A DNA stretch of 64,000 nt. Source: an uncultured Pirellula sp. (GTDB lineage Bacteria > Planctomycetota > Planctomycetia > Pirellulales > Pirellulaceae). The DNA lies in contig CAYMXM010000001.1 of the NCBI GenBank assembly GCA_964394065.1, forward strand, positions 46 through 64,045, written 5' to 3'. Of this stretch, positions 1 to 64,000 are shown piece after piece. Made by a program: the position numbers and the translations under genes. The notes beneath the pieces were generated by a model that saw only the letters and a program-made list of their open reading frames with translations, was not told the DNA's origin and made no database searches. The number at the start of each line of letters is the position of its first letter. Within the stretch, counting starts at the first letter, position 1.

Positions 1-155
1 GTAAGCGAGGAATAGCGCTGGCAACCAGACATCCACCCAAGTTCTCACAGCACGCCCTTCGTGCCTCAGGGGCGTGCCACCCGGCGCCTTAGATGTTCCG
101 GCAAGGGCTACGTTCATTCGCGACGCTATCCCTCGCTAACGCGTCGGGTTGTGAT
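1..155. repeat. MITE/REP-like palindromic element family B (cut by window start)
   Basis: Ends in ...CCCTCGCTAACGCGTCGGGTTGTGAT and shares the internal CCTCAGG/GCACGAAGGGCGTGCTG block with the copies at 46682, 48864, 51203 and 57877. Confidence 0.8.
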
Positions 156-243
156 GGCAGGACGCGAAGCGTCCTACCACTTAACGCCGATGCGTCAGGC
201 CACGGTGAGGAAATGATAAATTCATCTACCCCTCCCCCTTAAA

Positions 244-1851
244 CTATTGATCTTTGATCTTCGCGAGGCGATTTTGGGCTCGCTCGACCTGGGAAACCAT
301 TTCCTTGTTGCCATCGTACAAGCTGACGATTCCTTCCCACGTCTGCTTGGCGCTCAACACATCCCCCTGGCCATACTTGCGGTCCGCTTCATCGAGTTTC
401 TCTTGGAGGAAACGTCGCAGCTCGTCGGTGTCCGGAGGATTGTCTTCAATCTTCTGGATCTGCCGCCTTGCCAAATTGACAAAAGGGCGTTCACTCTCTT
501 CATCCCGAAGAAGATGGATGATCGCTCGGTATTTGTCGAGCGCGGTGACGCGGTCTCCAAACTGTTCGAATCGATTCGCTTCCGTAAAACGTCTCTCCCC
601 TTCGCTCGAAGGCTCCCGACCGAAACGACGGTTGCTCTGCATTCGCTGCTCCGCATTGACCATCTCGATCTCGATCAACCTCTCTTCCGCCCACTGAGCT
701 GAAGAACTTTGTGGGAAGCGTTCCAAGAGGGGTATCAGATACCGATCTCTCGCTTCGTTCAGCGAACCGACATCCCCCTGGGCTATAAAGATCTCGGCCC
801 GACTTCGAAGAGTTTTCTCACTGAGAGGCATGAGCAAGTACCCGATGACTCCGACGATGGCGAGAAGCAATCCAAACAACACGGCAGGACGTTCCAGCAG
901 AGTCGGAGAATCGTCGACTCCATCCTCACCACGCTTTCGTTTCGACTTTTTTGGTTTTCGTCCGAGCGCTTTTTCGGCCTCCTCTTTATCAGCCTTCATC
1001 TGCAATGGGCTAAATCCCGAAACCGCGTGCTGCACGACAGCGACGCCAGATGTAGCTCGCTTCTGCGCTTCGCGGAGTGCCATCGAAGTTGCCACCGCCG
1101 AATAGGGACGCTTCAAAGGATCCCGGTTCATCAAATGCTCGACGATGGCGCTCAACCAAACGGGGCAATCGAAGACCAGCGTCGCGACCGGAGGGACGTT
1201 TCCACTGAGGACAGCCTCCCGGACCATCCCTGCGTTGCCACCTGCAAAGGGAGCTTGGCCCGTCAATGCATGATAGAGAGTTGCTCCGAGACCATAGAGA
1301 TCGGAGGCAACGGTGTTCTTCTGCGTTTCGATCTGTTCGGGGGCTTGATAAACAAGCTCAAGTGGTTGAGGTGGCGTAGGAGCTCTTGGACCTGGCCATA
1401 CCTCGTTGAGTTTCGCAACCTCTCCTCCTAGAGTTAGTAGAACTTTATCGGGTCGAACACGTCCGTGCACCCATCCTGATTCGTGCGCTTTGTGCAACGC
1501 ATCGCAGAGTTGCAATCCATAGTCGAGAACGGTCTCCCAAGGCAACCGTTCACGTCGATCCAACAACACATCCAGAGACTCTCCCTCGACGAGCTCGTAA
1601 ACTAAATAGGCATCTTTCGCATCGAATCCTCCGCCGTAACAGCGAACAATTCCCGGATGCTTGAGGGTTTTGATCCGCTCCAGGCTACCTGCAAATTCTT
1701 GCTTCCCTTCGGGAGTCATTCCCATCGGCATCGAAAAAACGCGTACGGCAACTTGAGAACGTTGCTGAACGTGGATGGCCCGGAACAATTTCGAACCCGA
1801 TCCACCTAAAGGGGCTTCCAGGGCTAACGGGCCGATGCGTGAGCGGGTCAC
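244..1851 (-). CDS. Membrane-anchored Ser/Thr kinase-like protein, probably a pseudokinase
   Basis: Kinase-fold motifs LKHPGIV, YQAPEQ and SDLYGLG, then a TM helix (AVLFGLLLAIVGVIGYLLM) and a helical C-terminal region. Catalytic motifs are degenerate: VAVR, HGRVRPDK, no DFG. Confidence 0.85.
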   Translation of the reverse strand: MTRSRIGPLALEAPLGGSGSKLFRAIHVQQRSQVAVRVFSMPMGMTPEGKQEFAGSLERIKTLKHPGIVRCYGGGFDAKDAYLVYELVEGESLDVLLDRRERLPWETVLDYGLQLCDALHKAHESGWVHGRVRPDKVLLTLGGEVAKLNEVWPGPRAPTPPQPLELVYQAPEQIETQKNTVASDLYGLGATLYHALTGQAPFAGGNAGMVREAVLSGNVPPVATLVFDCPVWLSAIVEHLMNRDPLKRPYSAVATSMALREAQKRATSGVAVVQHAVSGFSPLQMKADKEEAEKALGRKPKKSKRKRGEDGVDDSPTLLERPAVLFGLLLAIVGVIGYLLMPLSEKTLRSRAEIFIAQGDVGSLNEARDRYLIPLLERFPQSSSAQWAEERLIEIEMVNAEQRMQSNRRFGREPSSEGERRFTEANRFEQFGDRVTALDKYRAIIHLLRDEESERPFVNLARRQIQKIEDNPPDTDELRRFLQEKLDEADRKYGQGDVLSAKQTWEGIVSLYDGNKEMVSQVERAQNRLAKIKDQ

Positions 1852-1852
1852 G

Positions 1853-2812
1853 TCAGTCTCCTCCCGTGGATTGGCCAGCGAACTTCAGTCCGTTGATCAC
1901 ACAATCCCGAACCGCATCCGCGTCCACCTTGGTGACGATCTCGATACCGGGTCGATTGGTTGCAAAAGGGCGGCGGTCAACGATCGTAGCCCCCCGAGTG
2001 AGCTCTCCAACCTCTTCGACCTCGATCGACAGCTCATCGGAACCGAAGAGCATCGGCTCGACCAGGTAAGCGACTCCGATCACGGCATTGAGATTGATCG
2101 TTTCCTGAGCACGCTTCTGACGATAGCTTCGGAACAAATGGAGAACGATCGGATGGAGAATCCCTCCTGCCCGGGTATCTTTCGACGGCAAACATTCTAG
2201 AAGGTTGAAATCGAACGCCACTTGGTTCGTGACATCGAGAGGAATGAGAGCCTTGGTTGTCGGAGACCGAAGAACGCTCGTCGCAGCGGAGGGATCGAAG
2301 TGCATGTTGAACTCCGCCGACGGAGTCACATCGCCGATGCCATGGGTCGCTCCTCCCACCATGACGATCTTGTCGACCTGTTCGGTGATAGAGGGGTCGC
2401 GTTGGAACGCTCTGGCGAGGCCGGTCAACGGACCCAAGCACAAAACGGTCACCTTTTCTGAATCGGCTTTGATGCGATCGGCGATCAGCTTTTCGCTAGG
2501 CATCAGATGGTGGCGTTGCACCGGGGGGAAGCCAAGATTCCCCAACCCATCCTCCCCGTGCAAAAAGCGTCCATCGGAAACCGGGGCATCGTCGGGGTCG
2601 GTACCAGCACCGACGCGCGGAAGACGAGGTGGGTCGAGTTTTTCAAGAAGCCCAAGGACGTTTTGGGTGCATCGGTCCGACTCGACCGTTCCCGCACAAG
2701 TCGTGATCGCTACGATTTCTAGGCGTGGGTCGAAGAGAGCCATGATCAACGCGATCGCATCGTCGATCCCGGGGTCACAATCGATAATTACTTTCTTCGG
2801 CATGCTAGACAA
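1853..2812 (-). CDS. Inosine/uridine-preferring nucleoside hydrolase family protein
   Basis: N-terminal DCDPGIDDA, HGEDGLG and AEFNMHFDP motifs. Confidence 0.9.
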   Translation of the reverse strand: MSSMPKKVIIDCDPGIDDAIALIMALFDPRLEIVAITTCAGTVESDRCTQNVLGLLEKLDPPRLPRVGAGTDPDDAPVSDGRFLHGEDGLGNLGFPPVQRHHLMPSEKLIADRIKADSEKVTVLCLGPLTGLARAFQRDPSITEQVDKIVMVGGATHGIGDVTPSAEFNMHFDPSAATSVLRSPTTKALIPLDVTNQVAFDFNLLECLPSKDTRAGGILHPIVLHLFRSYRQKRAQETINLNAVIGVAYLVEPMLFGSDELSIEVEEVGELTRGATIVDRRPFATNRPGIEIVTKVDADAVRDCVINGLKFAGQSTGGD

Positions 2813-2913
2813 AAACCGTTCGAGGAATTCAACTCGTATCCACTACGCAACTCTAATGTTGTACGTAACTTAGCCGTCTGTTACCAGTCGATAACCCCAG
2901 TTGCACTCCACCA

Positions 2914-3930
2914 ATGCTTGAAGATTACCTAGAAGTTGTTCAACAAAAGTCTGATCTGACTGCCGACCAGATGCAACAAGCAATCACCTGGATGCTGGCG
3001 GGGCGGGTCGAAAACGAACAGATCGGAGCCCTTTTACTCGCTTTGCGTGACAAAGGAGAAGCGGTTAGCGAGCTGGTCGGGGCGGCCCGCGCGATGCGAA
3101 CGATGATGACACCAATCCGGACCAAGCGTTCGAATTTGATCGATACTTGCGGAACGGGTGGAGACGGTGCGAGAACGTTCAACATATCGACCGCAACCGC
3201 GATCGTGGCGGCAGCGGCTGGGGCGCCGATCGCCAAACATGGGAACCGGAAGATCACCAGCGCCACCGGCTCAGCCGATGTGCTGAGTGAACTCGGGGTC
3301 GATATCGAAGCCCCGCGCGAACGTGTAGAACATTGCCTCGACATGTTGGGATTGTGCTTTTGCTTTGCTCCCAAGCTTCATCCCGCAATGAAGCATGTCG
3401 GTGAAGTCCGGAGATCCCTTGGCGTACCAACTCTCTTCAACTACCTGGGGCCTCTTTGCAATCCAGCAAGTGCTCGGTTCCAAATCATCGGCGTCGGAAA
3501 AGAAGAGTTGCAAACCAAAATCGCAGCAGCTCTCCTGCAGCTCCCCCTGGAAGCAGCCGTCGTCGTCCGGGGAGAGGATGGGATGGATGAAGTCACCTTG
3601 TCAGCGCCGACTCAGGTGCATCATATTGCTCACGGAATGCTGACGCAGACAACCTGGACCCCCGCCTCCTTCGGACTCTCCCCGATCCGCGTTGAAGATT
3701 TGATCGTCGACGGCCCGGTCGAAAGTGCGAAAGCGATTCGAAGCATCCTCTCTGGAGAGCGAGGACCGATGCGAGATATTGTTTTGGCAAACTCCGCTGC
3801 TACGCTATGGGTCGCAGGACTAACCCATTCCCTCCCCGATGGAGTGGCAAGATCCGCGAAAGGAATCGACTCCGGCAAAGCCGCAGAACTGCTGGAGCAA
3901 CTAGGTAAAGCGAGCAGAGAGCAGGAGTGA
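2914..3930 (+). CDS. trpD: Anthranilate phosphoribosyltransferase
   Basis: DTCGTGGDG, FNIST, AKHGNR and GEDGMDE motifs. Confidence 0.97.
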   Translation: MLEDYLEVVQQKSDLTADQMQQAITWMLAGRVENEQIGALLLALRDKGEAVSELVGAARAMRTMMTPIRTKRSNLIDTCGTGGDGARTFNISTATAIVAAAAGAPIAKHGNRKITSATGSADVLSELGVDIEAPRERVEHCLDMLGLCFCFAPKLHPAMKHVGEVRRSLGVPTLFNYLGPLCNPASARFQIIGVGKEELQTKIAAALLQLPLEAAVVVRGEDGMDEVTLSAPTQVHHIAHGMLTQTTWTPASFGLSPIRVEDLIVDGPVESAKAIRSILSGERGPMRDIVLANSAATLWVAGLTHSLPDGVARSAKGIDSGKAAELLEQLGKASREQE

Positions 3931-3967
3931 AGTGTGAAGAAGAGGGCTTCGCCTCTTAATGTTTCCG

Positions 3968-4010
3968 CTCCCCTCGCCCCTTTTAGGGGAGAGGGGCTGG
4001 GGGTGAGGGG
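3968..4010. repeat. REP-like palindrome family A
   Basis: CTCCCCTCGCCCCTTTTAGGGGAGAGGGGCTGGGGGTGAGGGG; the same sequence occurs at 60951-60993 and an inverted variant at 45886-45923. Confidence 0.85.
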
Positions 4011-4192
4011 TTAGAAGTGTTAGTAACTGTCCTTAAATAATTCCCGATCTTGAGCAGGTTCGTAGTCGTAGGGTGTGTGAAGTGGTCGCTCTTTCCATCT
4101 TAGATCGAGATAGCACGTCAATCCTTGTTTCTATTGCAATCACCTTCCCCCTCAAAGCGACGACGTAACACACCGGAAGTGTAGTTGGCACC

Positions 4193-4321
4193 ATGTCCCC
4201 CTTCGAAACCGTACACGCAACACAAGCATACCGAGCATGGTGCGAAGATCGGGTCGCTGTCTTTACGCAGCCTTCGAGAACTGTCCTTGTTGTCGCAGAT
4301 GGCGCTGGGGGTGAGGGGTAG
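4193..4321 (+). pseudogene. 5' fragment of a PP2C/SpoIIE-like phosphatase gene
   Basis: Translates as MSPFETVHATQAYRAWCEDRVAVFTQPSRTVLVVADGAGGEG*, with the PP2C EDR and VADGxGG motifs. It stops inside the REP-A tail sequence. Confidence 0.6.
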
Positions 4322-4388
4322 AAGTGTTAGAAACATCGGCTACGTTGGCGGGGGCTGGCACCCAAGAGCGCTGCCCGTACACTGAACT

Positions 4389-4829
4389 TTGGGAGCCGCC
4401 TCGTGGATGACGAAGTCATGTGTTGGCTCTTTCGCAACAGGTTCTGCTAAGGGAGATAGTAGCTTGAATCCACAAAGAAATATTGGCGATAAATGCATCG
4501 CATGGAAAACCAAACGGGGTGTCGGCTTAGAGCTTTATGGTTTGGATGATCCGCTTCAGATTCTGAAAGACATCAGCGCGAAACAGGAGATTCGGTGGTT
4601 TAGTATTTGCGGTGACGATTTAAATGAATCCCTAGTGGAATTCGTTTTACAAATGGGGACACTCGAGTCACTGCATATCGTGGAGTCTACCCCATCCGCC
4701 CAAATGTTTCATATGTTACTCCAGTCGTCGATTGTTGAGGTCACATCTAGCAATAGTGAGATTGTTGAATGGATGCGAAGCGAGGCGATGAAGGTGGGTT
4801 CAACGGTCAACGTGCAAAGATCACTTTGA
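4389..4829 (+). CDS. Hypothetical protein
   Basis: 146-aa ORF in an AT-richer patch; start codon uncertain; no motif recognised. Confidence 0.4.
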   Translation: MGAASWMTKSCVGSFATGSAKGDSSLNPQRNIGDKCIAWKTKRGVGLELYGLDDPLQILKDISAKQEIRWFSICGDDLNESLVEFVLQMGTLESLHIVESTPSAQMFHMLLQSSIVEVTSSNSEIVEWMRSEAMKVGSTVNVQRSL

Positions 4830-4958
4830 TCAAAGGGGGCCGGTCGCTTAGATTTGTAAACTAGCTGGCGGATTCGAAATCATTCGAACACCGGCGTCAT
4901 GCTTCCAAAAGCCTCGGGGGTTTGGGGGATGGCCTTGCCTTTCTAGATTGGATCCTCA

Positions 4959-5519
4959 ATGACCCCAGAAAAAAACGCTGAAGAATTATTTGAATCGGGA
5001 AGATTGCTAGCCGTTTTAGATCTATATAGGGCTACGAAAACCGAAGATTTATCTCCATTAGACAACTTCCGCATTGGAGACGCGCTACGGCAAATCGGAA
5101 GGCTTCAGGAATCGATACGAGTTCTCAGGCATGTTGCTGAAGGAGAGTCAGGGCCTGCGTTTGATGCCTCTGTCTCGCTAAGCTTGGCCTTAAAAGAGTC
5201 TGGGGATTTCGAAGGTGCCGCGAGAACACTTGATAGATTGCTTAGCACTAAAAAGTCTGTTCCAGGTTGGCTTTGGGTTATCAGGGCTAGTCTCGCTGCC
5301 CGTTTGGAAGAAGTCGAAGACGCTTTGCAGTTTCTGGATTACGCAAGTGAGAGCTCGGATGTTGATTTAGATGAAGTCTATCTCAACAAAGCAATGTTTT
5401 ACCGCTATCTCTTTAATGAAAAACTGGCTCGAGAGTGTGCTGAAAAAATTATTTCCATGGGTAGCAGTCTTTCAAGGGACGCACAGGAAATTATTGATTC
5501 CTTATCCGTTAGGACCTGA
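4959..5519 (+). CDS. TPR-like repeat protein
   Basis: Helical repeats with TPR-like spacing (IGDALRQIGRLQESIRVL, LSLALKESGDFEGAARTL, YLNKAMFYRYL). Confidence 0.7.
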   Translation: MTPEKNAEELFESGRLLAVLDLYRATKTEDLSPLDNFRIGDALRQIGRLQESIRVLRHVAEGESGPAFDASVSLSLALKESGDFEGAARTLDRLLSTKKSVPGWLWVIRASLAARLEEVEDALQFLDYASESSDVDLDEVYLNKAMFYRYLFNEKLARECAEKIISMGSSLSRDAQEIIDSLSVRT

Positions 5520-5824
5520 AATTCTTTCTCCCCAAATCTGAAAACCCTTCCGACTACATCGGATCCATCCGGTTTGACGGAGATGATTTCCAAAGCTCAA
5601 CTTGCACAAGCAAGGGTGGCACGCTCAGAGCGGAGCGATGGGCGTGGAGAACTGCTAGAAAAAAGGGCCAAGCTGGCAACTCCCAACTGGAACGGATGGC
5701 GCTTCTGCGATCCCTCCGGGATATCGGTTTCTCTGCGCCCTTGCGTCTCACCGGCTCTGCGTTGTTTTCCTCCGGTGACGGTTTCGTTGAGGAGAGAGGA
5801 GAAGGGCGAGATCGTAGGTTTTCT

Positions 5825-5876
5825 AAGTGGTCAGGGCCGGGATCGAACCGGCGACACATGGATTTTCAGTCCATTG
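5825..5876. repeat. Prophage att direct repeat, left copy (duplicated 3' part of tRNA-Phe)
   Basis: 52 bp AAGTGGTCAGGGCCGGGATCGAACCGGCGACACATGGATTTTCAGTCCATTG, identical to 42044-42095. Confidence 0.97.
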
Positions 5877-5957
5877 ATCAGGCGGTCAGCTTCTTCCGTT
5901 TTCAAAAGCGCGAACTAACCTGAAGGGAGACCACGTACTCTCAGAGGGGATTTTGCG

Positions 5958-6836
5958 ATGTTTCTGGCGACCGTAGTCGACCAGATCGAGACGGAATGCG
6001 ATTTGGATTACACCACGATTGGACTCTATGATCGGGCAGTGAGGAAGTTTTCGGAGTTCATAGGAAAGCCCGCAGAAGATGTAGATCTGGAGCGAGAAAG
6101 CCTGAACAAGTTCATCCAGCACATCCAGTCGTCTAGATCCAACACGACGGCATCGAACTATCGCCGTGGCCTATGTCGAGTCTGGAATTACCTCACCGAA
6201 TTTCACGACAAACCTGCCTACGAAATCCGTAGATTGCGTCGTCCGAAATCAGAAGACACGCCAGTGATTGCATGGTCGACGCAAGACGTATCTGCTATTC
6301 TCAACGCATCAAAAACGCTGGTTGGAACCCTCAAAATCGGCGTCGAGGCTAGCAGCTTCTTTCACGCGATGATTTGGGTCGCGTACGATACCGGCTTAAG
6401 ACCGAGCGATATCTTCCGAATCACCTGGGAGCAAGTGAGCCTACCCCAAAGGTGTATAACGCTTGTCCAAAACAAGACAGGCAAGCCGCATGTCGTTTTC
6501 ATGCGTGATGCAACGATCGCGGCACTTTCGGATATCAGACTTCCGAGCAGAGAGCGGGTGTTTCCCGTAACGTGGGGCTGCACGCGTCGGTGGATGGAAA
6601 AGATCTTCACGTCAGCGGCAGAATATGGGTTCGTTCGAGTTGCGGGGAAAAATCTTGGTACACTTAGAAAGTCGAATGCGACTCAAGTTTACATTGAGCA
6701 CGGAGAGTCGGCAGCAGCGGAATCCCTCGGTCACACAAGCGGTACCAGGATCGTGCGAAAGCACTACATAGACCATCGCGCTCTTCGCAAGTACTCCGTA
6801 CCAACGAATCCACATGACAACCAAAAAAGAGATTGA
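5958..6836 (+). CDS. int: Tyrosine recombinase/integrase 1 (att-proximal)
   Basis: YDTGLRPSD (Arg I), GTLRKS (Arg II), LGHTS and KHY (Tyr); AGAGGGGA RBS; adjacent to att. Confidence 0.9.
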   Translation: MFLATVVDQIETECDLDYTTIGLYDRAVRKFSEFIGKPAEDVDLERESLNKFIQHIQSSRSNTTASNYRRGLCRVWNYLTEFHDKPAYEIRRLRRPKSEDTPVIAWSTQDVSAILNASKTLVGTLKIGVEASSFFHAMIWVAYDTGLRPSDIFRITWEQVSLPQRCITLVQNKTGKPHVVFMRDATIAALSDIRLPSRERVFPVTWGCTRRWMEKIFTSAAEYGFVRVAGKNLGTLRKSNATQVYIEHGESAAAESLGHTSGTRIVRKHYIDHRALRKYSVPTNPHDNQKRD

Positions 6837-7029
6837 GGAAGCCGTCCAAAGAGAAAGAGACCGATGTGCCGGTCTTATGGACGCTTATCGCCAAGATTTT
6901 GAAAATTCGCCGGATGAGATGATGGCATCTCTTTGGTGTCGGATCCGAAACCAAATCACACTCGGCGTCGATCCAGAGAATTCCGACTTCGGCTCTCAGT
7001 TCAGTGATGAAGATGACGAACATGTCTAA
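6814..7029 (+). CDS. Small acidic hypothetical phage protein
   Basis: 71-aa ORF overlapping the int stop and followed by a terminator. Confidence 0.6.
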   Translation: MTTKKEIEEAVQRERDRCAGLMDAYRQDFENSPDEMMASLWCRIRNQITLGVDPENSDFGSQFSDEDDEHV

Positions 7030-7037
7030 TCGACGTT

Positions 7038-7067
7038 GAGGCGTTGGGATCCCCCAACGTCTCTTTT
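7038..7067 (+). terminator. Intrinsic terminator of the int transcript
   Basis: GAGGCGTTGGG-ATCC-CCCAACGTCTC-TTTT. Confidence 0.7.
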
Positions 7068-7516
7068 CATTTCCGCGGAAACGCTTCTGCGTTGCCCGCT
7101 TGAGCTGACCAAAACTCGCGGGCTGCGTCCAACGTCAGATCCTTGTGCCCGAGCTTATGATTCACCGCGGATTTCAGCTTCCACTTCCATTCGAGCCGTA
7201 GGGGAAAGTCGGGGGGATTTGTGATCTTCCAATCGCGATAGAAGCGCTTGCAGGAACAGCCGTAGGAAGGAATCTTTTTCTCCCAATCGGTTAGCTGCTC
7301 CTCCGATTCGACCTCTAGGAATAGTTCTCGCCAAAGCCGCTTTCCGGCCTTCGTGAGACGGACCTTTTGCTTTCGGGCTTTGCGATTCTGTTGCTTCGTG
7401 GTTCGAATGAATCGCGAGCCAATCTCGGCAACGCTTTCCGGTTGCCAGTTCGGATTTGGTGCCTCACCGTCGATCAGTGCTTTGAGTTGCCAGTCAGGCA
7501 TTTGCGAGAAGAGCAT
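7067..7516 (-). CDS. ERV/ALR sulfhydryl-oxidase-like protein (divergent)
   Basis: GKRLWRELF...IPSYGCSCKRFY...NPPDF...WKWKLKSAVNHKLGH...TLDAAREFW parallels the ERV1 pattern G..W..LH...PC..C..HF...PP...W....HN.VN..LGK. The ATG directly follows the upstream stop, with a GAGGAGG RBS. Confidence 0.55.
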   Translation of the reverse strand: MLFSQMPDWQLKALIDGEAPNPNWQPESVAEIGSRFIRTTKQQNRKARKQKVRLTKAGKRLWRELFLEVESEEQLTDWEKKIPSYGCSCKRFYRDWKITNPPDFPLRLEWKWKLKSAVNHKLGHKDLTLDAAREFWSAQAGNAEAFPRK

Positions 7517-8707
7517 CTATTCCTCCTCGCACAGCGTTAGGGAGATTGCATAGGGGATTGTTTTATTCTTGCCTGGAATGGTCGTGCAGCCATCACAAAC
7601 AACCTCTTCTGCAAGCCATACCGTTTCATCCGATGTTGGGCCATCTATGCGGTGCAGAGTTGCCGAACAAGGCAGGTCGTCGCAGTCAAAACATTCGCTT
7701 TCCCAAGTCGCTTCGATCGCAGTCGTACCTGCTCCAAATTCACAATCCTCCGTGCCGATCGTCGCTATGCCAGCGCCGCAGCCTCGAGTACCTGAGTAAA
7801 CAGCTATCTCAGTGGAGCCTGTGATTTTCGCCAAATCACAATCTACACCACCTGTCTGAATAGGACCGCCTACGTTATCTCTGAACACCTCCCAGTGCAG
7901 CGTAACTGATTGAGTTACTGCTTCGGGTGGACCGCAATCGCTCTCCGAGTCGAGTTCGCAATCCGTGAATTCCTCATCGATTTCTGAATCTGACCAGTCA
8001 CAAGGCTTGCAGGGAGGATGTGTTGTCGTCGTAGCTGGTTCAACCCAATCTCCATAGATATAGGTTGGCAGCGTCCCGCCGGAAGGTGATTCCCAGTTGC
8101 AGACGACAGTGACCTCGCGATAGCGGCGAAACACTGCTGATTGAGTCGCACCGAATCGCGTTAAACTGTATCGAGCTGCGACGCGAAACTTTACCTTGCC
8201 ATCATCGCAGCAGATGATAGCCGCAGAACTATGCCACCGTTCCTGCTGCCAAACTCTCCAATGATCAACGCCCCTAAAGGAGGATTCATACACCGTTGTC
8301 GATTGCTCGCCGCAGGGAGTATCTACCGGCCCCTCTTCGTCGGACAGGTAGCAAATGCATTGCATGCAGAGAAATGCCCAAGACTTCACGTTGACGTCAC
8401 CAGTGCAGCCGTAACCTGGAGGACACGGAATGATCATATTGATTCCCTCTGGGCTCGACCACGCGCCAGCCACGATACAGTCCGCGATTATCTCTTCGGG
8501 TTCGATCTCGCAAAACGAGGAAAGGCGGCTATCGCACTCTTCAGGGGGAATCGGATCGGGAGCTTCGGGGAATGCCCCCGACATTTCTTTGCCAAATAGA
8601 GAAACCGACCAGCCAGAAATCTCCCAAGCGGGTTCGCACAAACAGCACTCGGCTGGAGGGGGAGGATCGGAGCTGCAGCATCTTTTGCAAGGATAGCCCG
8701 GCATCAC
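7517..8707 (-). CDS. Cysteine-rich acidic tail-end protein (candidate receptor-binding protein)
   Basis: 396 aa with 31 Cys (counted) and no signal peptide; last large gene of the tail module. Confidence 0.75.
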   Translation of the reverse strand: MMPGYPCKRCCSSDPPPPAECCLCEPAWEISGWSVSLFGKEMSGAFPEAPDPIPPEECDSRLSSFCEIEPEEIIADCIVAGAWSSPEGINMIIPCPPGYGCTGDVNVKSWAFLCMQCICYLSDEEGPVDTPCGEQSTTVYESSFRGVDHWRVWQQERWHSSAAIICCDDGKVKFRVAARYSLTRFGATQSAVFRRYREVTVVCNWESPSGGTLPTYIYGDWVEPATTTTHPPCKPCDWSDSEIDEEFTDCELDSESDCGPPEAVTQSVTLHWEVFRDNVGGPIQTGGVDCDLAKITGSTEIAVYSGTRGCGAGIATIGTEDCEFGAGTTAIEATWESECFDCDDLPCSATLHRIDGPTSDETVWLAEEVVCDGCTTIPGKNKTIPYAISLTLCEEE

Positions 8708-9747
8708 TCTTCCTCTGGCTCTTCTTCGGGGACGTCGCAGTCAACTTGGTAAAGCTCCCACTGTTCGGCAGCCCAGTTGTACTCAGCCCTGGCAGTCGCA
8801 TCGGTTGAGGCAGCCCATTTGTGAGAGTTCTTTGCCTCTACCTCACCGGCAGTGCGTATAGCCTCGTTCAAATATCCATCGATCCCCTCAACGTAATGCA
8901 GTGTTACGTCCGAATCCCCCTCGCCAAAGTCCCCATATACCTTGCCCTTCACGCGAAATGCTTGCCGATCAATCGATTCGATGAAGTAGCGATCTGCAAT
9001 GGCATCGTAGGTAAGGTCAACCTTTGCATCCACGAATCCGCACAGCCGTTTTGGGTTATCTACGTTTAGATAGTCGGGTCCCTCTTCTGGAGTCGTAAGC
9101 GGAGGTGTGATGTCGTTCGGCCATTGCGTGTAGACCTTCGACGGAATCACGTCTACCGTAAGAGTGTCTGGGTTCAACTTCGATTTCAAACTAGCAAGAA
9201 TGTGAGCGGCAGGTTGCTGAATCTCGACAACGATCCATTCCCCGTTTTGCATGACCGCAAAACCTCGCGAGCCGATTCGACCTCTTACTCGCCCAACGCA
9301 CTTAACAACGATCGCCGAACCTACTGAGCCGTCCGGGTTGAGAATGGTTGCGGTCGCCGTGGCGATAGCGTTAAATGCTCCGAATGCTGGAACCGAGGTG
9401 AGGACAAAAGCAGTACCTTCAACGCCACCACCTTCTCCCCGATCGTGCACGCAAATACGTCCATCGATCTCGATGAGCAGCACGGCTTTATTTCCGTCAA
9501 CGGCCGCTCCTCGATTCCAGGCGAGTATTTCGTAGGAGTCTTCCCAGCCCGTTGCGGTAGGGACTTGGACGAAGACCATCCCCGTACCATTGGCTGGTAA
9601 TCCTGCGGGTTTCGTTCTGCCGAACTTCGGCTTAAAGCCTCGACGTTGCAGAGATTGGACGAGGTGTTGTCCACCAGCACCCTCGATCATCCCGATCAAC
9701 AGATCCGCGTCCGTTCGGCCGAATCCAACAATATCCCCGTTCTGCAT
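8704..9747 (-). CDS. Putative tail tip/baseplate-hub protein
   Basis: Position two genes after the tape measure gene; beta-rich composition; translational coupling. Confidence 0.6.
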   Translation of the reverse strand: MQNGDIVGFGRTDADLLIGMIEGAGGQHLVQSLQRRGFKPKFGRTKPAGLPANGTGMVFVQVPTATGWEDSYEILAWNRGAAVDGNKAVLLIEIDGRICVHDRGEGGGVEGTAFVLTSVPAFGAFNAIATATATILNPDGSVGSAIVVKCVGRVRGRIGSRGFAVMQNGEWIVVEIQQPAAHILASLKSKLNPDTLTVDVIPSKVYTQWPNDITPPLTTPEEGPDYLNVDNPKRLCGFVDAKVDLTYDAIADRYFIESIDRQAFRVKGKVYGDFGEGDSDVTLHYVEGIDGYLNEAIRTAGEVEAKNSHKWAASTDATARAEYNWAAEQWELYQVDCDVPEEEPEEE

Positions 9748-9754
9748 AGCCAGA

Positions 9755-10585
9755 CTACCTTAGGAACGAGAACGAAATCTCGCGGTGCGATTTGAATTCC
9801 AAGACGTCGGGATCTGCGCTATCCGGTTTTGCAGTGCCGTCAGGATTGAGTGCCACAATCTTGTCCGTAGGGTGTCTCACTCCCGATATCTTGTGGCTGT
9901 ACCCCATGTCGAGAGGTCGGTTCAGCCACGTATCTTGCTTGTAGGCCACCGAGTAATTGATCCGAACCAGGGAGTGTCCGAAGAAGAAGCCACGTTCGAA
10001 ACTGGTAACCGACAATTTGAGCGTCCGCGCCGCGAAGCCTCGATGCGATGCGGAATTGATGGTGTCGTTTCGATCGCCGATTTCAACATCGGTAATCGCT
10101 GCAGGTTCATACTGAAAGAAGTCGTAAACGATAATAGGGCGTTGCAGAATAAGGGGCTCGGGAAACTTGTCCCCTGCCGAGTTGAGGTAAGGACGCCGAG
10201 GACTTGAGAAGTCCTTGTAGAGAACCTCTGGGTAACTCTCAACTTTCCCCGAATAGACTGGAACCCAAGTGGTCGGATCCGGATCTCCATCCGTTTCTTG
10301 CTTCTCCGACTCCGTCGAGAAATCGGCGTCGACGAACCAGACATAGGGGGAGCCCTCATCCTGCTTCGGATCAAGACCGGTACAGATACACTGGTCATCG
10401 GTATCGGGAATCGTCGTGAGCATGACCCGCGGGAGTCCCACTGTGGCCAGGACGTTCAGCACTGACTCGTTGCGTTGATCCGACAAAACAACGTAACGGC
10501 GACGTTCGGTGTAGACGACATTGGCCCCGCTCTTCCGAACAGAACCACCCTTGCCCTTCTGAACACCCTTCAAAACCGTTGCCAC
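9755..10585 (-). CDS. Putative distal tail protein
   Basis: Directly follows the tape measure gene with stop/start overlap. Confidence 0.65.
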   Translation of the reverse strand: MATVLKGVQKGKGGSVRKSGANVVYTERRRYVVLSDQRNESVLNVLATVGLPRVMLTTIPDTDDQCICTGLDPKQDEGSPYVWFVDADFSTESEKQETDGDPDPTTWVPVYSGKVESYPEVLYKDFSSPRRPYLNSAGDKFPEPLILQRPIIVYDFFQYEPAAITDVEIGDRNDTINSASHRGFAARTLKLSVTSFERGFFFGHSLVRINYSVAYKQDTWLNRPLDMGYSHKISGVRHPTDKIVALNPDGTAKPDSADPDVLEFKSHREISFSFLR

Positions 10586-12840
10586 TATCGAGCCCTCCCA
10601 ATCGTTTGAATCCCCTGAATCGCCGCAAGAATGTCTTGTGAAACATCAACCTGCCTCTCAGAGAGGCGACGCAGTGCGATCTTCTCCGCGTGGTCGTTGT
10701 TCTCTCGATCGAGTAGCAGTTTGTAGGCTTCTACCGATCCGGCCTGAGCACTCACTGCCCCGCGATACTCGGGGGAATCCTTTTGCACGGCTTCGACGGA
10801 AGCCTTGCGTAGAGTCGCACTGTCGATAAGTCCCTGGTCGAAGAGTTGCTGCAACTCGGCGATCGTCTCACGCAACTGAATGGCCGGGTTGAACTGTTTG
10901 GTCAACTCCTCTGCACGCGACTCCAAACGCTTCCGTTCGTCATTCGCCTTGCGCATGGCGTTTGCTTGGTCTGCAAGAGCATCGATCTGCTGAAAGTTCA
11001 ACATTCCTTGAGACCGCAACTCGGCATGCAAAGCCACGCGTTCGCGGATCTCTTGCTCTCGTTCTTCGGCCTGTTTGGCCGACATGGAACCAAGGATCTT
11101 TTGAATCTCGATCTCTTGGCGAATCGAATCAAACTTCTTCTTGATGGAGGCTTCGGCCTGCTGAGCAGCTCGGGCCCGTTCCTCCCCAGCTCGCTTCTCG
11201 GCTTGAGCAGCTTCCTTAGCGGCGTTGGCCGCGTCTTGAGCAGCTTGCTTTTGAGCCTCGTAGGCGGCGAATTCGCTTTCGTTGTTCGACCGGTTCTTTT
11301 CTTTCGCTGCGGCCACCTCGGCGGCTTCGTCGCGGGCCTTCTGGATCGCTTCCATATTCTTGCGACCGGTATCGAACGAGAAAGCCGACTCTATGTCCTC
11401 CCCGACCTCGCTCCAATTCAGTGTGACGATGTTCCTAAGCGTGGTTTGGAGTGCCTGGGAAAGTTCATAGACGTCGTAGATCACCCCGGCGAAGTAGACC
11501 GTGTTATCGACGATAGCCGGTAGATGTTTCAGGTAACCACTAAAGCCGATCACCCCCTCGGTGATGCTTTCGAAGATGGCTTGGAGAACCGGCGACGATT
11601 CCGCCGCGATCTGCCGAAAGGCACCGGTAGCAACCATCTCTAGACGTCCCCAAGCATCGTTTGCAGCACCTACTTGCTCGGCTTGTGCGTCGGAAACGCT
11701 CATACCAGCTCGGTCGGCCCATTCGGCCATATCTCGTAGCGCATCGGGACCATCGCGCAAGCTTGAAACCAAGGCAGCCCCTTGCTTCCCAAACAGCTCA
11801 TAGGCCAGGGTGAGCTGGTCGGTCGGGCTCTGCAACTCCTGGGTCTTGAGCATGATTTCTTCCATCGCCTTGACCGGCCCGAGCTTTAGCAGCTCCCCCG
11901 CCTCAAGGCCGATAGAAGAAAGTCGTTCATGGAGGGGACCAGAACGCTTGGTGGCAGCGTCGGATAGACCGAGCGTCATCTTTTGAATGGCGTTGTCGAT
12001 CGACGCATCATCGAGACCAGAACTCTCACCGAGCGAAAGACGCATCGTGGATAGGTCTCGGACAGACACTCCGAGCTTGGATGCAGAATCGGCCATCTCG
12101 TCAATCACTTCGGCCTGCTCCCGAACTCGCCCCCAGGCGAGCCCCAGCGCTGTGATCGCAGCAATCGCAGCCCCAACGCCGACGGCTAGGGTTGCAGCTC
12201 CTGCAACACCAGCAACCATCGCGACTCGCGAGCTGGTTCCCGCTGCGGCCCAAGTACTTTGGAGAGTGCGAGTCTTGTTGAGCGACTCATCGATCGCCTT
12301 GTTATGCTCCCGCTGAGCATCGATTGAACGCTCTTGGCCGACGATCGAACGAATGAGCCCCGTGGGCCCCTGAGCTGGTCGGGGAATGAGAGCGTTTCCA
12401 GTTCCGATGCGAGGGTCATTGCCAACGACTCGATACTCAACGTCGATGATATCGTCGGCAGAATCGGAGACCTTTTCGAGTTCGCGCCCCATGATGCGAA
12501 TCTCTTTAGTTGCATCCTTGGTCTTCTCCTGAACTTCGCCGATCGCCTTCGCCAGCTTTTGCGCACCGGCGGCTTGGCGTGCCGCGAAGATAGCCTGAAT
12601 GACTGCGGCAGTCGATTGAAAGACTTGGATCCCGGTAGCCACTCCAGGGATCGTGGCCATGATGTCGGAGATGCCGGTGGTGACCGCTACGGTGATCGGC
12701 TCGAACGCGGCCATCGAGTTATTGAGGCTATTGACCTCGGTCGAGATGGCCCGCACTTCGTTGACCGAGTTGCGAATGGCCGCGTCGGCTTGCTGCGTCT
12801 TAGCGCCAAGAACGATATCAAGGTTTTCAACAACGGCCAT
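10585..12840 (-). CDS. Tail tape measure protein
   Basis: 751 aa, Ala-rich and helical; MADSASKLGVS..L motif; hydrophobic stretch; long coiled-coil C-terminus; canonical position. Confidence 0.92.
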   Translation of the reverse strand: MAVVENLDIVLGAKTQQADAAIRNSVNEVRAISTEVNSLNNSMAAFEPITVAVTTGISDIMATIPGVATGIQVFQSTAAVIQAIFAARQAAGAQKLAKAIGEVQEKTKDATKEIRIMGRELEKVSDSADDIIDVEYRVVGNDPRIGTGNALIPRPAQGPTGLIRSIVGQERSIDAQREHNKAIDESLNKTRTLQSTWAAAGTSSRVAMVAGVAGAATLAVGVGAAIAAITALGLAWGRVREQAEVIDEMADSASKLGVSVRDLSTMRLSLGESSGLDDASIDNAIQKMTLGLSDAATKRSGPLHERLSSIGLEAGELLKLGPVKAMEEIMLKTQELQSPTDQLTLAYELFGKQGAALVSSLRDGPDALRDMAEWADRAGMSVSDAQAEQVGAANDAWGRLEMVATGAFRQIAAESSPVLQAIFESITEGVIGFSGYLKHLPAIVDNTVYFAGVIYDVYELSQALQTTLRNIVTLNWSEVGEDIESAFSFDTGRKNMEAIQKARDEAAEVAAAKEKNRSNNESEFAAYEAQKQAAQDAANAAKEAAQAEKRAGEERARAAQQAEASIKKKFDSIRQEIEIQKILGSMSAKQAEEREQEIRERVALHAELRSQGMLNFQQIDALADQANAMRKANDERKRLESRAEELTKQFNPAIQLRETIAELQQLFDQGLIDSATLRKASVEAVQKDSPEYRGAVSAQAGSVEAYKLLLDRENNDHAEKIALRRLSERQVDVSQDILAAIQGIQTIGRAR

Positions 12841-13452
12841 TTAGGAACTCGCGATCGATCGAATGTAGGCAAGAATGCCGTCGGCATAGAGTTTCAACGC
12901 CTGAGACCGCGTGCTACGTGCGGCACGGCGCAAGTATTCCTTAGCGGCTACTTGCCGACGCGTAGAAGCCTTTTCTTTCGAAGCGCGGTAGGCTCCCTCC
13001 CTTTTGAAATAGGCTTCTTGTCGGGCTCGAAATTCCGATCCCCGTTTCGAAAGTGCTTTGGCAGCTCGGGATTCGGCTCGCAACTGACGTTCGAACCGGC
13101 GAGCGATCGCAGCATGCGTGCGTTTGCGTGCCCCAGTCTTCCATCCCCACTCTAAAAACGCACCGTAGAACGTCTTTCCCGAAAACTGGTTATCGCTCGC
13201 AGCGGTGGTGACGCGCGCCCCTACACGAGTCCTCGATCGAGCAATGGAGCGTATTTTGATCGATCGCTTGAGCGCTCCGGATTTAACGGGAGCGTTGGCA
13301 CGTGCTGCGGTCAAGGTAGGCTTCAACGCAGGCCTGGCAGCTTTGCGAATGGCGGCCTTCGCTTGTGCACTCGTTAGCTCGAGTAGCTTGCGGTTCAGCT
13401 CGTCGGTACCCGTGAGGACGATGGTAAACTTCTTTTTACGTGGCTTCGACAC
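12841..13452 (-). CDS. HK97 gp10-like tail-completion protein
   Basis: ARANAPVKSGALKRSI and FYGAFLEWG motifs; GTG start at 13452 with a GGAG RBS. Confidence 0.8.
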   Translation of the reverse strand: MSKPRKKKFTIVLTGTDELNRKLLELTSAQAKAAIRKAARPALKPTLTAARANAPVKSGALKRSIKIRSIARSRTRVGARVTTAASDNQFSGKTFYGAFLEWGWKTGARKRTHAAIARRFERQLRAESRAAKALSKRGSEFRARQEAYFKREGAYRASKEKASTRRQVAAKEYLRRAARSTRSQALKLYADGILAYIRSIASS

Positions 13453-13477
13453 GTTAGCTCCGTTTCCGCGGAATCGC

Positions 13478-14169
13478 CTAAGCCCCGGACGCCATGCACA
13501 TGGCTTCGAACGACTCCTCACCCGCCGCTATCTCTTCGGGTTCGAACCGTATTTGCTCCGGCGCGACGGGGAACTGCGAGGCAAGGGAGGCGTGCAAGTC
13601 GAGCCTTTCGAGGCCCAAAGGCTCCAGGCTATGCAGTTCCCGCAGCTCTGCGTACTCAGCAGAGGTCAGACAGCTTAGCCAAGCGGATCTTGATGGAAAT
13701 CCGAGGTAAAGTGCGATTCGCCATTGCCATCGTCGCTCTTCGTCTTTGGCTCCGTTACCTCGGAGCTTTTTTTTAGTACCTCGTCAACACCGATCAATCG
13801 GTTGGCTCCGTTGCAGACCACCCACAGTCGGCTGATCACTCGGTTTCCGGTTCCAGCAATGAGAATCACCAACTCGTCCAGCTCCTTGACCGAGGTTGCG
13901 ATGCGCACGTTCTTCGAGTCACAGAGACAGTATGCGACCATGAACGAACGCCAGATCTCGCGTTCGTTCTTCTCACTGACTTCGCTTCGCTTGCAGAAGT
14001 CGATGAAAGCGGCATCCATCTCGTCTTTCTCCATTGCCGTTAACGACGCAATGTAAAAGACGGTGGACTCCCCCGCCTCGAAGAGGTGTGCCAGCTCGGG
14101 AACGGCGACCGGGTTGGGGAGGAGTGGCTGGGTTTGTTGTTGACGCAGTTTTTGGAGAAGGTTCATCAT
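13478..14169 (-). CDS. Tail assembly chaperone G-T (-1 programmed frameshift product)
   Basis: A8 slippery run at 13767-13774. The -1 frame reads KLRGNGAKDEERRWQWRIALYLGFPSRSAWLSCLTSAEYAELRELHSLEPLGLERLDLH...SGA* to a stop at 13478. Confidence 0.8.
13675..14169 (-). CDS. Tail assembly chaperone G
   Basis: Between the tail tube and tape measure genes; AGGA RBS before the ATG at 14169. Confidence 0.8.
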   Translation of the reverse strand: MMNLLQKLRQQQTQPLLPNPVAVPELAHLFEAGESTVFYIASLTAMEKDEMDAAFIDFCKRSEVSEKNEREIWRSFMVAYCLCDSKNVRIATSVKELDELVILIAGTGNRVISRLWVVCNGANRLIGVDEVLKKSSEVTEPKTKSDDGNGESHFTSDFHQDPLG

Positions 14170-14206
14170 GGGTCCTAAGTTGAGTTTAAAAGTGAATCGT
14201 GGAGAA

Positions 14207-14668
14207 CTAGACACCAGTCACGGCACGGACCGGTTTGGCAACCACCTTGGCTTCGATTTCCACCTTGATCCCCTCCGTGCGTTTGAGACCGCTCGGCGCG
14301 ATCTTGTTGATGCGGCAGGTGTAGGTGATGGTGTTGTAGGTCCAGGTGGACGCTGCGGGGGCGGTACCGGTGCCCGTTTTTCGCACCGAGACGACGATGG
14401 TGGACTCGCGCTCGCTGATATCGTCGTTGTCAAAGAACGTTTCGATCGCTTGGTCTTCGGCCGAATCGGGATCGTAGTAGCCCGCAATCTTGATGCTCCC
14501 GTAGTCTGGGGGATCGTGATCAAGGCTATCCACTGCAAGATCTTCCATCGTCGTAACGTCGGTCAATCCACGCGTGCGCTCAGGAAGTGTGATTTCGTCA
14601 AGGAATTCGAATGCAGTTCCGTTGATAGAGACTTTGGAACCTGCACCGAGTTTGATCTTTTTAGCCAT
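14207..14668 (-). CDS. Major tail tube protein
   Basis: 153 aa with DVTTMED...DYGSIKIAGYYDP; canonical position. Confidence 0.85.
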   Translation of the reverse strand: MAKKIKLGAGSKVSINGTAFEFLDEITLPERTRGLTDVTTMEDLAVDSLDHDPPDYGSIKIAGYYDPDSAEDQAIETFFDNDDISERESTIVVSVRKTGTGTAPAASTWTYNTITYTCRINKIAPSGLKRTEGIKVEIEAKVVAKPVRAVTGV

Positions 14669-14674
14669 AGGTAG

Positions 14675-15085
14675 TTACTCACATTCAATCACGTAGATTG
14701 TCAAAACGAACGCGTGCATGCAAAGCGCGGCATCACCGCTTGCACTTTCAAACTGATAGTCATCATCCATCTCGCTCAGATCACTGGTCGCAAGAAGCAT
14801 GTTTTCCAACTGCACTCCATCAATGTCGAGTGCCTCGACAAGCGCCGTACAAAACCCTTCGTCGAACTCAGGTGTTAGCACCTCGATAACAAATCGATCT
14901 TCCAGGATGCCGTCCGCATCGAGCATCTTCTCTTGAAACGATCCCCGACGTGTGAACCAGATGTGTGGATACTTGGACGATTGCGGGATCTGCTGATAAT
15001 GAACTCGATTGCCTACCTTGTCGGTGATACCGCTGGTCGCAAGGAGTCGCTGTCGAACGAAATCCGGAACGGTCGCGTAGCTCAT
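14675..15085 (-). CDS. Tail terminator-like protein
   Basis: MSYATV...VGNRVHYQQIPQSSKYPHI; ATGA overlap with the head-closure gene. Confidence 0.75.
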   Translation of the reverse strand: MSYATVPDFVRQRLLATSGITDKVGNRVHYQQIPQSSKYPHIWFTRRGSFQEKMLDADGILEDRFVIEVLTPEFDEGFCTALVEALDIDGVQLENMLLATSDLSEMDDDYQFESASGDAALCMHAFVLTIYVIECE

Positions 15086-15402
15086 CCCTGTCGAATCTCC
15101 GCACAAAGTAGGGTTTGCTCGGTACCGCGTTCGTCGTTCGTCACTCCCAAGATGTTGAGAATGCGACCGCGAAAGAGGATACGATCCTTCTCCACTGCCG
15201 GGCTCCGACGGGTTGTTACACTCACGGTGACTTCCGCGACCAGTTGACGAGCCCGTTCCAGCTCCCGCCCAGTAAGCTCGGTGACCTTGGCTGGGTGGTT
15301 GCTCGCGATTGCCTTCCACTCGGCCTGTTCGTGACCGAGCCGGTCGTAAGACTTCTCTCGACGCTCGATGGTGATTCGATGCCGATACTTCCCAGCGCTC
15401 AT
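15082..15402 (-). CDS. Head closure protein (SPP1 gp16-like)
   Basis: AGKYRHRITIE...G...W...RILFRGRILNI motif. Confidence 0.9.
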   Translation of the reverse strand: MSAGKYRHRITIERREKSYDRLGHEQAEWKAIASNHPAKVTELTGRELERARQLVAEVTVSVTTRRSPAVEKDRILFRGRILNILGVTNDERGTEQTLLCAEIRQG

Positions 15403-16001
15403 TTGGTCACCTCAGCATCCACGTAGTCTTCCGGGGGACGCATCATTTCCAGCATCGCTAGTGTGCCATGCTCGACCTCTTTCGATCCGACTCCAATGAG
15501 TACGGTCTCCCGATTCTCATACCAGTGCGATATCAACATCAGTGCCGCTCGGGTCAAAGTGCGTGGGACGAGCCCCGGTTCAGTCCACCCGGCGCGGAAC
15601 TCGATCGACACCGCATTCGGCGTCGCGCGAGTCGCAGGGAAGGGAGCGTAGTCCGCTAACCGAAGAGCAGCTCGCCCGTTCCCCCGAGGTTGAATCAGTT
15701 GCTCGGTTGGGATCGTTTGGGGCTCCCCCTCCGGATCCACATAGCTGACACTGACGATCTCGCTTACAGGCCAGACCGGGAGCGCGATCGATCCTTGTTT
15801 CCGCGGAAACCGGTCGAGCGTCAGTCGATACCCCGCCACTGCGATACAACATGCCAAGTACTCCTCTATGTAATCGTGGGCCGCCTCGATGGCTTCCGTG
15901 ATCCAGTCGTCGTCGGAAGTATCGGGTATTCTCGAATTGCGTCTAACGCGTTCGGGAGTGACCACCCAAAACGTGTTTTCCGAGATTCTCTCGCATCGCA
16001 T
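15399..16001 (-). CDS. Head-tail connector protein (gp6/gp15-like)
   Basis: DDDWITEAIEAAHDYIE and ALMLISHWYENRE motifs. Confidence 0.9.
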   Translation of the reverse strand: MRCERISENTFWVVTPERVRRNSRIPDTSDDDWITEAIEAAHDYIEEYLACCIAVAGYRLTLDRFPRKQGSIALPVWPVSEIVSVSYVDPEGEPQTIPTEQLIQPRGNGRAALRLADYAPFPATRATPNAVSIEFRAGWTEPGLVPRTLTRAALMLISHWYENRETVLIGVGSKEVEHGTLAMLEMMRPPEDYVDAEVTK

Positions 16002-16243
16002 TCGTAGGCTTCCCTATACAGCCAAAGTTGGCGAAACAAACGTTTCGACTCCGAGTTGAACCGCACCCAGCGTCTAGATGCGATCGCAAGCAGTGGATCG
16101 TCGCATTCCAACTGCATGACACTCGCCCGAGGTTTGACTCGAGCGATCGGGGATCGCAAGAGTTCGACGACGAAGTCGCGGCGGAAACGCCGCGACAGAT
16201 CGAACCAGCTAAGATAGATTTCGCCGAACGACTCTATCTCCAC
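15866..16243 (-). CDS. Hypothetical protein (overlaps the connector 5' end)
   Basis: GGAGG RBS before a GTG at 16243; fills an otherwise empty gap, but has a 136-nt overlap. Confidence 0.35.
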   Translation of the reverse strand: MEIESFGEIYLSWFDLSRRFRRDFVVELLRSPIARVKPRASVMQLECDDPLLAIASRRWVRFNSESKRLFRQLWLYREAYECDARESRKTRFGWSLPNALDAIREYPILPTTTGSRKPSRRPTIT

Positions 16244-16266
16244 GTCCTCCGGATCCAGCAGGCAGA

Positions 16267-16647
16267 CTAGCCTTTGCGAGTCCGACGATTCGGTGGTGGT
16301 GATTGTGGGGAATCCTTATTAGGGAGAGCATCATTCGACGCATTCGGATCGGAAGCACTTTCGTTGCCCTCGGAGTCATCACCGTCGTTGTCGGAACTAT
16401 CGCTGTTCCCTTCGGGTAAATCCTCTTCTGGTTTGACGGCTACCGGTTCTGGTTCGATGGCTACCGGAATTGGAAACCGGTATAGCGTTTCCAGTTGCAG
16501 CTCGGTGGGTTCCGACGTCAATAGTCGACGAGCTTGTCCGGATCTAATGAGGTTTTCGGCCTCGGCTTCGGAAATCTCGACCAGTTGGTCGGGAACGAGC
16601 GCGAAGTCGTTCCCGGCGAGGGAAGCCAACAGAATTACTTGTGTCAT
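16267..16647 (-). CDS. Small post-capsid protein with an acidic low-complexity tail
   Basis: MTQVILLASLAG...EISEAEAENLIRSGQA; typical of the gene after the major capsid gene. Confidence 0.7.
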   Translation of the reverse strand: MTQVILLASLAGNDFALVPDQLVEISEAEAENLIRSGQARRLLTSEPTELQLETLYRFPIPVAIEPEPVAVKPEEDLPEGNSDSSDNDGDDSEGNESASDPNASNDALPNKDSPQSPPPNRRTRKG

Positions 16648-16723
16648 TGGGGGGGAATCCTGCTCGACCGGCCATCCCCGGTCGAGCACGTTAGGAGAAA
16701 AAGAAACGTTCAGTTGAACCGGC

Positions 16724-18199
16724 TTACGCCTGGGTCAGCTTCTTGACTGGGCAAGGTGCATTATTGGTCCAACGTTGGAGGCGACCGTCGAACCCTTGGT
16801 AGCCCAAGAATCCAGTATGCAACGTCTCAGCGAAACGTTCGGTGAGTTTTTGCACCAAAACATTTCCCACCTCACGCGCCTTGTAGTACCCGTAGTCACC
16901 GTAGAGCATGGTGATATTGGTGGTCGCGATCACGTTTTGCATGTACTGGTTGTAGATGATTCCCTGACCGTTCAACGTGTCGGGAATTCCATCTTTCAAG
17001 CCAGACGCCCAGAGGAAGCGTCCGGTGGTATCCTTGAGCAATCGAATCGATTTGATGACTGCGTCGTGAGCCATGTACATCCCGTTCGCTCGATAATGCG
17101 GATCCACCGAATGCTGTAGGTTGATCGTATCGTCCGCACTGATGGCTGCAGCGACCGCAGAGGTCACCCCCGCCGCCGCTTGAACAACGATGCCACCAGG
17201 TTGCGTTGTGCCGTTTCCGAGTGTCGCTCGTTTGAGTTTGATTCTCGCCAGACGTTGTCCGAGCATCTCCGCGACAAGCAAGTCAACGTTCGGTAACGAG
17301 TCACGAGTGAGCTGTAGGGATACCTTGATAAACCCCGATGTGAAGTCGTAAGCTCCCAGCGTCAACTGCTCCAGGGCAGCGTCGGGTTGTGCCAGCGCAT
17401 TGATATCAGCTCCTTCACCGATCTGCTGGCCTTCATTAGCGGTGTCATCACCAACCGGCCATTTCATTTGCTCGCCGGTTTCGGTGCGGATCGTATCAAC
17501 GAACGCAAAGAAGGGGCTCGTAGCGAGCATCGCCATCTCGATGGTATTGATGAAGGTGATCGGAACCAATTCAGCACCGGTTCCCGCACCACCTTTTGAC
17601 ATGCTTCGTTGTTGCTCACCGAGCTTTTCTTCAAGGATCGCGTGGTTATAGACGCGTGCCGCTCGCTGAAAACGTTTGTAGTCTTCGGTTGGTAGGAGCT
17701 TGGCACGAACCACCGAATCACGAGGGTCAGCGTGGAGACGCTGGCACGCGTCCCGCATGCGAGAGTCCAGCAGCCCCGGATTGATGTGAGCAACAATGAA
17801 CGCTCGCATGAACTGTCGGCCGTCGGCTTGCCGCTGTGCAAAGCTACGTGCTTCATCGAGGTCTTCGAAATCCTCCCCGTAAGCCTGTCCGCTTGCTGGG
17901 TTGATGTCATCGAGGCCGGGTTTCTGGCGACCGTGGTGGGTCGATCGACCTTCCCAATCGTTGACCTCAGTGATTCGCGAGTTGATCGATTCGTCATCCT
18001 CGATCGACTTGATCTCGTTCCGCAGAGTGTCGTACTCAGAGTTTACCTTCTCCCACGCGGTTCGCGTCTCATCGGGCCAAAGGGCAATAGCGGGATCTTT
18101 TTCCGCGGCCTTCTTCCGTTCGTTGTAGGCAGTTCCTTGCTTCTTGATTTCAGTAGCAAGCTCCCCTGCCTTCTTTCGTTTCTCCGCTAACACGCTCAT
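16724..18199 (-). CDS. Major capsid protein, HK97 fold with N-terminal coiled-coil scaffold
   Basis: GAELVPITF, VSLQLTRDS, DTTGRFLW, LNGQGI and YGDYGYY motifs. Confidence 0.95.
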   Translation of the reverse strand: MSVLAEKRKKAGELATEIKKQGTAYNERKKAAEKDPAIALWPDETRTAWEKVNSEYDTLRNEIKSIEDDESINSRITEVNDWEGRSTHHGRQKPGLDDINPASGQAYGEDFEDLDEARSFAQRQADGRQFMRAFIVAHINPGLLDSRMRDACQRLHADPRDSVVRAKLLPTEDYKRFQRAARVYNHAILEEKLGEQQRSMSKGGAGTGAELVPITFINTIEMAMLATSPFFAFVDTIRTETGEQMKWPVGDDTANEGQQIGEGADINALAQPDAALEQLTLGAYDFTSGFIKVSLQLTRDSLPNVDLLVAEMLGQRLARIKLKRATLGNGTTQPGGIVVQAAAGVTSAVAAAISADDTINLQHSVDPHYRANGMYMAHDAVIKSIRLLKDTTGRFLWASGLKDGIPDTLNGQGIIYNQYMQNVIATTNITMLYGDYGYYKAREVGNVLVQKLTERFAETLHTGFLGYQGFDGRLQRWTNNAPCPVKKLTQA

Positions 18200-18383
18200 T
18201 TGAACCTATTCCTCGAATGTCGGACCCACTATGAATTGACGGTACATGCCCACCGTCGCGTATGAACGCTGGCAAAAGTGAGAAAGTCCAACGTGCCAGC
18301 GTATAGACGTCTGGCCCGTGAGAATCACTGGGCAATCGGAAGCGGGGAGTATAGCGGGGGCTCTTAACGAGGTTTCAATGTAC

Positions 18384-18959
18384 CTAGACAGGTGCCGTGG
18401 CCGCGTAGGTGAAGAGAATGGTTCCGCTGTCCAAGTCAGTGTTGGAGGAGTTCCGTTCCCGCAGGGCAAAGAAGATCGATCGTTCGACCTTGGTGTAGAT
18501 CCGTGGAATCACGACGGAATAGGACGAACCAGTAATGACGGGTGAAAGCGTAGCAATATGCTTTTGATTCTTGTCGCACAGAACGAAGTCGCAAACGGGG
18601 AGCGTTATCGGATTCAAAGCCCCGTCGAGAACCGTTCGCGTGATTGGAACATCAGCATCGATCGTCACCGTGATCGTGGCAGCCGAGTAGTTTCGATCGT
18701 TCTCACCTTGGCTTGGGAGAACCGCCACTGTCTGAATGTGAAAGACTTGAAGCCAATCGTCCCAGCTCTCGGGCTCTGTGGCTCCCCGAAACAACCGCCA
18801 AACCGTAGCGATCGCAGGGTCGACCTCCACCGCGTAAGATCCCGTTGCCACCTCGATCGGGACACGTTTCGTTTCCTCCCAGTCAGCCAATGAAGAGCCC
18901 TCGGAAAGGACGTAGAAATCCGTGACTCCTGAATCTGCGGTGAAGGTTAGGGTTTCCAT
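18384..18959 (-). CDS. Hypothetical beta-rich virion-associated protein
   Basis: 191-aa ORF in the insert between the prohead protease and capsid genes. Confidence 0.65.
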   Translation of the reverse strand: METLTFTADSGVTDFYVLSEGSSLADWEETKRVPIEVATGSYAVEVDPAIATVWRLFRGATEPESWDDWLQVFHIQTVAVLPSQGENDRNYSAATITVTIDADVPITRTVLDGALNPITLPVCDFVLCDKNQKHIATLSPVITGSSYSVVIPRIYTKVERSIFFALRERNSSNTDLDSGTILFTYAATAPV

Positions 18960-18971
18960 GGTACGTCACGT

Positions 18972-19109
18972 CTATTGGGAACTGGAGAAACTTGAAAGAT
19001 CTACCTCGGTGAGTTAGTATCCCCCACCAAGCGTTGTAACTGTTACGTTGATCTCGCTGATGTAGTCACTCAGCAAGGAGAAACCGGTCGCTCCCCAGTG
19101 CGTACCGAG
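18972..19109 (-). pseudogene. Diverged relic of the 3' end of the Ig-protease gene
   Basis: 46 codons align without gaps to 19153-19290 (27/45 aa identical), with one internal stop. Confidence 0.85.
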
Positions 19110-19152
19110 GCTTCTCCGGTTTGATGCCGATGACCCAGCCGCTACAGAGCGG

Positions 19153-20298
19153 CTATGGGAAACTCGGGTAGCTCGACAGATCGACCTCGGTGAGCTGGTA
19201 TCCTCCGCCGAGCGTGCTCATTGCCGCGTCGATCTCGCTGATCAAGTCAGCAATCATTGCAAAGCTTGTTGCTCCTGCATGTACTCCGAGTAGGAGCAAC
19301 TCACTTCCAAGCACACACCAAATCGGCGATCCCGAATCGCCCCCAACGATCGGCTCAGCGTAAGGGGCAAGCTCCGCACGCGTTGACGCTGTGTGAATTA
19401 TTGTTACGTGGGGCGCGGCCGACAGAACGGTATGCGCCAGAACTTGAGCATCCTGGTCGCCGCAGATAATCTCCAGGCCAGCGAAAGAAATATATTCTCG
19501 CCAGTTTTCAGGAAGCACCTTGCACGGAGATATGCTTGCGGGTAAATCGCTATCAAGCAAAGCAATTCGAAGATCGCCAATGCCGATGAACTGTGATGCA
19601 ATAATTGTACGTTCAACCACTTGATTATTTAATGCGACAAACAGCACGACTGACCCGATTGATGGATAAGCATGATTGGCAACTACTAGATGCCTTTTCG
19701 AAACAGCGCATCCATTGAATCGCTGGCCTGTCGTGCTGTTTCGGATAGGCCATGCTGTCAGATCGCGAGATACCCAACAGTTTGCGTTACGCGAGTAGAT
19801 TGCAAGATCGTGAGAGATCGTGCTGTACACAGATTTCGATTTTCCTGGCGCCGCCATCGAAATTGTTGTGTCGTTGATTTCCTTGCCGAGCGTCCCATCT
19901 ATATAGCGTGAAAAAGTATCGACGGTTTCCCCTCCGGTGATCGAACCGTTGTGCACTGTAGTCCTCTTGGCCGGTAGAATGCCTACGACGATGATTACGC
20001 CCCCACTTGCGTGCGTTGTTATTCGTCCAGTCGCATCAACGCTTGCTACCACGGGGTTCGTCGACGAGTAGTATTCGACGAAATTTTCGGCGTTACCCTC
20101 TAGCGTAATTTGCCCATGCACTGTTTTGATTGCAGTTACGACTCTCGTGTAAACCGAGTCTCGCACAGTAATCTCAACAGGAGATGTTCCACCTTCCTCT
20201 ACCACGATCGGGGTATAGTTGATGATGAAATCGGTCGTGGATGGCGAAATCTGTAATGCTCCGGGGGTAATCTGGATCATATTTTCGTCGCCCACCAA
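19153..20298 (-). CDS. Ig-like (Big_2) domain plus trypsin-like serine protease
   Basis: YYSSTNPVVASVDATGRIT (Big_2); triad motifs VVANHAY, GDLRIALL and GGDSGSPI. Confidence 0.85.
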   Translation of the reverse strand: MVGDENMIQITPGALQISPSTTDFIINYTPIVVEEGGTSPVEITVRDSVYTRVVTAIKTVHGQITLEGNAENFVEYYSSTNPVVASVDATGRITTHASGGVIIVVGILPAKRTTVHNGSITGGETVDTFSRYIDGTLGKEINDTTISMAAPGKSKSVYSTISHDLAIYSRNANCWVSRDLTAWPIRNSTTGQRFNGCAVSKRHLVVANHAYPSIGSVVLFVALNNQVVERTIIASQFIGIGDLRIALLDSDLPASISPCKVLPENWREYISFAGLEIICGDQDAQVLAHTVLSAAPHVTIIHTASTRAELAPYAEPIVGGDSGSPIWCVLGSELLLLGVHAGATSFAMIADLISEIDAAMSTLGGGYQLTEVDLSSYPSFP

Positions 20299-21194
20299 CC
20301 AGTAGTACCTTTGAAGATCTGAGCTTTTTCATCCATAGCTAGAACAATATCGGATCCAGTGGTCGTGTAGAGACGATTAGCTGCGTCACTTGAAACGGAA
20401 TTATTCGTGAGTGTGAGCGAGACAGACATGCCATTGTGGACAATGAACGATCTGGGAAAAGCGCCTGCCTCCATTTCTGTTGCAGAAAATCCAGTGATTG
20501 TTCGAGGTGTAGCTCCTCCGGTAACGCGATAGAGGCTTCCACTCGCAGGCCAAATCAAATTGTCCCAGCTTGGGATCGCACCTGACGGGATACTTCTAGG
20601 GCTGAACCACTTGGCAGACAGAGAGACACCTCCAGAAGTCACTCCATTTCCAACGCGAATATCAGATACGCCCTGCGTGCTGTATGTCACGATAGCGATC
20701 TCGCCAAGATTAAGAACGATGGCATCAATCGTAGCCTTGTCTCCGATTCTCACCGATACAATTGCGTTCAGTACTCCACTTGCGTCAAGTGCCGGTGGAT
20801 TGAGTGGTGTATCGAGCTGAGCCTTGAGCACTGCATCAATCGCATCAACCTTCATCGCGAGCGCGGATACCATAGCCTCTAGATCGGCTTTGCTTGCAAG
20901 TGCTATCGATGTTGCATCGCTGATCGGTTTGTTGGCGTCGGATGTGTTGTCGACTGCACCGAGCCCTACGTCGGATTTGGAAAGACTGCTTATCGCATTG
21001 CTAACCTCTCCCGAAGCAACCTCGCCTGCTATTTCCGCAACTCTTTCCTCGTCGGTGCCCCCGATCATCGCCACATTGCCATTTTCGTCCACCGTTACGA
21101 ATCCAGCCTCAGTGGCAGCAAAGCGAATATGATCCTTCTTCGCTGCGTCGATTGCTCCATTCTCAATCTCGATCTGAATTCCTGCTTTTACCAT
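20277..21194 (-). CDS. Fibre/decoration-like protein
   Basis: DVGLGAVDNTSDANKPIS motif, common in phage fibre proteins, followed by a coiled coil and a beta-rich C-terminus. Confidence 0.65.
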   Translation of the reverse strand: MVKAGIQIEIENGAIDAAKKDHIRFAATEAGFVTVDENGNVAMIGGTDEERVAEIAGEVASGEVSNAISSLSKSDVGLGAVDNTSDANKPISDATSIALASKADLEAMVSALAMKVDAIDAVLKAQLDTPLNPPALDASGVLNAIVSVRIGDKATIDAIVLNLGEIAIVTYSTQGVSDIRVGNGVTSGGVSLSAKWFSPRSIPSGAIPSWDNLIWPASGSLYRVTGGATPRTITGFSATEMEAGAFPRSFIVHNGMSVSLTLTNNSVSSDAANRLYTTTGSDIVLAMDEKAQIFKGTTGWWATKI

Positions 21195-21418
21195 AAGATC
21201 AACTCCGATTCCGAGCTTAACACGATTTCAGATCCGGCATCAAGCACGAGGTCGCTTGGTGCGAAGATTGTGCGGCGAGGGGGAATTACGTATGACTCCC
21301 CCTCAACAAGGTGGTTTGGAGCGGGAATCCCAAAATTTAGATCGTCCCGGACCTCTTGGATGTCGTTGTTAAGCGTATCTTGCGAGACAGCTCGTGGTTG
21401 ACCTGGCGTTACTCCCAT
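21188..21418 (-). CDS. Small hypothetical structural protein
   Basis: 76-aa ORF coupled to the prohead protease gene. Confidence 0.55.
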   Translation of the reverse strand: MGVTPGQPRAVSQDTLNNDIQEVRDDLNFGIPAPNHLVEGESYVIPPRRTIFAPSDLVLDAGSEIVLSSESELILW

Positions 21419-22074
21419 AGGTCAAGCTCCCGTAGTCGCACCGATACGTCCTCCCGAGTTGCTGCAAAACAATTCCGCTCGCGCAGAAGTATTTCGCGTT
21501 CACTCGATTGGATCGATCGACTCGAGGTAGCAGCTTCATACGCTGGAAACGTCACCGGGCCCACGTCGTAGCAGACGCCGATTTCCTTGATCCAACGAAC
21601 ATCGTAGGACTTGCCGTCCTCTTCTTTGATCGTTTCCCAGACTGTGACCGACGGGTAGAAGGAAAAACTGGATCCGGTGACGTCCCCCCGGCTGATCTTC
21701 TCCGCGACGCTCAACCATTGCGGATCGCTGCTCGACTCGTCGCTTTCGTAATACAACCCCACGGCATCGGTGGTGAGGCGACAGGTACCAGCTTCGGTTC
21801 GCCCGAGAACGTAGTTCATGTCGTGATTGAACAAGCAGCGAACGTCTTGCTTCTCGTTGATCACGCGATCGAACGCTCCGGGCATGATCCGCTCGACCAG
21901 GTCATCCCAGAGCCAGTACTCTGTGCTTGGATCGGCAGGGTTGTAGAAGACTGCGCCGTAACCGCGAATGACTTTGGAATCGGACGTCGCGTTCCGCTTC
22001 TGCAACGCCAAACGTCGTTCCCCCGAAGCGGGATTCGAGATTGAGAACCGCCTATGTTGCAACCGCATCGTCAT
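21409..22074 (-). CDS. HK97-type prohead protease
   Basis: RGYGAVF, ERIMPGAF, LFNHD, SSFSF and DVGPVTFPAY motifs. Confidence 0.95.
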   Translation of the reverse strand: MTMRLQHRRFSISNPASGERRLALQKRNATSDSKVIRGYGAVFYNPADPSTEYWLWDDLVERIMPGAFDRVINEKQDVRCLFNHDMNYVLGRTEAGTCRLTTDAVGLYYESDESSSDPQWLSVAEKISRGDVTGSSFSFYPSVTVWETIKEEDGKSYDVRWIKEIGVCYDVGPVTFPAYEAATSSRSIQSSEREILLRERNCFAATREDVSVRLRELDLWE

Positions 22075-23599
22075 CTCCCCGTTCTAAAAGTTTGTCGATT
22101 AGCAAGAGGCTGCTCGCCTCGGCGTGGCCGCGAAGGCTCGCAGCGTCCACACCGAGAAGCGAGTCAAACCACGCGTTGGCCCTGTCCGTGCACTCGGTTC
22201 CGACGAGGGCAGCAACGTTTCGCAAAGTGCTATCGATGATTCCTACAATGTTTTCGCGATCGTCCTCGAGGGGCTTCCCTCGATCGACACGGATGCAAGC
22301 TCGATTGATGGCACGAGCAAAAGCCTCCTCGAGGAGCGAACGGTAGATTTCGTTCCGATCCGTTTCCGCGGAATCGGTTTCCCCAACGGGGGAAAGATTG
22401 AGCGGGTAGTAGTACGTGTCCCCACCCTCGTAGCTATCGAGGTTCTCCCACCCGCGTGTTTCGTTCGCACTGAAACGACCGGCCTGAATCCCCGTGATGG
22501 CAATCGTATTTCGCGTTGCAGCATCAGCCCAAAGGAGGGCGTTGACGTTGTTCTCGATGTACATGCCAGCGGCCCGTTCCTCTTCGGTCAACAACTTTGT
22601 CGTGCATTCCGCACAGTTGCCAATTAACCAGTGGGACAGAGCGCCGTCGTGGTAGTTTCCCTTGGCGGCTTCCTCCGAGTTGAAGCTGATGGAATCTTTG
22701 AGCCCGAGTCTAGACGGTTGAATGTTGTACATGCGAGCCACCTCGCGAACCTGGTTCTCGTCCAATTCGAGAAGCTGGGCTTTCTGTGGATCCACTTGGG
22801 TCGACACCCATTGCATGTTGTCTCGAATCACAAGCGTCTTGAATGCGTTGTCCGAACCCGTGAATCGCTCTTCGATTTGCTTACGTGCCTTGGTTACTGC
22901 CTTTGCCGAAGTGCCTGGTTTGACTTGCAGAATCCCCCCCGCGTTCATGTTGTTGCGGAAGAATCGGGCTTCAAACTGCTTTGCCGCCAATGCGATTGCA
23001 AAGTCCTCCCGGAACAAGCGAATAGTGTTAGCCCCTTGCACGCCGTCGATCGAGAGCCCCTCGAGGTGGAGTACGTCGCTAGCGGCAAAGATTCGCGTTC
23101 CTTTGCGTGACTGTGTCACGCATTGAAGTTTGCCATTGATTCGTGCCATCCAGGTGCGGTCCGGCAGGAGTTGGTAAAGCCCGATCACCTCACCACGGTT
23201 ATTGCGGTCGATCCAAGCGTAAGCGTTCCCCCAAATCAGAGCCGAGGTAAAGTAGCGACGCCAGAACTTGTAACCGTTCACCTCCTCATTGGCCATGCTG
23301 TAGCGATGAATTACTTTTTGAACGGGGTGGCCATCAGCAATCTGGCGCCCCGACCTCGTCTTTTGATAGACGTTCAGAGGCAACTTGGCGCAGTCGCCAG
23401 ATATCATGCTGACCGCTTGATTGAGCGGTGCATACCCCAGCACTTTCGATGCTGTGACGGTGCTACCGGTGTCTCCCGTGTAGCTTCCAGTGGCCTCGGA
23501 AGCCAAGATATCAGCCGTCACCGGTTGCGCTGGATCTTCCAGCGAACGTGATACCCACTCCGCAGCTCGTCTTACTCCTCTTGTGAACCAATTGGCCAT
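22052..23599 (-). CDS. HK97-family portal protein
   Basis: AVSMISGDCAKLPL, LIWGNAY, EVARMYNI and ANETRGWENL motifs. Confidence 0.95.
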   Translation of the reverse strand: MANWFTRGVRRAAEWVSRSLEDPAQPVTADILASEATGSYTGDTGSTVTASKVLGYAPLNQAVSMISGDCAKLPLNVYQKTRSGRQIADGHPVQKVIHRYSMANEEVNGYKFWRRYFTSALIWGNAYAWIDRNNRGEVIGLYQLLPDRTWMARINGKLQCVTQSRKGTRIFAASDVLHLEGLSIDGVQGANTIRLFREDFAIALAAKQFEARFFRNNMNAGGILQVKPGTSAKAVTKARKQIEERFTGSDNAFKTLVIRDNMQWVSTQVDPQKAQLLELDENQVREVARMYNIQPSRLGLKDSISFNSEEAAKGNYHDGALSHWLIGNCAECTTKLLTEEERAAGMYIENNVNALLWADAATRNTIAITGIQAGRFSANETRGWENLDSYEGGDTYYYPLNLSPVGETDSAETDRNEIYRSLLEEAFARAINRACIRVDRGKPLEDDRENIVGIIDSTLRNVAALVGTECTDRANAWFDSLLGVDAASLRGHAEASSLLLIDKLLERGDDDAVAT

Positions 23600-23604
23600 G
23601 ATAT

Positions 23605-25407
23605 CTATACGACGAAAACGTCGTCCTCTCCGTCGTCCTCGACCTCAACTCCCCGACCGACGACCGTCTGAAGACTCATCAAAAGCGATTGGGGGCCGTC
23701 GACCTTCTTGAAGTCCCCACGGGCTTGCTTGACGAGTCGTTTAAAACCGTTCGTGTTGGTGATCGCTACGGCGTTTGCCATCTGCCAAGTCATGACGGGG
23801 TTTCCGTTGTGCCGTATCCGTTGTGAGATGATGCGTCTCTCGCACTCTTGAACTACGGGCCCGTAGTGGATGATTTGCTGAGGAAACTCGACTCGTTCCG
23901 CTTCGGTCATCGCCTCAAGCTCTTGAGTGATGTTCTCAGCTTGGTGCGGGTCGTAGTAAAACTCGTTGACGTGAAACATCTTGATGATCTCAGCAAGGTC
24001 TTGCGTCAGGATCGGATAATCGATAACACGGCCTGGCGTTAATCGAATGTGACCTAGCTCGGCCCAGCGGATGTAGTTCACTCGTTTCTGTTGGCGTCTC
24101 GCTTCCACTTCGGGTAGCCAGAACCAAGTCCGAGTCCATAGGATCCCGTCGGGATCTTCGATGCAAAGCGTAGCCGACACGGTGTCCCGTACCGAAGCTA
24201 GGTCCAAGCCGAGCGCGCTGGTGATGGCGTCGATCTTTCGAAGATCCTCATCGGTGTACGCCTTAAAACAATCAATCCGCTTCTTTGCGTTCTTACGTTC
24301 CGTGGGCCCAGAGTCCCAATCGGAAATGCCCCTCGGAAGGGCCGAATCTATCCAACTGTTCATCGACGTTACCCAGATCCCGAGGCGCAAGCGTTTGAAA
24401 GCGATCCATTGCGAAGGATCATCCTTCGCCGCATGGTAGTCAGCACGGAAGGTGCTAAGTTTCAGTGGGCTATCTTTGTCGGTTCCCAACGATGGGTTGG
24501 CTTTGAACCAGTTGGCTTCGTCGTGGGGATCGTCGTCTTTCGAAAGGCCATACACCGTTCCGAGAAACGTCTCGTCGATCGACCGACCGCTATTTATTTC
24601 AAGGGCTTGGTCGTGTGCGTACTTGCAAACGTTTTCCCCTTCTTCGCCGGCAGTCGTGATCGCAATGAATGCTCCCTCCGGTTGGGAGGCGAGCATCCAC
24701 TTGAGTGCGTTGTAAAACTCGAATCCTTTCCAACGATGGAACTCATCAGCCAAACAATGACCGTTTACACCATCGGCCGAAGCGGGATCCGCCGCGATCA
24801 CCTCCCACGTCGAGTCCCCATACTCGACGGTGTAGAACCCTTCCAGCTTCTTCACTTGAGCAGCTTCCGATAGCTCTGGGCAGTTTCGTATCTGTCGAAT
24901 CGCATGCATCAGGCACTTCTGCGCCTGCTTCTTGGTTGTCGCTGCGAGATAGAGTGCGATTTGTCGCATCGCCCCATCCTCACCGACCGAGTCGGCAAAC
25001 AGCAGATAGTTTCCTAGCAACGAAAGAAACGGTGTCTTACCGTTCTTCTTCGGAAGTTCGGCGTACCACATCCGGAACCGGCGGACGTTGTAGCCCCACT
25101 CCTCGTTGAAACGAACCCAGCCAAAGAACTGAGATGAGCAATCCACTTGCCACGGGAGGAGGCGGAAGGGCAGTCCGGCCCAAGCACCTTCGGTCAACGT
25201 GCCGTGGCGATCGGCGAACTCAAGCCAATGTTCGGCCCGCCTGATATCGAACGTACAGCCGTTGAGCATGGCACGCTCGTCGGCTTCCTCCCCAGCTCCT
25301 TGCCGAATGTACTTGAGCCACCCTTCACGCTTTGCTTTGGCGCGAAGCGAAAGGAGGTCGGTACTGTTCGGCTTCTTGCTCTTGATGTTCTTACGCGGTG
25401 CTATCAA
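23605..25407 (-). CDS. terL: Terminase large subunit
   Basis: Walker A PKKNGKT, Walker B LADEFH, LGLDLAS and KKVDG; likely TTG start overlapping the terS stop. Confidence 0.95.
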   Translation of the reverse strand: MIAPRKNIKSKKPNSTDLLSLRAKAKREGWLKYIRQGAGEEADERAMLNGCTFDIRRAEHWLEFADRHGTLTEGAWAGLPFRLLPWQVDCSSQFFGWVRFNEEWGYNVRRFRMWYAELPKKNGKTPFLSLLGNYLLFADSVGEDGAMRQIALYLAATTKKQAQKCLMHAIRQIRNCPELSEAAQVKKLEGFYTVEYGDSTWEVIAADPASADGVNGHCLADEFHRWKGFEFYNALKWMLASQPEGAFIAITTAGEEGENVCKYAHDQALEINSGRSIDETFLGTVYGLSKDDDPHDEANWFKANPSLGTDKDSPLKLSTFRADYHAAKDDPSQWIAFKRLRLGIWVTSMNSWIDSALPRGISDWDSGPTERKNAKKRIDCFKAYTDEDLRKIDAITSALGLDLASVRDTVSATLCIEDPDGILWTRTWFWLPEVEARRQQKRVNYIRWAELGHIRLTPGRVIDYPILTQDLAEIIKMFHVNEFYYDPHQAENITQELEAMTEAERVEFPQQIIHYGPVVQECERRIISQRIRHNGNPVMTWQMANAVAITNTNGFKRLVKQARGDFKKVDGPQSLLMSLQTVVGRGVEVEDDGEDDVFVV

Positions 25408-25856
25408 CGCTCCGTCTTTCTCCGTGCGAAAGCTTGGATTCCAGCCCCTTTGTTCGAGGCGATCCCCCCATGCTTGCGCATTTGGGCTAAGGAGAACGGA
25501 TGCAAACCGAACTTTGCCCAAAGCCGTTGAAGGTTCGCGAGCGCTTTCTCGCGCATACGCACCTGCGGGGATTCGGACTCGTACCCACTTTCCGAAGTGA
25601 ACGTAGCTCGGGACGGATCTTCCATGAGCCAGTTGGTCAGCCTTCGGTATTCACCGTAGGTTCGGCACAACTCCGCAAAGGTCTCAAGGTGCAGCTCGGT
25701 CAGTAGGTTGATCTCGACGAGCTGGGGAGCTAGTCGATTCCAATACGCCTTGCCAATCTCACACAACCCAAACCCTTCGGGATTTGGGGCGCTCTGAATG
25801 GGTGGTGACTTCTTCGAGACTTTCTTAGCAGCCTTCTTGGTGACCTTCTTGGCCAT
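25404..25856 (-). CDS. terS: Terminase small subunit (P27-like)
   Basis: W..LAPQL..., LCRTY, and ESPQV...KFGLHP motifs. Confidence 0.9.
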   Translation of the reverse strand: MAKKVTKKAAKKVSKKSPPIQSAPNPEGFGLCEIGKAYWNRLAPQLVEINLLTELHLETFAELCRTYGEYRRLTNWLMEDPSRATFTSESGYESESPQVRMREKALANLQRLWAKFGLHPFSLAQMRKHGGIASNKGAGIQAFARRKTER

Positions 25857-26132
25857 CTACTCCCCCTTCGCAGTCTTGATGTCGTGGCATTGTTTGCACA
25901 AGGCTTGCCAGTTCCCTCGTGCCCAGAAGAGCGATCGGTTCCCACGGTGAGGTACAACGTGATCGACGACCGTTGCCGCAATGAAGCGATCTTCCCGAGC
26001 ACACTGAACGCAGAACGGATGTTCCCGCAGAAACGCGGCGCGGGCGTGACGCCATTGCCGATCGTAGCCGCGGTCGGCACTCGATCGACGTCGCGTCGGT
26101 TTTGCCTTGAGTCGCTTCGCCCGATCAGCCAT
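25857..26132 (-). CDS. Packaging-associated HNH endonuclease (gp74-like)
   Basis: RGYDRQW, CVQC, VVDHVVPHRG and NWQALCKQCHDIKT motifs. Confidence 0.92.
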   Translation of the reverse strand: MADRAKRLKAKPTRRRSSADRGYDRQWRHARAAFLREHPFCVQCAREDRFIAATVVDHVVPHRGNRSLFWARGNWQALCKQCHDIKTAKGE

Positions 26133-26442
26133 CGGTCATCGGTGCAACGATCGAAAGCGTTCGCTTACATTCCGAAGCCGCTAGACTCTTGAGTTCGGCG
26201 GTACGCTCTGGCCCTACCTCCTTCAGGAACTCATCCGCCCAAGCAACGTAAGTTCGCGATGGGGTCCAGCAGAGGGTATAGCCGGCGCGAATGACCGACG
26301 ACTTGCCGGATTTCTCCAGCTCGACCCGAAACTCGTCCTCCAATTGCTCGCATCTCTTCTTGAACGTTTCGGCTTCGCGGCCTAGTGCGAGTCGTTTCTC
26401 GTTGCAACGATGCCACTCGTTAAGCTTGGTTTCAAGAGACAT
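26125..26442 (-). CDS. Hypothetical phage protein
   Basis: 105 aa with an N-terminal coiled coil; coupled to both neighbours. Confidence 0.7.
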   Translation of the reverse strand: MSLETKLNEWHRCNEKRLALGREAETFKKRCEQLEDEFRVELEKSGKSSVIRAGYTLCWTPSRTYVAWADEFLKEVGPERTAELKSLAASECKRTLSIVAPMTDG

Positions 26443-26938
26443 AAGTCGTATCCTCTTTTACGCGAATGATCGGACTGATGACCCATTCCAGCCATCGCCA
26501 AAATTGGAAGTAGTCAAGAACCGGATTGAGCCAATCGGTTATGACGCAGTAGCGAACCTCGAAAGGACTTCGATGATGTTCGCCATGGTGTCGTGGGCTT
26601 TGTAACAGCCCCGTTTCCTGAAGTGCACGAATGAAGGGGCTACACTTCTGGTGGGCCCAGGCATGTACTTCATTCGCCTGAGAGGCAAAGACGAAAACCC
26701 AGGAGGGATAGATCGCGAAGGCGATCGCAGCCGGGAGGATGGTTGTCCAGTTACGTGTCCAATAATCCCCCTTCAGGAACGCGGCTGGTTGCGCGTGATG
26801 CAAGCTGTTCGGTTTGGCGATGTATTTGCCGATGATTGGCCACTTCTCTTCGAAGTACCGATCCTCGATCCAATGCCAGAAACCTGATAGAAAGTCAGCA
26901 AGCAACCAAGCCACGAGAAGCTCGGTTAGGAAAACCAT
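26432..26938 (-). CDS. CarF/TMEM189/FAD4-family lipid desaturase
   Basis: ADFLSGFWHWIED, LHHAQP, NEVHAWAH, PRHHGEHH, YCVITDWLN and FWRWLE motifs. Confidence 0.88.
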   Translation of the reverse strand: MVFLTELLVAWLLADFLSGFWHWIEDRYFEEKWPIIGKYIAKPNSLHHAQPAAFLKGDYWTRNWTTILPAAIAFAIYPSWVFVFASQANEVHAWAHQKCSPFIRALQETGLLQSPRHHGEHHRSPFEVRYCVITDWLNPVLDYFQFWRWLEWVISPIIRVKEDTTYVS

Positions 26939-28029
26939 TTGCTGAGCTGCCCCCGAAAGACGTAGCCTGCGATTCCTCCCGCAGCGAACCCGACAGCAAG
27001 AACAACTAGGTTCCGAAGCAACGACCCGAAAAACGAGATTACTGGTCGATCGGGCTTATTAGGTCGTAGCAAACCCGTGTCGCCATCGGGCTGTTGAGGC
27101 TCCGGCTTGTTCGGCCGAAGTCGTCCCCCTGTGATGGCGTCCACCAGGTCCTCGTCACCCTGCTCGATATCCTGCGTTGGCCAAGCAGCTCGGTAAAGCG
27201 TTTCCGCGGAATCGGTCGCATCGGCATCGAGGCAACTCACTTCCCTGGCGTGGGGTGGTAAGGGCTCGAGCGACTTAGGGAGTCGACCTTGCAGAGCATT
27301 CAGCACGAACGGCATCGATTGTCCCAGTCCTTCACCGCCCCCACCCCATGTGAGAAGACCAACGACCTCGGGACCATTGGAGGTGTAGTCGATGACGCTT
27401 GAACCCGATCGGCCACCGATCGCCTCGGGATGCCAAGTTAGAATCTGCCCCTCGGATCGATTCAACTTGAGCACCTGAAGGGAAGGCCATTCGCATCGAG
27501 GACACCCATAGGTGGTGATCAATGCGGATGTGTCCGGTTGTCGGTTCGCGATGGGGACCGGCTTCACGTCGGTACCGAATCCTTCTGCAGCTCGTAAGAT
27601 CGCGAAGTCGATCGACATACCTCGACCGTAACCACTTGCGACGATCGATGCGGTGGATCGCTGACTCCGGCCGTTGAGTTCCCAACGTTCGACATTGACG
27701 ACTCGTCCCTTGGTGGTCCCTGCTACGTGGGCATTGGTCAAGATAAGAGACCGCCCATTTGCATCTTTGCCAACGATAGTACCGCTTCCGCAAACGCCAC
27801 TTACCGTAACCCGAACCGTGGCCCGAATTACCTGCTCGAACGCATCGCCACCAGCGCCGGCTTCTGCTGGGCTCACCGAGCTGGTCAACCCTTGCGAGTC
27901 GGCTTGGTTCAGCGTGTGAATGTGAATTCCCTCGACGGGGAGACAACCGTTCGGTCCACAGACCACTTGAGCCATTGCTGGCGTGACGAAGAGCGTCACG
28001 AGAGCACTGAGTACTGCAAAGCGCAGCAT
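26926..28029 (-). CDS. Secreted trypsin-like serine protease with C-terminal membrane anchor
   Basis: Signal peptide MLRFAVLSALVTLFVTPAMA; triad motifs LTNAHV, IDFAIL and GGRSGSSV; C-terminal TM helix LVVLAVGFAAGGIAGYVF. Confidence 0.88.
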   Translation of the reverse strand: MLRFAVLSALVTLFVTPAMAQVVCGPNGCLPVEGIHIHTLNQADSQGLTSSVSPAEAGAGGDAFEQVIRATVRVTVSGVCGSGTIVGKDANGRSLILTNAHVAGTTKGRVVNVERWELNGRSQRSTASIVASGYGRGMSIDFAILRAAEGFGTDVKPVPIANRQPDTSALITTYGCPRCEWPSLQVLKLNRSEGQILTWHPEAIGGRSGSSVIDYTSNGPEVVGLLTWGGGGEGLGQSMPFVLNALQGRLPKSLEPLPPHAREVSCLDADATDSAETLYRAAWPTQDIEQGDEDLVDAITGGRLRPNKPEPQQPDGDTGLLRPNKPDRPVISFFGSLLRNLVVLAVGFAAGGIAGYVFRGQLSKWFS

Positions 28030-28033
28030 CTTC

Positions 28034-28222
28034 TCACCTCTTTCTTGGAGACAGACTTTTAGAGATTCTCCAGACAGTGACGCGACTGATGCCAAACTTT
28101 TTGGCGATGTCCTTCGTGCGAACTCCAGATCTTTTCGCAACCGCGACTCGCATTCGGTCTTGGCCGCTTAGCAATTTTTTTTGCTGTCCGTTCTTGAAAC
28201 GCTGGTACTGTCTTGATCTCAC
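28034..28222 (-). CDS. Small helix-turn-helix protein
   Basis: GVRTKDIAKKFGISRVTVWRI HTH. Confidence 0.75.
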   Translation of the reverse strand: MRSRQYQRFKNGQQKKLLSGQDRMRVAVAKRSGVRTKDIAKKFGISRVTVWRISKSLSPRKR

Positions 28223-28301
28223 GACTAAGAATTCGGCGGCAGTATAGTGGGGCGGATGGGTGATGTTTCAATGTACCCAAACACCCCACCCTAAAAACAT
28301 T

Positions 28302-28372
28302 CCAAAAATGTGCGCGCCTACTTCGCGGTCAACGGCTGGGCCCGGACGCCAAAATTTTGCCCCCCTCCCCGA
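28302..28372 (-). other. Candidate cos/packaging site
   Basis: Minus strand reads GGGGAGGGGGGCAAAATTTT...GACCGCG...GCGCGCACATTTTTGG, resembling the layout of cos regions in HNH/P27-terminase phages (recognition only). Confidence 0.4.
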
Positions 28373-28568
28373 CCGTCGTGCGGCTTTCCGCACAGCCCGT
28401 CCTGTCCCTGAACTAACAGGTCGGTCGGTCTGAAGCGCCATTTCCCACCGAGTACCTTCTATGCAAACGAAGGTCTTAATGGGTATGATCCGAACGTTTG
28501 ACTACTAACTCTGGTTCGGATGAGCCGGTAGCAAAAGCCTCGTAGAGCTGGAGGACACATAGAAAAGT

Positions 28569-30290
28569 ATGGACAGAGTAACAACCAATCTATTGCAAGA
28601 GTTCGTAAGGGAAAACCAACATGAGTCCTTGCAAGTATCTGAGCAGTTTGAACACTTTGTTAATTTTGCGACGGTGTCCCGCGAGTACGCAGATACCTTT
28701 GACCACACCTCCGTCCATGTGGGAAAAGACGGAAACCCAGGAATCGACGGGGTTGGAATCATCGTAAACGGAGCGATCGTTGACGATGCCGAGGAGATTG
28801 ACGATCTATTGGAAAAAAACAAGTACCTCGAAGTTACGTACGTTTTCGTGCAAGCAAAAACGAGCAGTTCGTTCTCAAGTGGCGATATCAGCACGTTCAT
28901 TGAGTCTGTTCGGGATTTTTTCCGTGAGGTTCCCGGACAGGTACAAAGCGAGGACCTCAAGAGAAAGTTTGACCTTCAATCTAAAATCCTCAGTCATTCG
29001 GGGAAGATGCGAGCTAATCCAAAGTGCAGCTTGTACTACGTCACGACTGGCACATGGGTCGGTGATCAGAATTTAGTTTCCCGAATAGAGTCGGGTAAAA
29101 AGGATCTTGAAGACACAGAGCTGTTTAGTACAGTTTCCGTGACTGCATGTGGAGCGAGGGAAATCCAACAGTACTATCGTCAAAGCAAGGAGACGCTCGA
29201 CGCAGAGTTTGATTTCACTAACAAAGTGACGCTCCCATCGATCCCCGGTATCAACGAGGCACATATAGGCATCCTCCCAATGGGAACGATTCTTCGCCTT
29301 ATTTCCGACAGTGTCGGAAACGTGAGAAAGGCCGTTTTTGAGGACAATATTCGAGACTTTCAAGGTAGCTCGGAGATTAACGAACGAATCCAAACAACAT
29401 TGAAGGATGACGAAGCGGCGCTGAGATTTGCCGTTTTGAACAACGGAATTACCATCGTCTGCAGGAACCTCAGGTTTACAGGAGCACGCTGCAAGATTGA
29501 TGGCTTTCAGGTTGTGAACGGTTGCCAAACCTGTCACGTCCTTTTCAATTGCTCCTCCGTTAATCACGCGGATAATGTTTTTGTTCCGGTTAAGCTAATT
29601 GCGACACAGGACGAAGACATTGTCAATTCGATCATTCGCTCAACCAATTCACAGAACGAGGTCAAGCCTGAGCAGCTAGAAGCGATGACGGAGTTCCAAA
29701 AAACATTGGAGACTTTCTATAAGACCTATAGGAAAACTCCGGGAGAGCTTTTTTATGAACGCCGATCAAAGCAATATGCTTCCGAACCTATAGAAAAAAC
29801 TCGAATTATCACGATTCCCACTCAGATCAAATCGTTTTCCGCGTTGTTTCTGGCGGTCCCCCATCGCGTCGCAGGCTACTACGGAACCATACGCGAAAGA
29901 ATGAACGATCAAATTTTCAAACCAGAACATAAACCTATCGCATACTACGCTTGCGGCTATGCGTGGTACAGGCTTGAGACACACTTCCGAGTGAAGGGAG
30001 TTGACTTTAACAAGTGGAGGTCGCTTAAGTGGTATATGCTGATGATTTTTGCGAGAATGGCAGCTGGTGCTCCCCCACAAGCAGCAACAAGGGAATGTGA
30101 GAGATATTGCGAAAAGCTCATAAAGAAGCTGGATGACACCCAAGAAGTTAAGCGATTGTTCGACTCAATTGCAACTCGGCTCTCAAAGATTAATCCAAAG
30201 ACGGATAAGGATTCGGTGAAGACTCTGAATTTCAGAGATTCTATTTTGGATGGTTTCAAAGACTTGCTTCTTCCAGAGAAAAATCGATAA
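28569..30290 (+). CDS. AIPR family protein (abortive infection phage resistance), moron
   Basis: FEDNIRDF, FAVLNNGITI, QVVNGCQT and STNSQN motifs; opposite strand; AT-richer than its neighbours. Confidence 0.88.
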   Translation: MDRVTTNLLQEFVRENQHESLQVSEQFEHFVNFATVSREYADTFDHTSVHVGKDGNPGIDGVGIIVNGAIVDDAEEIDDLLEKNKYLEVTYVFVQAKTSSSFSSGDISTFIESVRDFFREVPGQVQSEDLKRKFDLQSKILSHSGKMRANPKCSLYYVTTGTWVGDQNLVSRIESGKKDLEDTELFSTVSVTACGAREIQQYYRQSKETLDAEFDFTNKVTLPSIPGINEAHIGILPMGTILRLISDSVGNVRKAVFEDNIRDFQGSSEINERIQTTLKDDEAALRFAVLNNGITIVCRNLRFTGARCKIDGFQVVNGCQTCHVLFNCSSVNHADNVFVPVKLIATQDEDIVNSIIRSTNSQNEVKPEQLEAMTEFQKTLETFYKTYRKTPGELFYERRSKQYASEPIEKTRIITIPTQIKSFSALFLAVPHRVAGYYGTIRERMNDQIFKPEHKPIAYYACGYAWYRLETHFRVKGVDFNKWRSLKWYMLMIFARMAAGAPPQAATRECERYCEKLIKKLDDTQEVKRLFDSIATRLSKINPKTDKDSVKTLNFRDSILDGFKDLLLPEKNR

Positions 30291-30379
30291 AGGTCAAACT
30301 GGCATTCTGCTTGGCAGATAGGATTTCTTCGTTATGTGGGTCCACCGGGGCTACACAACCCATGAGCCAATCACCTTCT

Positions 30380-30802
30380 TTAAGTTGCGTCATCAAACAC
30401 CTCACATTGAGCATATCGGACTGGTGGCCGCGTCCCACCAGGGATACCAACCAACCAAGGGAAGTCATCATCGCCGCCATAACCGAGGAGAGCACAGTGC
30501 GCCCACTCTTCGTTCTCACTATCGCGAACACGACACTGCAAAGTCCCCGCTTGCACAAGATCAGAGAACCGAGCCGGTCTCCACTTGCGTTCAGCCCAGT
30601 CCCAACCGTCACAGTTGGGCAATATCCTCAACCAACTCGGTAGCTCACGTGGGAGTGTCAACGTGTCGCCATTACGTGTTATCGCTATCATCGGATTGCC
30701 GCCCTCGAAGTCCGAGCATGTTTCTAGGTCTAGCACAACTTGGGAGCGTACGCCGTCCAACGACTCGAGCCAGTCACCAACAAAGATTACGTTACTCATC
30801 AA
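30380..30802 (-). CDS. Hypothetical phage protein
   Basis: GAGGTG RBS; contains LPNCDGWDW...KWRPA...CRVRD. Confidence 0.7.
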   Translation of the reverse strand: MMSNVIFVGDWLESLDGVRSQVVLDLETCSDFEGGNPMIAITRNGDTLTLPRELPSWLRILPNCDGWDWAERKWRPARFSDLVQAGTLQCRVRDSENEEWAHCALLGYGGDDDFPWLVGIPGGTRPPVRYAQCEVFDDAT

Positions 30803-30847
30803 TCACCTCACAGAATGTGTAGTTAACGATGTAGTTTCGACCATTGC

Positions 30848-31258
30848 TTATCGCGAGCCAGGGGAGCGCAGTCGGGAGAACACATCCGCTCTCGTCCACC
30901 TGGAATGTGCTGTACCCACATAGCACAGCGGCCCCAATGGGGCATCCTCATTGTCCCGTACACGACACCTAACAGGAGCCGTTGTGTTGATGTCCATAGG
31001 CGTAGCGGGTCGCCACTTGTCAAGCTTCCCCAAACAGTACGTCGGGCAGCTTTGTAATTCAGGGCTTCCCCACACATGGATACAATACAATCTTACCACG
31101 ATAATCGACGCCAATCATGGGGTTGGCTGTTGTGGTATTCCGATTGCTCTGGGCGAGTGTCAACTGAGATTGACTCGCTGGTCAGTTCGCAAATGCTAAA
31201 GTATCCATTTGAGTCCCTTTACCCTGCCTTTCTTCGACACTTTCAAATCAGTGATCAT
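30848..31258 (-). pseudogene. Degenerate paralog of 30380-30802
   Basis: Strong RBS at 31258 with an early stop. NPMIG in one frame and KWRPATPMD...CRVRDNE in another match NPMIA and KWRPARFSD...CRVRDSE of the neighbour. Confidence 0.55.
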
Positions 31259-31303
31259 CGTTTTCCCTCTTCTCCTTTTTGTGGTGAACCTTTCCATCGT
31301 GAA

Positions 31304-32986
31304 TCACACTAGTGCTTTCGGTATCGGTAGCATTTTCTCTGAGTGAGACTTGATCAGAGCCGTGACTAGCTCTCCACGCTTTTCGAGTTTCGTCGACAGC
31401 TTCAACTCTTTGCATCGGATCTGCAATTGATGAATCGTATGTCGGCCTAGCCAAACGGTGAGCAATTGCTGTTGCGGCCCTTCCTCCGTTGTCGACTTCC
31501 AGAAGTCTCTCATGCTGATTCCGCAGAACTCAGACAATTGATCAACCAAGTGATGTTGGAGCGCCGGCAGTTTCGAAAGATCGGGGAGTTCCCCAGCTCC
31601 TGGAATCTCTTTGCTCTTCGTTGGTTTGCAGGAGACAGGCCACAGCATGAGACGCCACCAATCCACTAGGTATCGAACACCGTGGGAAACCGGGAGGCGA
31701 ATTGGGGATCCCCAACCGCTCTTCAGGGACTTGGCTTGGGCGTCGGCTTCGTCATACGCCAGCGAAACAATGTCTTGCATTCTGTTCGATTGCAAATACG
31801 CCTCGATCACGAATCCGAGCGTTGATAGCTTTTGCGTCTCAGTCGCGTTCAACGCCAACTGACAACGTAGAGCCATTGACTTCCACTCTGCGGTAAAGTT
31901 CTTCAGCCTTCGATCGGCTTCGGCTCGATTCTCCTTGTCGATCTCGGCTTGCTCCTCGGGGGACAACGCGGGAGCTGCGCCGTCGAGCTTTTTCTTCGCG
32001 TTCCCGTTGCGAGCCCTGGAGACGGACCTTCTCTCCAACGCTTTCGTTTGAAGCTTATCCCACAACTTCATGTTCGTAGTTGCGATGTACTTCTCACCTG
32101 CAACCTGAAACTCGATCGGGTTTAGCTCCTGCAATTGCTCGGCGGTCGGCTTGAAGAGCATCTTATCGCAACCGTGGAAAGTCTTATCGACTTGCCAGTT
32201 GCTTATCTCCCGATCATCCATCGGGCGAGTGAACTGGCTGAATGTCCACTCAAGCCAGTACGGCCATTCGTCGGTAGTCATCAATTCCACTCGGTTCTCT
32301 TCATCGAGCAGGTCTGATTCGATCTTCTCCATCATCGCGGGGATCTCCAGCAACGGTATCAGTCGCCGAGCTGCTCGTTCGCTCAACTTCCCTGAGATGA
32401 TCATGGTTCGAATCGATTCGGGGAGTCGCAGGATCCGCAAAGCGTTCTTCGTGCCGCTGTCGCTGTTGAGACCGACGGCCTTACCGGCTGCGGCTCGCTC
32501 CAGGCCGGATCCCCCTTCGGAAATTGGCCGCATCAGTTTCGAAATCAACTCGGCTCGCTCAACAGCATTCAAGTCGCGTCGGTTGCTGTTCGCTGCAGCT
32601 AGGCGAACCAACGCATCGTCGGAGTTCTCACGAACGACCGTTGCACGAATCGTATCGCGTTTCAGTTCCATCAATGCGCGGTAGCGACGCTCGCCGCTAA
32701 GAAGCTCATAGGGATACTTGCTATCCCCGGTAGCTCGAACGGTTGCTGGCTCAAGCTGCCCGAAGGTAGCGATCGAGTCGGCTAGGTCGTAGATCGAGCT
32801 ATCCCCCTTCAAGTTGCGATTGCTCGCATGCGGTTTGATTTGCTGGATCGGAATATCTTCGATAAGGCACTCGGTCACGAGGGCTTTGGCTGGGTTCGTT
32901 CCCGAGTATTCCTCGGGCTTTTCGACATTTGTAGTCGGCTGTTTGCACGCGGTAGTCGGCTTGCGTTTTGATGTGGTAGATGCCAT
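31304..32986 (-). CDS. ParB/Spo0J N-terminal domain protein
   Basis: LADSIATFGQLEP...YELLSGERRYRA and NSNRRDLN motifs, followed by an HTH. Confidence 0.88.
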   Translation of the reverse strand: MASTTSKRKPTTACKQPTTNVEKPEEYSGTNPAKALVTECLIEDIPIQQIKPHASNRNLKGDSSIYDLADSIATFGQLEPATVRATGDSKYPYELLSGERRYRALMELKRDTIRATVVRENSDDALVRLAAANSNRRDLNAVERAELISKLMRPISEGGSGLERAAAGKAVGLNSDSGTKNALRILRLPESIRTMIISGKLSERAARRLIPLLEIPAMMEKIESDLLDEENRVELMTTDEWPYWLEWTFSQFTRPMDDREISNWQVDKTFHGCDKMLFKPTAEQLQELNPIEFQVAGEKYIATTNMKLWDKLQTKALERRSVSRARNGNAKKKLDGAAPALSPEEQAEIDKENRAEADRRLKNFTAEWKSMALRCQLALNATETQKLSTLGFVIEAYLQSNRMQDIVSLAYDEADAQAKSLKSGWGSPIRLPVSHGVRYLVDWWRLMLWPVSCKPTKSKEIPGAGELPDLSKLPALQHHLVDQLSEFCGISMRDFWKSTTEEGPQQQLLTVWLGRHTIHQLQIRCKELKLSTKLEKRGELVTALIKSHSEKMLPIPKALV

Positions 32987-33053
32987 AGTTTGTTGTCCTT
33001 TCGGGGATAATTGAGAGGGTGTGAGGGGGAAGCAGCTCACGCCCTCTTTTTCG

Positions 33054-34166
33054 TTACTGGGTTGGTGGTTGAGGGTTGGTGGGCGTTGTTGGTCTAGGAC
33101 GTCCTAGGTTTGCGATTATCTTGCGTTCCTCCTCGGTGAATCCCTTTGCACGCTCTTCGGGGGCCAGATAGATTTTTGACCGTTGTTCTTGAGGAGGACT
33201 CGGGGGAGAGGGCGACGGAGCCGGTGGAACGAACGGCGGACACCTTGCTCGAATCTCGTAGTAGGACAATTCCAGGTCCTGGCAGATTCCACGAGCACAT
33301 GCTCGAAGGTAGTTCGCAGGGGAGGAGAAAGATTGCTTGCCTCGGATGCCAGCGCGTTGTTCTGCAAGCTGTTCGCCACCAGTGATTCGCTGGGCAACCA
33401 AGCAGACGAAGGCTAACTCCCACGCTACCGAAAGGATCTCGGGACGCAAATGCTTCGGGAACGCAGTGACGATCTTCTCGGATGCTTCGATGAGTTCGTC
33501 CAGTTGATCGTCGTCATCGTCATCAACAGCCGCCGTCGCCGTCTCATTCTCCAAGCGACGGCGACAGCGGTAGTGATTAAGCGTAAGCGTATATAAAGAG
33601 GGATTTGAAATTGTCGCTTCGTTGTCGTTCGATTGTCGCCCAGTTGTCGCGACATTGTCGTCTTGTTGTCGCGAGTTTGTCGCGTTGTTGTCGTGCGACT
33701 GTCGCCCTGTTGTCGCGTCGGTTTGGCCCTCCGCCGAGACATCATTTTCGGGGGGGCAATTTTCCCAAACGATGCCAGACGAAGCCTCTGCAAGTGCAAC
33801 GATGTTGGACCAATTGATTTGCAGAGCAACCATTCCATCTTCGCCAGGGACGGAACGGCACAGGCGTACAAGATCAAGGTCCTGCAATCGCTTCAACGCC
33901 CGCTGAACATTTCGCAAACAGCAGTCAAGCTCGACGGTAAGCTGTTCATGCGTTCTGGTGAAAGTATCGAAGCCGCACAGGCGAACAGCGTTTCGCAGGA
34001 GAATCCCAGTCGCCGACTTCACCCTTATGCCAGCGACGCTCAATGCAATCTCTGTCGTCTTGAGCATTTGGTTACGGGCGATATCTCGGGCAACCTCACT
34101 AGCCTTCTTATCCTGAGCGGCACCAAACTGGTGATCAAAGAGGGGATATTCCGACTCTCGTGTCAT
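33054..34166 (-). CDS. Replication initiator-like protein
   Basis: N-terminal HTH (EQLTVELDCCLRNVQRALKRLQDLDLV), an internal 11-aa repeat linker encoded by iteron-like DNA, and a C-terminal helical domain. Confidence 0.75.
   Translation of the reverse strand: MTRESEYPLFDHQFGAAQDKKASEVARDIARNQMLKTTEIALSVAGIRVKSATGILLRNAVRLCGFDTFTRTHEQLTVELDCCLRNVQRALKRLQDLDLVRLCRSVPGEDGMVALQINWSNIVALAEASSGIVWENCPPENDVSAEGQTDATTGRQSHDNNATNSRQQDDNVATTGRQSNDNEATISNPSLYTLTLNHYRCRRRLENETATAAVDDDDDDQLDELIEASEKIVTAFPKHLRPEILSVAWELAFVCLVAQRITGGEQLAEQRAGIRGKQSFSSPANYLRACARGICQDLELSYYEIRARCPPFVPPAPSPSPPSPPQEQRSKIYLAPEERAKGFTEEERKIIANLGRPRPTTPTNPQPPTQ
33611..33715. repeat. Putative origin iterons: ten (T/C)TGTCG motifs at exact 11-bp spacing
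   Basis: Motif starts at 33611, 33622, 33633, 33644, 33655, 33666, 33677, 33688, 33699 and 33710; AT-rich tract at about 33575-33612. Confidence 0.8.
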
Positions 34167-34575
34167 TTTTGTATCTCCGGCATCATGTCGGAAGAGTGTT
34201 GTAAATTGCGTTGTAAATCGGGTGTTTTTCGATGCCAAAAACCAAGAAACAATAGTCTTAGGAAGACTATGGTTTTCAGCGTTTTTGAATCGCCTTCATC
34301 GACCTCTAAAGGCGTACCTTTAGCGGTCCGAGCAACCATCAGTTGCTAAGTTGAGTGCGTACAACGAACGGACTGAGAAACGCTCAGTTTTTGAACATCG
34401 ATGTTCGCGGGATCAAATTGTCCGTACCGGTAGCGGCTCCGTTGGCTCGCATTGCAAATTGAGACAGCGGTTAGGCAGACCGGACGTCGGGGAGGGGAGC
34501 GGTTAAGGTCCAGATGGCATGGTTGTGAGCCTTCTTGTTAAAGTGAATTGTCTTGGTGCAGTTGAGCTGCGCCGG

Positions 34576-34998
34576 CTAGCCGGGACGCTCGAACTCGATC
34601 GCGGCTAGTAGGCCGATGTCTCTTGCAAGCAGCAAGCAGCTGACGGCGTTGTGACACGCCATGAGACGATGTGCGATCTGTTTAACGAACTCACTCCGAC
34701 ACTCTTCTGAGATACGGAGGAATGGGCCTAAGGCACATCCACAGCTCGGATAAGCTTGCACATATTCCCACATAGCATCACGCCAATGGTCCGGAAGATC
34801 GCTAGGCACGCCATCTTCAACGATGTGCATTTGTCGTGTTTCGATTCGCGCGTGATCGGCACCTTCCGGAACCATGCAAGAAATGGTTTTATGAACTTCG
34901 CTTCTCCAAATCTTCCCAGGCACCAATAGCGTCGGTAGCCCCCACTCGCGCACGTCGATGCGGTCAAGCAACCGTCGTTCGATCGAGACGGCGCTCAT
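34576..34998 (-). CDS. Hypothetical phage protein
   Basis: ORF with an AGGA RBS at 34998. Confidence 0.6.
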   Translation of the reverse strand: MSAVSIERRLLDRIDVREWGLPTLLVPGKIWRSEVHKTISCMVPEGADHARIETRQMHIVEDGVPSDLPDHWRDAMWEYVQAYPSCGCALGPFLRISEECRSEFVKQIAHRLMACHNAVSCLLLARDIGLLAAIEFERPG

Positions 34999-35008
34999 CG
35001 CGGTGTTC

Positions 35009-35650
35009 CTAAGGGGTGTTGCCATCATCTAAAAGCGCCCTCCCTTTCTCTGTCGGGGTAAAGATTGGTCCAGGCATCCACGCAGCATCTTCTCTCGATA
35101 CCAGACCGGCAGTCCACATGTGCTGCAGGAAAAAGAATTCCTCAGACTCGTACTCCGAGACTAAGTAATAGGGGGGCTCATCCACCATGCGCTTAAGAAA
35201 CTCTCGCGCACGACCGGTGTTGGAACAATTGACTTCCTTGAGACGTTCCTGTTCAATCGGGAAATCGAAACCGTCTCCATGTAGTTTCGCGAGAAGCCTA
35301 TACGCTTTTCCACGTTTTCTGATACAGGCAACGAGGGATTCTGTTTTCTCCTGAAGCTTCCTTTTTAGCCCCTCAATGTGCTCTTCTCGAGTGGTTTTAA
35401 AACCCATGAGCCGAAAGGCCGCGTCACTTATTCCTGTGCTTGCTTTGATGGCATCTTTGAGACACCGGTACTCAAGCATGTCGAGCAAACCAGAATGCGC
35501 CGGATCTAGATGGGTCAAAGCAGCCAGCGCAGCGTCGACGTCTCTCGCTACTTGTTCGACCTTCTCTGTCATGAACACCTCGATTTCATACTCGATATGT
35601 TCTCCCTGAGTGCATGTGCTGTAGCGTCGCCTGATTTTGATTGATGACAT
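35009..35650 (-). CDS. Hypothetical protein with a C-terminal winged-helix-like motif
   Basis: C-terminus LQHMWTAGLVS...PTEKGRALL. Confidence 0.65.
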   Translation of the reverse strand: MSSIKIRRRYSTCTQGEHIEYEIEVFMTEKVEQVARDVDAALAALTHLDPAHSGLLDMLEYRCLKDAIKASTGISDAAFRLMGFKTTREEHIEGLKRKLQEKTESLVACIRKRGKAYRLLAKLHGDGFDFPIEQERLKEVNCSNTGRAREFLKRMVDEPPYYLVSEYESEEFFFLQHMWTAGLVSREDAAWMPGPIFTPTEKGRALLDDGNTP

Positions 35651-35747
35651 ATATCGTTCCTAAGTGGGTATAAGAAGAGCCGACTCGACGATTTCAGCAT
35701 CGCGAGGAAAGCACGTTTTGATTTGTCAGACGGGTTTGTGGGCTATT

Positions 35748-35987
35748 TCATGATGGCTGCTCCTCAAGTAACGCTTTGCCTTTCTCGGTCGCTTGGTAGA
35801 TCAGCCCAGGACACCAGGATCGGACACTCTTTGTCATCAGCCCCTCTTTGACCATGCGTTCAAGAACATCGAAATTTTCGCATCTCTCCTCGGTAACGAA
35901 GTGGTTTCGATAGTTCTTTGGATAGCCGGTCGTGTGTCTGAGGATTTCCAGGCGTCGCTCTTCGAAAGTTGCGCTGGGTGAAGTCAC
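35748..35987 (-). CDS. Small winged-helix-like phage protein
   Basis: YRNHF...LERMVKEGLM...YQATEKGKALL; GTG start. Confidence 0.65.
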   Translation of the reverse strand: MTSPSATFEERRLEILRHTTGYPKNYRNHFVTEERCENFDVLERMVKEGLMTKSVRSWCPGLIYQATEKGKALLEEQPS

Positions 35988-36000
35988 GGTAAAGGGCCTT

Positions 36001-36627
36001 TCAAAAGGGAAATAAGGAGGTCGTAACTGCCGACTGCGACTCGAGCCACGGAAGAGCTGCGGGGATCGCTGGTGACATCCGACGGAACCGTTCGCCGAAT
36101 GCCCATTCACAGAGTCGTTCGCATTGACGCATCGAGAGACCGAAGCATTCGTCGCGAATCCGCGATCCGCAAAGCCAGTAGTAGGATCGATCGAAGAGTC
36201 GACCGATCGCTAGATTCGCGACTGGAGACCAGGGGCATTGCTTGTGGGGGACGTGGCCAACGATCGCCGTCGATCGCCCACGACGTTCGTCGAAGCTGAG
36301 TCGGCGGATCGGCTGCAGGAAGACATGCTTCCCGACGCGCCATTGAGTTAGCTCGATAAATACCGAGTCGAAAATTCCGTCCCCGCCACACTTCCAGCAA
36401 ACATCCTCGAAGCCTGAGTAGTCGCATACGCCGCCGCGTCCTCCACATCGCCAGCATGGGTAGTCGATTCGCTGAACCACCTTGCCGGTGCAAGTTCCAA
36501 TGGACTCGCAGATCGCAGTCTTGAGTTGATAAAACTCATCTTTGGCCAAGGGAGCCGTGTTCGCGGCCCAGAGCACGTGAGCGACTCGATTGATTTGCTC
36601 TTTGGCGACTTCAGAAAACGTACTCAT
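36001..36627 (-). CDS. Protein with DnaJ-type zinc-finger repeats
   Basis: CWRCGGRG and CWKCGGDG; ATGA overlap with the upstream gene. Confidence 0.7.
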   Translation of the reverse strand: MSTFSEVAKEQINRVAHVLWAANTAPLAKDEFYQLKTAICESIGTCTGKVVQRIDYPCWRCGGRGGVCDYSGFEDVCWKCGGDGIFDSVFIELTQWRVGKHVFLQPIRRLSFDERRGRSTAIVGHVPHKQCPWSPVANLAIGRLFDRSYYWLCGSRIRDECFGLSMRQCERLCEWAFGERFRRMSPAIPAALPWLESQSAVTTSLFPF

Positions 36628-37313
36628 TCTGCACTCGGAATGGTGAGGTCGATATATGACGGATCGCAATCGATTTCGAGTTTGGTTCCGGCTGCCTTCA
36701 TGGCAAAAAGAGCTTGCTCGAAACCGTAGAGTGGACCGATAAACAATCCCTTGAGGTCGTTGTATTTCCCGAGCTGCAAGCGGTAGAGTTCCCCGTTGTG
36801 AATGCCGATTTGAATATCGCAATCCTTTTCGAGCTTCCCCGTCTCCTTATCCAGAAACAACTCGTGAAATCCTTTGTAACGACCTTCGTTGAGGATTGCC
36901 GTGACCGTATGGGATCCGTCGCAGTAGCATCCATACTCGTGCTCTTTGACGTGCTTCACAAATAACTCAACAAGTGTCGATAGTTTGATTGACTCCGGGG
37001 GAGGAGAGAGGAGTGTCTCCAGATCACCTACTACTTGTCTCTGAATCGCATTGTCCATAGCCTCCGCTAGGAGGCGTCGGGTGATTTTCAAGATGGCGTC
37101 GTTGTAGCTTGGCAAGTCGAGTTTTCCATGCAAGCCGATGGCTTCTTGGATCGTTTTCGCAAGCTGCTTGCTGAACTCGCTGTAAGGCTCCAACGATTGC
37201 CGAATCGCATGAGCAACGGACTTGTGCAGTTGCTCCTCGATCGCTTTTTCGATCTCGCCCGATGCGATGACGCTATCCATCGCTTTTCGCAGAACCGATT
37301 CAATGGTCGTCAT
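36624..37313 (-). CDS. Hypothetical phage protein
   Basis: 229-aa ORF coupled to its neighbours. Confidence 0.75.
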   Translation of the reverse strand: MTTIESVLRKAMDSVIASGEIEKAIEEQLHKSVAHAIRQSLEPYSEFSKQLAKTIQEAIGLHGKLDLPSYNDAILKITRRLLAEAMDNAIQRQVVGDLETLLSPPPESIKLSTLVELFVKHVKEHEYGCYCDGSHTVTAILNEGRYKGFHELFLDKETGKLEKDCDIQIGIHNGELYRLQLGKYNDLKGLFIGPLYGFEQALFAMKAAGTKLEIDCDPSYIDLTIPSAE

Positions 37314-37315
37314 GC

Positions 37316-37606
37316 TTAGATGCCCTCGTCTTTCGGGACCAAGGAGTCGATCGCTGCGCTGACAGCTCGTTGCAGCTTGGCATCGTTACCGTCGTAGTGA
37401 ATTTGGATGTCCGCTATCTTGGCCAGCTTGGCTGGTAGCGGTTTATCCGTTCGCAAGATGGCGATGAGGGGTTTGTCGGTCGATGCCACATAGCCCGCTT
37501 GAAGCATTGCCGACAAGCGATTGATTGCGCCGTCCCAGACCAAGACGAAAACGTCGGCTTGGTCAAGTTCCTCCAGCGACAATGGCTTGTCAAGAATGGT
37601 TACCAT
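37316..37606 (-). CDS. Nucleoside 2-deoxyribosyltransferase/TIR-like fold protein
   Basis: ADVFVLVWD...SAMLQAGYVASTDKPLIA resembles the NDT pattern aD.vv......t..E.GyA....Kp.i, with Q in place of E. Confidence 0.5.
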   Translation of the reverse strand: MVTILDKPLSLEELDQADVFVLVWDGAINRLSAMLQAGYVASTDKPLIAILRTDKPLPAKLAKIADIQIHYDGNDAKLQRAVSAAIDSLVPKDEGI

Positions 37607-37815
37607 CGTGAGCTTCTCGCTTTCTTGAAGTTGCGGTTGAGGGTGCGGTCCATCCTGGCACACTCCTCCGGGTGGCGTTCTCGCATTCGTTCGACGAGCC
37701 GCTCCTCTACGAGGGAGAGTGAGCGATTGCTCACGTGAGCGTGTGTTAGTGCCGAGAGATACAGCTCGGCTTGGTGCGGATCGATCGATCTCGGCTTAGT
37801 TGCGAGCATCAGCAT
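37600..37815 (-). CDS. Small hypothetical protein
   Basis: AAGGA RBS; overlaps both neighbours. Confidence 0.55.
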   Translation of the reverse strand: MLMLATKPRSIDPHQAELYLSALTHAHVSNRSLSLVEERLVERMRERHPEECARMDRTLNRNFKKARSSRW

Positions 37816-38128
37816 CTTGGTGAGTCCTTTGTTTGAGTACATCGAGCGTTTGATGAAGTTCTTTTCTTGCACGTGTCGAGCCGTCCCAGTCGTAAATCAC
37901 TGCATCAACTAAGCGGAGAATCTCGGATCTCATGGGAACTTTCGGGGGAACCAACAACACGGTCTTGCGACCGTCGGCGATCGCGGCCCCAAGGCTCATG
38001 TAGCAACAGTCTTGTTCATTTCGGCTGGGCCCCCACAGCACGCATTGAAACCAATACTTCCGCATCGTCTCATTGAGTGCTTGGGATCTTGTAGTTCGGT
38101 CGGGGAATACGCGATTGATTCCGGTCAT
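37796..38128 (-). CDS. Second NDT/TIR-like fold protein
   Basis: CVLW...CYMSLGAAIADGRKTVLL.P...LVDAVI; S at the catalytic Glu position. Confidence 0.45.
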   Translation of the reverse strand: MTGINRVFPDRTTRSQALNETMRKYWFQCVLWGPSRNEQDCCYMSLGAAIADGRKTVLLVPPKVPMRSEILRLVDAVIYDWDGSTRARKELHQTLDVLKQRTHQDADARN

Positions 38129-38361
38129 GATTTCACCTCGCATGGCCTCAGATCGTCGAGGCTCCACAGATCCGTCCGTTTTCGCCAGCCGGAACGGACG
38201 ACCACCTCAAAGAATCCCTTGAACAGTCCTTGCTGCAACACCTCGCCACGTCCGCATACGCGCGATAGGTGGTGTTCACGCGATCGCACGAACACGCGAT
38301 CCCCGGGGCGCGGGCTCCAGCCATCGACTGGCTTCGCGAAAGCTCGTTGTCTCGGTGTCAT
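38125..38361 (-). CDS. Small SH3/KOW-like hypothetical protein
   Basis: PGDRVFV...GEVL...EVVV...LDDLRP; overlaps both neighbours. Confidence 0.6.
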   Translation of the reverse strand: MTPRQRAFAKPVDGWSPRPGDRVFVRSREHHLSRVCGRGEVLQQGLFKGFFEVVVRSGWRKRTDLWSLDDLRPCEVKS

Positions 38362-39452
38362 GACGCGAGCCTCTCAAGCAGGGATTCTTCCACCTTGAGA
38401 TAGTTGTTCCTCGCAACCATCGGGGAATGCCCAAGAAGCATTCCGGCCTGCTGAGGTGTGATTGTCGGATCCGACGCCAAATGATTCGCACGCGTTGCTC
38501 GTAAGGCGTTGTATGGGGGCGCCCAACGTGGGACGCCGGCGCGGGTCTGCAAACCGTAGAGCCATTCGTAGCAGTTGTTCTCCGTGATCCTCGATAAGAT
38601 GCGTTCCTCCGGATCTCGGCCGCTGAGCAGCTCGGGGAGATGCTCGCGAATGGCCGGGTAGACCGGATTGACCCGGACGCGTTGATTCTTCGTCTCTTGA
38701 ATGTAGATACGGTTGCGATCAAGCTCGATATCGCAAGCGCGCAGGGCGAGCCCTTCCCGAAGGCGACAACCGGTCCATTGGCAAAGCCGCAACCAATAAC
38801 GTTCTTCTGTGTCGGTGCAAAGCTCGACCAGGTAGTCGATCCATTCCCAATGCACCGTGTCTTTGGAGCGTGGGGCAATGGTGCGGTTCAAAGCATCGCA
38901 CGGGTTAGTCTTGATCGCTCCTTTACTTCGGAGCCACTCAAAGAACAACCGCCAGTTCTTCGCGATGCGAGCCAGTGTATTCTCAGCGTATGCGTAGGAC
39001 TCCTCGAGGTCGGCTAGCAGGTCCGTGAGGCACCCCTCATCGATGCGAGGTACGTCGATCGATAGACGCTGCAGCTTGCGAACGTCGCGTAGAACTGCCT
39101 CGTCAGTTGCGACGTCAGTCGATTGTTCTTGGCGAAATACCTCGAACTCATCGATCCAATCCTCCCACGATCGCCGCTCCGGATCGATTGCGTGCGAGTC
39201 CTCGAGGTGCAACCGCTCCTGCAGGTACGCGAACTGTTTCCGCGGAATCGCTTTGAGCCAATCGGTCGTCGCTTGGGCGATCGGCAGCTCCAACTGCTGC
39301 GCCTCGAGCAATCGTCCGACGTGCCGCTTTAGTGTCGACCACTCACGTTCCCCAAGCTTGAACCGCTTGAAGCAAAGCGTGTCCTGTCGGCCAACGCGGG
39401 GCCCAGCCTGATGCCGGAAGATGAGTTGTCGATCGACGTCTCGGCTAAACAT
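38358..39452 (-). CDS. Tyrosine recombinase 2 (in the early operon)
   Basis: WTGCRLRE, NALRATR and LLGHS...NNY motifs, plus a core-binding domain. Confidence 0.88.
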   Translation of the reverse strand: MFSRDVDRQLIFRHQAGPRVGRQDTLCFKRFKLGEREWSTLKRHVGRLLEAQQLELPIAQATTDWLKAIPRKQFAYLQERLHLEDSHAIDPERRSWEDWIDEFEVFRQEQSTDVATDEAVLRDVRKLQRLSIDVPRIDEGCLTDLLADLEESYAYAENTLARIAKNWRLFFEWLRSKGAIKTNPCDALNRTIAPRSKDTVHWEWIDYLVELCTDTEERYWLRLCQWTGCRLREGLALRACDIELDRNRIYIQETKNQRVRVNPVYPAIREHLPELLSGRDPEERILSRITENNCYEWLYGLQTRAGVPRWAPPYNALRATRANHLASDPTITPQQAGMLLGHSPMVARNNYLKVEESLLERLAS

Positions 39453-39825
39453 TGCTGGCCTCCGGTTGCTTGGGAAGTCGATATTCCGCTCCGAGCCCCT
39501 TTAACACTTCGATAACATCTCCACGCGTGGCATAACGCTTGCCGGCGAGGACCAACCCCTCCCCCGATGCCATACGTCCAAACGCTTCTTTGATCCCGGC
39601 CATCAACTGCAGCTCAAGGAGACGATTGGCGAATATGCAACGGATCCACAGAACGCTGGTGTACGATTCGTGAATGGTGAAGTCAGCGTATTGATACTCG
39701 GCGGCCTGGCTCACATCCCCGCCGATTGAATGAAGCCAAGCCATCGTTACCGGCTCTCTTGCCTCGCTGATGCCTAGCGGTTGCTCGATCGTGATTAGTA
39801 TGTCCTGCTCAGGTTGCCGCGACAT
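39445..39825 (-). CDS. Hypothetical phage protein
   Basis: AAGGAGG RBS before the ATG at 39825. Confidence 0.7.
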   Translation of the reverse strand: MSRQPEQDILITIEQPLGISEAREPVTMAWLHSIGGDVSQAAEYQYADFTIHESYTSVLWIRCIFANRLLELQLMAGIKEAFGRMASGEGLVLAGKRYATRGDVIEVLKGLGAEYRLPKQPEASNV

Positions 39826-40156
39826 GACGGTCCTCCTTGCGAGACGATTGCATCGTGATTTCGTGGCGTGCAATGTTCACGCAACGGGGAGCTTCGATCG
39901 CGAGCTTCAAGTCGTCCGAAGTAAACTCCGACACTGTGATCGTGACCTCGATGTCGTCGACGGTCACTACGATTGATTCGCCTGAGTGGCGTCGGATGAT
40001 TGCGCCAACATCGCTTGTGACGGGGGAGGAGCTGTCAGTCGCGACCAGCGACATAACAGCTTCGAGACGATCGCGGCTCAATAGCGTGAGCATGATGCGG
40101 ACGTCGAGCACCTCCATGATGATCGATCGACCAATCTTTCGTCGTAAGCAGAGCAT
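39809..40156 (-). CDS. csrA: Tandem-domain CsrA/RsmA-like RNA-binding protein
   Basis: Unit 1 MLCLRRKIGRSIIMEVLDVRIMLTLLS; unit 2 IRRHSGESIV...IEVTITV...LKLAIEAPRCVNIARHEI. Confidence 0.75.
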   Translation of the reverse strand: MLCLRRKIGRSIIMEVLDVRIMLTLLSRDRLEAVMSLVATDSSSPVTSDVGAIIRRHSGESIVVTVDDIEVTITVSEFTSDDLKLAIEAPRCVNIARHEITMQSSRKEDRHVAAT

Positions 40157-40160
40157 AGGT

Positions 40161-40201
40161 TCATCCCTGTATGGCAGCCGTTAAATGGAGCCCTCATCCT
40201 G
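40161..40201 (-). promoter_or_regulatory. Two CsrA-type binding sites in the csrA-like leader
   Basis: AUACAGGGAUGA over the RBS (40172-40161) matches RUACARGGAUGU at 11/12; CAGGAUG at 40201-40195. Confidence 0.6.
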
Positions 40202-40258
40202 CCTCGCGTAGTACTACGAAACAGAATGAGGGAAATGGCCGCCGGCGCTCTTGATGAG

Positions 40259-40495
40259 CTACGGCAGCGACACCTCGATCCGCCTCTCGACGGACGAGGA
40301 GGTTCGAACCAACGAACTGAATCGGATGTTGTCAAATCGCCACGCGCTCCGAGAACGATCCACCGCGATGCGAATCGAACGAGGCAACGCTTTACCGTTG
40401 TGGATGCGTCGCATCGCTTGTTGTTCTTCGCGCATGCGTTGAGCAGCCGCGAAACCGCGTAATGCCGGTGTTCTGTTATTGCTGCTTGTTGACAT
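40259..40495 (-). CDS. Small basic hypothetical protein
   Basis: 78-aa ORF just after the 40520 terminator; weak RBS. Confidence 0.45.
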   Translation of the reverse strand: MSTSSNNRTPALRGFAAAQRMREEQQAMRRIHNGKALPRSIRIAVDRSRSAWRFDNIRFSSLVRTSSSVERRIEVSLP

Positions 40496-40519
40496 GATCG
40501 ATTTTGTTTTACTGGTTCG

Positions 40520-40563
40520 AAAAAGCCCGCCACCCCGGATTGATGATGCGTCGGGGTGGCGGG
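40520..40563 (-). terminator. Intrinsic terminator in the early leader
   Basis: Perfect 12-bp stem CCCGCCACCCCG/CGGGGTGGCGGG followed by CTTTTT. Confidence 0.85.
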
Positions 40564-40628
40564 AACACGAAAGGGGGCTTTGGTCCCTCCGCGTCCCCCT
40601 CGCAATCGCCTGACAGCGTGCGAGGGGA

Positions 40629-40751
40629 AACCGCCTGCAGGATTCGAACCTGCGACCTACTCGGTAGTGCAACAGCGCAGAGGTTCGACAGTCGGAGAAG
40701 TCCTCAAGCTATTGCGATACCGAGTCGCTCTACCAACTGAGCTACGACGGT
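40629..40751 (-). ncRNA. tRNA-like RNA with the anticodon loop replaced by a 57-nt hairpin
   Basis: Acceptor ACCGTCG/AGGCGGT, D arm GCTC-AGTTGGTA-GAGC, anticodon stem ACTCG/CGAGT, variable loop AGGTC and T arm GCAGG-TTCGAAT-CCTGC; the insert self-pairs. Confidence 0.85.
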
Positions 40752-40855
40752 ACGGCTCGATGCAAGAGCACCGAGCATGAGCCCGAGACAGGCAGCGTTT
40801 GAGACCACTCGAAACAAACGCCGCAAGGGCTTGAAGAACGCGAGCCACGCGGCCC

Positions 40856-40893
40856 AAAAACGAACAAAGCCCACTGAATCAGGTCCAGTGGGC
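40856..40893 (-). terminator. Terminator-like hairpin downstream of the XRE gene
   Basis: GCCCACTG/CAGTGGGC stem followed by TTTGTTCGTTTTT. Confidence 0.65.
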
Positions 40894-40901
40894 CACAGTG
40901 T

Positions 40902-40950
40902 CGGCAGAATTCTGCCGGCGTGCAATAGGGATTCGGCAGAATTCTGCCGA
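40902..40950. promoter_or_regulatory. Two identical perfect operator palindromes overlapping a putative early promoter
   Basis: CGGCAGAATTCTGCCG at 40902-40917 and 40934-40949; minus-strand TTGCAC-N17-GACACT at 40925-40897. Confidence 0.75.
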
Positions 40951-41202
40951 TTATTTTCGAAATTCGTCCATACTTATCTCGAAGAAATCGGCAATTGCAG
41001 CCGCGGTATCGCCACTAATTGAATACGGATACGTGCCGTTATACAGAGCTTGGGTCGAGCGTTCCGCTATGCCAAGTGCTTTCGCAACGTCTTGGTGGCG
41101 GATACCGGACTCATCCACAAGTTCCCGAAAACGCTTGCTCACACCTTTAGTAAACTCAAGGTTCGCGATTGTTGCCGCTTTAGCTGTTGCCATTTCAATC
41201 AT
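40951..41202 (-). CDS. XRE-family HTH regulator (repressor/Cro-like)
   Basis: RFRELVDESGIRHQDVAKALGIAERST...IADFFEISMDE. Confidence 0.9.
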   Translation of the reverse strand: MIEMATAKAATIANLEFTKGVSKRFRELVDESGIRHQDVAKALGIAERSTQALYNGTYPYSISGDTAAAIADFFEISMDEFRK

Positions 41203-41308
41203 CCCCTAAGAATAGTCATTAAGCCCGAACGAGCAAATCTGCTTCTTTTGTTTCCGCGTCGTGGCGAGGTTCATTTTGCTGTTCACCTGAAGTGGGTTTA
41301 GGCAGGTA

Positions 41309-41791
41309 TCAAACCGGCCAGAATGGAGCACCAAAAAGATCTTGGATGCGTTTCCGTTCCTCGTCCGTCGTGCTCGGATCTTTAATGAGAAGGTCGATTG
41401 CTTCATCGCAAACGCGACCAGACTTTCCAGAAGCTTCGTACACTTGCTCCTGGACCGAACGGATAAACTGCTTGGAAGCTGGAAAAGCAGTAGGATCCTG
41501 GACGATTGGTTTGGTCACCTTGTGGCAATCATCAATGCGGATTCTTTTCTTCTCACCCAACTCCTTTATCCGGCTGACTCCTTTGGCTGTGATGCCTTGA
41601 ATAGTCATAAACTTTTCGCCTGATAGACCTGCGATGCCGAGCCGAACGTCTAGGAAATTGCTATCCGCTAGGTATTGGCAACGGTGGTACAGTGTTTCCT
41701 CGTCGGCGTACTTAATCACCATCTGCCCTGGAGTACAGTCTGGGTTGTTTTTGACGAACCCAAGGATTGCTAAGTCAAGAGAATCGCTCAC
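41309..41791 (-). CDS. Winged-helix-like hypothetical protein
   Basis: LAILGFV...CQYLADSNFL...ITAKGVSRI; GTG overlapping the upstream stop. Confidence 0.65.
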   Translation of the reverse strand: MSDSLDLAILGFVKNNPDCTPGQMVIKYADEETLYHRCQYLADSNFLDVRLGIAGLSGEKFMTIQGITAKGVSRIKELGEKKRIRIDDCHKVTKPIVQDPTAFPASKQFIRSVQEQVYEASGKSGRVCDEAIDLLIKDPSTTDEERKRIQDLFGAPFWPV

Positions 41792-41925
41792 AGCTTCCTC
41801 CTCATCAGGCTCGCCGCCCCAGCATGAGACGCAAGAGATGTCCTAGTGGCGATTTCATCAGACGCCAAACCACTCGACCTAGCGCAAACAATCACAAGAT
41901 CATTAAGCGTAAGTTTCACAAGCAT
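41788..41925 (-). CDS. 45-aa protein, first phage gene after tRNA-Phe (absent from the ORF track)
   Basis: GGAAGGAG RBS; MLVKLTLNDLVIVCARSSGLASDEIATRTSLASHAGAASLMRRKL*; GTGA coupling to the next gene. Confidence 0.65.
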   Translation of the reverse strand: MLVKLTLNDLVIVCARSSGLASDEIATRTSLASHAGAASLMRRKL

Positions 41926-42043
41926 GGTACTCCTTCCTGATTGGATGAAGTGATCAGCTCTCCTGTGGTCAAATCGAAGGGGGGCACCGCCGTTAAACGG
42001 CTATGCTATGCTCGCGATGCGGTTGATCACTTGAAAAATTGAC

Positions 42044-42095
42044 AAGTGGTCAGGGCCGGGATCGAACCGGCGACACATGGATTTTCAGTCCATTG
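42044..42095. repeat. Prophage att direct repeat, right copy (within the intact tRNA)
   Basis: Identical 52 bp to 5825-5876. Confidence 0.97.
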
Positions 42096-42119
42096 CTCTA
42101 CCTACTGAGCTACCTGACC
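42047..42119 (-). tRNA. tRNA-Phe(GAA)
   Basis: GGTCAGGTAGCTCAGTAGGTAGAGCAATGGACTGAAAATCCATGTGTCGCCGGTTCGATCCCGGCCCTGACCA; full cloverleaf; CCA not encoded. Confidence 0.97.
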
Positions 42120-42333
42120 AACCCGGAGAGAGCGGGAGCTCCCCCTTTTGGGAGGGAAGATCGCCACAACCGTGAGGACGAATGTATTTCCAAAAGAGAA
42201 GTTTGTCAATTCAGCCTGCCCATGTTTGTCAAGAACGGCTCCTCACGGTACCCTTGGGAGGGGGATCGCGACGGTTTCCTGGCCAATTTTTCACCAGAAC
42301 GCTCTTGGTTTCGACGGTTGTAGAGGGCAAATT

Positions 42334-43998
42334 TTGTTCAGACGTGCAAAATCGGCAGTTTTCGGTATCTTCTGGATCGTTCTCTGCGCTTCCCTCGCGT
42401 CTTTAAGCTCCTTAGCCGTTGCACAGCCTTATGACCCCTATCACCCCGTCGTTCAGGAGATGGTGAAAAGGGGAATCGGTTACCTTTCTTCTAAACCGGT
42501 CAACGAGGGGAATCCTGGCGTCAACATGCTCACCGCCATGGCTATCTATAAAGCCGATCCTGAAGTGAGCCTGACGCACCCTCGGATCAAAAAGGGAATC
42601 GATGAAGCGGTATTGACGAGTCAGAAATTGAAAGGAAACCGCTTTCATTGGGAACACGATTCGATGTATGCGGTTCCTGTCGCCGGGATGCTTCTAACCT
42701 CGATCGATCCCGCCCGTTACGCCGAGGAAATTCGCTCCATTCGCGACGCCCTTCTCGCAACCCAACGCCCGCATGGTGGATTCGGGTATATGAGTCCGGG
42801 AGAGCAACTTCGCAAGGGGCAAGGAGATATTTCTCAAACGCAGTACGTTATGCTCTGCTTTTGGACTATGCATCAAGCCGATTTTGAAATCCCCCCCAAA
42901 GCACTGACCGACTGCATGAAGTTTTTAACCGCCGCCCAGCATCCCGACGGTGGTTGGGGATACCAGTTTCCTGACCCAGCTCCCACAGAGGCAAATGCCA
43001 CGCACTCCCGCTCCTCGGCAGGTTTTTCTGCATACCTAATTGCAGCGGACACTCTCGGAATGTTTCGGAGCAAATGGGCGGAACTTCAAGAAGACGAAGG
43101 GCTCGTCCCTGCGGCTTTCGTCCGAGTCGATCCGAATGCAGAACAAAAACCCAAGGGGCAGGGGATCGATCGTGCTCAGGTCGAAAGTGTGATTAAGAAG
43201 GGGGAGACTTGGTTTTCCTCCAGATCCTATACGCGAACTATGTTCCATTACTACTATGTCTACAGCCAAGAGCGCTTCGAGTCATTTTTAGAAGCGCAGC
43301 GAGGTAAGAGAGTCAAAAGCCCTGATTGGTACAACCAAGGAGTTGAAGCCTTGATGGCGAGCCAAACCCCGGCTGGGGCTTGGGGGGCAAGCCCCGATGC
43401 GTATGATCAATTTCTCGCTCCTGATGTTTGCACCAGTTTCGCCATCCTTTTCTTGATACGAAGTACTCAAAAAGCCATCGGCGAACTGCATGACGACGTG
43501 CTTTTAGGAGGACAAGGCCTCCCGGAAGACCCGACCTCGGTCGTCGTCAAAAACGGGAAGATTATGAACCGAACGACTGCCTCCAGCATCGACGAAGCGT
43601 TAAAAATGCTTGAGGACAACAGCAGCGCCGATGGGAAAGATGCTCTTCTGCCCGACCAAATCCCCCTCGCGGCTGATCCCAAAGAACGAAAGGATCAGTT
43701 GAATCGCTTTGCTCGCTTAATGCACTCACGAGATGCACCCACGCGACGATTCGCGGCCCGGTTACTCGGACGAGGGGATGATCTCGATTTCGTACCGGCG
43801 CTGATCTATGGACTGACCGACCCCGATAGCTCAGTCGCTAGACACGCGGAAGCATCCCTGCGTCTAATCTCCAGGCAGCTCGGAACCTATCACCTGCCCC
43901 GCGAAGGCTCGATCGAAATGGTCCAACGGAACAACGCCGTTCTGAAATGGCGAAGCTGGTATCTTACGGTCCGCCCCGACTACGTGTTTGTTGACTAA
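42334..43998 (+). CDS. Exported prenyltransferase/squalene-oxidase-repeat protein with HEAT repeat
   Basis: Signal peptide after a TTG at 42334; QxxxGGW-type repeats (TQRPHGGFGY, AQHPDGGWGY, SQTPAGAW); HEAT-like C-terminus. Confidence 0.75.
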   Translation: MFRRAKSAVFGIFWIVLCASLASLSSLAVAQPYDPYHPVVQEMVKRGIGYLSSKPVNEGNPGVNMLTAMAIYKADPEVSLTHPRIKKGIDEAVLTSQKLKGNRFHWEHDSMYAVPVAGMLLTSIDPARYAEEIRSIRDALLATQRPHGGFGYMSPGEQLRKGQGDISQTQYVMLCFWTMHQADFEIPPKALTDCMKFLTAAQHPDGGWGYQFPDPAPTEANATHSRSSAGFSAYLIAADTLGMFRSKWAELQEDEGLVPAAFVRVDPNAEQKPKGQGIDRAQVESVIKKGETWFSSRSYTRTMFHYYYVYSQERFESFLEAQRGKRVKSPDWYNQGVEALMASQTPAGAWGASPDAYDQFLAPDVCTSFAILFLIRSTQKAIGELHDDVLLGGQGLPEDPTSVVVKNGKIMNRTTASSIDEALKMLEDNSSADGKDALLPDQIPLAADPKERKDQLNRFARLMHSRDAPTRRFAARLLGRGDDLDFVPALIYGLTDPDSSVARHAEASLRLISRQLGTYHLPREGSIEMVQRNNAVLKWRSWYLTVRPDYVFVD

Positions 43999-44025
43999 GG
44001 TGAGGGGAGCAGAATAAGAGAAGAC

Positions 44026-44934
44026 ATGGCGAAGAGTAAACCAGGAAAAAACAAAGGGATGTTCGAAGTCGACGACTCGTCGATGCGCGCGAGCAAAGTC
44101 GACCATGTCTCGAGCATGCTCACAAGCCTCCTCGTCCTGGCAGCGCTCGCAGTCATCTTGCTCGGTATCTATTTTTTCATGCACCTGACCTCGACTCGCG
44201 AGGAAGTCCTGGTCTTACCACCTGAACAGATTGCAGGTCGCGGGGACAATGCCCCAGGGTTTGAACGAGACTTCGATCCACCTGCGGCCGACGAGGTCGA
44301 ACAGCTTTCCGAACCTGCGATGGAATCGACCTTGCAGATGGTCTCCGATGCGATCTCCAACGTCACCGATATGATGGAAACGATTCAAGGAGCGAGCAGC
44401 TCCTCGGGAGGACGTGGAGATAGCCGACAAGCTGGCCCCGAAGGAGAAGGGGACAACATCGTTCCCCGATTCGAACGATGGGACCTCAAGTTCCAAGCAC
44501 GTGACCGTCGAGGTTATGCGGCTCAGTTGGATTTCTTCAAAATCGAACTCGGCACCTACGGTGGTACCAATCCGGTCGTCGAATATGTTTCGAATCTAAC
44601 AGGACCCGCCAGCCGACGAACCGGCTCCCCTAAAGAAGATAAACGCCTTTATTTTCTGAGCGTTACCGAAGGGGTCTTAAAACAATACGACAAGCAGATC
44701 CTCGAAAGCGCCGGTGTCAACGTGGGAACGCGCCCACCGATAAAATTTGTCCCTCCAGAAGCCGAAGAGCTCCTCGCTCAAGCCGAAGCGCGGTACTATC
44801 GCGACAAGCATAGCCCCGATATCCGCGTTGCTAACATCGCCAAAACGGTTTTCGAATGCCGCCCCGCTGCCTCGGGAAGTGGTTTTGAGTTTGTCGTTGT
44901 TGATCAGCGATATCGTACGACTCGCAAAGATTGA
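44026..44934 (+). CDS. Hypothetical single-TM protein
   Basis: N-terminal TM helix and an acidic linker; operonic with its neighbours. Confidence 0.75.
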   Translation: MAKSKPGKNKGMFEVDDSSMRASKVDHVSSMLTSLLVLAALAVILLGIYFFMHLTSTREEVLVLPPEQIAGRGDNAPGFERDFDPPAADEVEQLSEPAMESTLQMVSDAISNVTDMMETIQGASSSSGGRGDSRQAGPEGEGDNIVPRFERWDLKFQARDRRGYAAQLDFFKIELGTYGGTNPVVEYVSNLTGPASRRTGSPKEDKRLYFLSVTEGVLKQYDKQILESAGVNVGTRPPIKFVPPEAEELLAQAEARYYRDKHSPDIRVANIAKTVFECRPAASGSGFEFVVVDQRYRTTRKD

Positions 44935-44949
44935 TCTAGATAAATAAAT

Positions 44950-45750
44950 ATGGATAACTCGACACCAAGAGTGACCGTGAGAACGCTTCAGTCGATGAAG
45001 CGAAAGGGGACGCCGATCTCCATGCTCACTGCCTATGACTACCCGACGGCAAAGCTTCTCGACGAGGCGAACATCGATTGCATTCTCGTGGGGGATTCGC
45101 TCGGGATGGTGATCCAAGGAAAATCGACAACGGTTCCAGTCACCGTCGAAGAGATGATCTACCACGGGGAAATGGTAGCACGCGCCACCCGAAGAGCGAT
45201 GGTGATCGTCGACCTCCCTTTCCCCGTCGGTCAACTCGGAGTGACTCATACCGTTTCGGTAGCAGCCGACATCATGAAACGGACCGAGTGCCAAGCGGTC
45301 AAAATGGAAGGTGGACATCAACAAGCGGACTCCATCCGGGCGATGGTCGACGCGGGGATTCCAACGATCGCCCATATCGGCTTGCGCCCGCAAAGCGTCC
45401 ACGCCCTCGGTGGCTATCGAGTTCAAAGAGAACTCGATCGACTCATGGTCGATGCGAAATCGGCAGTCGATGCAGGGGCTTTCGCGGTTTTAATCGAATG
45501 TGTTCTACCTGAGTTAGCCGAGAAGGTAACACAGGAGATCCCCATTCCAACGATCGGTATCGGTGCAGGGAATGGGTGCGACGGTCAAGTCCTCGTGACG
45601 AACGATATGCTGGGCTGGAACAGTGGCTACGTTCCCAAGTTCGCTCGACAATTCGCAGCCATGCGGGAAACGGCGTTGCAAGGGGTACAAGATTTCCGAG
45701 AAGCCGTTCGAGCGAGGAGCTTTCCGGGACCTGAGGAAACAATGAAGTAA
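44950..45750 (+). CDS. panB: 3-methyl-2-oxobutanoate hydroxymethyltransferase
   Basis: LTAYDY, LVGDSLGM, VKMEGG and TIGIGAG motifs. Confidence 0.97.
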   Translation: MDNSTPRVTVRTLQSMKRKGTPISMLTAYDYPTAKLLDEANIDCILVGDSLGMVIQGKSTTVPVTVEEMIYHGEMVARATRRAMVIVDLPFPVGQLGVTHTVSVAADIMKRTECQAVKMEGGHQQADSIRAMVDAGIPTIAHIGLRPQSVHALGGYRVQRELDRLMVDAKSAVDAGAFAVLIECVLPELAEKVTQEIPIPTIGIGAGNGCDGQVLVTNDMLGWNSGYVPKFARQFAAMRETALQGVQDFREAVRARSFPGPEETMK

Positions 45751-45885
45751 GGAAGAGTAGAGCTTTCTTAGTCTTGACCGTAGGTCAAGGCTTGGTAGCC
45801 CCTACCGGGGCTACCAAGAAGGTGCCCATTTTTAAAACTCGACAATTCCACCTAGTCTCCTTAGCTTTACTCCGATGCATCAGGC

Positions 45886-46048
45886 CACCCCCAGCCCCTC
45901 TCCCCTAAAAGTGGCGAGGGGAGCGGAGTTCTTAAAGCGTGGCGCGTTCTAGGGCGCCAAAGCGGTGTCCGACGGGGACGAGCCCCGGTCGGACAAGAAG
46001 CGAATCTGAGAACAAAACTTGCGCAAACCGAATTCCCCACAACACCAA
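45886..46048. repeat. Composite REP element (families A+C)
   Basis: Inverted near-copy of 60826-60993. Confidence 0.8.
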
Positions 46049-46144
46049 TTTTTTTGACAGCCAAGCGCTACCCTCCCCTGAGGGGAGGGTTACTCTCCCC
46101 AGATAAGGTTAATGGTATATGCTCGCCTCAGTTGCGTTCAACGC

Positions 46145-46621
46145 TCAACGCTCAACGCTTAAAACTGCTTCCAGCACGGCGGAATCATGGCCGTCGACGC
46201 TGACTCGTTTCCAGACTTTGGCGACTTTTCCTTTCGGGTCGATGATGTAAGTACTTCGCTGGACTCCCATGCTCTTTTTGCCATACATGTTCTTCTCTCG
46301 CCAAGCTCCATAGGCTTCGGCTATCTTGTGATCGGTATCGGCAAGCAGTGGAAAATTGAGAGAGAATTTGTCGCGAAACTTCGCATGCGAATCTTCATCG
46401 TCGGGACTCACCCCCAGAACCACGGCGCCATGCTTGGTAAGCTCCGATTGTGCGTCTCGAAACGCGCATGCCTCTTTGGTGCATCCCGGGGTGTCGTCTT
46501 TCGGATAAAAGTAGAGGACGACAACCTTCCCGAGGTAGTCGCTCAGTTTCACTTTTTCACCTTTGTCCGAAACGGTCGTAAATTGAGGTGCCTTGCTGCC
46601 AACCTCTACCCAATCGCTCAT
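46145..46621 (-). CDS. bcp: Peroxiredoxin, BCP family
   Basis: YFYPKDDTPGCTKEACAFRD motif. Confidence 0.95.
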   Translation of the reverse strand: MSDWVEVGSKAPQFTTVSDKGEKVKLSDYLGKVVVLYFYPKDDTPGCTKEACAFRDAQSELTKHGAVVLGVSPDDEDSHAKFRDKFSLNFPLLADTDHKIAEAYGAWREKNMYGKKSMGVQRSTYIIDPKGKVAKVWKRVSVDGHDSAVLEAVLSVER

Positions 46622-46681
46622 TCTGTCCTCTCCTGAAAAGTCCATTCGGTCTAGAATTCAGTATACTAAAAACAGAGGCGC

Positions 46682-46843
46682 ATCCCAACCCGTGGCGTAA
46701 GCGAGGGACAGCGTCGCGAGTGCACGTAGCCCTTGTCGGGAATATCTCAGGCGTCGGGTGGCACGTCCCTGAGGCACGAAGGGCGTGCTGGGAGGGATGG
46801 CTGGTTGCCAGCGCTGTCCCTCGCTTACGCCACGGGTTGTGAT
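46682..46843. repeat. MITE/REP-like element family B
   Basis: Terminal inverted repeats of consensus ATCACAACCCGTGGCGTAAGCGAGGGA. Confidence 0.85.
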
Positions 46844-47132
46844 GGGGGGACGCTTCGCGTCCACCCCCTTACCTCCGATGCTTCAGGCCTGGCTGGGGGT
46901 GAGGGGTAGAATCGCTAGAAATAATAGCCGAGTTTAAGCTGCCAACTACACTTCTGGTGTGTTCCGTGGCCGCTTGGCGTGCGAAGGTGATTGCAATGGA
47001 AACGAAGATTGACTTGCGATCTCAATCTGATATGGAGGCAGCGGCCACTTCACACACCCTACGACTACGAACCCATTCGAAACAGCGAAGGTATTTCGGA
47101 ACAGTTCCTTAATTACTTATCACCAATCCAGC

Positions 47133-48761
47133 ATGACACACTCAAGACACCTTTCTTTCTCTCGAAGGCTTCTTGCAAAGCTCGCAATCCTTCTCACGGC
47201 TCCACTCCTCTTTATGGGATCGATGGGATCGTCCCTTCGAGCGGAATCCTCGCCTCCGAATATCGTGATCCTTTTAGCGGATGACCTTGGTTATTCCGAT
47301 CTCGGATGTTTTGGAGGAGAGATCGAGACGCCGAATCTAGATCGACTCGCAAGCAACGGACTTCGCTATACGCAGTTTTACAACACCGCGAGATGTTGGC
47401 CATCCCGCGCGGCTCTCCTAACGGGGTACTATGCGCAACAGGTACGTCGCGATGCGATACCGGGGATGGGGGGAGGCAACCGGGAAAAGCGACCGGTCTG
47501 GGCAAAGCTCTTGCCGGAGCACCTCAAAGGAGCGGGATACCGCTCCTATCACAGCGGGAAGTGGCATGTCGATGGGAAGGTTCTGGAGAACGGATTCGAT
47601 CGATCCTATCTAGTCAATAATCATGGGAACTTTTTCTCCAACCAACGGAATCAGATCGATGATAAACCGATCGATGCACCTGAGTCGGATGGGTTCTACG
47701 TAACCGATGCAACCGCAGACCACGCGGTGGAGTGCCTCAAGGATCATGCGGCAAATCATTCGAACAAGCCTTTCCTCTCTTATGTCGCTTTTATCGCGCC
47801 TCACTTTCCTCTCCATGCCAAGCCGGAGGATATCGCGAAGGTTTCCGATCGTTATCGGGATGGCTGGGGTGCGATGCGTCAACGGCGTTTTGCAAAAATG
47901 CAACAGCTCGGAATCACGACGACAACCCTTTCTCCTTTAGAACGAGAAGTTGGACCACCTTACCCATTTCCAGAGGCGATCGCTCGACTGGGAAGTGGAG
48001 AAGTAAATCGTCCGATTCCTTGGGAAGAATTGACCGAAGGGCAGAAGGAGTTTCAATCGACTAAGATGGCGATCCATGCTGCGATGGTCGAACGGATGGA
48101 TTTGGAGATTGGAAAGATACTTTCGCAGCTTGAAGCGATGGGGGCGATAGAGAACACCCTCATTCTCTTTTGTTCCGATAACGGAGCGAGCGCGGAGATC
48201 ATGGTTCGGGATGGAGGGCATGACCCCGAGGCTCCGATGGGAAGTGCCGCAACCTATCTTTGCTTGGGTCCTGGTTTCTCGAGCGCTTGCAACACGCCTC
48301 ATCGTCGGCATAAGACTTGGGTGCATGAAGGTGGGATCAGCACATCGTTCGTGGCCCATTGGCCCCGAGGGATTCAAGAGGGGGGAGCGATTCGAACGAC
48401 CCCATCCCATTTGATCGATATCGTTCCAACGGTTCTGGATGTCGCAGGAGTGAAGTTTCCGAGCGAAGTCGATGGAACTCCTCTGCCAGCTCCTCCTGGT
48501 CGGAGTCTCGTTCCGTCATTTCGCGAAGATCGCTCGATCGAACGGGAATCCCTTTGGTGGTTGCACGAGGGGAACCGTGCGATTCGAGTTGGGGATTGGA
48601 AGCTTGTAGCCGCGAAAGGAGAGCCGTGGCAGCTTTATGATATGAAGTCGGATCGGGCGGAACAGAATGATGTTGCGGAGCTGAACAAAGAGGTGGTGGA
48701 AGAGCTTGCGGCGCTTTGGGAAGAGAAATTAGAGATGATGAAAAGCGAGCGCGGTTTGTAA
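47133..48761 (+). CDS. Arylsulfatase
   Basis: PNIVILLADDLG, CWPSR (formylglycine motif), GKWH and SDNG motifs. Confidence 0.95.
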   Translation: MTHSRHLSFSRRLLAKLAILLTAPLLFMGSMGSSLRAESSPPNIVILLADDLGYSDLGCFGGEIETPNLDRLASNGLRYTQFYNTARCWPSRAALLTGYYAQQVRRDAIPGMGGGNREKRPVWAKLLPEHLKGAGYRSYHSGKWHVDGKVLENGFDRSYLVNNHGNFFSNQRNQIDDKPIDAPESDGFYVTDATADHAVECLKDHAANHSNKPFLSYVAFIAPHFPLHAKPEDIAKVSDRYRDGWGAMRQRRFAKMQQLGITTTTLSPLEREVGPPYPFPEAIARLGSGEVNRPIPWEELTEGQKEFQSTKMAIHAAMVERMDLEIGKILSQLEAMGAIENTLILFCSDNGASAEIMVRDGGHDPEAPMGSAATYLCLGPGFSSACNTPHRRHKTWVHEGGISTSFVAHWPRGIQEGGAIRTTPSHLIDIVPTVLDVAGVKFPSEVDGTPLPAPPGRSLVPSFREDRSIERESLWWLHEGNRAIRVGDWKLVAAKGEPWQLYDMKSDRAEQNDVAELNKEVVEELAALWEEKLEMMKSERGL

Positions 48762-48863
48762 AAACTGCGGAAGGTGAGGTTTAAGGAATAAGGCTTAAGA
48801 CTTAAGGAAGAAGAGGGGGAGCAAGCCCATCAGCGGTAAGGGGTAGACGCGAAGCGTCCCCCC

Positions 48864-49034
48864 ATCACAACCCGTGGCGTAAGCGAGGGACAGCGTCGCG
48901 AGTGCAAGTAGACCTTGTCGAAAATATCTCAGGCGTTGGGTGGCACGTCCCTGAGGCACGAAGAGCGTGCTGTGAGACCTTGGATGGATGCTTGGTTGCC
49001 AGCGCTATCCCTCGCTTACGCCACGGGTTGTGAT
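48864..49034. repeat. MITE/REP-like element family B
   Basis: Same terminal inverted repeats and internal block as the other family B copies. Confidence 0.85.
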
Positions 49035-49038
49035 TGGA

Positions 49039-49962
49039 CTAAATCATTTTGTTTTGTCGGGCTAGCCAGACGAGGAGTCCTTTTTGGGCGTGCATGCGAT
49101 TGCCGGCTTCTGGGAAGACGAGGCTTTGCTCGGAATCGATGACGTCGTCGGTGATCTCTTGACCACGACGCGCGGGCAAGCAGTGAAGGACTTTGCAGTG
49201 AGAGGGTGCCTTTGCCATCAAAGCGCGATTGATCTGGTAAGGTTGGAAAGCGCTGGTTCGCTTAGCCGCTTCCGCTTCTTGCCCCATGCTGGTCCATACA
49301 TCGGTGTAGAGAAAGTCCGCTTCTCGAACCATCTTGTCGATGTCGGTGCATTGGTCGAAATCGATCCAGCCCGCGTGCTTCTTCACCTTGTCAATGTAGG
49401 CCCCTGGGATCTGGTACTCGGCTGGACCGACCAAACGAAACTTCACTCGCCCCATCGCACAAACATGCAATAGGGACTTGGCGACGTTGTTCCCATCCCC
49501 GACGAAGGTAACTTGCTTTCCTTGGACCTCTCCGAGAGTCTCGCTCATCGTCATGTAATCGGCGAGAGCTTGGCAGGGGTGGGCTTTGTCGGTCAAACCA
49601 TTGATGATCGGGAGGGCGTTGTGAGAGGCGAGTTCGTCGATGGTCGATTGGCAGATCGCACGGCATACCAGGAAGTCGCAGTACTCTCCCAACACACGTA
49701 CAAAGTCGGCAATTGTTTCTCGTTCACGCCAACCTACGTCACTCGTTAAATAGAGGGCGGTTCCACCTAGTTGAGACATGCCAGCTTCAAAGCTCACGCG
49801 CGTTCGAAGACTTGCTTTCTCGAAGACCAACGCCAATGTTCGGTTCTTTAGATGGTCCGGTCGTTCCCCTTGGGCCAGTCCTGCTTTGAGGTCGGCGGCT
49901 AGGGAAAGTATGTCTTGGAGCTCTTCGACCGTTAGGTCAAAGAGAGATCGAATATGCTTCAT
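49039..49962 (-). CDS. argF: Ornithine carbamoyltransferase
   Basis: SLRT, HPCQ, DVWTSMG and HCLP motifs. Confidence 0.95.
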   Translation of the reverse strand: MKHIRSLFDLTVEELQDILSLAADLKAGLAQGERPDHLKNRTLALVFEKASLRTRVSFEAGMSQLGGTALYLTSDVGWRERETIADFVRVLGEYCDFLVCRAICQSTIDELASHNALPIINGLTDKAHPCQALADYMTMSETLGEVQGKQVTFVGDGNNVAKSLLHVCAMGRVKFRLVGPAEYQIPGAYIDKVKKHAGWIDFDQCTDIDKMVREADFLYTDVWTSMGQEAEAAKRTSAFQPYQINRALMAKAPSHCKVLHCLPARRGQEITDDVIDSEQSLVFPEAGNRMHAQKGLLVWLARQNKMI

Positions 49963-49968
49963 TTTCGA

Positions 49969-50889
49969 CTACGTTGAGGTGATGCGCGTAGCGGGTGATT
50001 GGCGTGACTGGATGATTTCCGTCCCCACGCCAGCGGTAGTATAGATTTCCAATAGGAGAGAATGTCGGAGTTGGCCGTCGATGATATGAACCTTTCCGAC
50101 CCCTCGCTGGAGAGTGGAAAGACAAGCCTCGACCTTGGGGATCATTCCACCAGCAATAACCCCTTCGTCGATCAACTGTTTTGCTTCTGCGGCTGTCAGT
50201 GAATGGATGACGCTCTCGGGATCCTCTTTGACCCGACGGACGCCGTTGACATCGCTGATGAAGATAAGCTTCTCGGCCCCGAGTGCCTCGGCGACTGCCA
50301 TCGCTGCGGTATCGGCATTGACGTTGTACTTTTGCCCCGCTTCATCGATACACATCGAGGGGATGACCGGTATTTGTTCGGTATAGGTGAGGGCTTCGAT
50401 CGTCTGACGATCGACGCGCGTTACGTGGCCGACATAGCCCAAATCGATCGAGCTTGAGCCCGGCTCCTCCAGCAGTAGCTTCTCGCCGAACAGCACGTTG
50501 GTCGTCCGGAAGTTCAAGTTCATCGCACGCCCCCCCAACCGCTCGATCTCGTCGGTCAAATGCTCATTGAGTTCATAAGCGAGAGTTTCCTCGACGATTT
50601 GCAAAGTCTTCGAGTCGGTGTAGCGGCGGCCTTGAATCCAGACCGGTTCGATCGCCGCTTTCTCCATCGCCTTATTGATGGAAGGCCCTCCTCCATGGAC
50701 GACGACGGGACGCATACCCACAGATTCCATGAAGATGATATCGAGGAGCGTATGGCGCATCGCGTCGGGATTCCCCATCAGAGACCCTCCGAGCTTAATC
50801 ACGGTCGTTTTGCCTCGGAAGCGACGGATCCACCCCATGGCTTCGATCAACGTATCCGCTTTGGCAATCGCTTCGTGAGGTGCGTTCAA
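49969..50889 (-). CDS. argB: Acetylglutamate kinase
   Basis: VIKLGGS, VHGGG, YNVNAD and GGMIPK motifs. Confidence 0.96.
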
Positions 50890-51202
50890 TTGTGCGTCCT
50901 ATTCTCGACCAATAAACCAACGACGCCGATGCGAACAAGGGTCCGAATCGGCGACGGGTTCTTTCGGTTGTGTCTGTATTAGTAGGTGCTTGCTGGGGCC
51001 TTGAGCCCGAGAGTCTTGGAACAAGGGTGGAAAACCCAACATTTTAGGCAGCCAGGCCGCGCATTGTCAATCATAGCCAAGGGTAAGGGGAGATAAGGGA
51101 AAAACATTTGGAGATTTTGGTACGGAATGAAGGAGATGATGGCACTAATAGGGGAGGCTTGGCGAATCGGCGGTAAGGGGGCGGACGCGAAGCGTCCCCC
51201 CA

Positions 51203-51371
51203 ATCACAACCCGTGGCGTTAGCGAGGGATCGCGTCACGAGTGAACGTTGCCCTCGTCGGTAACACTCAGGCGCCGTGTGGCAGTCCCTGAGGCACGAAG
51301 GGCGTGCTGTGAGACCTGGGATGGATGTCAGGTTGTCAGCGCTGTCCCTCGCTTACGCCACGGGTTGTGAT
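51203..51371. repeat. MITE/REP-like element family B
   Basis: Same terminal inverted repeats and internal block as the other family B copies. Confidence 0.85.
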
Positions 51372-51492
51372 TCGGGCCTCGCTTACGCGTCGGCCAAGAG
51401 AGAGCCTCAAAACAACCTATGAACCCGACGTAAACATGGGCGAGACGCCGGGGCCACGTCATGAGATTGAGTCATAAAAGAAAAACAAAACT

Positions 51493-53763
51493 ATGCGTTT
51501 AACTTTACGAACATTGCTTGCCTACCGCGACGGGGTTCTTGGCCCCAAAGACCGGGCTCTTCTTGAGAACAAGCTGAAAGAGAGTTCCACGGCTCGGGAA
51601 ATCTCGCAGCGAATCGATCAGAGCCTGCGCAACCCGAAGCTAGCGCCGATTCCCGTCGATGCAAAAGAACCCGGCTTCGATGCGAACCAAATCGCCGAGT
51701 ATCTCGACGATACCATTCCCACAGAACAGATTCCCGAACTAGAGCGGCGGTGCCTTGAAAACAATGCTCTCCTCAGCGAAGTGGGGAGTTGCCACTCGAT
51801 CCTCTCGAAGGCTCTCACCGAATCGGTGGAGATCCCTGACGTTCTTCGAGCCAGAGTGCGGGCTTTACCGAGCAACCCTGAGCAAGGACTCGGGAGTCTC
51901 CGCATGCAACGTCTCGCAGGGGAAGGAAGCGGTCAAGCCACTCCTGCCCATCCCGCTGCGTCGGCGGGCGGCTCCTCTGAAAACCTCGCGGTTCGATCCG
52001 TTCCAGTCAACGAGTCGGTTACCAAGTCGACCCGGGAAACACTCGCGAGGGCTTCGGTTCGTGCTGCCCCCGCCGAACCGAGCGGGCGTGGAATCGAACT
52101 GAGCGATTCCTCGGGAGTGCAAGTACCCGAGTATCTCCTCGGAAGTGACCGAAGCTGGATGCGCTCGGCCTTAATGGTCGCGGCTTTGGCCCTCGCATTG
52201 CTGGTGGTAAGCATCCTGGCTATCGGGCCTGTGGAGCGGATCGGTTATCTCCTTGGCCCCGCCAAAACCCAAACGGAGTTGGCGAAGGGGAATTCCACCA
52301 CTCCCTCGGCTCAACCCGAACCTACCCCCAATGTCAAACTAAAACCAACCGATGCACCGGAGGTGACAGCGAACAAAGCAAACCTTCCTTCCGCCGATTC
52401 TGAGAGCCCCTCACCGAAGATGGATGTTCCGGCAGGGGATGTAAAGAACGGTCCCGACGAGCCCTCGGTTCCCGATCCTCCTCCCGCTGCGACTCCGAAG
52501 GAGACGAACGGTGCTTCCGGCAGTGCCTCGGTACAGTGGCTTCCCGCTAGCGAGGAAGCTTCGCGAGCGGTTCTCTTGGTCTGCGAAACACCGGATGAGG
52601 AGTCTCCCAAATGGGAACTTGCCACCGCTGGTCAGGAGTCGAAGAAGGGACATTGGATCGTTCCTTTCGCATATAGGACAGAGTTGCTGCTAGGAAAAGG
52701 TGTGCGAGCGATCGTATGTGGGGATACCGAAGTGATCGGTATCGAGTCAGTTTCTCCCGGACCTTCCGAGGGGGATTCTTCTCAGGCTGCGCCTAGGTCG
52801 ACAACTCCCCAGGTTGAGATCCCCTACGGCCAGATGGTTTTGTTCCCGAAGGGTGAAGCGAAAGAGCTTCTCGTGAAGACTTCGGTCGGAACTTTGGAGG
52901 TTTTCTTCGGGGATGAGCAGGGGAGCTGCGGGCTGGAGATCGGTTCGCGTTGGAAGAATTGGACTGTCATGCCCGGGGAACCGTTTGATCCCAAAACCAA
53001 TGCTCCCCCCCTGGCTGTCTCTCCTTACATCGGTGTGATCGGGATCCAAGGAGCGACGACGATCCGGCTGAATCGAGGCGGAGACGCGGAGCTTCCCGCA
53101 GATTTTATCGAGCTGGATGTGGGAGATTTTGCTAGGATTGGGGAAGACGGCACGGTCGGGGTGAGCGCCATTTCGAATACCCCTCCGTGGCTCCGAGCCA
53201 ATATCGAACGCCCGATCGACCAGCTCGCTGCCAACGACATCGGGAAACAGATCCGATCGGAGGAATCCGAGAATATCGGGGATGTTTTGAGGGAATTAGC
53301 GAGGCACCGAAAAAGTGAAACCGCGTCGATGGCCACTCGGATTCTGTGCCAGATTGGAGATTTTCAGCCCCTTTTTGGGGAAGAGGGACTTTTTGCGACG
53401 AAAGGAAATTTCAGCCATTCTGGAACTTGGATAAATAAAATCCCGAACTTCCTCTATTCTTCTCCTAGAGCTTCCCAATTTTTGGAATCTGCGTCCGAAA
53501 AGTTGGGGGATAAGGTCGCCGGGAAAATAAGATTGATGGTTCCCATGAGCGATGAGCAACTAGCAGCCGGTGGAGAAAAACTTTTGGTCGACACTCTTTC
53601 GAGCCCGTCCCTGGACGATCGAGTACTCGCCATCCATCAGCTGGTTGCCATTACGCAGACCTCCCTCGGCTTTCACCCAGAACGACCCTCGAACGATGCG
53701 GTTCAAAACTGGAAAAAGAAGCTAGGGAAATCGGAAATTCGTTTCACCACCGACACTCAATAA
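51493..53763 (+). CDS. Hypothetical membrane protein with an anti-sigma-like N-terminus
   Basis: LLAYRDGVL...IAEYLD...CHSIL N-terminus, a TM helix, a Pro-rich linker and a HEAT-like end. Confidence 0.7.
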   Translation: MRLTLRTLLAYRDGVLGPKDRALLENKLKESSTAREISQRIDQSLRNPKLAPIPVDAKEPGFDANQIAEYLDDTIPTEQIPELERRCLENNALLSEVGSCHSILSKALTESVEIPDVLRARVRALPSNPEQGLGSLRMQRLAGEGSGQATPAHPAASAGGSSENLAVRSVPVNESVTKSTRETLARASVRAAPAEPSGRGIELSDSSGVQVPEYLLGSDRSWMRSALMVAALALALLVVSILAIGPVERIGYLLGPAKTQTELAKGNSTTPSAQPEPTPNVKLKPTDAPEVTANKANLPSADSESPSPKMDVPAGDVKNGPDEPSVPDPPPAATPKETNGASGSASVQWLPASEEASRAVLLVCETPDEESPKWELATAGQESKKGHWIVPFAYRTELLLGKGVRAIVCGDTEVIGIESVSPGPSEGDSSQAAPRSTTPQVEIPYGQMVLFPKGEAKELLVKTSVGTLEVFFGDEQGSCGLEIGSRWKNWTVMPGEPFDPKTNAPPLAVSPYIGVIGIQGATTIRLNRGGDAELPADFIELDVGDFARIGEDGTVGVSAISNTPPWLRANIERPIDQLAANDIGKQIRSEESENIGDVLRELARHRKSETASMATRILCQIGDFQPLFGEEGLFATKGNFSHSGTWINKIPNFLYSSPRASQFLESASEKLGDKVAGKIRLMVPMSDEQLAAGGEKLLVDTLSSPSLDDRVLAIHQLVAITQTSLGFHPERPSNDAVQNWKKKLGKSEIRFTTDTQ

Positions 53764-53794
53764 AACTCCAATCTCGATCTCGACTTCAATTGCA

Positions 53795-56700
53795 ATGGAT
53801 GTCCCTGACGAGGAACCGCGTATGATGCACCCGCTCCTATTCTCTCCCTTCGCGATCCTAATTGCAGGTTTGGTCGCCTGCGCATTTCCTCTCCCTGCTG
53901 TTGCGATAGCCCAAGGAGATGTGCAGGTCGTAGTCCAAGCCCAAAACCAGCCTGGGAGAGGAGGCCCCCCACCAGGGCAACCGCCCCAACCGGGGCAACC
54001 TGGCCAACCTCCTGGGGGGCCAAACGCCTCGAAGCCAGGTGAAAAGACTCCTGGACAACCGGATGCCAATCCAAACGCGCCAGCTGCCCCGGCTGACTCG
54101 GTGAAGAGGACCGACAAGCCACCCGAACCTCCGAACAAGAAAGAGTTCGACGTTCGCCCAGACGACAAGGGGATGGTGGAGTTTCAGTTTCGCAATCAGG
54201 CTTGGCCGGACATCTTAAGGTGGGTTGCGGAAACTTCCAATTTGTCTCTCGATTGGCAAGAGCTTCCGAACGATTACCTCAACATCGCGACCCAGCGCAA
54301 GCAGTCTCTCGAGGATACGCGCGACTTGATCAATCGCCACCTCCTGGCACGCGGGTACACGATGCTGGAACTCGATGGGGTCATTCAAGTTGTCAAAACA
54401 GCAGGGATCAATGTCTCTTTGGTCCCACGGGTTCCGCCAGCTGTCTTGGAGGCCCTCCCGCCCAACCGCTTCGTCCGAACCTCATTTTCTCTAACGACCC
54501 TTCTCGCCAAAGACGTGGTCGAGGAGTTCAAGCCTTTGGTGAGCTCGAACGGAACGTTGAATGCGCTCGAAGCGACCAATCGATTGGAAGCGATGGATTC
54601 TGCCTCGAACCTAGCCGAGATTGCCAGGATCATTCAGGAGGAGGAATCGGACGAGGCCGCCGAAAGCCTCGCTCGTGAATTCGAATTGGAATTCGTTCGG
54701 GCTGTCGACGCGAGAGAGCAACTGATGAGTTTTCTCGGCATCGAGCAGAAGGGGGGCAACCGCCCGATGAACCCTATGGAAATGCAGATGCAGCAGCAAC
54801 AGATGCAAATGCGCATGCAGATGCAACAGCAACAAGCGGCTTCGGGAGGAAAAGTTAATCAGCCCAAAGAAGCGGCCCCGGTCTATCTCATCGCCAACAT
54901 GCGGCGCAACAGCATCATCGCCCATGCGGCCCCCGACAAAATGGCAATCATTGCCGCCTTCATCAAACGGATCGATGTCCCTAGTGAGAATTCGATGAGC
55001 ATGCAGCGACTGGAAACGCGCATGAAAGTCTACCGTCTCTCAAGCCTTGATCCCAAGCAGCTGGTCGCATCGATGATCGCCATGGATGCGCTGGAACCAA
55101 CCACTCGATTGGAAGTGGATGATAAAAATCGCGCGATCATCGCCTACGCTTCCTTGGGGGATCAGCTACTGATTCAACAAACCATCGATCGCCTCGATGG
55201 ATCGGCACGCGACTTTGAAGTAATCCAATTGAGAAGACTCAATGCGGAGGATGTGGCGGGAACGATCAAGTTTCTGATGGGTAGCGAGCAGCCCAAAGAT
55301 GATAGTCGCAATCGAAACCGATACTACTACGATCCATGGGGTTACAACCAGCCGCAGGAAAAAGAATCGACCGATGCATTCCGTGTCGGTGCCAATTCTC
55401 AAGACAACCAAATCCTCCTTTGGGCCAACGAGATCGAAATCAAAGAGGTGAACAAGCTCTTGATGAAGTTAGGAGAAATCCCACCCCAGGGGCAAGCACG
55501 CAGTACGATTCGAACGATCGATGCATCACGCTCTCAAGAAACGAAAGAGTACCTCGAGCGCCTCCGAGAAGCTTGGAGCAAGGTTTCTCCACAACCACTG
55601 GTTCTCCCAGGGGACGAAGAGTTTCAATCCGACGAGCCCGAGCTCAATCTAATCGAAGAAGAGGACAAGAAGGAAGAAGCAGAGAAAGATCCTGATGCTT
55701 CAAAATCAGACGCCTCGAAATCAGACACCTCGAAATCAGACGCCGAGAAAAAGGAATCCGAAGAGGAGCGAAAGGAACGCCAAACGTCGGCGAGCGAGAT
55801 CTCGTTAGATCGTACTTTTGAGAATGAGCCGAGTTCCATTCCTGCGGGACGTTTGTCGGCCGCGACTGTGCAGGAGGATAGCGACGAGGAGAAAACGGCC
55901 TCCAAAGAACAGTCGAAAGATGTCACCTCGGGCGGGGGAACGGAAGCGACAGGGAAAGGGAAGCCGAAATCGACTTCGGCCAACGATCCTTTGGCAGGAA
56001 TCGAGATTCGATTCGATGAGAAGGGAAACCTTGTCATCGCTAGCGACGATCTCGACGCGTTGGACCGCCTTGAGGAGATGATGATGACGAATTCTCCTCC
56101 CCAACGTAAGTACGAGGTTTTTTACATCCAACACACGCGTCCCTCATGGATTGAATTGAATTTGAAGGACTACTTCAAAGATGAGGATGAACCTAAGAGC
56201 AACTCGAACAGCTTCTATTCTTGGCTGTACGGATTCGATGAACCGTCGAAGAAGGAGAAGAGCGACCCACAGTTGGGAAAAAAGAGGAAGCTCAAGTTCA
56301 TCAGCGACCTAGACACACGTTCGCTGATCGTGATCGGTGCGGATGAGCAGCAGCTCAAGACGATCAAGAGTCTTATCAAACTGTGGGATGTCCCTGAGAA
56401 ACCGAATCGTCAGAAGCTTCGATTTACCAAACTGGTGAAGGTCGAGCATTCGCGAGCCGATTCGATTGTCGACGCGATCAAAGAAGCGTACCGGGATTTG
56501 CTGAGCGCCAACGACAAAGCCTTTAGCAAAGGGAAAGGAGAGGGAAACCAAGAATCGAAACACGAGGACACTTCGGAATCCGTCTCCGACAGTGGCGGGA
56601 TGAGTTTTCGATTCACCGGGCGTCTTTCGATGGGGATCGACCGCGTGACCAATTCGATCATCGTGTCGGCAGAGGGAGAGGACTTACTGAAGCTGGTCGT

Positions 56701-56950
56701 GGATATGATCAAGGAATTGGATGTTGCAGCACAACCCTCGGGGGCTGTTCAAATGGTGGAGGTAGGTGGTACAAATTCGGTGGCGATGGAGCGAGCCCTC
56801 AAAGCGTTGATCGGGCGCAAAGAAGAATCGAAGCCGCCGCAACCCGGCAATCAGCAAGGTGGCGAGGTTCAACAGAACAACAACGATCGCCCACCCAGCA
56901 ACAACCGAAATTCCTCTCAGCGACGAAATCGACAATCATCCAATGACTAA
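53795..56950 (+). CDS. Secretin N-domain-repeat protein (GspD/PulD N-terminal-like)
   Basis: N0-like AWPDILRWVA..SNL and repeated N domains (LEATNRL, NSIIA, DNQILL, TRSLIV, TNSIIV); no secretin barrel seen. Confidence 0.75.
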   Translation: MDVPDEEPRMMHPLLFSPFAILIAGLVACAFPLPAVAIAQGDVQVVVQAQNQPGRGGPPPGQPPQPGQPGQPPGGPNASKPGEKTPGQPDANPNAPAAPADSVKRTDKPPEPPNKKEFDVRPDDKGMVEFQFRNQAWPDILRWVAETSNLSLDWQELPNDYLNIATQRKQSLEDTRDLINRHLLARGYTMLELDGVIQVVKTAGINVSLVPRVPPAVLEALPPNRFVRTSFSLTTLLAKDVVEEFKPLVSSNGTLNALEATNRLEAMDSASNLAEIARIIQEEESDEAAESLAREFELEFVRAVDAREQLMSFLGIEQKGGNRPMNPMEMQMQQQQMQMRMQMQQQQAASGGKVNQPKEAAPVYLIANMRRNSIIAHAAPDKMAIIAAFIKRIDVPSENSMSMQRLETRMKVYRLSSLDPKQLVASMIAMDALEPTTRLEVDDKNRAIIAYASLGDQLLIQQTIDRLDGSARDFEVIQLRRLNAEDVAGTIKFLMGSEQPKDDSRNRNRYYYDPWGYNQPQEKESTDAFRVGANSQDNQILLWANEIEIKEVNKLLMKLGEIPPQGQARSTIRTIDASRSQETKEYLERLREAWSKVSPQPLVLPGDEEFQSDEPELNLIEEEDKKEEAEKDPDASKSDASKSDTSKSDAEKKESEEERKERQTSASEISLDRTFENEPSSIPAGRLSAATVQEDSDEEKTASKEQSKDVTSGGGTEATGKGKPKSTSANDPLAGIEIRFDEKGNLVIASDDLDALDRLEEMMMTNSPPQRKYEVFYIQHTRPSWIELNLKDYFKDEDEPKSNSNSFYSWLYGFDEPSKKEKSDPQLGKKRKLKFISDLDTRSLIVIGADEQQLKTIKSLIKLWDVPEKPNRQKLRFTKLVKVEHSRADSIVDAIKEAYRDLLSANDKAFSKGKGEGNQESKHEDTSESVSDSGGMSFRFTGRLSMGIDRVTNSIIVSAEGEDLLKLVVDMIKELDVAAQPSGAVQMVEVGGTNSVAMERALKALIGRKEESKPPQPGNQQGGEVQQNNNDRPPSNNRNSSQRRNRQSSND

Positions 56951-57794
56951 GGAAACTTCTGCCGAGTCACCCAAAGGATCGGCAGCCTGCTCGGAGCAAC
57001 TACCTCTCGCGGGGCAACTCGCGCTCGTAACGGGGGCTGCTCGAGGGATCGGTGCGGGGATCGCTCGATCCCTTGCCGCTGCTGGAGCCGACGTTGCTGT
57101 CAACGACATCAACGATCCTTCGGAAACGGTCGCATGTTGCCAGTCTCTCGGCAGACGATCTTCTCCCTATACCTGCGACGTATCGAAGCAGGAGGAGGTG
57201 GAGGGGATGGTCGATCGGGTGGAGAAAGAGATGGGGCCCATCTCCATTCTTGTCTCCAACGCGGCTTACAGCGATCGAGAGCTCTTCTACAAAGCCTCGA
57301 TGGAAGGATTTGAAAAGACGATCGATGTCTGCATGTGGGGGCCTTATTATTTAACGCGCGCGGTAGCCAATCGAATGATCCCCCGTTCTTTGGAAGTGGG
57401 GCCAGCGAATTTTCGTGGAAACATCGTCGTGGTTTCTTCGCCACATGCTTATAAGCCGATCCCTGGCGCGATGGCTTACAACATGGGGAAGGCGGCGATC
57501 GATCAGATGGCGAAAACGGCAGCGGTGGAGTTGGCCGAGTACCGCATTCGGGTGAACATCGTCCATCCTGGTTGGACCGACACTCCGGGGGAGCGAAAGT
57601 TCTTTCGGGAAGAAGAGTTGAAGGAGTTGGGGAGTGCCCTCCCGTGGGGGAGGTTAGCGCAACCTGAAGACCTCGGACATGGAGTCGCCTTCTTAGTCGA
57701 TCCTAGAAGTGACTATATCACCGGCGCAACCCTCTCCATCGATGGCGGAATCGTCTTACCGTTTCAAGAGATGTTTCGGGTAAAGGATCGATAG
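56943..57794 (+). CDS. Short-chain dehydrogenase/reductase
   Basis: TGAARGIG, VSNAA, YNMGK and RVNIVHPG motifs. Confidence 0.93.
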   Translation: MTKETSAESPKGSAACSEQLPLAGQLALVTGAARGIGAGIARSLAAAGADVAVNDINDPSETVACCQSLGRRSSPYTCDVSKQEEVEGMVDRVEKEMGPISILVSNAAYSDRELFYKASMEGFEKTIDVCMWGPYYLTRAVANRMIPRSLEVGPANFRGNIVVVSSPHAYKPIPGAMAYNMGKAAIDQMAKTAAVELAEYRIRVNIVHPGWTDTPGERKFFREEELKELGSALPWGRLAQPEDLGHGVAFLVDPRSDYITGATLSIDGGIVLPFQEMFRVKDR

Positions 57795-57876
57795 AGAGTC
57801 TGTTCGTAACCACGGATAACACCGATAGCACGGATTTTTGATATCGGTGCTAAGGGGGGGAAGCGAAGACCCCCCC

Positions 57877-58048
57877 ATCACAACCCGACGCGTTAGCGAG
57901 GGATAGCGTTGCGAGTGAGCGTGGCCCTTGTCGCGAATATTTCGAGCGTCGGGTGGCACGTCCCTGAGGCACGAAGGGCGTGCTGTTGTGCCTTATATTG
58001 GATGCCTAGTTGCCAGCGCTGTCCCTCGCTTACGCCACGGGTTGTGAT
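57877..58048. repeat. MITE/REP-like element family B
   Basis: Same terminal inverted repeats and internal block as the other family B copies. Confidence 0.85.
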
Positions 58049-58175
58049 TTTGTGGCCCGGGCCACGATGAAGACTTTTCGCGATTGCAAAATTTTCACAC
58101 ACCAACCGCGTAACGGCAATCATTTCGCTCTACAATCTACTCCGAGCCCCTTTCAACTTCTCCATTGGACCGAAC

Positions 58176-59945
58176 ATGTTTAAGTATCTGTGCCTAGCGT
58201 TGACCTTCGCGAGCGTAGTTTTCTTTGGCGATGTATCCCAAGCCCAACGCCCCACGGCTCCGCAGCTCTTCAGCGAAAAAGCGATCGTTTATTTCCGAGT
58301 CAACGATGTGCGCGAGTTGAAGGAAAAGATGTCGCAGTCTGCAACAGGTCGGCTCTACAACGACCGGGATGTAAAACCCTTCTTCAATACGTTCTATGCA
58401 AGCATCGCTGAGCTTGCACAAGGGATGCAGCAAGAGATCGGGATTAGTCTCGACGAGTTGCTTTCGATTCCGAACGGGGAACTCGCGATCGCCGTCATGC
58501 CAACGCCCCAGGGAAGACCCAATATCTGCTTTATGATAGAAGCTGGTGAAGAGATGCCGGCAGTTGAGATTCTTCTCGGAAGATTTGAGAAACGGCTAAT
58601 TGAGCGCGAATCCCTTCCCGGTAAAGCGACGAAACAAGTTGGTCGGATTGAAATCTCAAGCATGATAAACCCGTCGGAAGGCCAAGGGTTCGGTTACTTC
58701 ATCGACTCCGGTGTCTTGGTCGGAACCCTTGGCCCCGAGTACATCGAAACCCTTGCTCAGATTTGGCAACAAAGTGGTGTCGATCACGTCCCCCTCGCGG
58801 AGAACCGAGACTTCACCTCGATTCTAACGCGATGCGTCGGGACCGAGGGGGAGCGTCCTCAGATTTCCTTTTACGCTAACCCGATCGGAATCGCACGGGA
58901 ATCGATGCGAAACTCTCCTTCTGCTCTCGTGACCCTGGCTGCGATCAAAACGTTAGGCTTGGATGGTGTCAAAGGAGTTGGAGGAAGCGCCATTCTCGGC
59001 ACCAACGATTTCGATTCGGTAGTGCATGCACACATTCTTCTCGATAACGCGCGGCAAGGTGTTCTGCGTGTGTTGAAGCCCAAGTCGGGCTCGACCGAAC
59101 CGGAACCTTGGGTCGATGAAGATGTTGTCAGCTACAGCACGATCAATTGGGATCTCCAAGCCTCCTTGCGAGCTGTGCGAGAGATGGTTGAGACCTTTGC
59201 AGGTGAAGAAGCGTTTGATGACTTTCTTGTCAAAACATCGCGAGCCTTAGGCTTCGACTTCCAAAAGGATTTCTGGGACTTGCTCGACGATCGCATCACG
59301 ATCATGGGGAAGATATTGCCGTCGAAGAAGATCAATAGTCAGTCCAATCTCCTCGCGCTGCACGTCAAGGAGAAGGACAAGGAGCGTTTTTCAAGTGTCG
59401 TTCTACCTCGTCTCTTTGAGCGGGCTTCCAAAAGCAATTCACGATGGCGTGAAATGACGAAGGAAGGGGTTCGCATTTACTACTTGGATCTCCAGGACAA
59501 CAATCCCTCGATTCGTCCGCCGCAACCCGCCTTTGCGATGCTCGATTCCTGTATGCTTGTAAGCGATTCGCCGGCAACGATCGAGATGGCGATCCAGACG
59601 TATCAGGGGGGAGGAAATCTCCTTGCCGATGCCATCGAGTTCAAGTTGATTCGTGAAAAGATCAAAGCGCAGCTCAACGGCCAGGAGTACTCGATCATGT
59701 CGTATCAGCGACCGGACGAGCAGTTGAGACTTTTCTACGATCTCGCAGCAGATTCTGACAACGTAGGGAGGCTCGAAGAGGCTGCGGCGAACAACCCACT
59801 GTTGATGGCTTTGGTCAAAGCGCTGAGGAACAACAAGCTCCCTCCGTTTGAAACGATTGCAAAATACATGGTCCCCACCGGTGCATTCATCATCGAAGAA
59901 GAGAACGGCCTCCACTACACCGCGTTTTCGTTGAAGCGAGAGTAG
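58176..59945 (+). CDS. Exported hypothetical protein (DUF3352-like)
   Basis: Signal peptide and a long ORF with repeated alpha/beta units. Confidence 0.7.
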   Translation: MFKYLCLALTFASVVFFGDVSQAQRPTAPQLFSEKAIVYFRVNDVRELKEKMSQSATGRLYNDRDVKPFFNTFYASIAELAQGMQQEIGISLDELLSIPNGELAIAVMPTPQGRPNICFMIEAGEEMPAVEILLGRFEKRLIERESLPGKATKQVGRIEISSMINPSEGQGFGYFIDSGVLVGTLGPEYIETLAQIWQQSGVDHVPLAENRDFTSILTRCVGTEGERPQISFYANPIGIARESMRNSPSALVTLAAIKTLGLDGVKGVGGSAILGTNDFDSVVHAHILLDNARQGVLRVLKPKSGSTEPEPWVDEDVVSYSTINWDLQASLRAVREMVETFAGEEAFDDFLVKTSRALGFDFQKDFWDLLDDRITIMGKILPSKKINSQSNLLALHVKEKDKERFSSVVLPRLFERASKSNSRWREMTKEGVRIYYLDLQDNNPSIRPPQPAFAMLDSCMLVSDSPATIEMAIQTYQGGGNLLADAIEFKLIREKIKAQLNGQEYSIMSYQRPDEQLRLFYDLAADSDNVGRLEEAAANNPLLMALVKALRNNKLPPFETIAKYMVPTGAFIIEEENGLHYTAFSLKRE

Positions 59946-59961
59946 GGGCTGGGCTGCGTGA

Positions 59962-60798
59962 ATGATGCGTCATGTTCACAGTGTCTTGTTTCTGTTGATG
60001 GGAACGCTGATCTCCGTGTGGGGATTAGATAGTTTCCTGGTTCCAAACCATTTTATAGACGGTGGGGTGACGGGCATTTCGATGCTCCTGGCCCACTTTG
60101 TCGGTGGGCCGCTCGGGGTTTGGATCGCAGTAGCAAACCTTCCATTTATCTATCTTGGTTATCGATTCATCAATCGCGAGTTCGCCATCAAGACGGCGAT
60201 TGCGATCGGTGCAATGGCGTTTTGGCTCTGGCTGATCCCGTTCCCGATGGTTACGGAGGATCATCTTCTCGGTGCCCTTTTCGGTGGGATTTTTGTCGGG
60301 GCTGGGGTTGGGTTGGCATTGCGTGGAGGAGCCGTAACCGACGGGACTGAAATTCTCGCCGTGATTTTATCGAAGCGTATGGCGGCTACGGTTGGCGAAA
60401 TCATTCTCGTTCTGAACGCATTGATCTTTTTGTTCGCCGCGATTTTCATCGGCGCCGAACCCGCCCTCTACTCGGTATTAACCTATTTTGCCGCATTCAA
60501 AACGATCGATTTCATCTTGCACGGAATTGAAGCGTACAACGGCGTCATGGTCTTTTCCTCTAAGAACGAATCGATACGCAAATCGATTCTGGATCAACTA
60601 GGGCGTGGCGTTACGATGCTCAAGGGGGCTGGCGGGTACACGGCGGCAGAACAACAGGTTCTTTACTGTGTAGTAACACGATTGGAGTTGCCCAAGCTGC
60701 AGAGCTTGGTTCGTGAGATTGATGAGAATGCGTTTGTCGTTGTCGCACCAGTGCATGAAGTGAGCGGTGGAGTGATTAAGCAACGGGTTTTTCACTAG
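59962..60798 (+). CDS. YitT family membrane protein
   Basis: FIDGGVTGIS, GGAVTDGTE and GRGVT...G.Y motifs. Confidence 0.93.
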   Translation: MMRHVHSVLFLLMGTLISVWGLDSFLVPNHFIDGGVTGISMLLAHFVGGPLGVWIAVANLPFIYLGYRFINREFAIKTAIAIGAMAFWLWLIPFPMVTEDHLLGALFGGIFVGAGVGLALRGGAVTDGTEILAVILSKRMAATVGEIILVLNALIFLFAAIFIGAEPALYSVLTYFAAFKTIDFILHGIEAYNGVMVFSSKNESIRKSILDQLGRGVTMLKGAGGYTAAEQQVLYCVVTRLELPKLQSLVREIDENAFVVVAPVHEVSGGVIKQRVFH

Positions 60799-60825
60799 GA
60801 AAACAGCTCTTGGGTGGGCCTGACG

Positions 60826-60993
60826 TTGGTGTTGTGAGGATTAAGATTTGCGCAAGTTTCGTTCTCTGATTCGCTTCTTGTCCGATCGGGGCTCGCCCCC
60901 TTCGGGCACTGCTTTGGCGCCCTAGAACGCGCCGCGCTTTAAGATATCTGCTCCCCTCGCCCCTTTTAGGGGAGAGGGGCTGGGGGTGAGGGG
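60826..60993. repeat. Composite REP element (families C+A)
   Basis: Inverted near-copy of 45886-46048. Confidence 0.8.
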
Positions 60994-61146
60994 TTGAAGT
61001 GCTAGGAACGTTGACCAAGTTGGCGGCTCTGACCCGCCGATTCGTACTCAGCGCAGCGGTACTCGGTGTCTGGTGGGGACAAGCCCCATCCAGACGAGAG
61101 ACACTTTCCCAAAGAAAAATGCTTCACAGCGTTCCTGACAAGGTCT

Positions 61147-61192
61147 ACGTGCACTCGCGACGCCGTCCCTCGCTTACGCCACGGGTTGTGAT
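61147..61192. repeat. Half copy of the family B element
   Basis: ...CCCTCGCTTACGCCACGGGTTGTGAT, right terminal repeat only. Confidence 0.7.
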
Positions 61193-61417
61193 GGGGGGGA
61201 CCATTTTTCTCTGAAACGGACTCATTTGCAATTAAAATGCAAAAGCATCCTGTTGCGATTAGAGAGGGCGTTTGTTATTGTAGTGTTTTTGGTTGTTCGA
61301 TGCATATGCATTAGTGTTGCAAATTAGATTTCGATGTGTTTGCCAGAACGATCAGCCTACTATCATCCTCGCGGGAACGGTTGAGATTCCGTAGTCCCTA
61401 ACTGAGCTGAGCCCCTC

Positions 61418-62980
61418 ATGGCGGAAGTTGCTTTTTGGAGTGTCGTGCTGCGGTTCCTGCAGGCTTGCCTGCAAGGTGCTCCCTTTATCTTTACGGGGTT
61501 CTGTGTCATGGGGCTGTTCCATCGATTGATGGGGCATCGGCACACGAAATGGCTGTTCGGCTCGAATAGCTTGAGCTCTCTTTTCCAATCTTGGGTCTTG
61601 GGGATGCTTCTCCCTGGCTGCTCTCTCGGAACGATCCCAATCGTCAAACAGCTGCGACGAAGCGGGATCGCGGTCGGAACCATCTTTGCCTTCGCACTTT
61701 CCTCGCCTCTGTTTGATCCCCTCTCCCTCCTGTACGGGCTCACCCTCTCCAAACCCTTCACCATCCTCGCATTTGCGACCTGCTCATTGATCGTGGTCAC
61801 CATATCGGGAAGCCTGTTCGATCGTTGGTATCCTGATACCGAGATCGATATTCCGGAGCCACCGACAGCAGAGATGGGCATTAAACGACTCCTTGCAATT
61901 TTGGTCGTGATGGCGCGTGAGTCGGTGAGCAGTACTTTCCTCTATATCCTCATTGGCCTCTTCGGGTCGGCTTTTTTGACTGGGATGATTCCCAACGGAA
62001 GCTTGCAGCGATCGATGGATCACTCCAATTCATGGGCCCCCTTGGTGATGACCGGCGTTGCAATTCCTGTCTATGCAACACCGATGGCGATTATGGGGAC
62101 CCTTGGCTCCATGTTCCAACACGGGAACTCCGTAGGAGCTGCTTTCTCTCTTCTGATCTTCGGTGCAGGGGTCAATCTGGGCTTGATCGTCTGGATGGGA
62201 TGCAACTATGGCTGGAGGAAGTGCCTCTTCTGGATGGGGCTGATGGTCTCCATCGTTCTTGTGATTTCCTATGTTGTCGAAAACCCACTCTATCCGCAGG
62301 ATATCGAACCCGCAGATCACACCCATGCCTTCGACCCCTTCTGTCAACCTTTTATGGCGGGGACTACCCCTGCCGGTGGCTTTCCTTCGGAAGTCGTTCG
62401 AAAGATCCGAATGGAAACCCAACTTCATGAGATAGCTGGTGCGATCGCCTGGGGATGTTTGCTCGCAACCGGGCTCGGTCTTCGGATCCTCGATCGGCGA
62501 TGGAACATCGACGATTGGTTGGTGGCAACGCCCACTCTCGATGGAGTTCCTAAAGAGCGAAGTCGTTGGGACATCGAGATTCCCAATCCGGTCCTGGCCG
62601 TTTTGGGCTTAATCGCGATCGTTGCTTTCAGCATTGTCGGTTGCTTCGCTTACTATCCGGATCCCAAAGAAACGCTTGAGGAGCTTCGTGTAGCCAACAC
62701 GGAAGCTTTCTCTGCCGCCAACTCCGGTAACAAAGGGAATGCAAAGCATTGGATTCCCATCTGCGAAGGTTGGAATCGTCGTCTCTTGGTCGGAGTCTAT
62801 TTGCGAAAGTGGAAAGTAGGCGATCAGCAGCTCGCCACGTCTCGCACCTATGCAGATCGACTCGAAGAGCTAGAGCACCTCGTTGAAGATGGAGCGGAGT
62901 CGAGTGTGATACGAGCAAAAGTAAGCGAAGCATCGGCCGCAGCTCGCGAGATGTCACGTGCCTTCTCGGAGCAGGAGTAA
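61418..62980 (+). CDS. Predicted permease (DUF318-like)
   Basis: LPGCSLGTIP, FALSSPLFDP and GAGVNL motifs; many TM helices. Confidence 0.8.
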   Translation: MAEVAFWSVVLRFLQACLQGAPFIFTGFCVMGLFHRLMGHRHTKWLFGSNSLSSLFQSWVLGMLLPGCSLGTIPIVKQLRRSGIAVGTIFAFALSSPLFDPLSLLYGLTLSKPFTILAFATCSLIVVTISGSLFDRWYPDTEIDIPEPPTAEMGIKRLLAILVVMARESVSSTFLYILIGLFGSAFLTGMIPNGSLQRSMDHSNSWAPLVMTGVAIPVYATPMAIMGTLGSMFQHGNSVGAAFSLLIFGAGVNLGLIVWMGCNYGWRKCLFWMGLMVSIVLVISYVVENPLYPQDIEPADHTHAFDPFCQPFMAGTTPAGGFPSEVVRKIRMETQLHEIAGAIAWGCLLATGLGLRILDRRWNIDDWLVATPTLDGVPKERSRWDIEIPNPVLAVLGLIAIVAFSIVGCFAYYPDPKETLEELRVANTEAFSAANSGNKGNAKHWIPICEGWNRRLLVGVYLRKWKVGDQQLATSRTYADRLEELEHLVEDGAESSVIRAKVSEASAAAREMSRAFSEQE

Positions 62981-62984
62981 CTCA

Positions 62985-64000
62985 ATGTTGCGTCGCATTC
63001 GCGCGTGCAATCGCTGGTTGCAAGCCTTGCTTCTTCACGACTTCTTCCCCACGTCGCCGTTCACCCTTGGACTTCGACGCTTACGGGACTTGCTGAAAAC
63101 GCCGATCGCATGCTTGTCGATTGCTGGGATCGTTGCGTCGGTTTGCGCTATTTATATCAATCCACTCGCATGGCCAATCGTCCTCTCTATCGCCGGTCTT
63201 GCATTGATCGGAACAATCTGGCCGATCCTTTCCGTGAGAGGAGTTCGTTGTGAACTTGTTTTCTCGGAGCCGCGAGGACGCGTAGGGGAGACGAGCATCG
63301 CGAAGGTTCAGATGAGAAACCTTCTCCCCTGGCCGGTATGGGGACTGGCGATCGATATTCCCGCTGCAGAGGTTGGAAGTCGTGGCCCGAGCGTCTCGCC
63401 CGGAATCGCAAACACTCTCTCGGGCGAGACACCCGGGCCACGGATTGCGATCGCCCAACTAAATGCTTGGAGCGAGATCGAATTTACTTGGGAAACGACT
63501 CCGCTCCTTCGAGGGCGTTATCCAATCAGTCCCCCTCTAGTTTCGACCGGTTTTCCTTTTGGTATCCTTTGGGGGAAACGGAAAGTCGATGTTCGCGAGC
63601 AACAAATTGTATGGCCCCAATCGGTTCCGCTCGATTCCTTTCCTCATTCCGAATGCATAAATGTCTTGGACCTTAGCTACTCCGATCGAATCGTCGGGGA
63701 TTGCGGCGACGTACTGGGAACTCGCGAGTTTCGGCATGGTGACTCTCTTCGCAAGATCCATTGGGGACAAACAGCTCGTCATCAACGAGTCATTGTTACT
63801 GAACGGCAGGCCCAAGCGAACGTGACTGTAAGTTTGATGGTGGATGTCGACCATCGATCTCATTCGGATCGTCACAGTCCGGGATCCTTGGAGCAGATCA
63901 TTCGGATCGCCGCCAGCATCTGCGAGTCGATGCCTCGTCTGTCGATCCAAGTCGAGTGCGAGATTGGCAAGGAGCTGTTTCACCTTGGCAGACGCGATAC
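62985..64000 (+). CDS. DUF58 family protein (runs off the window end; absent from the ORF track)
   Basis: GGAG RBS and an ATG at 62985; open frame to the window end with GFPFG and REFRHGDSLRKIHWGQTAR. Confidence 0.88.
   Translation, partial: MLRRIRACNRWLQALLLHDFFPTSPFTLGLRRLRDLLKTPIACLSIAGIVASVCAIYINPLAWPIVLSIAGLALIGTIWPILSVRGVRCELVFSEPRGRVGETSIAKVQMRNLLPWPVWGLAIDIPAAEVGSRGPSVSPGIANTLSGETPGPRIAIAQLNAWSEIEFTWETTPLLRGRYPISPPLVSTGFPFGILWGKRKVDVREQQIVWPQSVPLDSFPHSECINVLDLSYSDRIVGDCGDVLGTREFRHGDSLRKIHWGQTARHQRVIVTERQAQANVTVSLMVDVDHRSHSDRHSPGSLEQIIRIAASICESMPRLSIQVECEIGKELFHLGRRD
63382..63441. repeat. REP-like palindrome (family D) inside the DUF58 coding region
   Basis: GTGGCCCGAGCGTCTCGCCCG...CGGGCGAGACACCCGGGCCAC, exactly 60 bp; related arms occur intergenically near 51440 and 58052. 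Confidence 0.7.

Follow-up and report, generated by a model that had tools for sequence, protein, structure and literature searches.

How would a CsrA protein act on RNA if its two units were joined in one chain, and does its own ribosome-binding site (RBS) belong to its targets? This question is raised by a CsrA-like gene encoding 115 aa on the minus strand (39809 to 40156; stop TGA at 39811 to 39809) of the window, a 64,000-nucleotide stretch of DNA from an uncultured Pirellula sp. CsrA is known from textbooks as a global regulator, and its action is usually explained by a symmetric dimer with two faces that spans paired GGA sites. The gene, which was taken from the list of open reading frames, belongs to a prophage of 36 kb that is inserted in tRNA-Phe (42046 to 42119). 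The prophage is bounded by 55-nt direct att repeats of 98% identity (42044 to 42098 and 5825 to 5879) and contains genes for terminase, portal, capsid, and tape measure, which confirms that this is a phage gene, as an earlier note on this DNA had proposed. The gene product matched phrog_9500 "CsrA-like regulator" (E 2.9e-7) and phrog_5527 (E 7.8e-6), and these profile matches and its location in a prophage place it among the phage regulators of PHROG 9500/5527.

The same note had described two CsrA-like units within the 115 aa, the first of them truncated, and both statements were borne out. Unit 2 (residues 50 to 101; 39854 to 40009) is a complete CsrA β1 to β5, which matched Pfam CsrA (PF02599) over residues 54 to 102 with an E value of 3.7e-11 (43.3 bits; cut-off, 27). 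PDB CsrA chains were aligned to residues 51 to 111 (E 0.003 to 0.1). The N-terminal half alone gave no match to Pfam at E ≤ 10. Unit 1 (residues 1 to 41; 40034 to 40156), corresponding to CsrA β1 to β4, scored 8.3 bits against an ad hoc CsrA HMM, a value that was reached by none of 1000 shuffled sequences (maximum, 7.3). The homologue P0002 scored 21.1 bits against the same HMM and was matched in two stretches by PHROG CsrA families. When a unit-1 profile made from five family members was compared with CsrA, columns 1 to 39, from β1 to the "AP" turn, were aligned with an hhalign probability of 92% (E 5e-7). The N-terminus of unit 1 is canonical (MLCLRRKIG, with L2, L4, R6, and K7). Because unit 1 lacks β5, the R44 equivalent, and the helix, the description of the first unit as truncated is correct. 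The place of β5 is taken by an acidic and polar linker (residues 42 to 49, DSSSPVTS; 40010 to 40033), which was delimited by the AF2 loop, segment identities, and charge. The C-terminal tail (residues 102 to 115; 39812 to 39853) is predicted to be disordered, with pLDDT below 50 for residues 101 to 115 and no helix by DSSP.

Full-length homologues with 34 to 38% identity and the same neighbours were found at four loci (L009, L022, L023, and L025, the last in the cultured strain Pirellulaceae bacterium SH501), and full-length sequence relatives were seen only in related Pirellulaceae prophages. A word-index search with the single protein or a two-sequence profile recovered nothing beyond the query and P0002, and a tblastn search of 50,697 phage records gave no match. 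In 301 genomes of the same order, only matches to unit 2, namely ordinary CsrAs, were obtained, and eight metagenome loci all encoded single-unit CsrAs. Weak "CsrA" matches in a 600-aa frame of contig C20 were rejected because they corresponded to ribosomal protein S1 repeats. The dN/dS ratio over the whole gene was 0.2 to 0.5 in the sister lineage. Judging from these sequence comparisons, the protein is a genuine two-unit single chain under purifying selection, and very probably a real one of the CsrA fold. It could also be supposed that unit 1 is the decaying remnant of a duplication and that an ordinary CsrA homodimer is formed through unit 2, since Pfam detects unit 2 only and the own score of unit 1 (8.3 bits) is weak. 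This is highly improbable, however, since conservation between the lineages is highest in the first 16 residues of the protein, the canonical MLxLRR motif is kept, the sequence contains no in-frame start near unit 2, residues 1 to 40 have a confident AF2 fold (pLDDT 86 to 91), and the whole-gene dN/dS is about 0.2.

AF2 models of the window protein and P0002, which represent both lineages, were helix-free and shared the same nine strands (pLDDT 80 and 82; pTM 0.70 and 0.73, respectively). In the window protein, the strands of unit 1 were located at residues 2 to 6, 11 to 16, 19 to 28, and 32 to 41, and those of unit 2 at residues 50 to 57, 61 to 66, 69 to 78, 83 to 88, and 94 to 98; the lowest pLDDT within the folded part (64) was that of block 41 to 50. 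The C-terminal helix of CsrA is missing from both units according to AF2 and DSSP, and the CsrA pattern of five β-strands plus a C-terminal α-helix per subunit is replaced by four and five strands. BFVD proteins of 81 to 114 aa matched both models over nearly their full length (TM 0.6 to 0.8; probability 1.0). These proteins (A0A6J7WXS8, A0A6J5RUQ1, A0A6G5YD98, A0A088F6N9, and A0A2H4PHU8), one of which, A0A6J5RUQ1, bears the name "Carbon storage regulator," are from uncultured phages, and with 11 to 25% sequence identity they are likened to the window protein by their predicted fold only. A Foldseek search of the model against the PDB gave no significant match, and single-unit phage CsrAs were aligned with the AF2 models over only about 47 to 55 columns, one of them at an rmsd of 1.5 Å. 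Most likely, this single chain forms by itself the CsrA-type β-sandwich that is otherwise built from two subunits. The AlphaFold modelling suggested in the earlier note thus yielded a confident nine-strand single-chain fold, and the putative intramolecular pseudo-dimer topology is inferred from the strand order, the pTM, and the BFVD matches.

In the CsrA dimer, each RNA-binding face consists of β1 of one subunit and β5 of the other, and L4 (β1) and R44 (β5) are the critical RNA-binding residues (PMC7652899). Because a face is composed in this manner, the fused chain would keep exactly one canonical face. Face I would be formed by β1 of unit 1 (MLCLRRK) and β5 of unit 2 (VNIARHEI), which holds R97, the equivalent of R44, together with V93, I95, E99, and I100; the two key residues of CsrA are thus found as L4 in unit 1 and R97 in unit 2. 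On the second face, β5 is missing, S or D occupies the R44 position, and β1 of unit 2 is degenerate (AIIRRH). The net charge was +3/+4 for face I and 0/−1 for face II, so that the latter would be neutral to acidic. Identity between the lineages was highest in β1-β2 of unit 1 (9/16) and in the stretch from "AP" to β5 of unit 2 (7-8/13), and lowest in the linker (1/8) and in β1-β2 of unit 2 (4/17). In the family alignment, L2, L4, R5, and R6 were invariant, and R97 was present in four of the five sequences, the exception being L023 with Leu at this position. Since β1 of unit 1 and β5 of unit 2 are the best-conserved segments and the other face is degenerate, a monovalent single-chain CsrA is the most likely form of this protein. 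That only one RNA face is functional appears fairly probable, and to our main reading, that the protein regulates translation as a monovalent single-chain CsrA, we assign a probability of about 50%. Such a molecule would bind one A-N-GGA site at a time. With one canonical face kept, bridging of two sites by a single molecule is unlikely; swapped or daisy-chain oligomers may restore bivalency.

The canonical CsrA/RsmA/RsmE proteins (PF02599; PDB 1Y00, 2JPP, and 5DMB) share with the prophage protein the bona fide CsrA domain of unit 2, the residues 1 to 39 to which unit 1 aligns, and the pair L4 and R44, here distributed one per unit; from its sequence, A-N-GGA RNA at ribosome-binding sites would be expected as the ligand here as well. 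On the other hand, canonical CsrA has two chains and two symmetric faces, whereas the prophage protein has one chain, in which unit 1 lacks β5 and the helices are missing, and its model predicts one retained face and no dual-site bridging. A single working RNA surface on a CsrA body is also the feature of the engineered heterodimer with one R44A face (Mercante et al. 2009), which consists of two chains, binds RNA, cannot bridge two sites, and is defective for full glgC repression (PMC7652899). That heterodimer is a laboratory construct, whereas the prophage protein is seemingly natural, covalent, and kept by selection.

The incomplete repression of glgC by a one-faced CsrA (PMC7652899) would also suit an antagonist, that is, a closed, helix-less, one-faced CsrA mimic that shifts the host Csr balance by competing with host CsrA for single sites, or by titrating FliW or decoy RNAs, in lysogeny or induction. 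The lack of the C-terminal helix and extension in both units and the presence of FliW in the host agree with this explanation, as does the interference of the plasmid-borne RsmQ with host Rsm networks (PMC9928087). However, it depends on the proposed one-face model, and a genome scan gave no candidate host targets; we regard it as improbable.

Mobile CsrA homologues, which presumably alter or extend host post-transcriptional control as the prophage protein would, include RsmQ and the PHROG 9500 proteins of Vibrio, Pseudomonas, and Acinetobacter phages. csrA alleles were reported in 30 of 2517 phage genomes (PMC7366521), and RsmQ forms homo- and heterodimers (PMC9928087). The phage CsrA-like regulators collected by tblastn are single-unit proteins of about 55 to 70 aa, unlike the two-unit prophage protein. 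Two units per chain are shared with the planctomycete-type tandem CsrAs from metagenomes (P0007, P0008, and P0011 to P0023; 124 to 204 aa). In those proteins, both units are complete (MLVLSR...VHRQEVY plus helix) and are separated by linkers of 20 to 40 aa, and two working faces are therefore expected. In contrast, the prophage family is compact (114 to 115 aa), asymmetric, and highly diverged, and it does not represent a full-length tandem CsrA, since unit 1 stops at the "AP" position and is followed by an 8-residue linker without a helix.

If the protein is a monovalent regulator, it would most likely repress translation by binding to one GGA site within or close to the Shine-Dalgarno (SD) region, and its best candidate target would be its own RBS, resulting in negative autoregulation. 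The candidate site AUACAGGGAUGA (40161 to 40172, minus strand) overlaps the SD region and, as had been noticed from the letters alone, matches the SELEX consensus RUACARGGAUGU at 11 of 12 positions, with the ACA-N-GGA core present and A for U at the last base. Read as ATACAGGGATGA (40172 to 40161), it stands 4 nt ahead of the ATG at 40156. The ACA-N-GGA core is 100% conserved among CsrA SELEX ligands (PMC7652899). This was the sole match with at most one mismatch in the window, and the 5.8-Mb genome contained 24 such sites. Since 0.5 matches are expected per window and 40 of 100 shuffles gave at least one, it is the position of the match that is rare and not its presence. By our own arithmetic, a site would fall within ~25 nt before any of the five CsrA-family genes with a probability of about 3e-4.

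GGA-rich RBSs are also plain SD sequences, and the match may be a chance product of a purine-rich RBS, with the protein acting only on other RNAs, such as flagellar/motility mRNAs of the host, host Csr-type decoy RNAs, or neighbouring tRNA-like RNAs. In addition to the window-wide expectation given above, the predicted local structure agrees with this explanation: the mean P(unpaired) of the site was 0.49, and its GGG was predicted to pair with codons 2 and 3 and not to lie in a hexaloop, differing from the canonical GGA in a loop. Furthermore, the SD of the sister lineage is plain and strong (GGAGGAGG), and the two tRNA-like RNAs and long hairpins of the module are possible ligands. The improbable position before a CsrA-family gene stands against a chance match, as does the ACA triplet, which plays no part in recruiting ribosomes and occurs in both lineages. 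The sister-lineage RBS keeps the core as ACAUGGA in a leader that is otherwise unalignable, and ACAnGGA at the RBS is the sole motif common to the leaders of both lineages; because there are only two lineages, this conservation is weak evidence. The full motif was absent from the starts of other prophage genes, and the 24 sites of the genome-wide scan revealed no obvious excess and no obvious RBS regulon. A chance match is doubtful on balance and still carries appreciable weight. In E. coli, both single-site CsrA targets overlapping the SD and autoregulation of csrA are established (PMC7652899). For the prophage protein, autoregulation is plausible from the sequence, and binding to its own RBS is proposed tentatively, at somewhat less than even odds.

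The same site may instead be read by host CsrA, in which case the Csr status of the host would set the translation of the CsrA-like gene, ORF126, and the integrase gene, and the phage would sense host physiology. The host genome encodes four canonical CsrA paralogues and FliW, and one host csrA leader is GGA-rich; an active Csr system is therefore likely. Moreover, the consensus that the site fits was derived for canonical CsrA (PMC7652899). That consensus, however, is of E. coli CsrA, from which planctomycete CsrAs may differ, and canonical CsrA usually needs at least two sites, whereas the second GGA of this leader lies in a 17-bp stem. Sensing of host CsrA, which is not exclusive of autoregulation, thus seems rather unlikely.

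The CsrA-like gene is followed in an overlapping operon by ORF126 (39445 to 39825, minus strand) and a tyrosine integrase gene (38358 to 39452, minus strand; Pfam Phage_integrase; PHROG 1 integrase, E 2.5e-18). ORF126 begins inside the CsrA-like gene, with an overlap of 17 nt, and has its SD, AAGGAGGA, there too; the C-terminal tail of the CsrA-like protein is encoded over this SD and the start of ORF126. The end of ORF126 in turn shares 8 nt with the start of the integrase gene. ORF126, a gene of unknown function, had no match in Pfam or PHROG; it is conserved beside the integrase gene in the relatives (36% identity to the L022 ORF, E 4e-21), and the integrase is 67% identical to that of L022. 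A sigma-70 scan of 39400 to 42200 detected no minus-strand promoter. Because of the 17-nt and 8-nt overlaps, translational control could pass downstream. Control of CsrA-like translation would then plausibly reach ORF126 and integrase, the repression being carried through the overlapping frames to damp both.

A published description of a single-chain, one-and-a-half-copy CsrA was not found, and fused forms are not mentioned in the literature consulted on CsrA diversity and on phage and plasmid CsrAs (PMC13443453, PMC7366521, PMC9928087, PMC7652899). If the main reading is true, evolution itself has made the one-faced CsrA that has so far been a laboratory construct only, and a simple monomeric GGA-binding module would be available for structural work and for building RNA tools. 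Temperate phages would also possess a layer of translational control before the integrase that is undiluted by host CsrA subunits. A wider proposal, which we consider speculative and unlikely as a whole, is that phages spread compact single-chain CsrAs as a natural class of regulators with monovalent GGA binding. Here, such a protein would act as a self-limiting translational gate on the output of the integrase operon, closed to heterodimerisation with host CsrA and, as the C-terminal helix is missing, possibly blind to control by FliW.

The earlier note had further placed a second CAGGAUG in the 3' arm of an 11-bp hairpin upstream of the RBS and had proposed bridging of paired GGA sites. The position was correct: CAGGATG is at 40201 to 40195 and precedes the RBS GGA by 33 nt. 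The stem (40191 to 40232, minus strand) extends to 17 bp with G-U pairs, and its fold z-score was −3.7, none of 200 shuffles being as stable. As a CsrA site, the motif did not stand up, since it is buried, with a P(unpaired) of 0.00, and its GGA is not conserved in the homologous arms of L009, L022, and L023. Bridging is thereby disfavoured, the upstream CAGGAUG being fully base-paired and the protein apparently one-faced. The hairpin is the remnant of the anticodon arm of a tRNA-like element and not an exposed CsrA site. The adjoining 5' half, element B' (GCUGCCGUAGCUCAUCAAGAGCG...; 40233 to 40268, minus strand), has a 16-nt identity to element B and lacks the T arm and the 3' acceptor strand in the window phage, and complete copies of element B in L009, L022, L023, and L025 matched Rfam tRNA with 43 to 48 bits. 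The long leader hairpins of the two lineages were considered as homologous CsrA sites and rejected, because that of the window is this tRNA-like anticodon arm. The sister-lineage hairpin is a different stem, with a GNRA cap in L009, L022, and L023; in SH501, its loop is larger and its GGA is lost. The upstream GCAGGAU of that lineage is non-homologous and reads GCAGGGU in SH501.

A GC-rich, terminator-like hairpin followed by UUUUU (40520 to 40563, minus strand) lies upstream of a small ORF and the CsrA-like gene; it was read directly from the sequence, its loop of more than 8 nt being beyond the limit of the scan tool. Homology of ORF78 to ORF77 of the relatives could be traced only in the last residues, which overlap the tRNA-like element. 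Element A (123 nt; 40629 to 40751, minus strand) matched Rfam tRNA with 45.6 bits and was not called by ARAGORN; a 57-nt insertion replaces its anticodon loop, giving a predicted cloverleaf with a long arm, and counterparts exist in the relatives. Two tRNA-like RNAs and long hairpins are constant parts of the module, and the operon leader of this prophage family is conserved and structured, its long hairpins being partly GNRA-capped.

The minus-strand ORF at 39809-40156 encodes a protein of 115 aa. Residues 54-102 matched the Pfam CsrA family (PF02599) with an E value of 3.7e-11, above the curated cut-off, and a Pfam search with the N-terminal half alone gave no match. The N-terminus, MLCLRRKIGRS, is a canonical CsrA start, and the N-terminal half scored 8.3 bits with an ad hoc CsrA HMM, a score reached by 0 of 1000 shuffles. 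The corresponding half of a homologue, P0002, scored 21 bits, and P0002 was matched by PHROG CsrA families over two stretches. In addition, a unit-1 profile built from five family members was aligned with CsrA over columns 1-39 (hhalign probability 92%, E value 5e-7). On the basis of these Pfam, HMM, PHROG, and hhalign matches, the architecture can be assigned at the sequence level as CsrA beta1-beta4, a short linker, and CsrA beta1-beta5. The two CsrA-like units proposed in the earlier note, the first truncated, were borne out by Pfam for unit 2 and by the HMM and hhalign for unit 1.

An exhaustive phmmer search over 1.84 billion representatives yielded one full-length homologue, P0002 (114 aa, 34% identity). 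Three further relatives came from pattern scans, two of them on IMG/VR prophage contigs (L022 and L023) and the third in Pirellulaceae bacterium SH501, whose genome is complete (L025). Searches of 301 genomes from the order and of 50,697 phage records turned up no full-length relative. The four relatives represent a single sister lineage and have the same module as the window: Xre, tRNA-like A, a small ORF, tRNA-like B, a long hairpin, the two-unit CsrA, then cargo genes and a homologue of ORF126, and finally an integrase that shares 67% identity with the window integrase. Within this lineage, the dN/dS of the CsrA-like gene was about 0.2-0.5.

AlphaFold2 models were obtained with pLDDT 80 and pTM 0.70 for the window protein and 82 and 0.73 for P0002. 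Both contain nine strands (4 + 5), an 8-residue inter-unit loop, no helix, and a disordered tail. Foldseek gave no significant match in the PDB. In BFVD, both models matched the same uncultured-phage proteins (81-114 aa) near full length with TM values of 0.6-0.8, one of them annotated 'Carbon storage regulator', and single-unit phage CsrAs spanned only about half of either model.

In the CsrA dimer, each sheet contains beta2-4 from one subunit, with the partner's beta1 and beta5 at the flanks, each RNA face is formed by beta1 of one subunit adjoining beta5 of the other, and L4 and R44 are critical (PMC7652899). Transferred to the fused chain, this arrangement would build face I from beta1 of unit 1 and beta5 of unit 2, and face II would pair beta1 of unit 2 with the absent beta5 of unit 1. 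The face I segments were the best conserved between the two lineages, with 9/16 and 7-8/13 identities; L2, L4, R6, K/R7, and R97 (corresponding to R44) lie in these segments, and their net charge is +3/+4. Conservation was lowest in the linker (1/8) and in beta1 of unit 2 (4/17); face II is neutral to acidic. This pattern of conservation and charge is the one that a single retained RNA face would predict. The alternative that unit 1 is a functionless remnant is contradicted by the fact that no other part of the protein is as well conserved as unit 1. In L023 (1668-2012), the R44 equivalent is Leu (IYLREL versus IYRREL); this prophage is one of two copies found in a single IMG genome, and it may be inactivated or altered.

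The near-consensus CsrA motif claimed for the RBS was present: ATACAGGGATGA is located at 40172-40161 on the minus strand, 4 nt ahead of the ATG. It is the sole match in the window with at most 1 mismatch to the SELEX consensus RUACARGGAUGU, the chance expectation being 0.5 matches per 64 kb. Since the whole genome has only 24 such sites, placement directly ahead of a CsrA-family gene by chance is unlikely (about 3e-4 by our own arithmetic). ACA-N-GGA at the RBS is common to both lineages (ACAGGGA in the window and ACAUGGA in the sister lineage), and both ACA and GGA were invariant among the SELEX ligands (PMC7652899). A rival explanation is that the match is an ordinary RBS and that the targets of the protein lie elsewhere. 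In the predicted RNA ensemble, the motif is half accessible, and base-pairing between codons 2-3 and the GGG of the motif is possible; this predicted structure differs from the classical presentation of GGA in a hexaloop.

The second CAGGAUG was found, as claimed, in the 3' arm of the upstream hairpin (40232-40191), whose stem extends to 17 bp. It is fully base-paired (predicted P(unpaired) 0.00), and its homologous counterpart in the relatives, the anticodon arm of their complete tRNA-like element B, contains no conserved GGA. The sister-lineage leader hairpin is unrelated to that of the window; its stem is 16 bp in the sister-lineage locus L009, with about 13 bp conserved lineage-wide, and it has a GNRA cap in L009, L022, and L023. 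GCAGGAU stands at the end of its 3' arm and is replaced by GCAGGGU in SH501. The leader therefore has no conserved second CsrA site, and the proposal of paired GGA sites was not sustained.

Two direct repeats of 55 nt (5825-5879 and 42044-42098), which correspond to the 3' part of tRNA-Phe (42046-42119), bound a 36-kb element with terminase, portal, major head, and tape-measure genes; the element is therefore a prophage. On the minus strand, read from the tRNA-Phe end, an ORF of no assigned function is followed by an Xre-type HTH gene, two palindromes (40897-40950), a tRNA-like RNA of 123 nt (40629-40751), a terminator-like hairpin, a possible 78-aa ORF (40259-40495), a second tRNA-like element, present as its 5' half and with the 17-bp hairpin as its anticodon arm (40191-40268), the CsrA-like gene, ORF126 (17-nt overlap of its start with the CsrA-like gene), and the integrase (8-nt overlap of its start with ORF126).

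The best-supported reading is that the protein would act as a monovalent single-chain CsrA occupying single A-N-GGA sites. If it bound its own RBS, the result would be negative autoregulation and, through the overlapping frames, limited translation of ORF126 and the integrase. Negative autoregulation of E. coli csrA and single-site CsrA targets are known (PMC7652899). The host genome encodes four canonical CsrA paralogues and FliW; alternatively, the RBS site may be read by host CsrA, or the phage protein may be a competitor within the host Csr network. The best-scoring host csrA (L001, contig C29) has 10 GGA triplets within 120 nt upstream, including ACAGGAUACAGGAG and CCAAGGAUUCGAGGAAGGGAAG just ahead of the start, and this GGA-rich leader suggests classical CsrA autoregulation in the host.

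Two tRNA-like elements always lie upstream of the two-unit CsrA gene in this Pirellulaceae prophage family (window 40629-40751 and 40191-40268, both minus strand; L009 59-133 and 389-481; L022 1048-1124 and 1380-1473; L025 2418-2494 and 2750-2843). They are recognized as tRNA by Rfam, receive no ARAGORN call, and have enlarged anticodon arms or loops with 8- to 57-nt insertions; the second element of the window has lost the T arm. The loop of sister-lineage element A is UUUCCUCCUACU, which includes the anti-Shine-Dalgarno sequence CCUCC. A 77-aa ORF between the elements (L009 165-398; L022 1156-1389; same position in L023) is probably coding, because its dN/dS among sister-lineage copies was 0.12-0.21. 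The 78-aa ORF at the same place in the window (40259-40495, minus strand) had no family match and shares only EVSLP at its C-terminal end, where it overlaps the 5' end of the tRNA-like element.

The palindromes at 40897-40950 (minus strand) are two identical 18-nt copies of TCGGCAGAATTCTGCCGA flanking TTGCAC directly past the Xre gene stop, followed by a terminator-like hairpin (40894-40868); they look like immunity-region operators. Five copies of a motif that has the palindrome GTTTCCGCGGAA(T/A)CG at its centre are dispersed over the prophage (7063-7087, 13456-13480, 22356-22380, 27194-27218, and 39230-39254), one of them inside the integrase gene. The sole long plus-strand gene of the prophage (28569-30290) matched PHROG 1841, an Abi-alpha-like abortive-infection protein (E value 1.4e-85), and is probably a moron or defence gene, because the local GC is lower (0.48).

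Phage-borne CsrA is already documented (PHROG 9500; Vibrio, Pseudomonas, and Acinetobacter phages), csrA alleles occur in 30 of 2517 phage genomes (PMC7366521), and there is published work on the plasmid CsrA homologue RsmQ (PMC9928087). In these two papers and in a 2026 survey of >20,000 CsrA homologues (PMC13443453), no mention was found of natural CsrAs that are fused or one-faced. Metagenomes hold unannotated full-length tandem CsrAs, but these keep both units intact, whereas unit 1 of the window protein lacks beta5. The full-length tandem proteins form about 17 clusters of planctomycete-type sequences (P0007, P0008, P0011-P0023; 124-204 aa, linkers of 20-40 aa), none with a specific name. 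P0005 and P0009 have three or four CsrA units, and in P0004 two CsrA units seem to be fused to an N-terminus like that of ribosomal protein S17.

Follow-up and report, generated by a model that had tools for sequence, protein, structure and literature searches.

What is encoded in the roughly 430 nt that separate a pair of phage operators from the first early gene behind them, when no convincing open reading frame (ORF) is found there? The question is raised by a prophage in the window – as we call the whole 64,000-nt stretch of DNA that was analysed – which is DNA of a Pirellulaceae-type planctomycete. The first-pass annotation had remarked on about 400 nt without a convincing ORF, framed by two terminator-like hairpins and containing a tRNA-like RNA with a further hairpin behind it, and had proposed an RNA-based lysogeny switch. 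The non-coding character stands, as none of the ORFs inside the stretch is conserved in related prophages, and the comparisons presented here support the view that the stretch is a deliberately built and conserved RNA module and not junk. As a whole (411 nt), it folds with a z score of -6.1, a value that 0/100 shuffled sequences equalled. What this module might do is less readily answered than what it is made of: it would form a compound RNA element of a repressor-controlled early operon, for which processing by the host's tRNA enzymes is the reading that we favour, tentatively, over a genetic switch.

The prophage early operon and its repressor cassette

The prophage spans 36 kb and is bounded by a 55-nt direct repeat (5825-5879 and 42044-42098) that duplicates the 3' part of a tRNA-Phe gene (42046-42119, minus strand). 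At its tRNA-proximal end every gene lies on the minus strand, in the order ORF160, XRE-type repressor, leader stretch, ORF78 (40259-40495), CsrA-like gene (39809-40156; Pfam CsrA, 3.7e-11; phrog_9500), ORF142 and tyrosine integrase (38358-39452). ORF78 and its homologue ORF77 of the relatives, ORF142 and ORF160 had no match in searches of Pfam, PHROGs and Atlas, and the CsrA-like protein retrieved only itself from an index of 5.8 billion proteins. The host flank of the prophage (46675-58054, with 124-198 and 61161-61198) carries dispersed families of 38-114-nt repeats with CCCTCGCTTACGCCACGGGTTGTGAT and its inverse, which have a REP/MITE-type look.

Related prophages were reached by two routes: a search with the integrase led to two prophages in IMG/VR (L101 and L102, 67-68% identity), and a search with the 25-nt leader motif described below led to a prophage of Pirellulaceae bacterium SH501 (L105/L107). 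The repressors of these three relatives differ, and all of them keep the first terminator (T1), the 25-nt motif, the second terminator (T2) and the tRNA-shaped RNAs. Their order is T1, leader, a first tRNA-like element (#1), ORF77, a second tRNA-like element (#2), a long version of hairpin H1, a small hairpin, T2 and the start codon of the CsrA-like gene, with the two tRNA-like copies bracketing ORF77. In the four prophages the tRNA-like elements lie on the sense strand of the operon.

The repressor gene of the window (40951-41202, minus strand) encodes 83 amino acids with a helix–turn–helix domain only (Pfam HTH_26, 8.3e-7; phrog_8), and in the neighbouring ORFs no antiterminator family could be recognised; this agrees with the first-pass annotation, which had recognised neither an antiterminator protein nor a CI repressor with a peptidase domain. 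Upstream of the gene there is a promoter-like TTGCTC-N17-TATTCT that is conserved in the relatives. At its stop codon begin two identical palindromic operators of 16-18 bp (40901-40950, 32 bp centre to centre), which flank and overlap the predicted early promoter. Their palindrome occurs in two exact copies and nowhere else in the window at up to three mismatches, and the relatives have different palindromes at the same position. The putative early promoter (-35 at 40920-40925, -10 at 40897-40902) was assigned from hexamer resemblance, the hexamer positions being conserved, although little is established about promoters in this phylum; it would start transcription at about 40890, with which the conserved hexamer positions in the relatives are consistent.

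This predicted start falls within the 5' arm of T1, a hairpin with an interrupted U-tract (40856-40894, minus strand; stem 40868-40894, 11 pairs) that the first-pass annotation had delimited almost identically (40856-40893) and that was matched by a terminator scan. Across the four phages 10/10 stem pairs are kept, one of them changed on both sides (A-U, G-C, G-U). T1, like T2, is a G+C-rich hairpin followed by a U run, as expected of an intrinsic terminator, and both hairpins are conserved in the four prophages. T1 is best read as the terminator or insulator of the repressor gene: it would end the transcription of a gene that is probably expressed constitutively, and early transcripts, which would begin inside its 5' arm and hence could not form it, would escape it.

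The repressor of the window shares only 14-26% identity with its counterparts in the relatives. Given this divergence and the differing operators, with conservation resuming exactly at T1, the repressor and its operators appear to form an exchangeable cassette, the RNA module belonging instead to the conserved early operon. The segments concerned (window 40897-40950, L101 865-940, L102 850-905) have been swapped between the otherwise related prophages, among which three immunity types can be told apart; the XRE promoter and ribosome-binding site upstream and T1 downstream stay conserved. A separate peculiarity of the relatives is that CCUGAUUCAG, the loop and 3' arm of T1, has a perfect complement some 90 nt further downstream (L101 951-960 and 1043-1052; also in L102 and, more weakly, in L105); in their minimum-energy fold a long-range helix with CCUGAUUCAG replaces T1, and the window has no counterpart of it.

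The tRNA-shaped RNA and its neighbouring hairpins

Overlapping the end of T1 lies the 25-nt leader motif (40848-40872, minus strand), which spans the T1 end, the U-tract and GGGCCGCG; it is identical in the four phages save for one base, and pattern scans with it found matches in these four phages only. A structured leader of about 115 nt follows T1 and closes with a 9-bp hairpin (40755-40776, minus strand) that, according to the folds, ends 3 nt before position 1 of the tRNA-shaped RNA; a 7-bp hairpin occupies the equivalent place in the relatives, before copy #1.

The tRNA-shaped RNA itself (40629-40751, minus strand) has a 7-bp acceptor stem, a D arm, a 5-nt variable loop, a T arm and a discriminator U, and encodes no CCA; a 57-nt irregular hairpin replaces the 7-nt anticodon loop. 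The tRNA-like RNA that the first-pass annotation had claimed is borne out by the Rfam tRNA model (RF00005), which the window copy matches with 45.6 bits (E 7.6e-8; gathering score 29) and the relatives' copies with 47-52 bits. It is the sole oversize tRNA match in the genome, and ARAGORN in its default mode does not call it, doing so only when a 50-nt 'intron' is allowed. In the relatives the replacement of the anticodon loop is shorter, namely 12 nt in #1 (77 nt in total) and 26-28 nt in #2 (92-94 nt in total). De novo folding gave a cloverleaf for 7/7 copies.

The conservation of this fold goes well beyond that of the sequence. In the pair table, 21 stem pairs are kept over three sequence types, the single mismatch being G7-A66 in the window copy, and six pairs show double compensatory changes (acceptor pair 7; anticodon-stem pairs 1, 2, 3 and 5; T-stem pair 3). 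The sample behind this covariation comprises four instances, three of them close relatives, and three independent sequence types. Every copy retains U8, G18G19, the T-loop and the U discriminator; the full tertiary set of A14, G15-C48 and G26-A44 occurs in the window copy and the #2 copies only, whereas the #1 copies have U14, A26-C44 and a variable loop of 4 nt. At 13/66 core positions #2 departs from the window copy, with one pair broken and six changed on both sides (pair-table count), and the paralogues #1 and #2 are about 62% identical (mean column identity in a seven-copy alignment), each with a full cloverleaf. That these elements are debris of an attachment site was considered and rejected: the two copies in the relatives, both of them complete and sharing only about 62% of their sequence, are not duplicated fragments, and the att repeat of the prophage sits in tRNA-Phe.

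A 7-nt anticodon loop with U33 and a purine at position 37, as a decoding tRNA has, is found in none of the copies. With introns allowed, ARAGORN assigns them to Asp(AUC), Gly(UCC), Leu(UAA) and Leu(AAG), and in default mode to 4-base 'anticodons' or Lys; orthologues share no conserved anticodon. To judge from these comparisons, the elements are selected, non-decoding tRNA-shaped RNAs. Their closest host tRNA, for all three sequence types, is tRNA-Arg(CCU), and the #1 loop resembles the Arg loop with its CCU triplet repeated.

How the single complete element of the window relates to the two copies of its relatives is apparent from its composition: it stands at the #1 position, but its T arm, its variable loop and the start of H1 behind it match the #2 unit. 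A degenerate second element is found further downstream (40191-40268, minus strand; fold z = -4.3), with an acceptor 5' strand and a D-arm-like hairpin (40238-40268) and a 17-bp hairpin (40191-40232) but no T arm, and its sequence matches the 5' end of the relatives' copy #2. The stop codon of ORF78, the small conserved protein gene that comes first after T2, lies at tRNA positions 8-10 of this degenerate element, which the first-pass annotation had overlooked; in the relatives, the ORF77 stop codon is formed by U8-A9-G10 of tRNA-like #2. ORF77 is, by its pattern of substitution, a real gene: over the last 30 codons 5/5 differences between L101 and L102 are synonymous.

Behind the cloverleaf, three abutting hairpins – H1, H2 and T2 – complete the module. 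H1 (40596-40627, minus strand), the 9-bp hairpin that had been noted directly after the tRNA-like RNA, starts one base past the discriminator in the fold and corresponds by homology to the first part of the longer H1 found behind #2 in the relatives; in the first 15 nt past the tRNA-shaped RNA, 13 positions match L105. H2 (40564-40595, minus strand; 11 pairs including G-U) holds CGGAGGG in its 5' arm. T2 (40520-40563, minus strand) is indeed the strong terminator that had been proposed at this place, with a 12-bp G+C-rich stem, a 14-nt loop, five U and -27.3 kcal/mol, and its counterparts in the relatives (-25.6 to -32.6 kcal/mol, four U) end about 28 nt before the start codon of the CsrA-like gene. 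The loop of T2 in L101 (1612-1621) and L102 (1576-1585) displays the CsrA-type motif AAGGA a short way ahead of the CsrA-like gene; the motif is absent from L105 and the window.

A consensus scan of the coding strand past T2 found no sigma-70-like promoter, for which the relatives moreover have no room. Given this result and the 28-nt gap in the relatives, transcription probably has to read through T2 to reach the CsrA-like gene and the integrase. As ORF77 stands before T2 in the relatives and ORF78 after it in the window, T2 seems to move together with the tRNA-like unit of the #2 type rather than with the segment between operators and first gene.

Proposed excision by host tRNA enzymes and the rival explanations

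The mechanism to which we incline, as a tentative proposal built from sequence comparison, is that the element is cut out by host RNase P and the enzymes that process tRNA 3' ends, with T1 as insulator of the repressor gene and T2 as attenuator of the early transcript. The early transcript would carry a tRNA-shaped RNA that lacks an anticodon loop and keeps the acceptor/T-arm stack, the elbow and the discriminator for the end-processing enzymes; these would cut the transcript at fixed points and release a stable RNA that displays a lineage-specific arm on a tRNA scaffold. T2 would stop most early transcripts, leaving ORF78, the CsrA-like gene and the integrase with read-through only. By the pair and loop table, the copies have what a substrate of RNase P and 3'-end processing needs, namely a 7-bp acceptor stacked on a 5-bp T stem and a T-loop/D-loop elbow (G18G19, U54-A58, C56), the window copy with its one G-A mismatch at pair 7-66. 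RNase P places its cut by gauging the T-arm/acceptor stack from the elbow, without regard to the anticodon (PMC4919913); it also processes the phage C4 antisense RNA and polycistronic mRNAs (PMC11143913), and an engineered 'tRNA scaffold' in which an insert replaces the anticodon stem-loop is processed and stable in E. coli (PMC3753655). Excision is the best-supported reading because the element combines this tRNA-scaffold design with a position inside an mRNA. The host, for its part, has a type-A RNase P RNA (308 bits) and an enzyme of the CCA-adding type; a search for RNase Z gave no clear orthologue, only sub-threshold metallo-beta-lactamase matches. The missing CCA is the norm of this host, in which at most 4/75 tRNA genes encode it.

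Two features sit less comfortably with excision. A cut 5' of copy #2 would strip ORF77 of its stop codon, which is awkward unless it is itself regulatory, and the window and its relatives differ in gene order, which means that no simple scheme of punctuation is strictly conserved.

Might the RNA instead, or in addition, act by base pairing? In a riboregulator of the C4/CI type, the arm of the excised RNA would pair, in trans or in cis, with a target within its own operon (a ribosome-binding site, for instance) and control translation or premature termination. The position of the element recalls the P1 c4-icd-ant operon, in which an RNase P substrate in the leader is followed by a small ORF (PMC11143913), and the 12-nt loop of the relatives' #1 includes CCUCCU, which forms the core of the 16S 3' end in the host, and can pair with GGAGGAGG before the CsrA-like gene; the apical loop of the window is pyrimidine-rich too (UUCUCC). 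Pyrimidine-rich loops, however, pair with any Shine–Dalgarno sequence, which makes the #1 loop suggestive but generic, and the duplexes between arm and transcript never exceed shuffled controls: the best duplex of the window arm with the 2.9-kb transcript (-33.6 kcal/mol) compares with a mean of -33.9 kcal/mol for shuffled queries, and no target stands out for loop #1 or arm #2 of L101, whose CsrA ribosome-binding site is only the fourth-best match for loop #1. The CsrA-like gene of the window lacks a matching purine run. An Rfam search of 3 kb on both strands (E up to 10) gave no C4/CI-type match, tRNA being the only matching family. The P4-like model of the first-pass annotation, left with neither such a match nor target boxes above chance, fares no better, and we regard a riboregulator of this type as unlikely. 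Much the same degree of doubt attaches to a more elaborate conjecture, in which the elements are tRNA-scaffolded riboregulators of the lysis–lysogeny switch: RNase P and 3'-end enzymes would mature these tRNA-Arg(CCU)-like RNAs, and the replaced anticodon arm (an anti-Shine–Dalgarno CCUCCU loop in the relatives) would be the effector that controls translation of the CsrA-like and integrase genes; the excision of copy #2 would turn the ORF77 mRNA into a non-stop message and couple tRNA-type processing to the fate of the first early protein. The switch first proposed for this locus would have the leader RNA act in cis, either on the polymerase in the manner of HK022 put or by alternative pairing, and so decide on read-through of T2. 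T2 is a strong and conserved terminator placed immediately ahead of the downstream genes, and no promoter-like site follows it; the invariant 25-nt motif and a small conserved hairpin lie just past the predicted start; and no antiterminator protein was recognised in the neighbouring ORFs. Yet neither arm of T2 has an upstream competitor in the four phages: in the window and L101, at least half of 200 shuffled arms do as well, and even the best duplexes of the T2 5' arm in L102 and L105 are matched by 14/200 shuffles, which leaves an alternative-pairing attenuator unsupported. The 7-bp pairing between UUCUCCG and CGGAGGG, which had been put forward as part of the switch, does exist, but it is no better than chance and its CGGAGGG partner is sequestered in the 5' arm of H2. 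With the pairing, the arm targets and the T2-arm competitors all at the level of shuffled sequences, the tRNA-like RNA finds no backing as a lysogeny switch. The leader motif shares only CUUUG, a weak similarity, with the boxA of a same-genus rrn leader (GAUCUUUGACAA), put and nut sites are not tRNA-shaped, and ORF77 comes before T2 in the relatives, ORF78 after it in the window. A switch in cis is therefore rather unlikely in our estimate; read-through of T2 might still conceivably be set by a polymerase-modifying RNA near the 5' end or by a factor such as the basic ORF77/78 protein.

Other explanations dispense with regulation of the transcript altogether. As a tRNA decoy, an Arg/Lys-type mimic would occupy a tRNA-binding protein of the host or of a rival, for instance a defence nuclease that targets tRNAs, or a modification enzyme. 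Class I tRNA tertiary nucleotides are retained in full by the window copy and the #2 copies, the nearest host tRNAs are Arg(CCU) and Lys(CUU), and phage tRNAs have been proposed to counter tRNA-targeting defences (PMC10264068); yet the known anticodon nucleases recognise the anticodon loop, which these RNAs lack, the arm is completely different among the window, #1 and #2, and no known defence or anti-defence gene adjoins, which together make a decoy quite unlikely. Still less probable is that we are looking at decaying phage tRNA genes with no present function, their terminators being those of the repressor gene and of a former tRNA gene. The kinship with tRNA-Arg(CCU), the visible decay of the second copy in the window (which has lost its T arm) and the varying insert lengths (5, 19-21 and 50 nt) are what decay would leave behind, but the 13/66 core differences between the window and #2 come with one broken pair against six double changes, paralogues only about 62% identical within one phage each keep a full cloverleaf, the extended arm of #2 has gained a U-G to C-G change in L105, and the position is conserved in heteroimmune phages. 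That the elements are genuine decoding tRNAs with a spliced intron is hardly conceivable. ARAGORN calls all copies as tRNAs once introns are allowed, but the assignments are inconsistent among copies, and in the window the arm is a continuous 8-bp stem from which no excision leaves a 7-nt loop; an intron-bearing tRNA was rejected. Inserts of 5-50 nt are, moreover, far below the size of a group I intron, and the tRNA splicing endonuclease of archaea and eukaryotes is not known from bacteria.

The rrn leader used as the boxA reference above (L115) is of some use in its own right: at 3170-3182 it has the boxA-like GAUCUUUGACAA downstream of a promoter of the TTGACA-N17-TTACCAT type, and it offers a genus reference for promoter and antitermination motifs.

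Known systems and occurrence elsewhere

The ingredients of excision by host tRNA enzymes – RNase P-processed phage RNAs, tRNA punctuation and tRNA scaffolds – are already known. The CI RNA of satellite phage P4 is a structured leader RNA of an immunity operon that is released by RNase P. The C4 RNA of P1 and P7 is likewise a small structured RNA in the leader of an immunity operon, upstream of a small ORF and released by RNase P (PMC11143913). Neither C4 nor CI is a cloverleaf, however, and both have defined complementary target boxes in their own transcript, whereas the prophage element has no Rfam C4 match and no target above chance, and stands beside a protein repressor with operators.

As regards processing, mascRNA of MALAT1 provides a tRNA-like fold within a longer transcript that is read by RNase P and RNase Z. 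Plant mitochondrial tRNA punctuation and its t-elements also place tRNA-like folds in longer transcripts, with RNase P and RNase Z making the RNA ends, and their copies can flank a coding region (PMC1920247). Unlike these organellar or nuclear cases, the prophage element is bacterial and has a complete cloverleaf with a long arm, and its cleavage is a prediction. The engineered 'tRNA scaffold' has an identical architecture, in which the acceptor, D and T arms are kept and a hairpin replaces the anticodon stem-loop (PMC3753655); it is synthetic, whereas the prophage element occurs naturally, within an mRNA leader and with a terminator on either side. HK022 put, lambda nut and rrn boxA resemble it as structured or conserved RNAs near the start of an early transcript and upstream of terminators, but put is a pair of stem-loops with no tRNA shape, and the prophage has no recognised N-like protein. 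Among viruses, species 1 and 2 of T4 and the tRNA-miRNA RNAs of gammaherpesvirus 68 are non-decoding RNAs built on tRNA-like modules, and in the latter the tRNA-like part is followed by hairpins that RNase Z releases. The T4, gammaherpesvirus and bacterial YrlA (Y RNA-like) RNAs differ from the prophage element in being part of a tRNA cluster or of pol III units, and the Rfam YrlA model (RF02553) does not match it, its lone weak match (19 bits) being to a host tRNA-Phe. In the literature searched, no temperate phage was described as having a complete cloverleaf without an anticodon in its early leader.

If host tRNA enzymes do excise the element, bacterial viruses would offer a case of tRNA punctuation and, at the point where a temperate phage makes its decision, nature's own version of the laboratory tRNA scaffold. 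The phage biology of Planctomycetota is almost unknown, and the idea can be tested in the cultured strain SH501 (CP197422.1), which carries a related prophage.

Close relatives of the element seem to be few, at least in the data at hand, since no members were added when viral contigs, metagenomes, 185,579 species genomes and 401 of the order's genomes were scanned further. In the 401 genomes, tRNA-likes near a CsrA-like gene occur only in the SH501 prophage; blastn against the element's own genome and 200 genomes of the order gave no full-length copy, just T-arm matches to ordinary tRNAs. The XRE protein and a phrog_2600 protein, used as baits in viral contigs, retrieved no related loci, metagenome scans with the leader motif and the integrase alignment yielded nothing usable, and a viral scan for tRNA-likes with a CCUCCU loop returned the two already-known relatives only.

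In a wider sense the class may be broad and under-described, as tRNA-shaped genes with 45-75-nt inserts appear in many unrelated phages: a pattern scan found tRNA-type D and T arms 45-75 nt apart in 72 viral contigs (L029-L100). Four other insert-bearing viral tRNA-likes have lysis genes, head genes or unknown ORFs as neighbours rather than repressors. Several classes recur among the 72 contigs, including elements with ACAGCAA after the hairpin (often ending in CCA), elements with a GGUGAAGGACC motif and those with a perfect long arm (five contigs), and some of the contigs from giant-virus bins resemble ordinary intron-bearing tRNA-Tyr. The genome from which the window comes has tRNA arrays of its own, with about 20 matches (many of them low-scoring) in 2.3 kb on contig C749 and eight in 1 kb on C467, which may represent a phage- or island-borne tRNA cluster.

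What the first reader, a model, noticed from the sequence alone, without database searches (positions are those of the whole stretch)
40629..40751. tRNA-shaped RNA with the anticodon loop replaced by a long hairpin
Seen (minus strand, 123 nt): standard acceptor stem (6 of 7 pairs, U discriminator, no CCA), D arm, 5-nt variable loop and T arm. The 7-nt anticodon loop is replaced by 57 nt that fold as an extended arm: ACUCGGUA/UACCGAGU, then GCAAUAGC/GCUGUUGC including a G-U pair, then GAGG/CCUC and an apical loop. The extensive pairing suggests a maintained structure rather than random decay. The insert is too short for a group I intron, shows no clear bulge-helix-bulge, and removing it at usual intron positions leaves a non-canonical G32 loop. 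From memory, the D and T arms match E. coli tRNA-Lys, though these arms are shared by many tRNAs. Hypotheses: (a) an RNase P-processed immunity or attenuator RNA analogous to P4 CI or P1 C4; (b) a decoy for anticodon nucleases such as PrrC or PARIS AriB; (c) a tRNA-mimic scaffold like tmRNA or Y RNA domains.
Basis: partly seen in the sequence, partly recalled or inferred. Interest (0 to 1): 0.85.

Follow-up and report, generated by a model that had tools for sequence, protein, structure and literature searches.

The report
Prophage tRNA-shaped RNA with display arm
A Pirellula prophage carries a gene folded like a complete tRNA whose anticodon loop is replaced by a long hairpin; it belongs to a small, apparently undescribed family of non-decoding tRNA-like RNAs in the early control region of related prophages, and is probably a regulatory RNA.

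Summary
Window 40629-40751 (minus strand) scores 45.6 bits on Rfam tRNA (cut-off 29), with 57 nt in place of the 7-nt anticodon loop. The arm folds as described (z = -5.4).

**Context.** It lies 1.3 kb inside a 36-kb prophage integrated at tRNA-Phe. The order is Xre repressor gene, promoter with operator repeats, hairpin plus U-run, leader, tRNA-like RNA, two hairpins, terminator, CsrA-like gene, integrase.

**Family.**
- Related Pirellula prophages (integrase 45-69% identical) carry tRNA-like genes at the same locus.
- In the 14 aligned members, 12-57 nt replace the anticodon loop. The inserts differ in sequence, and most fold into hairpins.
- Across those 14 members the cloverleaf is 99% paired, and 14 of 21 pairs show compensatory changes.

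**What it is not.**
- An intron: no group I core or bulge-helix-bulge, and no junction gives a U33/R37 loop here or in homologs.
- A repeat element: the insert is single-copy.

**Best reading (about 40%).** A tRNA-derived, non-decoding RNA, matured by tRNA-processing enzymes, that displays a C/U-rich apical loop for pairing. This resembles phage P1 C4 and P4 CI immunity RNAs.

**Limits.** No target was identified.

The parts
40629..40751 (-). tRNA-shaped RNA gene (123 nt): full cloverleaf, U73, no encoded CCA, anticodon loop replaced by 57 nt
   Evidence: Rfam RF00005 45.6 bits; MFE cloverleaf; homologs and covariation
40659..40725 (-). Extended 'anticodon' arm (RNA positions 27-93): 8 bp + 8 bp + 4 bp helices separated by small internal loops
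   Evidence: Fold of arm alone -27.9 kcal/mol, z -5.4, 0/200 shuffles. The 57-nt insert within it (40664-40720) is single copy in the genome
40684..40701 (-). Apical region ACUUCUCCGACUGUCGAA with the pyrimidine-rich motif CUUCUCC, similar to loops of relatives (UUUCCUCCUAC, ACUUCCCCGUC, GACUUCCAG)
   Evidence: Inserts listed; folds; SD-pairing test (family p 3e-4, this loop alone p 0.29)
40897..40925 (-). Sigma-70-like promoter candidate: -35 TTGCAC (40925-40920), 17-nt spacer, -10 GACACT (40902-40897). The spacer is filled by the second operator palindrome
   Evidence: Read from the sequence. The same -35/17 nt/-10 layout sits just upstream of the conserved hairpin in L258, L264, L270 and L249 (G009b); L271 has a -35 and 17-nt spacer but only a doubtful -10. 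The tool's consensus scan did not call it
40933..40950 (.). Operator-like palindrome TCGGCAGAATTCTGCCGA (copy 1). Copy 2, cCGGCAGAATTCTGCCGa, is at 40901-40918
   Evidence: Related prophages have their own pair of repeats at the same place
40858..40894 (-). Conserved hairpin plus U-run (CCCACUGGACCUGAUUCAGUGGG-CUUUGUUCGUUUUU): either the first structure of the leader transcript or the terminator of the HTH gene
   Evidence: Terminator-like call. Conserved with compensatory changes in relatives. Pattern present in 4 of 67 genomes of the genus
40752..40857 (-). Structured leader between the 5' hairpin and the tRNA-like RNA
   Evidence: Fold of 40515-40900: -184.5 kcal/mol, z -6.6
40520..40627 (-). 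Two hairpins (first: 40596-40627) and an intrinsic terminator (stem 40526-40563, U-run 40520-40524) directly after the tRNA-like RNA
   Evidence: Sequence; fold; the same hairpin(s)-plus-terminator layout follows the homologs
40259..40495 (-). Small ORF (78 aa from the ATG). Its stop codon lies in the UAG of a decayed second tRNA-like element, and it has a positional counterpart in Pirellula sp. SH-Sr6A
   Evidence: Coding status not established
40168..40264 (-). Remnant of a second ('type 2') tRNA-like element: GCUGCCGUAGCUCA... matches the 5' end of the relatives' 92-94-nt element. The T arm is lost and a 17-bp hairpin is kept
   Evidence: Comparison and 36/41; fold z -5.9
39809..40156 (-). 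CsrA-like gene (N-terminus MLCLRRKIGRSII). AUACAGGGAUGA at its ribosome-binding site matches 11 of 12 positions of the CsrA SELEX consensus RUACARGGAUGU (consensus from memory)
   Evidence: Pfam PF02599 3.7e-11. A CsrA-like gene follows the RNA locus in every related prophage with the region sequenced
40951..41202 (-). Xre-type helix-turn-helix gene (83 aa) directly upstream of the operator/promoter region
   Evidence: Precomputed PF13443; HTH_3/HTH_26/HTH_31 hits in the relatives' counterparts
38358..39452 (-). Tyrosine integrase of the prophage
   Evidence: PF00589; homologs used to find the family
42044..42119 (-). tRNA-Phe(GAA) (42047-42119) with attL (42044-42098). The matching attR copy is at 5825-5879, so the prophage spans about 5825-42098
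   Evidence: ARAGORN/Rfam; 55-nt direct repeat, 98% identical (family D10)

Best explanation
**What it is.** The element is a functional, non-decoding RNA derived from a tRNA. It is one member of a family of 'tRNA-scaffold' RNAs encoded in the early leader of a group of Pirellula temperate phages.

**Proposed steps (all inferred).**
- It is transcribed from the operator-controlled promoter next to the Xre repressor gene.
- The intact acceptor, D and T elements let the host's tRNA machinery mature it: RNase P at the 5' end, RNase Z or exonucleases plus the CCA-adding enzyme at the 3' end. This would release a stable L-shaped RNA of about 123 nt.
- The anticodon end has been rebuilt into a rigid stalk of about 20 bp, far too long for the ribosomal decoding site. 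The stalk presents an exposed pyrimidine-rich loop (ACUUCUCCGAC...).
- That loop is the working part. Most likely it base-pairs with purine-rich sites such as ribosome-binding sites in the phage early operon (csrA-like gene, genes before int) or in host mRNAs. The RNA would then act as a trans- or cis-acting regulator of the lysogeny/early programme, in the manner of the RNase P-processed immunity RNAs C4 (P1/P7) and CI (P4).

**Shown.** The structure, its conservation by compensatory change, its non-tRNA anticodon region, and its conserved genomic position.

**Inferred.** Transcription, processing, pairing and the regulatory outcome.
For: **Structure**
- It has a full tRNA core with the tertiary-interaction nucleotides U8, A14, G18G19, G26/A44, G15-C48 and the UUCGAAU T loop.
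- The arm is far more stable than chance: z -5.4.

**Family**
- tRNA-like genes with an abnormal anticodon region occur at the same locus in prophages with 45-69% identical integrases. These include Pirellula sp. SH-Sr6A and metagenomic contigs.
- Across 14 distinct members 99% of stem cells pair and 14 of 21 pairs change on both sides. There are 65 compensatory cells against 18.5 in shuffles (0 of 500), and slid controls pair only 38-47%.
- Inserts of 12-57 nt differ in sequence, and most extend the anticodon stem into a hairpin; the exceptions are the 12-nt open loop of type 1 and the barely structured L271_b.
- L264 and L270_b share the stem but carry different loops, as expected of a specificity determinant.

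**Loop motif**
- The apical motif recurs: ours ACUUCUCCGAC, type 1 UUUCCUCCUAC, L257 ACUUCCCCGUC, L273_b GACUUCCAG.
- Over 12 loops the pairing potential to a Shine-Dalgarno sequence exceeds that of random genome segments (Fisher p 3e-4).

**Context**
- The layout, repressor gene, operator-flanked promoter, multiple terminators, then the csrA-int operon, resembles an immunity or early-leader region.
Against: - Transcription, RNA ends, CCA addition and stability are all unknown.
- No target was found. The best complementarities in the prophage are at chance level.
- Cognate loop/csrA-RBS and loop/locus duplexes are no better than non-cognate ones.
- For this element alone the anti-SD signal is not significant (p 0.29). 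The family test was devised after seeing the loops, and the members are related.
- The covariation could partly be inherited from different ancestral tRNAs rather than selected after the inserts arose.
- Some related prophages (L260, L261, L266, G443) have no recognisable tRNA-like gene in the leader, so the module is dispensable for the phage family.
- The acceptor stem has a G7.A66 mismatch.
Confidence: 0.4

Rival explanations
1. Cis-acting processing or insulation module ('tRNA punctuation'). The cloverleaf serves only as an RNase P/RNase Z cleavage site in the early leader. Cleavage would separate or destabilise the downstream csrA-int mRNA, or define its 5' end. The released tRNA-like piece and its arm would have no function of their own.
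For: - The element lies inside a leader upstream of an operon, between terminator-like structures.
- Up to two tRNA-like units occur in series at the locus.
- Some relatives lack the module altogether.
- tRNA-like processing signals in mRNAs are established for plant mitochondrial t-elements and MALAT1 (review PMC4919922).
Against: - A mere cleavage signal does not need an anticodon arm, yet most members keep a paired extension and a recurring C/U-rich apical motif.
- A strong terminator follows the element before csrA. Much transcription would therefore end there, leaving nothing to be processed away from.
Confidence: 0.2
2. Decoy or sponge for a tRNA-binding protein. The L-shaped body, without a cleavable or readable anticodon loop, would titrate one of these:
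- a host defence tRNase or tRNA-modifying toxin;
- a tRNA-processing or tRNA-modification enzyme;
- the host Ro/Rsr-Y RNA machinery.
For: - The tRNA elbow and acceptor are intact, while the part attacked by anticodon nucleases is replaced.
- The prophage carries an abortive-infection gene (AIPR), and some relatives carry GNAT acetyltransferases near the RNA.
- The host encodes TROVE/Ro proteins with a YrlA-like RNA (54 bits) and tRNA-like genes next to one of them.
- Phage tRNAs are known to counter tRNA-targeting defences (PMC12409363, abstract).
Against: - Decoys for anticodon nucleases should mimic the target loop, and none of the family loops resembles an anticodon loop.
- Acceptor stems and discriminators vary (U, A, G), so there is no common identity for an acceptor-end enzyme.
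- The YrlA model does not match the element.
- The location in a repressor-controlled early leader fits regulation better than constitutive defence.
Confidence: 0.15
3. Partner RNA of the phage CsrA-like protein. The RNA locus and the csrA-like gene would form a pair, with the RNA acting as antagonist or sponge, as cofactor, or as part of the csrA leader that the protein autoregulates.
For: - A CsrA-like gene follows the RNA locus in every related prophage examined.
- The gene in this window has a near-consensus CsrA site at its own ribosome-binding site (consensus from memory).
- Single GGA motifs sit in or near loops of several members: D loop AGAAGGAA, apex UUGGAUC, and GAGGAC here.
Against: - Known CsrA sponges carry many GGA loops, whereas this RNA has one GGA at a stem-loop boundary.
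- The recurring loop motif is UCC-rich, the complement of a CsrA site rather than a site.
- Relatives without a tRNA-like module still have csrA.
Confidence: 0.1
4. Decaying captured tRNA. A tRNA gene picked up by the phage, or a former attachment-site tRNA, has lost its anticodon loop to a junk insertion and is on its way out.
For: - The G7.A66 mismatch.
- A clearly decayed second tRNA-like copy lies 370 nt downstream.
- The module is absent from some relatives.
- These phages integrate into tRNA genes.
Against: - 99% pairing with many compensatory changes across 14 members.
- Most inserts are paired, and this one is extremely stable.
- The core tertiary nucleotides are intact.
- The decayed copy shows what real decay looks like here: loss of the T arm.
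Confidence: 0.06
5. Intron-containing tRNA. The insert would be removed by self-splicing, a splicing endonuclease, or RNase P/Z plus a ligase, giving an ordinary decoding tRNA.
For: - ARAGORN with introns allowed reports tRNA-Asp(AUC) with a 50-nt intron.
- Short, unexplained inserts in phage tRNA genes are real: Lak megaphages (PMC6784885), earlier notes of this scan, and many insert-bearing tRNA genes.
Against: - At 57 nt it is far below group I size, and there is no intron hit in Rfam.
- There is no bulge-helix-bulge: the internal loops are 2x2.
- Every possible junction leaves G32 and A34.
- Treating the 8-bp inner helix as a mini acceptor stem for RNase P/Z gives a 9-nt loop, GUAUCCUAC (inference from the sequence).
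- Homologous elements have 12-50-nt inserts with no shared U33/R37 register or anticodon.
- No ligase or endonuclease gene was found among the prophage proteins scanned.
Confidence: 0.04

Closest known systems
C4 antisense RNA of phages P1/P7 and CI RNA of P4 (RNase P-processed immunity RNAs)
   Same: - Small structured RNAs encoded in the promoter-proximal leader of a temperate phage's early or immunity operon, upstream of the genes they control.
- Matured by the host tRNA enzyme RNase P (Hartmann et al. 1995, listed as ref. 206 in PMC4919922).
- Exposed loops carry the immunity specificity (my own knowledge).
   Different: - C4 and CI only imitate the acceptor/T-stem part recognised by RNase P, whereas this RNA is a complete cloverleaf with D and T arms.
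- No Rfam family other than tRNA, so not C4 either, matched the element.
- No complementary target sites were found in the leader or operon.
- Processing is untested.
Bacterial Y RNAs of the YrlA type (Rfam RF02553)
   Same: - A non-decoding tRNA mimic in which the position of the anticodon arm is occupied by a long helix.
- The host of this prophage has rsr plus a YrlA-like RNA.
   Different: - The topology is permuted. In YrlA the long helix carries the RNA's 5' and 3' ends and the acceptor stem is closed. Here the acceptor end is open and the long helix is closed by a loop.
- The YrlA model does not hit the element.
- The element is not next to an rsr gene.
Viral and cellular tRNA-like processing modules: MHV68 TMERs (vtRNA plus pre-miRNA hairpins) and mascRNA from MALAT1
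   Same: - A tRNA-shaped, non-aminoacylated module recognised by RNase P/RNase Z and linked to further hairpins. It is used by a virus or a long RNA to generate small RNAs (mascRNA: PMC4919922; TMERs: my own knowledge).
- Here too the cloverleaf is followed by two hairpins.
   Different: - Those are eukaryotic systems, with a Pol III promoter inside the tRNA in the TMER case.
- In those cases the functional hairpins lie outside the cloverleaf, not in place of the anticodon loop.
Engineered 'tRNA scaffold' for recombinant RNA (Ponchon and Dardel 2007; my own knowledge)
   Same: The architecture is the same: an RNA of interest is inserted in place of the anticodon loop of a tRNA, so that the cell processes and stabilises the chimera.
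   Different: That is a laboratory design. This would be a natural counterpart, and whether stabilisation is the selected benefit is unknown.
Insert-bearing phage tRNA genes
   Same: A short insert, of neither group I nor bulge-helix-bulge type, in the anticodon loop of a phage-encoded tRNA-shaped gene.
   Different: - Those inserts interrupt recognisable anticodon loops with an assignable anticodon, and some are themselves tRNA-shaped.
- Here no anticodon can be assigned in any family member, and the insert is a plain hairpin.
tRNA-Other of Bacillus cereus (tRNA-like regulator; my own knowledge)
   Same: A tRNA-derived RNA that works outside translation as a regulator.
   Different: It keeps a normal 7-nt anticodon loop and normal size, and it is chromosomal rather than prophage-borne.

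Membership tests
Decoding tRNA (Rfam RF00005) | Cloverleaf with conserved core nucleotides (U8, A14, G18G19, T-loop UUCRANY) | tested here: met
   45.6 bits, model positions 1-71 all aligned; MFE cloverleaf
Decoding tRNA (Rfam RF00005) | 5-bp anticodon stem closed by a 7-nt loop with U33, an anticodon and a purine at 37 | tested here: not met
   57 nt replace the loop. Homologs carry 12-50 nt with no common U33/R37 register
Decoding tRNA (Rfam RF00005) | Aminoacylation and use on the ribosome | not testable with these tools
   Acceptor stems and discriminators vary across the family (U, A, G), so no identity set can be assigned
Group I intron in a tRNA anticodon loop | Catalytic core (P3-P9), usually over 200 nt | tested here: not met
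   The insert is 57 nt. No intron family was hit at gathering or at E <= 5
Archaeal/eukaryal-type tRNA intron | Bulge-helix-bulge at the exon-intron junctions, with a canonical loop after removal | tested here: not met
   The internal loops are symmetric 2x2. All junction choices leave G32/A34 (and direct reading)
tRNA-shaped phage tRNA introns (earlier notes of this scan; Lak phages) | The insert itself folds as a mini-tRNA, and its boundaries fit RNase P/Z cuts that restore a 7-nt loop | tested here: not met
   The insert is a single hairpin without a T arm. Cuts at the inner helix would leave a 9-nt loop, GUAUCCUAC (inference)
P1 C4 / P4 CI immunity RNAs | Encoded in the leader of the early or immunity operon of a temperate phage | tested here: met
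   The order is Xre gene, operators/promoter, leader with the RNA, terminator, csrA...int. It is conserved in relatives
P1 C4 / P4 CI immunity RNAs | Loops complementary to target sites in the same transcript | tested here: inconclusive
   No complementarity above chance was found. Loops are SD-complementary as a family but not specifically
P1 C4 / P4 CI immunity RNAs | 5' end made by RNase P | not testable with these tools
   It needs in vitro cleavage or 5'-end mapping.
P1 C4 / P4 CI immunity RNAs | Sequence/structure match to the Rfam C4 family (RF01695, accession from memory) | tested here: not met
   No family other than tRNA was reported at the element in the window scan or in the E <= 5 scan of L001
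YrlA / bacterial Y RNA (RF02553) | Match to the family model; Ro-binding helix formed by the RNA termini; gene next to rsr | tested here: not met
   In L001 YrlA scores only 19 bits, over the tRNA-Phe region and not the element. The arm is closed by a loop. The host's rsr/YrlA locus lies on another contig
tmRNA | tRNA-like domain plus tag reading frame | tested here: not met
   ARAGORN and Rfam report no tmRNA in the window
MITE/REP-type repeat inserted in a tRNA gene | Multiple copies of the insert in the genome | tested here: not met
   blastn-short of the 57 nt finds only itself; the next hit is 20 nt with E 0.05
CsrB/RsmZ-type CsrA sponge | Many GGA motifs in hairpin loops | tested here: not met
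   One GGA (GAGGAC) at a stem-loop boundary

The most novel reading that the evidence does not exclude
Temperate phages of Planctomycetes would use whole tRNA cloverleaves as a natural 'tRNA scaffold'.

- The scaffold is a chassis that the host's tRNA enzymes cut out and stabilise.
- Its anticodon position carries exchangeable display arms of 12-57 nt, whose C/U-rich loops act as phage-specific antisense or anti-Shine-Dalgarno effectors.
- Working with the adjacent phage CsrA-like protein, these modular RNAs would set immunity and the lysis-lysogeny decision.

This would be a new class of tRNA-embedded regulatory RNA, the natural counterpart of an engineering trick.
Probability: 0.2. Interest if true: 0.8.

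Novelty: new variant of a known kind. Interest (0 to 1): 0.62.

Why it matters
**If the reading is right.**
- tRNA genes would be shown to be repurposed in bacteria and phages as scaffolds for regulatory RNAs. That design is known from herpesvirus TMERs, mascRNA and laboratory 'tRNA scaffolds', but as far as I could find it has not been described for a full cloverleaf in a prophage control region.
- It would add an RNA layer, and a phage CsrA-like protein, to lysogeny control in Planctomycetes, a phylum whose phages are almost unstudied.

**For annotation.** It gives pipelines a concrete case: Rfam reports 'tRNA' hits of 85-125 nt that ARAGORN misses or calls intron-bearing, yet they are not decoding tRNAs.

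**Testability.** The family is small but structurally well supported. It is also experimentally accessible, because Pirellula sp. SH-Sr6A, a sequenced isolate (complete genome), carries two such prophages.

Tried and rejected
**Searches for homologs or extra copies**
- BLAST of the 123 nt against its own genome and 60 relatives gave only tRNA-arm fragments. Homologs appeared only through the integrase.
- The exact stem pattern GTAGAGCGACTCG-N50-70-CGAGTAGGTC gave nothing in viral contigs. The four metagenome hits were unrelated (two identical tRNA-Asn(GUU)-like genes with an insert after A37 as I read the loop, and two tRNA tandems).
- The apex pattern CTTGAGRACTTCYCCGNC gave 44 viral hits, none next to D- or T-arm motifs, so at chance level.
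- Cultured phage records: no match.
- Earlier notes of this scan: nothing on relatives.

**The broad tRNA-framework pattern.** GCTCAGTTGGTAGAGC-N60-90-GGTTCGAATCC found 91 viral and more than 120 genomic loci. These belong to other, unrelated families of insert-bearing tRNA genes. A few long-arm look-alikes (L049 group, L194, L218) have unrelated contexts.

**Target search**
- RNAduplex of the apex against the prophage gave chance-level results.
- Exact complement words gave one 10-mer inside a coding region.
- Arms against csrA start regions, and loops against whole loci, were no better for cognate than for non-cognate pairs.

**Other ideas rejected**
- CRISPR-repeat mimicry: the host has two arrays, and their repeats do not resemble the arm.
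- Intron models, MITE, tmRNA, YrlA and CsrA-sponge memberships were all tested and not met (see the membership table).

**Unavailable**
- Hartmann et al. 1995 (PMC41593) is not held in the library.
- One literature query failed on a term that was too short.
Full report
**1. The observation**

Rfam's tRNA model matches window 40629-40751 on the minus strand at 45.6 bits (gathering score 29). All 71 model positions are aligned, and 57 nt sit where the 7-nt anticodon loop belongs.

ARAGORN in default mode does not report it. With introns allowed it forces a 'tRNA-Asp(AUC) with 50-nt intron'.

- acceptor stem with 6 of 7 pairs (G7.A66 mismatch), discriminator U73;
- canonical D arm, G26, variable loop AGGUC and T arm;
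- helices of 8, 8 and 4 bp replacing the anticodon loop, topped by the 18-nt region ACUUCUCCGACUGUCGAA.

The arm alone folds at -27.9 kcal/mol against -14.8 +/- 2.4 for dinucleotide shuffles (z -5.4, 0 of 200). The cloverleaf persists when the whole 386-nt leader is folded (z -6.6).

The missing CCA says nothing, because the host's own 76 predicted tRNA genes also lack an encoded CCA. None of them is a close relative of the element.

**2. Where it sits**

A 55-nt direct repeat (42044-42098 and 5825-5879) is the 3' part of tRNA-Phe(GAA) at 42047-42119. It delimits a 36-kb prophage.

The prophage genes lie almost all on the minus strand:
- terminase, portal and capsid;
- a ParB-like protein;
- a tyrosine integrase (38358-39452);
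- a CsrA-like protein (39809-40156).

An AIPR abortive-infection gene lies on the plus strand.

Reading the minus strand from attL, the order is as follows:
- a 160-aa ORF;
- an 83-aa Xre-type HTH gene (40951-41202);
- two copies of the palindrome (T/C)CGGCAGAATTCTGCCGA, flanking and filling a sigma-70-like promoter candidate (TTGCAC, 17 nt, GACACT);
- a hairpin with a U-run (40858-40894);
- a structured leader;
- the tRNA-like RNA;
- two hairpins and an intrinsic terminator (40520-40627);
- a 78-aa ORF;
- a decayed second tRNA-like element (40168-40264);
- the csrA-like gene, a 142-aa ORF and the integrase.

**3. Homologs**

Direct nucleotide searches found nothing. The integrase did.
- Two IMG/VR prophages, which are the two prophages of Pirellula sp. 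SH-Sr6A (handle G009).
- Two prophages in a second genome of the genus (G011).
- Metagenomic contigs encoding integrases 45-69% identical.

All share the order HTH gene, RNA locus, CsrA-like gene, variable genes, integrase, ParB-like gene.

Rfam's tRNA model hits 77- to 116-nt 'tRNAs' in the HTH-csrA gap of most of them. Three more were found by eye: L258, L264 and L271_b.

In SH-Sr6A there are two per prophage:
- 'type 1', 77 nt, with a 12-nt loop UUUCCUCCUACU;
- 'type 2', 92-94 nt, with a 26-28-nt hairpin. A small ORF separates the two.

The element studied here occupies the type 1 position. It shares the type 1 3' acceptor strand (AGGYGGY-U), as does L273_a, which has a 50-nt insert.

The type 2 position in this window retains only a remnant that begins GCUGCCGUAGCUCA.

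A third type (L259_b, L269, L270_a, L271) instead carries a conserved arm of about 45 nt in the variable region.

Four related loci have no recognisable tRNA-like gene: L260, L261, L266 and G443. The conserved leader hairpin is present in 4 of 67 species genomes of the genus.

**4. Is the structure maintained?**

I aligned the cores of 14 distinct members. Each insert was replaced by an artificial UUCG linker so that the columns correspond. Results:
- 99% of the 294 stem cells form standard pairs.
- 14 of 21 pairs change on both sides.
- There are 65 compensatory cells against 18.5 +/- 3.7 in shuffles (0 of 500).
- Sliding the partners by 1-3 columns drops pairing to 38-47%.

Caveat: part of this covariation could be inherited if the members descend from different tRNAs. 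Close pairs nevertheless also show wobble-to-Watson-Crick changes (L264 versus L270_b in the T stem; G011b_2 versus L259_a in the acceptor stem).

The inserts (12, 19, 20, 23, 26, 28, 29, 34, 50 and 57 nt) are not alignable with each other. In most members they extend the anticodon stem into a hairpin; the exceptions are the 12-nt open loop of type 1 and the barely structured L271_b. This element's arm is the longest and most stable.

L264 and L270_b share the stem but carry different loops.

**5. What it is not**

*Not an intron.*
- At 57 nt it is too short for group I, and no intron family is hit.
- The internal loops are symmetric 2x2, not a bulge-helix-bulge.
- Every junction choice leaves G32 and A34.
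- Cutting at the inner helix, as RNase P/Z would cut a mini-tRNA, leaves a 9-nt loop.
- Across the family there is no common U33/R37 register or anticodon.

*Not a dispersed repeat.* The insert is single copy.

*Not plain decay.* See section 4, and compare the truly decayed copy downstream, which has lost its T arm.

*Not a member of other families.* It is not tmRNA, YrlA or a CRISPR-repeat mimic, and no Rfam family other than tRNA (so not C4) matched it.

**6. How it probably works**

*Shown:* a complete tRNA body, a rebuilt anticodon end that cannot decode, conservation by compensation, and a fixed position in a repressor-controlled, terminator-rich early leader.

*Inferred:*
- The tRNA body makes the transcript a substrate for RNase P, RNase Z and the CCA-adding enzyme. 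They would release a stable L-shaped RNA.
- The stalk displays the apical loop.

The apex carries a recurring pyrimidine-rich motif:

| Member | Apical motif |
|---|---|
| this element | ACUUCUCCGAC |
| type 1 | UUUCCUCCUAC |
| L257 | ACUUCCCCGUC |
| L273_b | GACUUCCAG |
| L258 | GCUCCUCCUUA |
| L264 | CACUCCCUC |

Over 12 loops, the pairing energy to a Shine-Dalgarno sequence is better than for random genome segments (Fisher p 3e-4). This loop alone is unremarkable (p 0.29), the test was post hoc, and the members are related.

Strong SD sequences do occur at the csrA-like gene and at the gene before int in these operons. In L257 and L258 the best in-locus partner of the loop is the ribosome-binding site of the gene preceding int. 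Cognate pairings are, however, no better than non-cognate ones.

I therefore commit to a 'tRNA-scaffolded regulatory RNA acting through its apical loop, in the manner of P1 C4 or P4 CI' at about 40%.

The rivals are:
- a pure processing or insulation signal (20%);
- a decoy for a tRNA-binding protein, including host Rsr (15%);
- a CsrA partner RNA (10%);
- decay (6%);
- an intron (4%).

**7. Comparison with known systems**
- It works most like C4/CI: a leader-encoded RNA matured by RNase P, with specificity in its loops. It fails or cannot be tested on their defining features other than location.
- Architecturally it is the natural counterpart of the engineered tRNA scaffold.
- It is a circular permutation of YrlA-type Y RNAs.
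- It is unlike the insert-bearing phage tRNAs reported for Lak megaphages and noted earlier in this scan, which keep an assignable anticodon.

Literature searches for tRNA-like RNAs with CsrA, prophages or expanded anticodon arms found no description.

**8. Limits**
- The family is known from about 20 loci in one genus and related metagenomes.
- The target or partner is unknown.

Noticed in passing
G000 contig C350 (locus L278:2650-3110, minus strand): The host has a Ro60/Rsr-like gene (TROVE, 545 aa). It is preceded by a YrlA-like Y RNA (54.4 bits, E 2.6e-10, below Rfam's cut-off of 69) and by two tRNA-like genes (45 and 28 bits). A second TROVE gene lies on C78. As far as I know, an rsr/Y-RNA module has not been described in Planctomycetes.
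   Followed up: partly
window 39809-40175 and relatives (L255, L257-L273): Every prophage of this family encodes a CsrA-like protein (N-terminus MLxLxRRxGxSI) just after the RNA locus, with a terminator immediately before its ribosome-binding site. In this window that site, AUACAGGGAUGA, matches 11 of 12 positions of the CsrA SELEX consensus (from memory), which suggests autoregulation.
   Followed up: partly
window 40168-40264 (-): A very stable 17-bp hairpin (z -5.9) is embedded in a decayed copy of the relatives' second tRNA-like gene. The stop codon of the 78-aa ORF falls in the UAG of that copy, as it does in Pirellula sp. SH-Sr6A.
   Followed up: partly
L259:8886-8997, L269:1876-1989, L270:4007-4121, L271:1399-1514: A third kind of tRNA-like gene (112-116 nt) occurs in the same prophage family. 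It has a non-canonical anticodon loop and a conserved arm of about 45 nt (GYGAGAGUAGGGG...CCUGAGGGUAGC) in the variable region. In L259 it lies elsewhere in the prophage.
   Followed up: partly
L261:3104-3600 and L266:4020-4600: Two related prophages without a tRNA-like gene share another motif in the same leader: CGTGACAGTACTG...GGAGAGAC. It may be a different structured RNA occupying the same slot.
   Followed up: no
Loci L033-L243 (viral and genome contigs): The pattern D-arm-N60-90-T-loop finds many tRNA-shaped genes with 40-70-nt inserts, falling into recurrent families:
- a hairpin followed by ACAGCAA (Lachnospiraceae and gut phages);
- GTTACTTC (Bacteroidota and jumbo phages);
- CCTTGTTGCC...GGCGAATGC...GGAACTACA (Rhodobacterales and Caulobacterales).

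In at least one ACAGCAA member (L140) the insert lies between the D arm and an intact anticodon arm.
   Followed up: partly
window 46675-46940, 48857-49036, 51178-51372, 57870-58050, 102-210, 61139-61194: A dispersed repeat of about 90-180 nt, with the core CCCTCGCTTACGCCACGGGTTGTGAT in both orientations, occurs five to six times outside the prophage. It looks REP- or MITE-like.
   Followed up: no
window 28569-30290 (+): An AIPR (abortive infection) gene lies on the opposite strand inside the prophage, in a low-GC stretch (48%). It is probably a defence moron.
   Followed up: no
G000 contigs C6 (about 3115-11084) and C10 (about 12536-20893): There are two CRISPR arrays with 37-nt and 33-nt repeats: CCCTTCAGCGCTTGAGAAAGCGCTGCCTCATTGAAGC and GATCGCCCGCCATGCGCGGGCGCGGATTGAAAC.
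   Followed up: no
L244/L246 (metagenome contigs Ga0315277_10087782, Ga0315275_10106151): By my reading of the loop (CUGUUA...), this is a tRNA-Asn(GUU)-like gene with a structured insert of about 46 nt after A37, in sediment metagenomes. It has the same anticodon stem sequence as the element but is otherwise unrelated.
   Followed up: no
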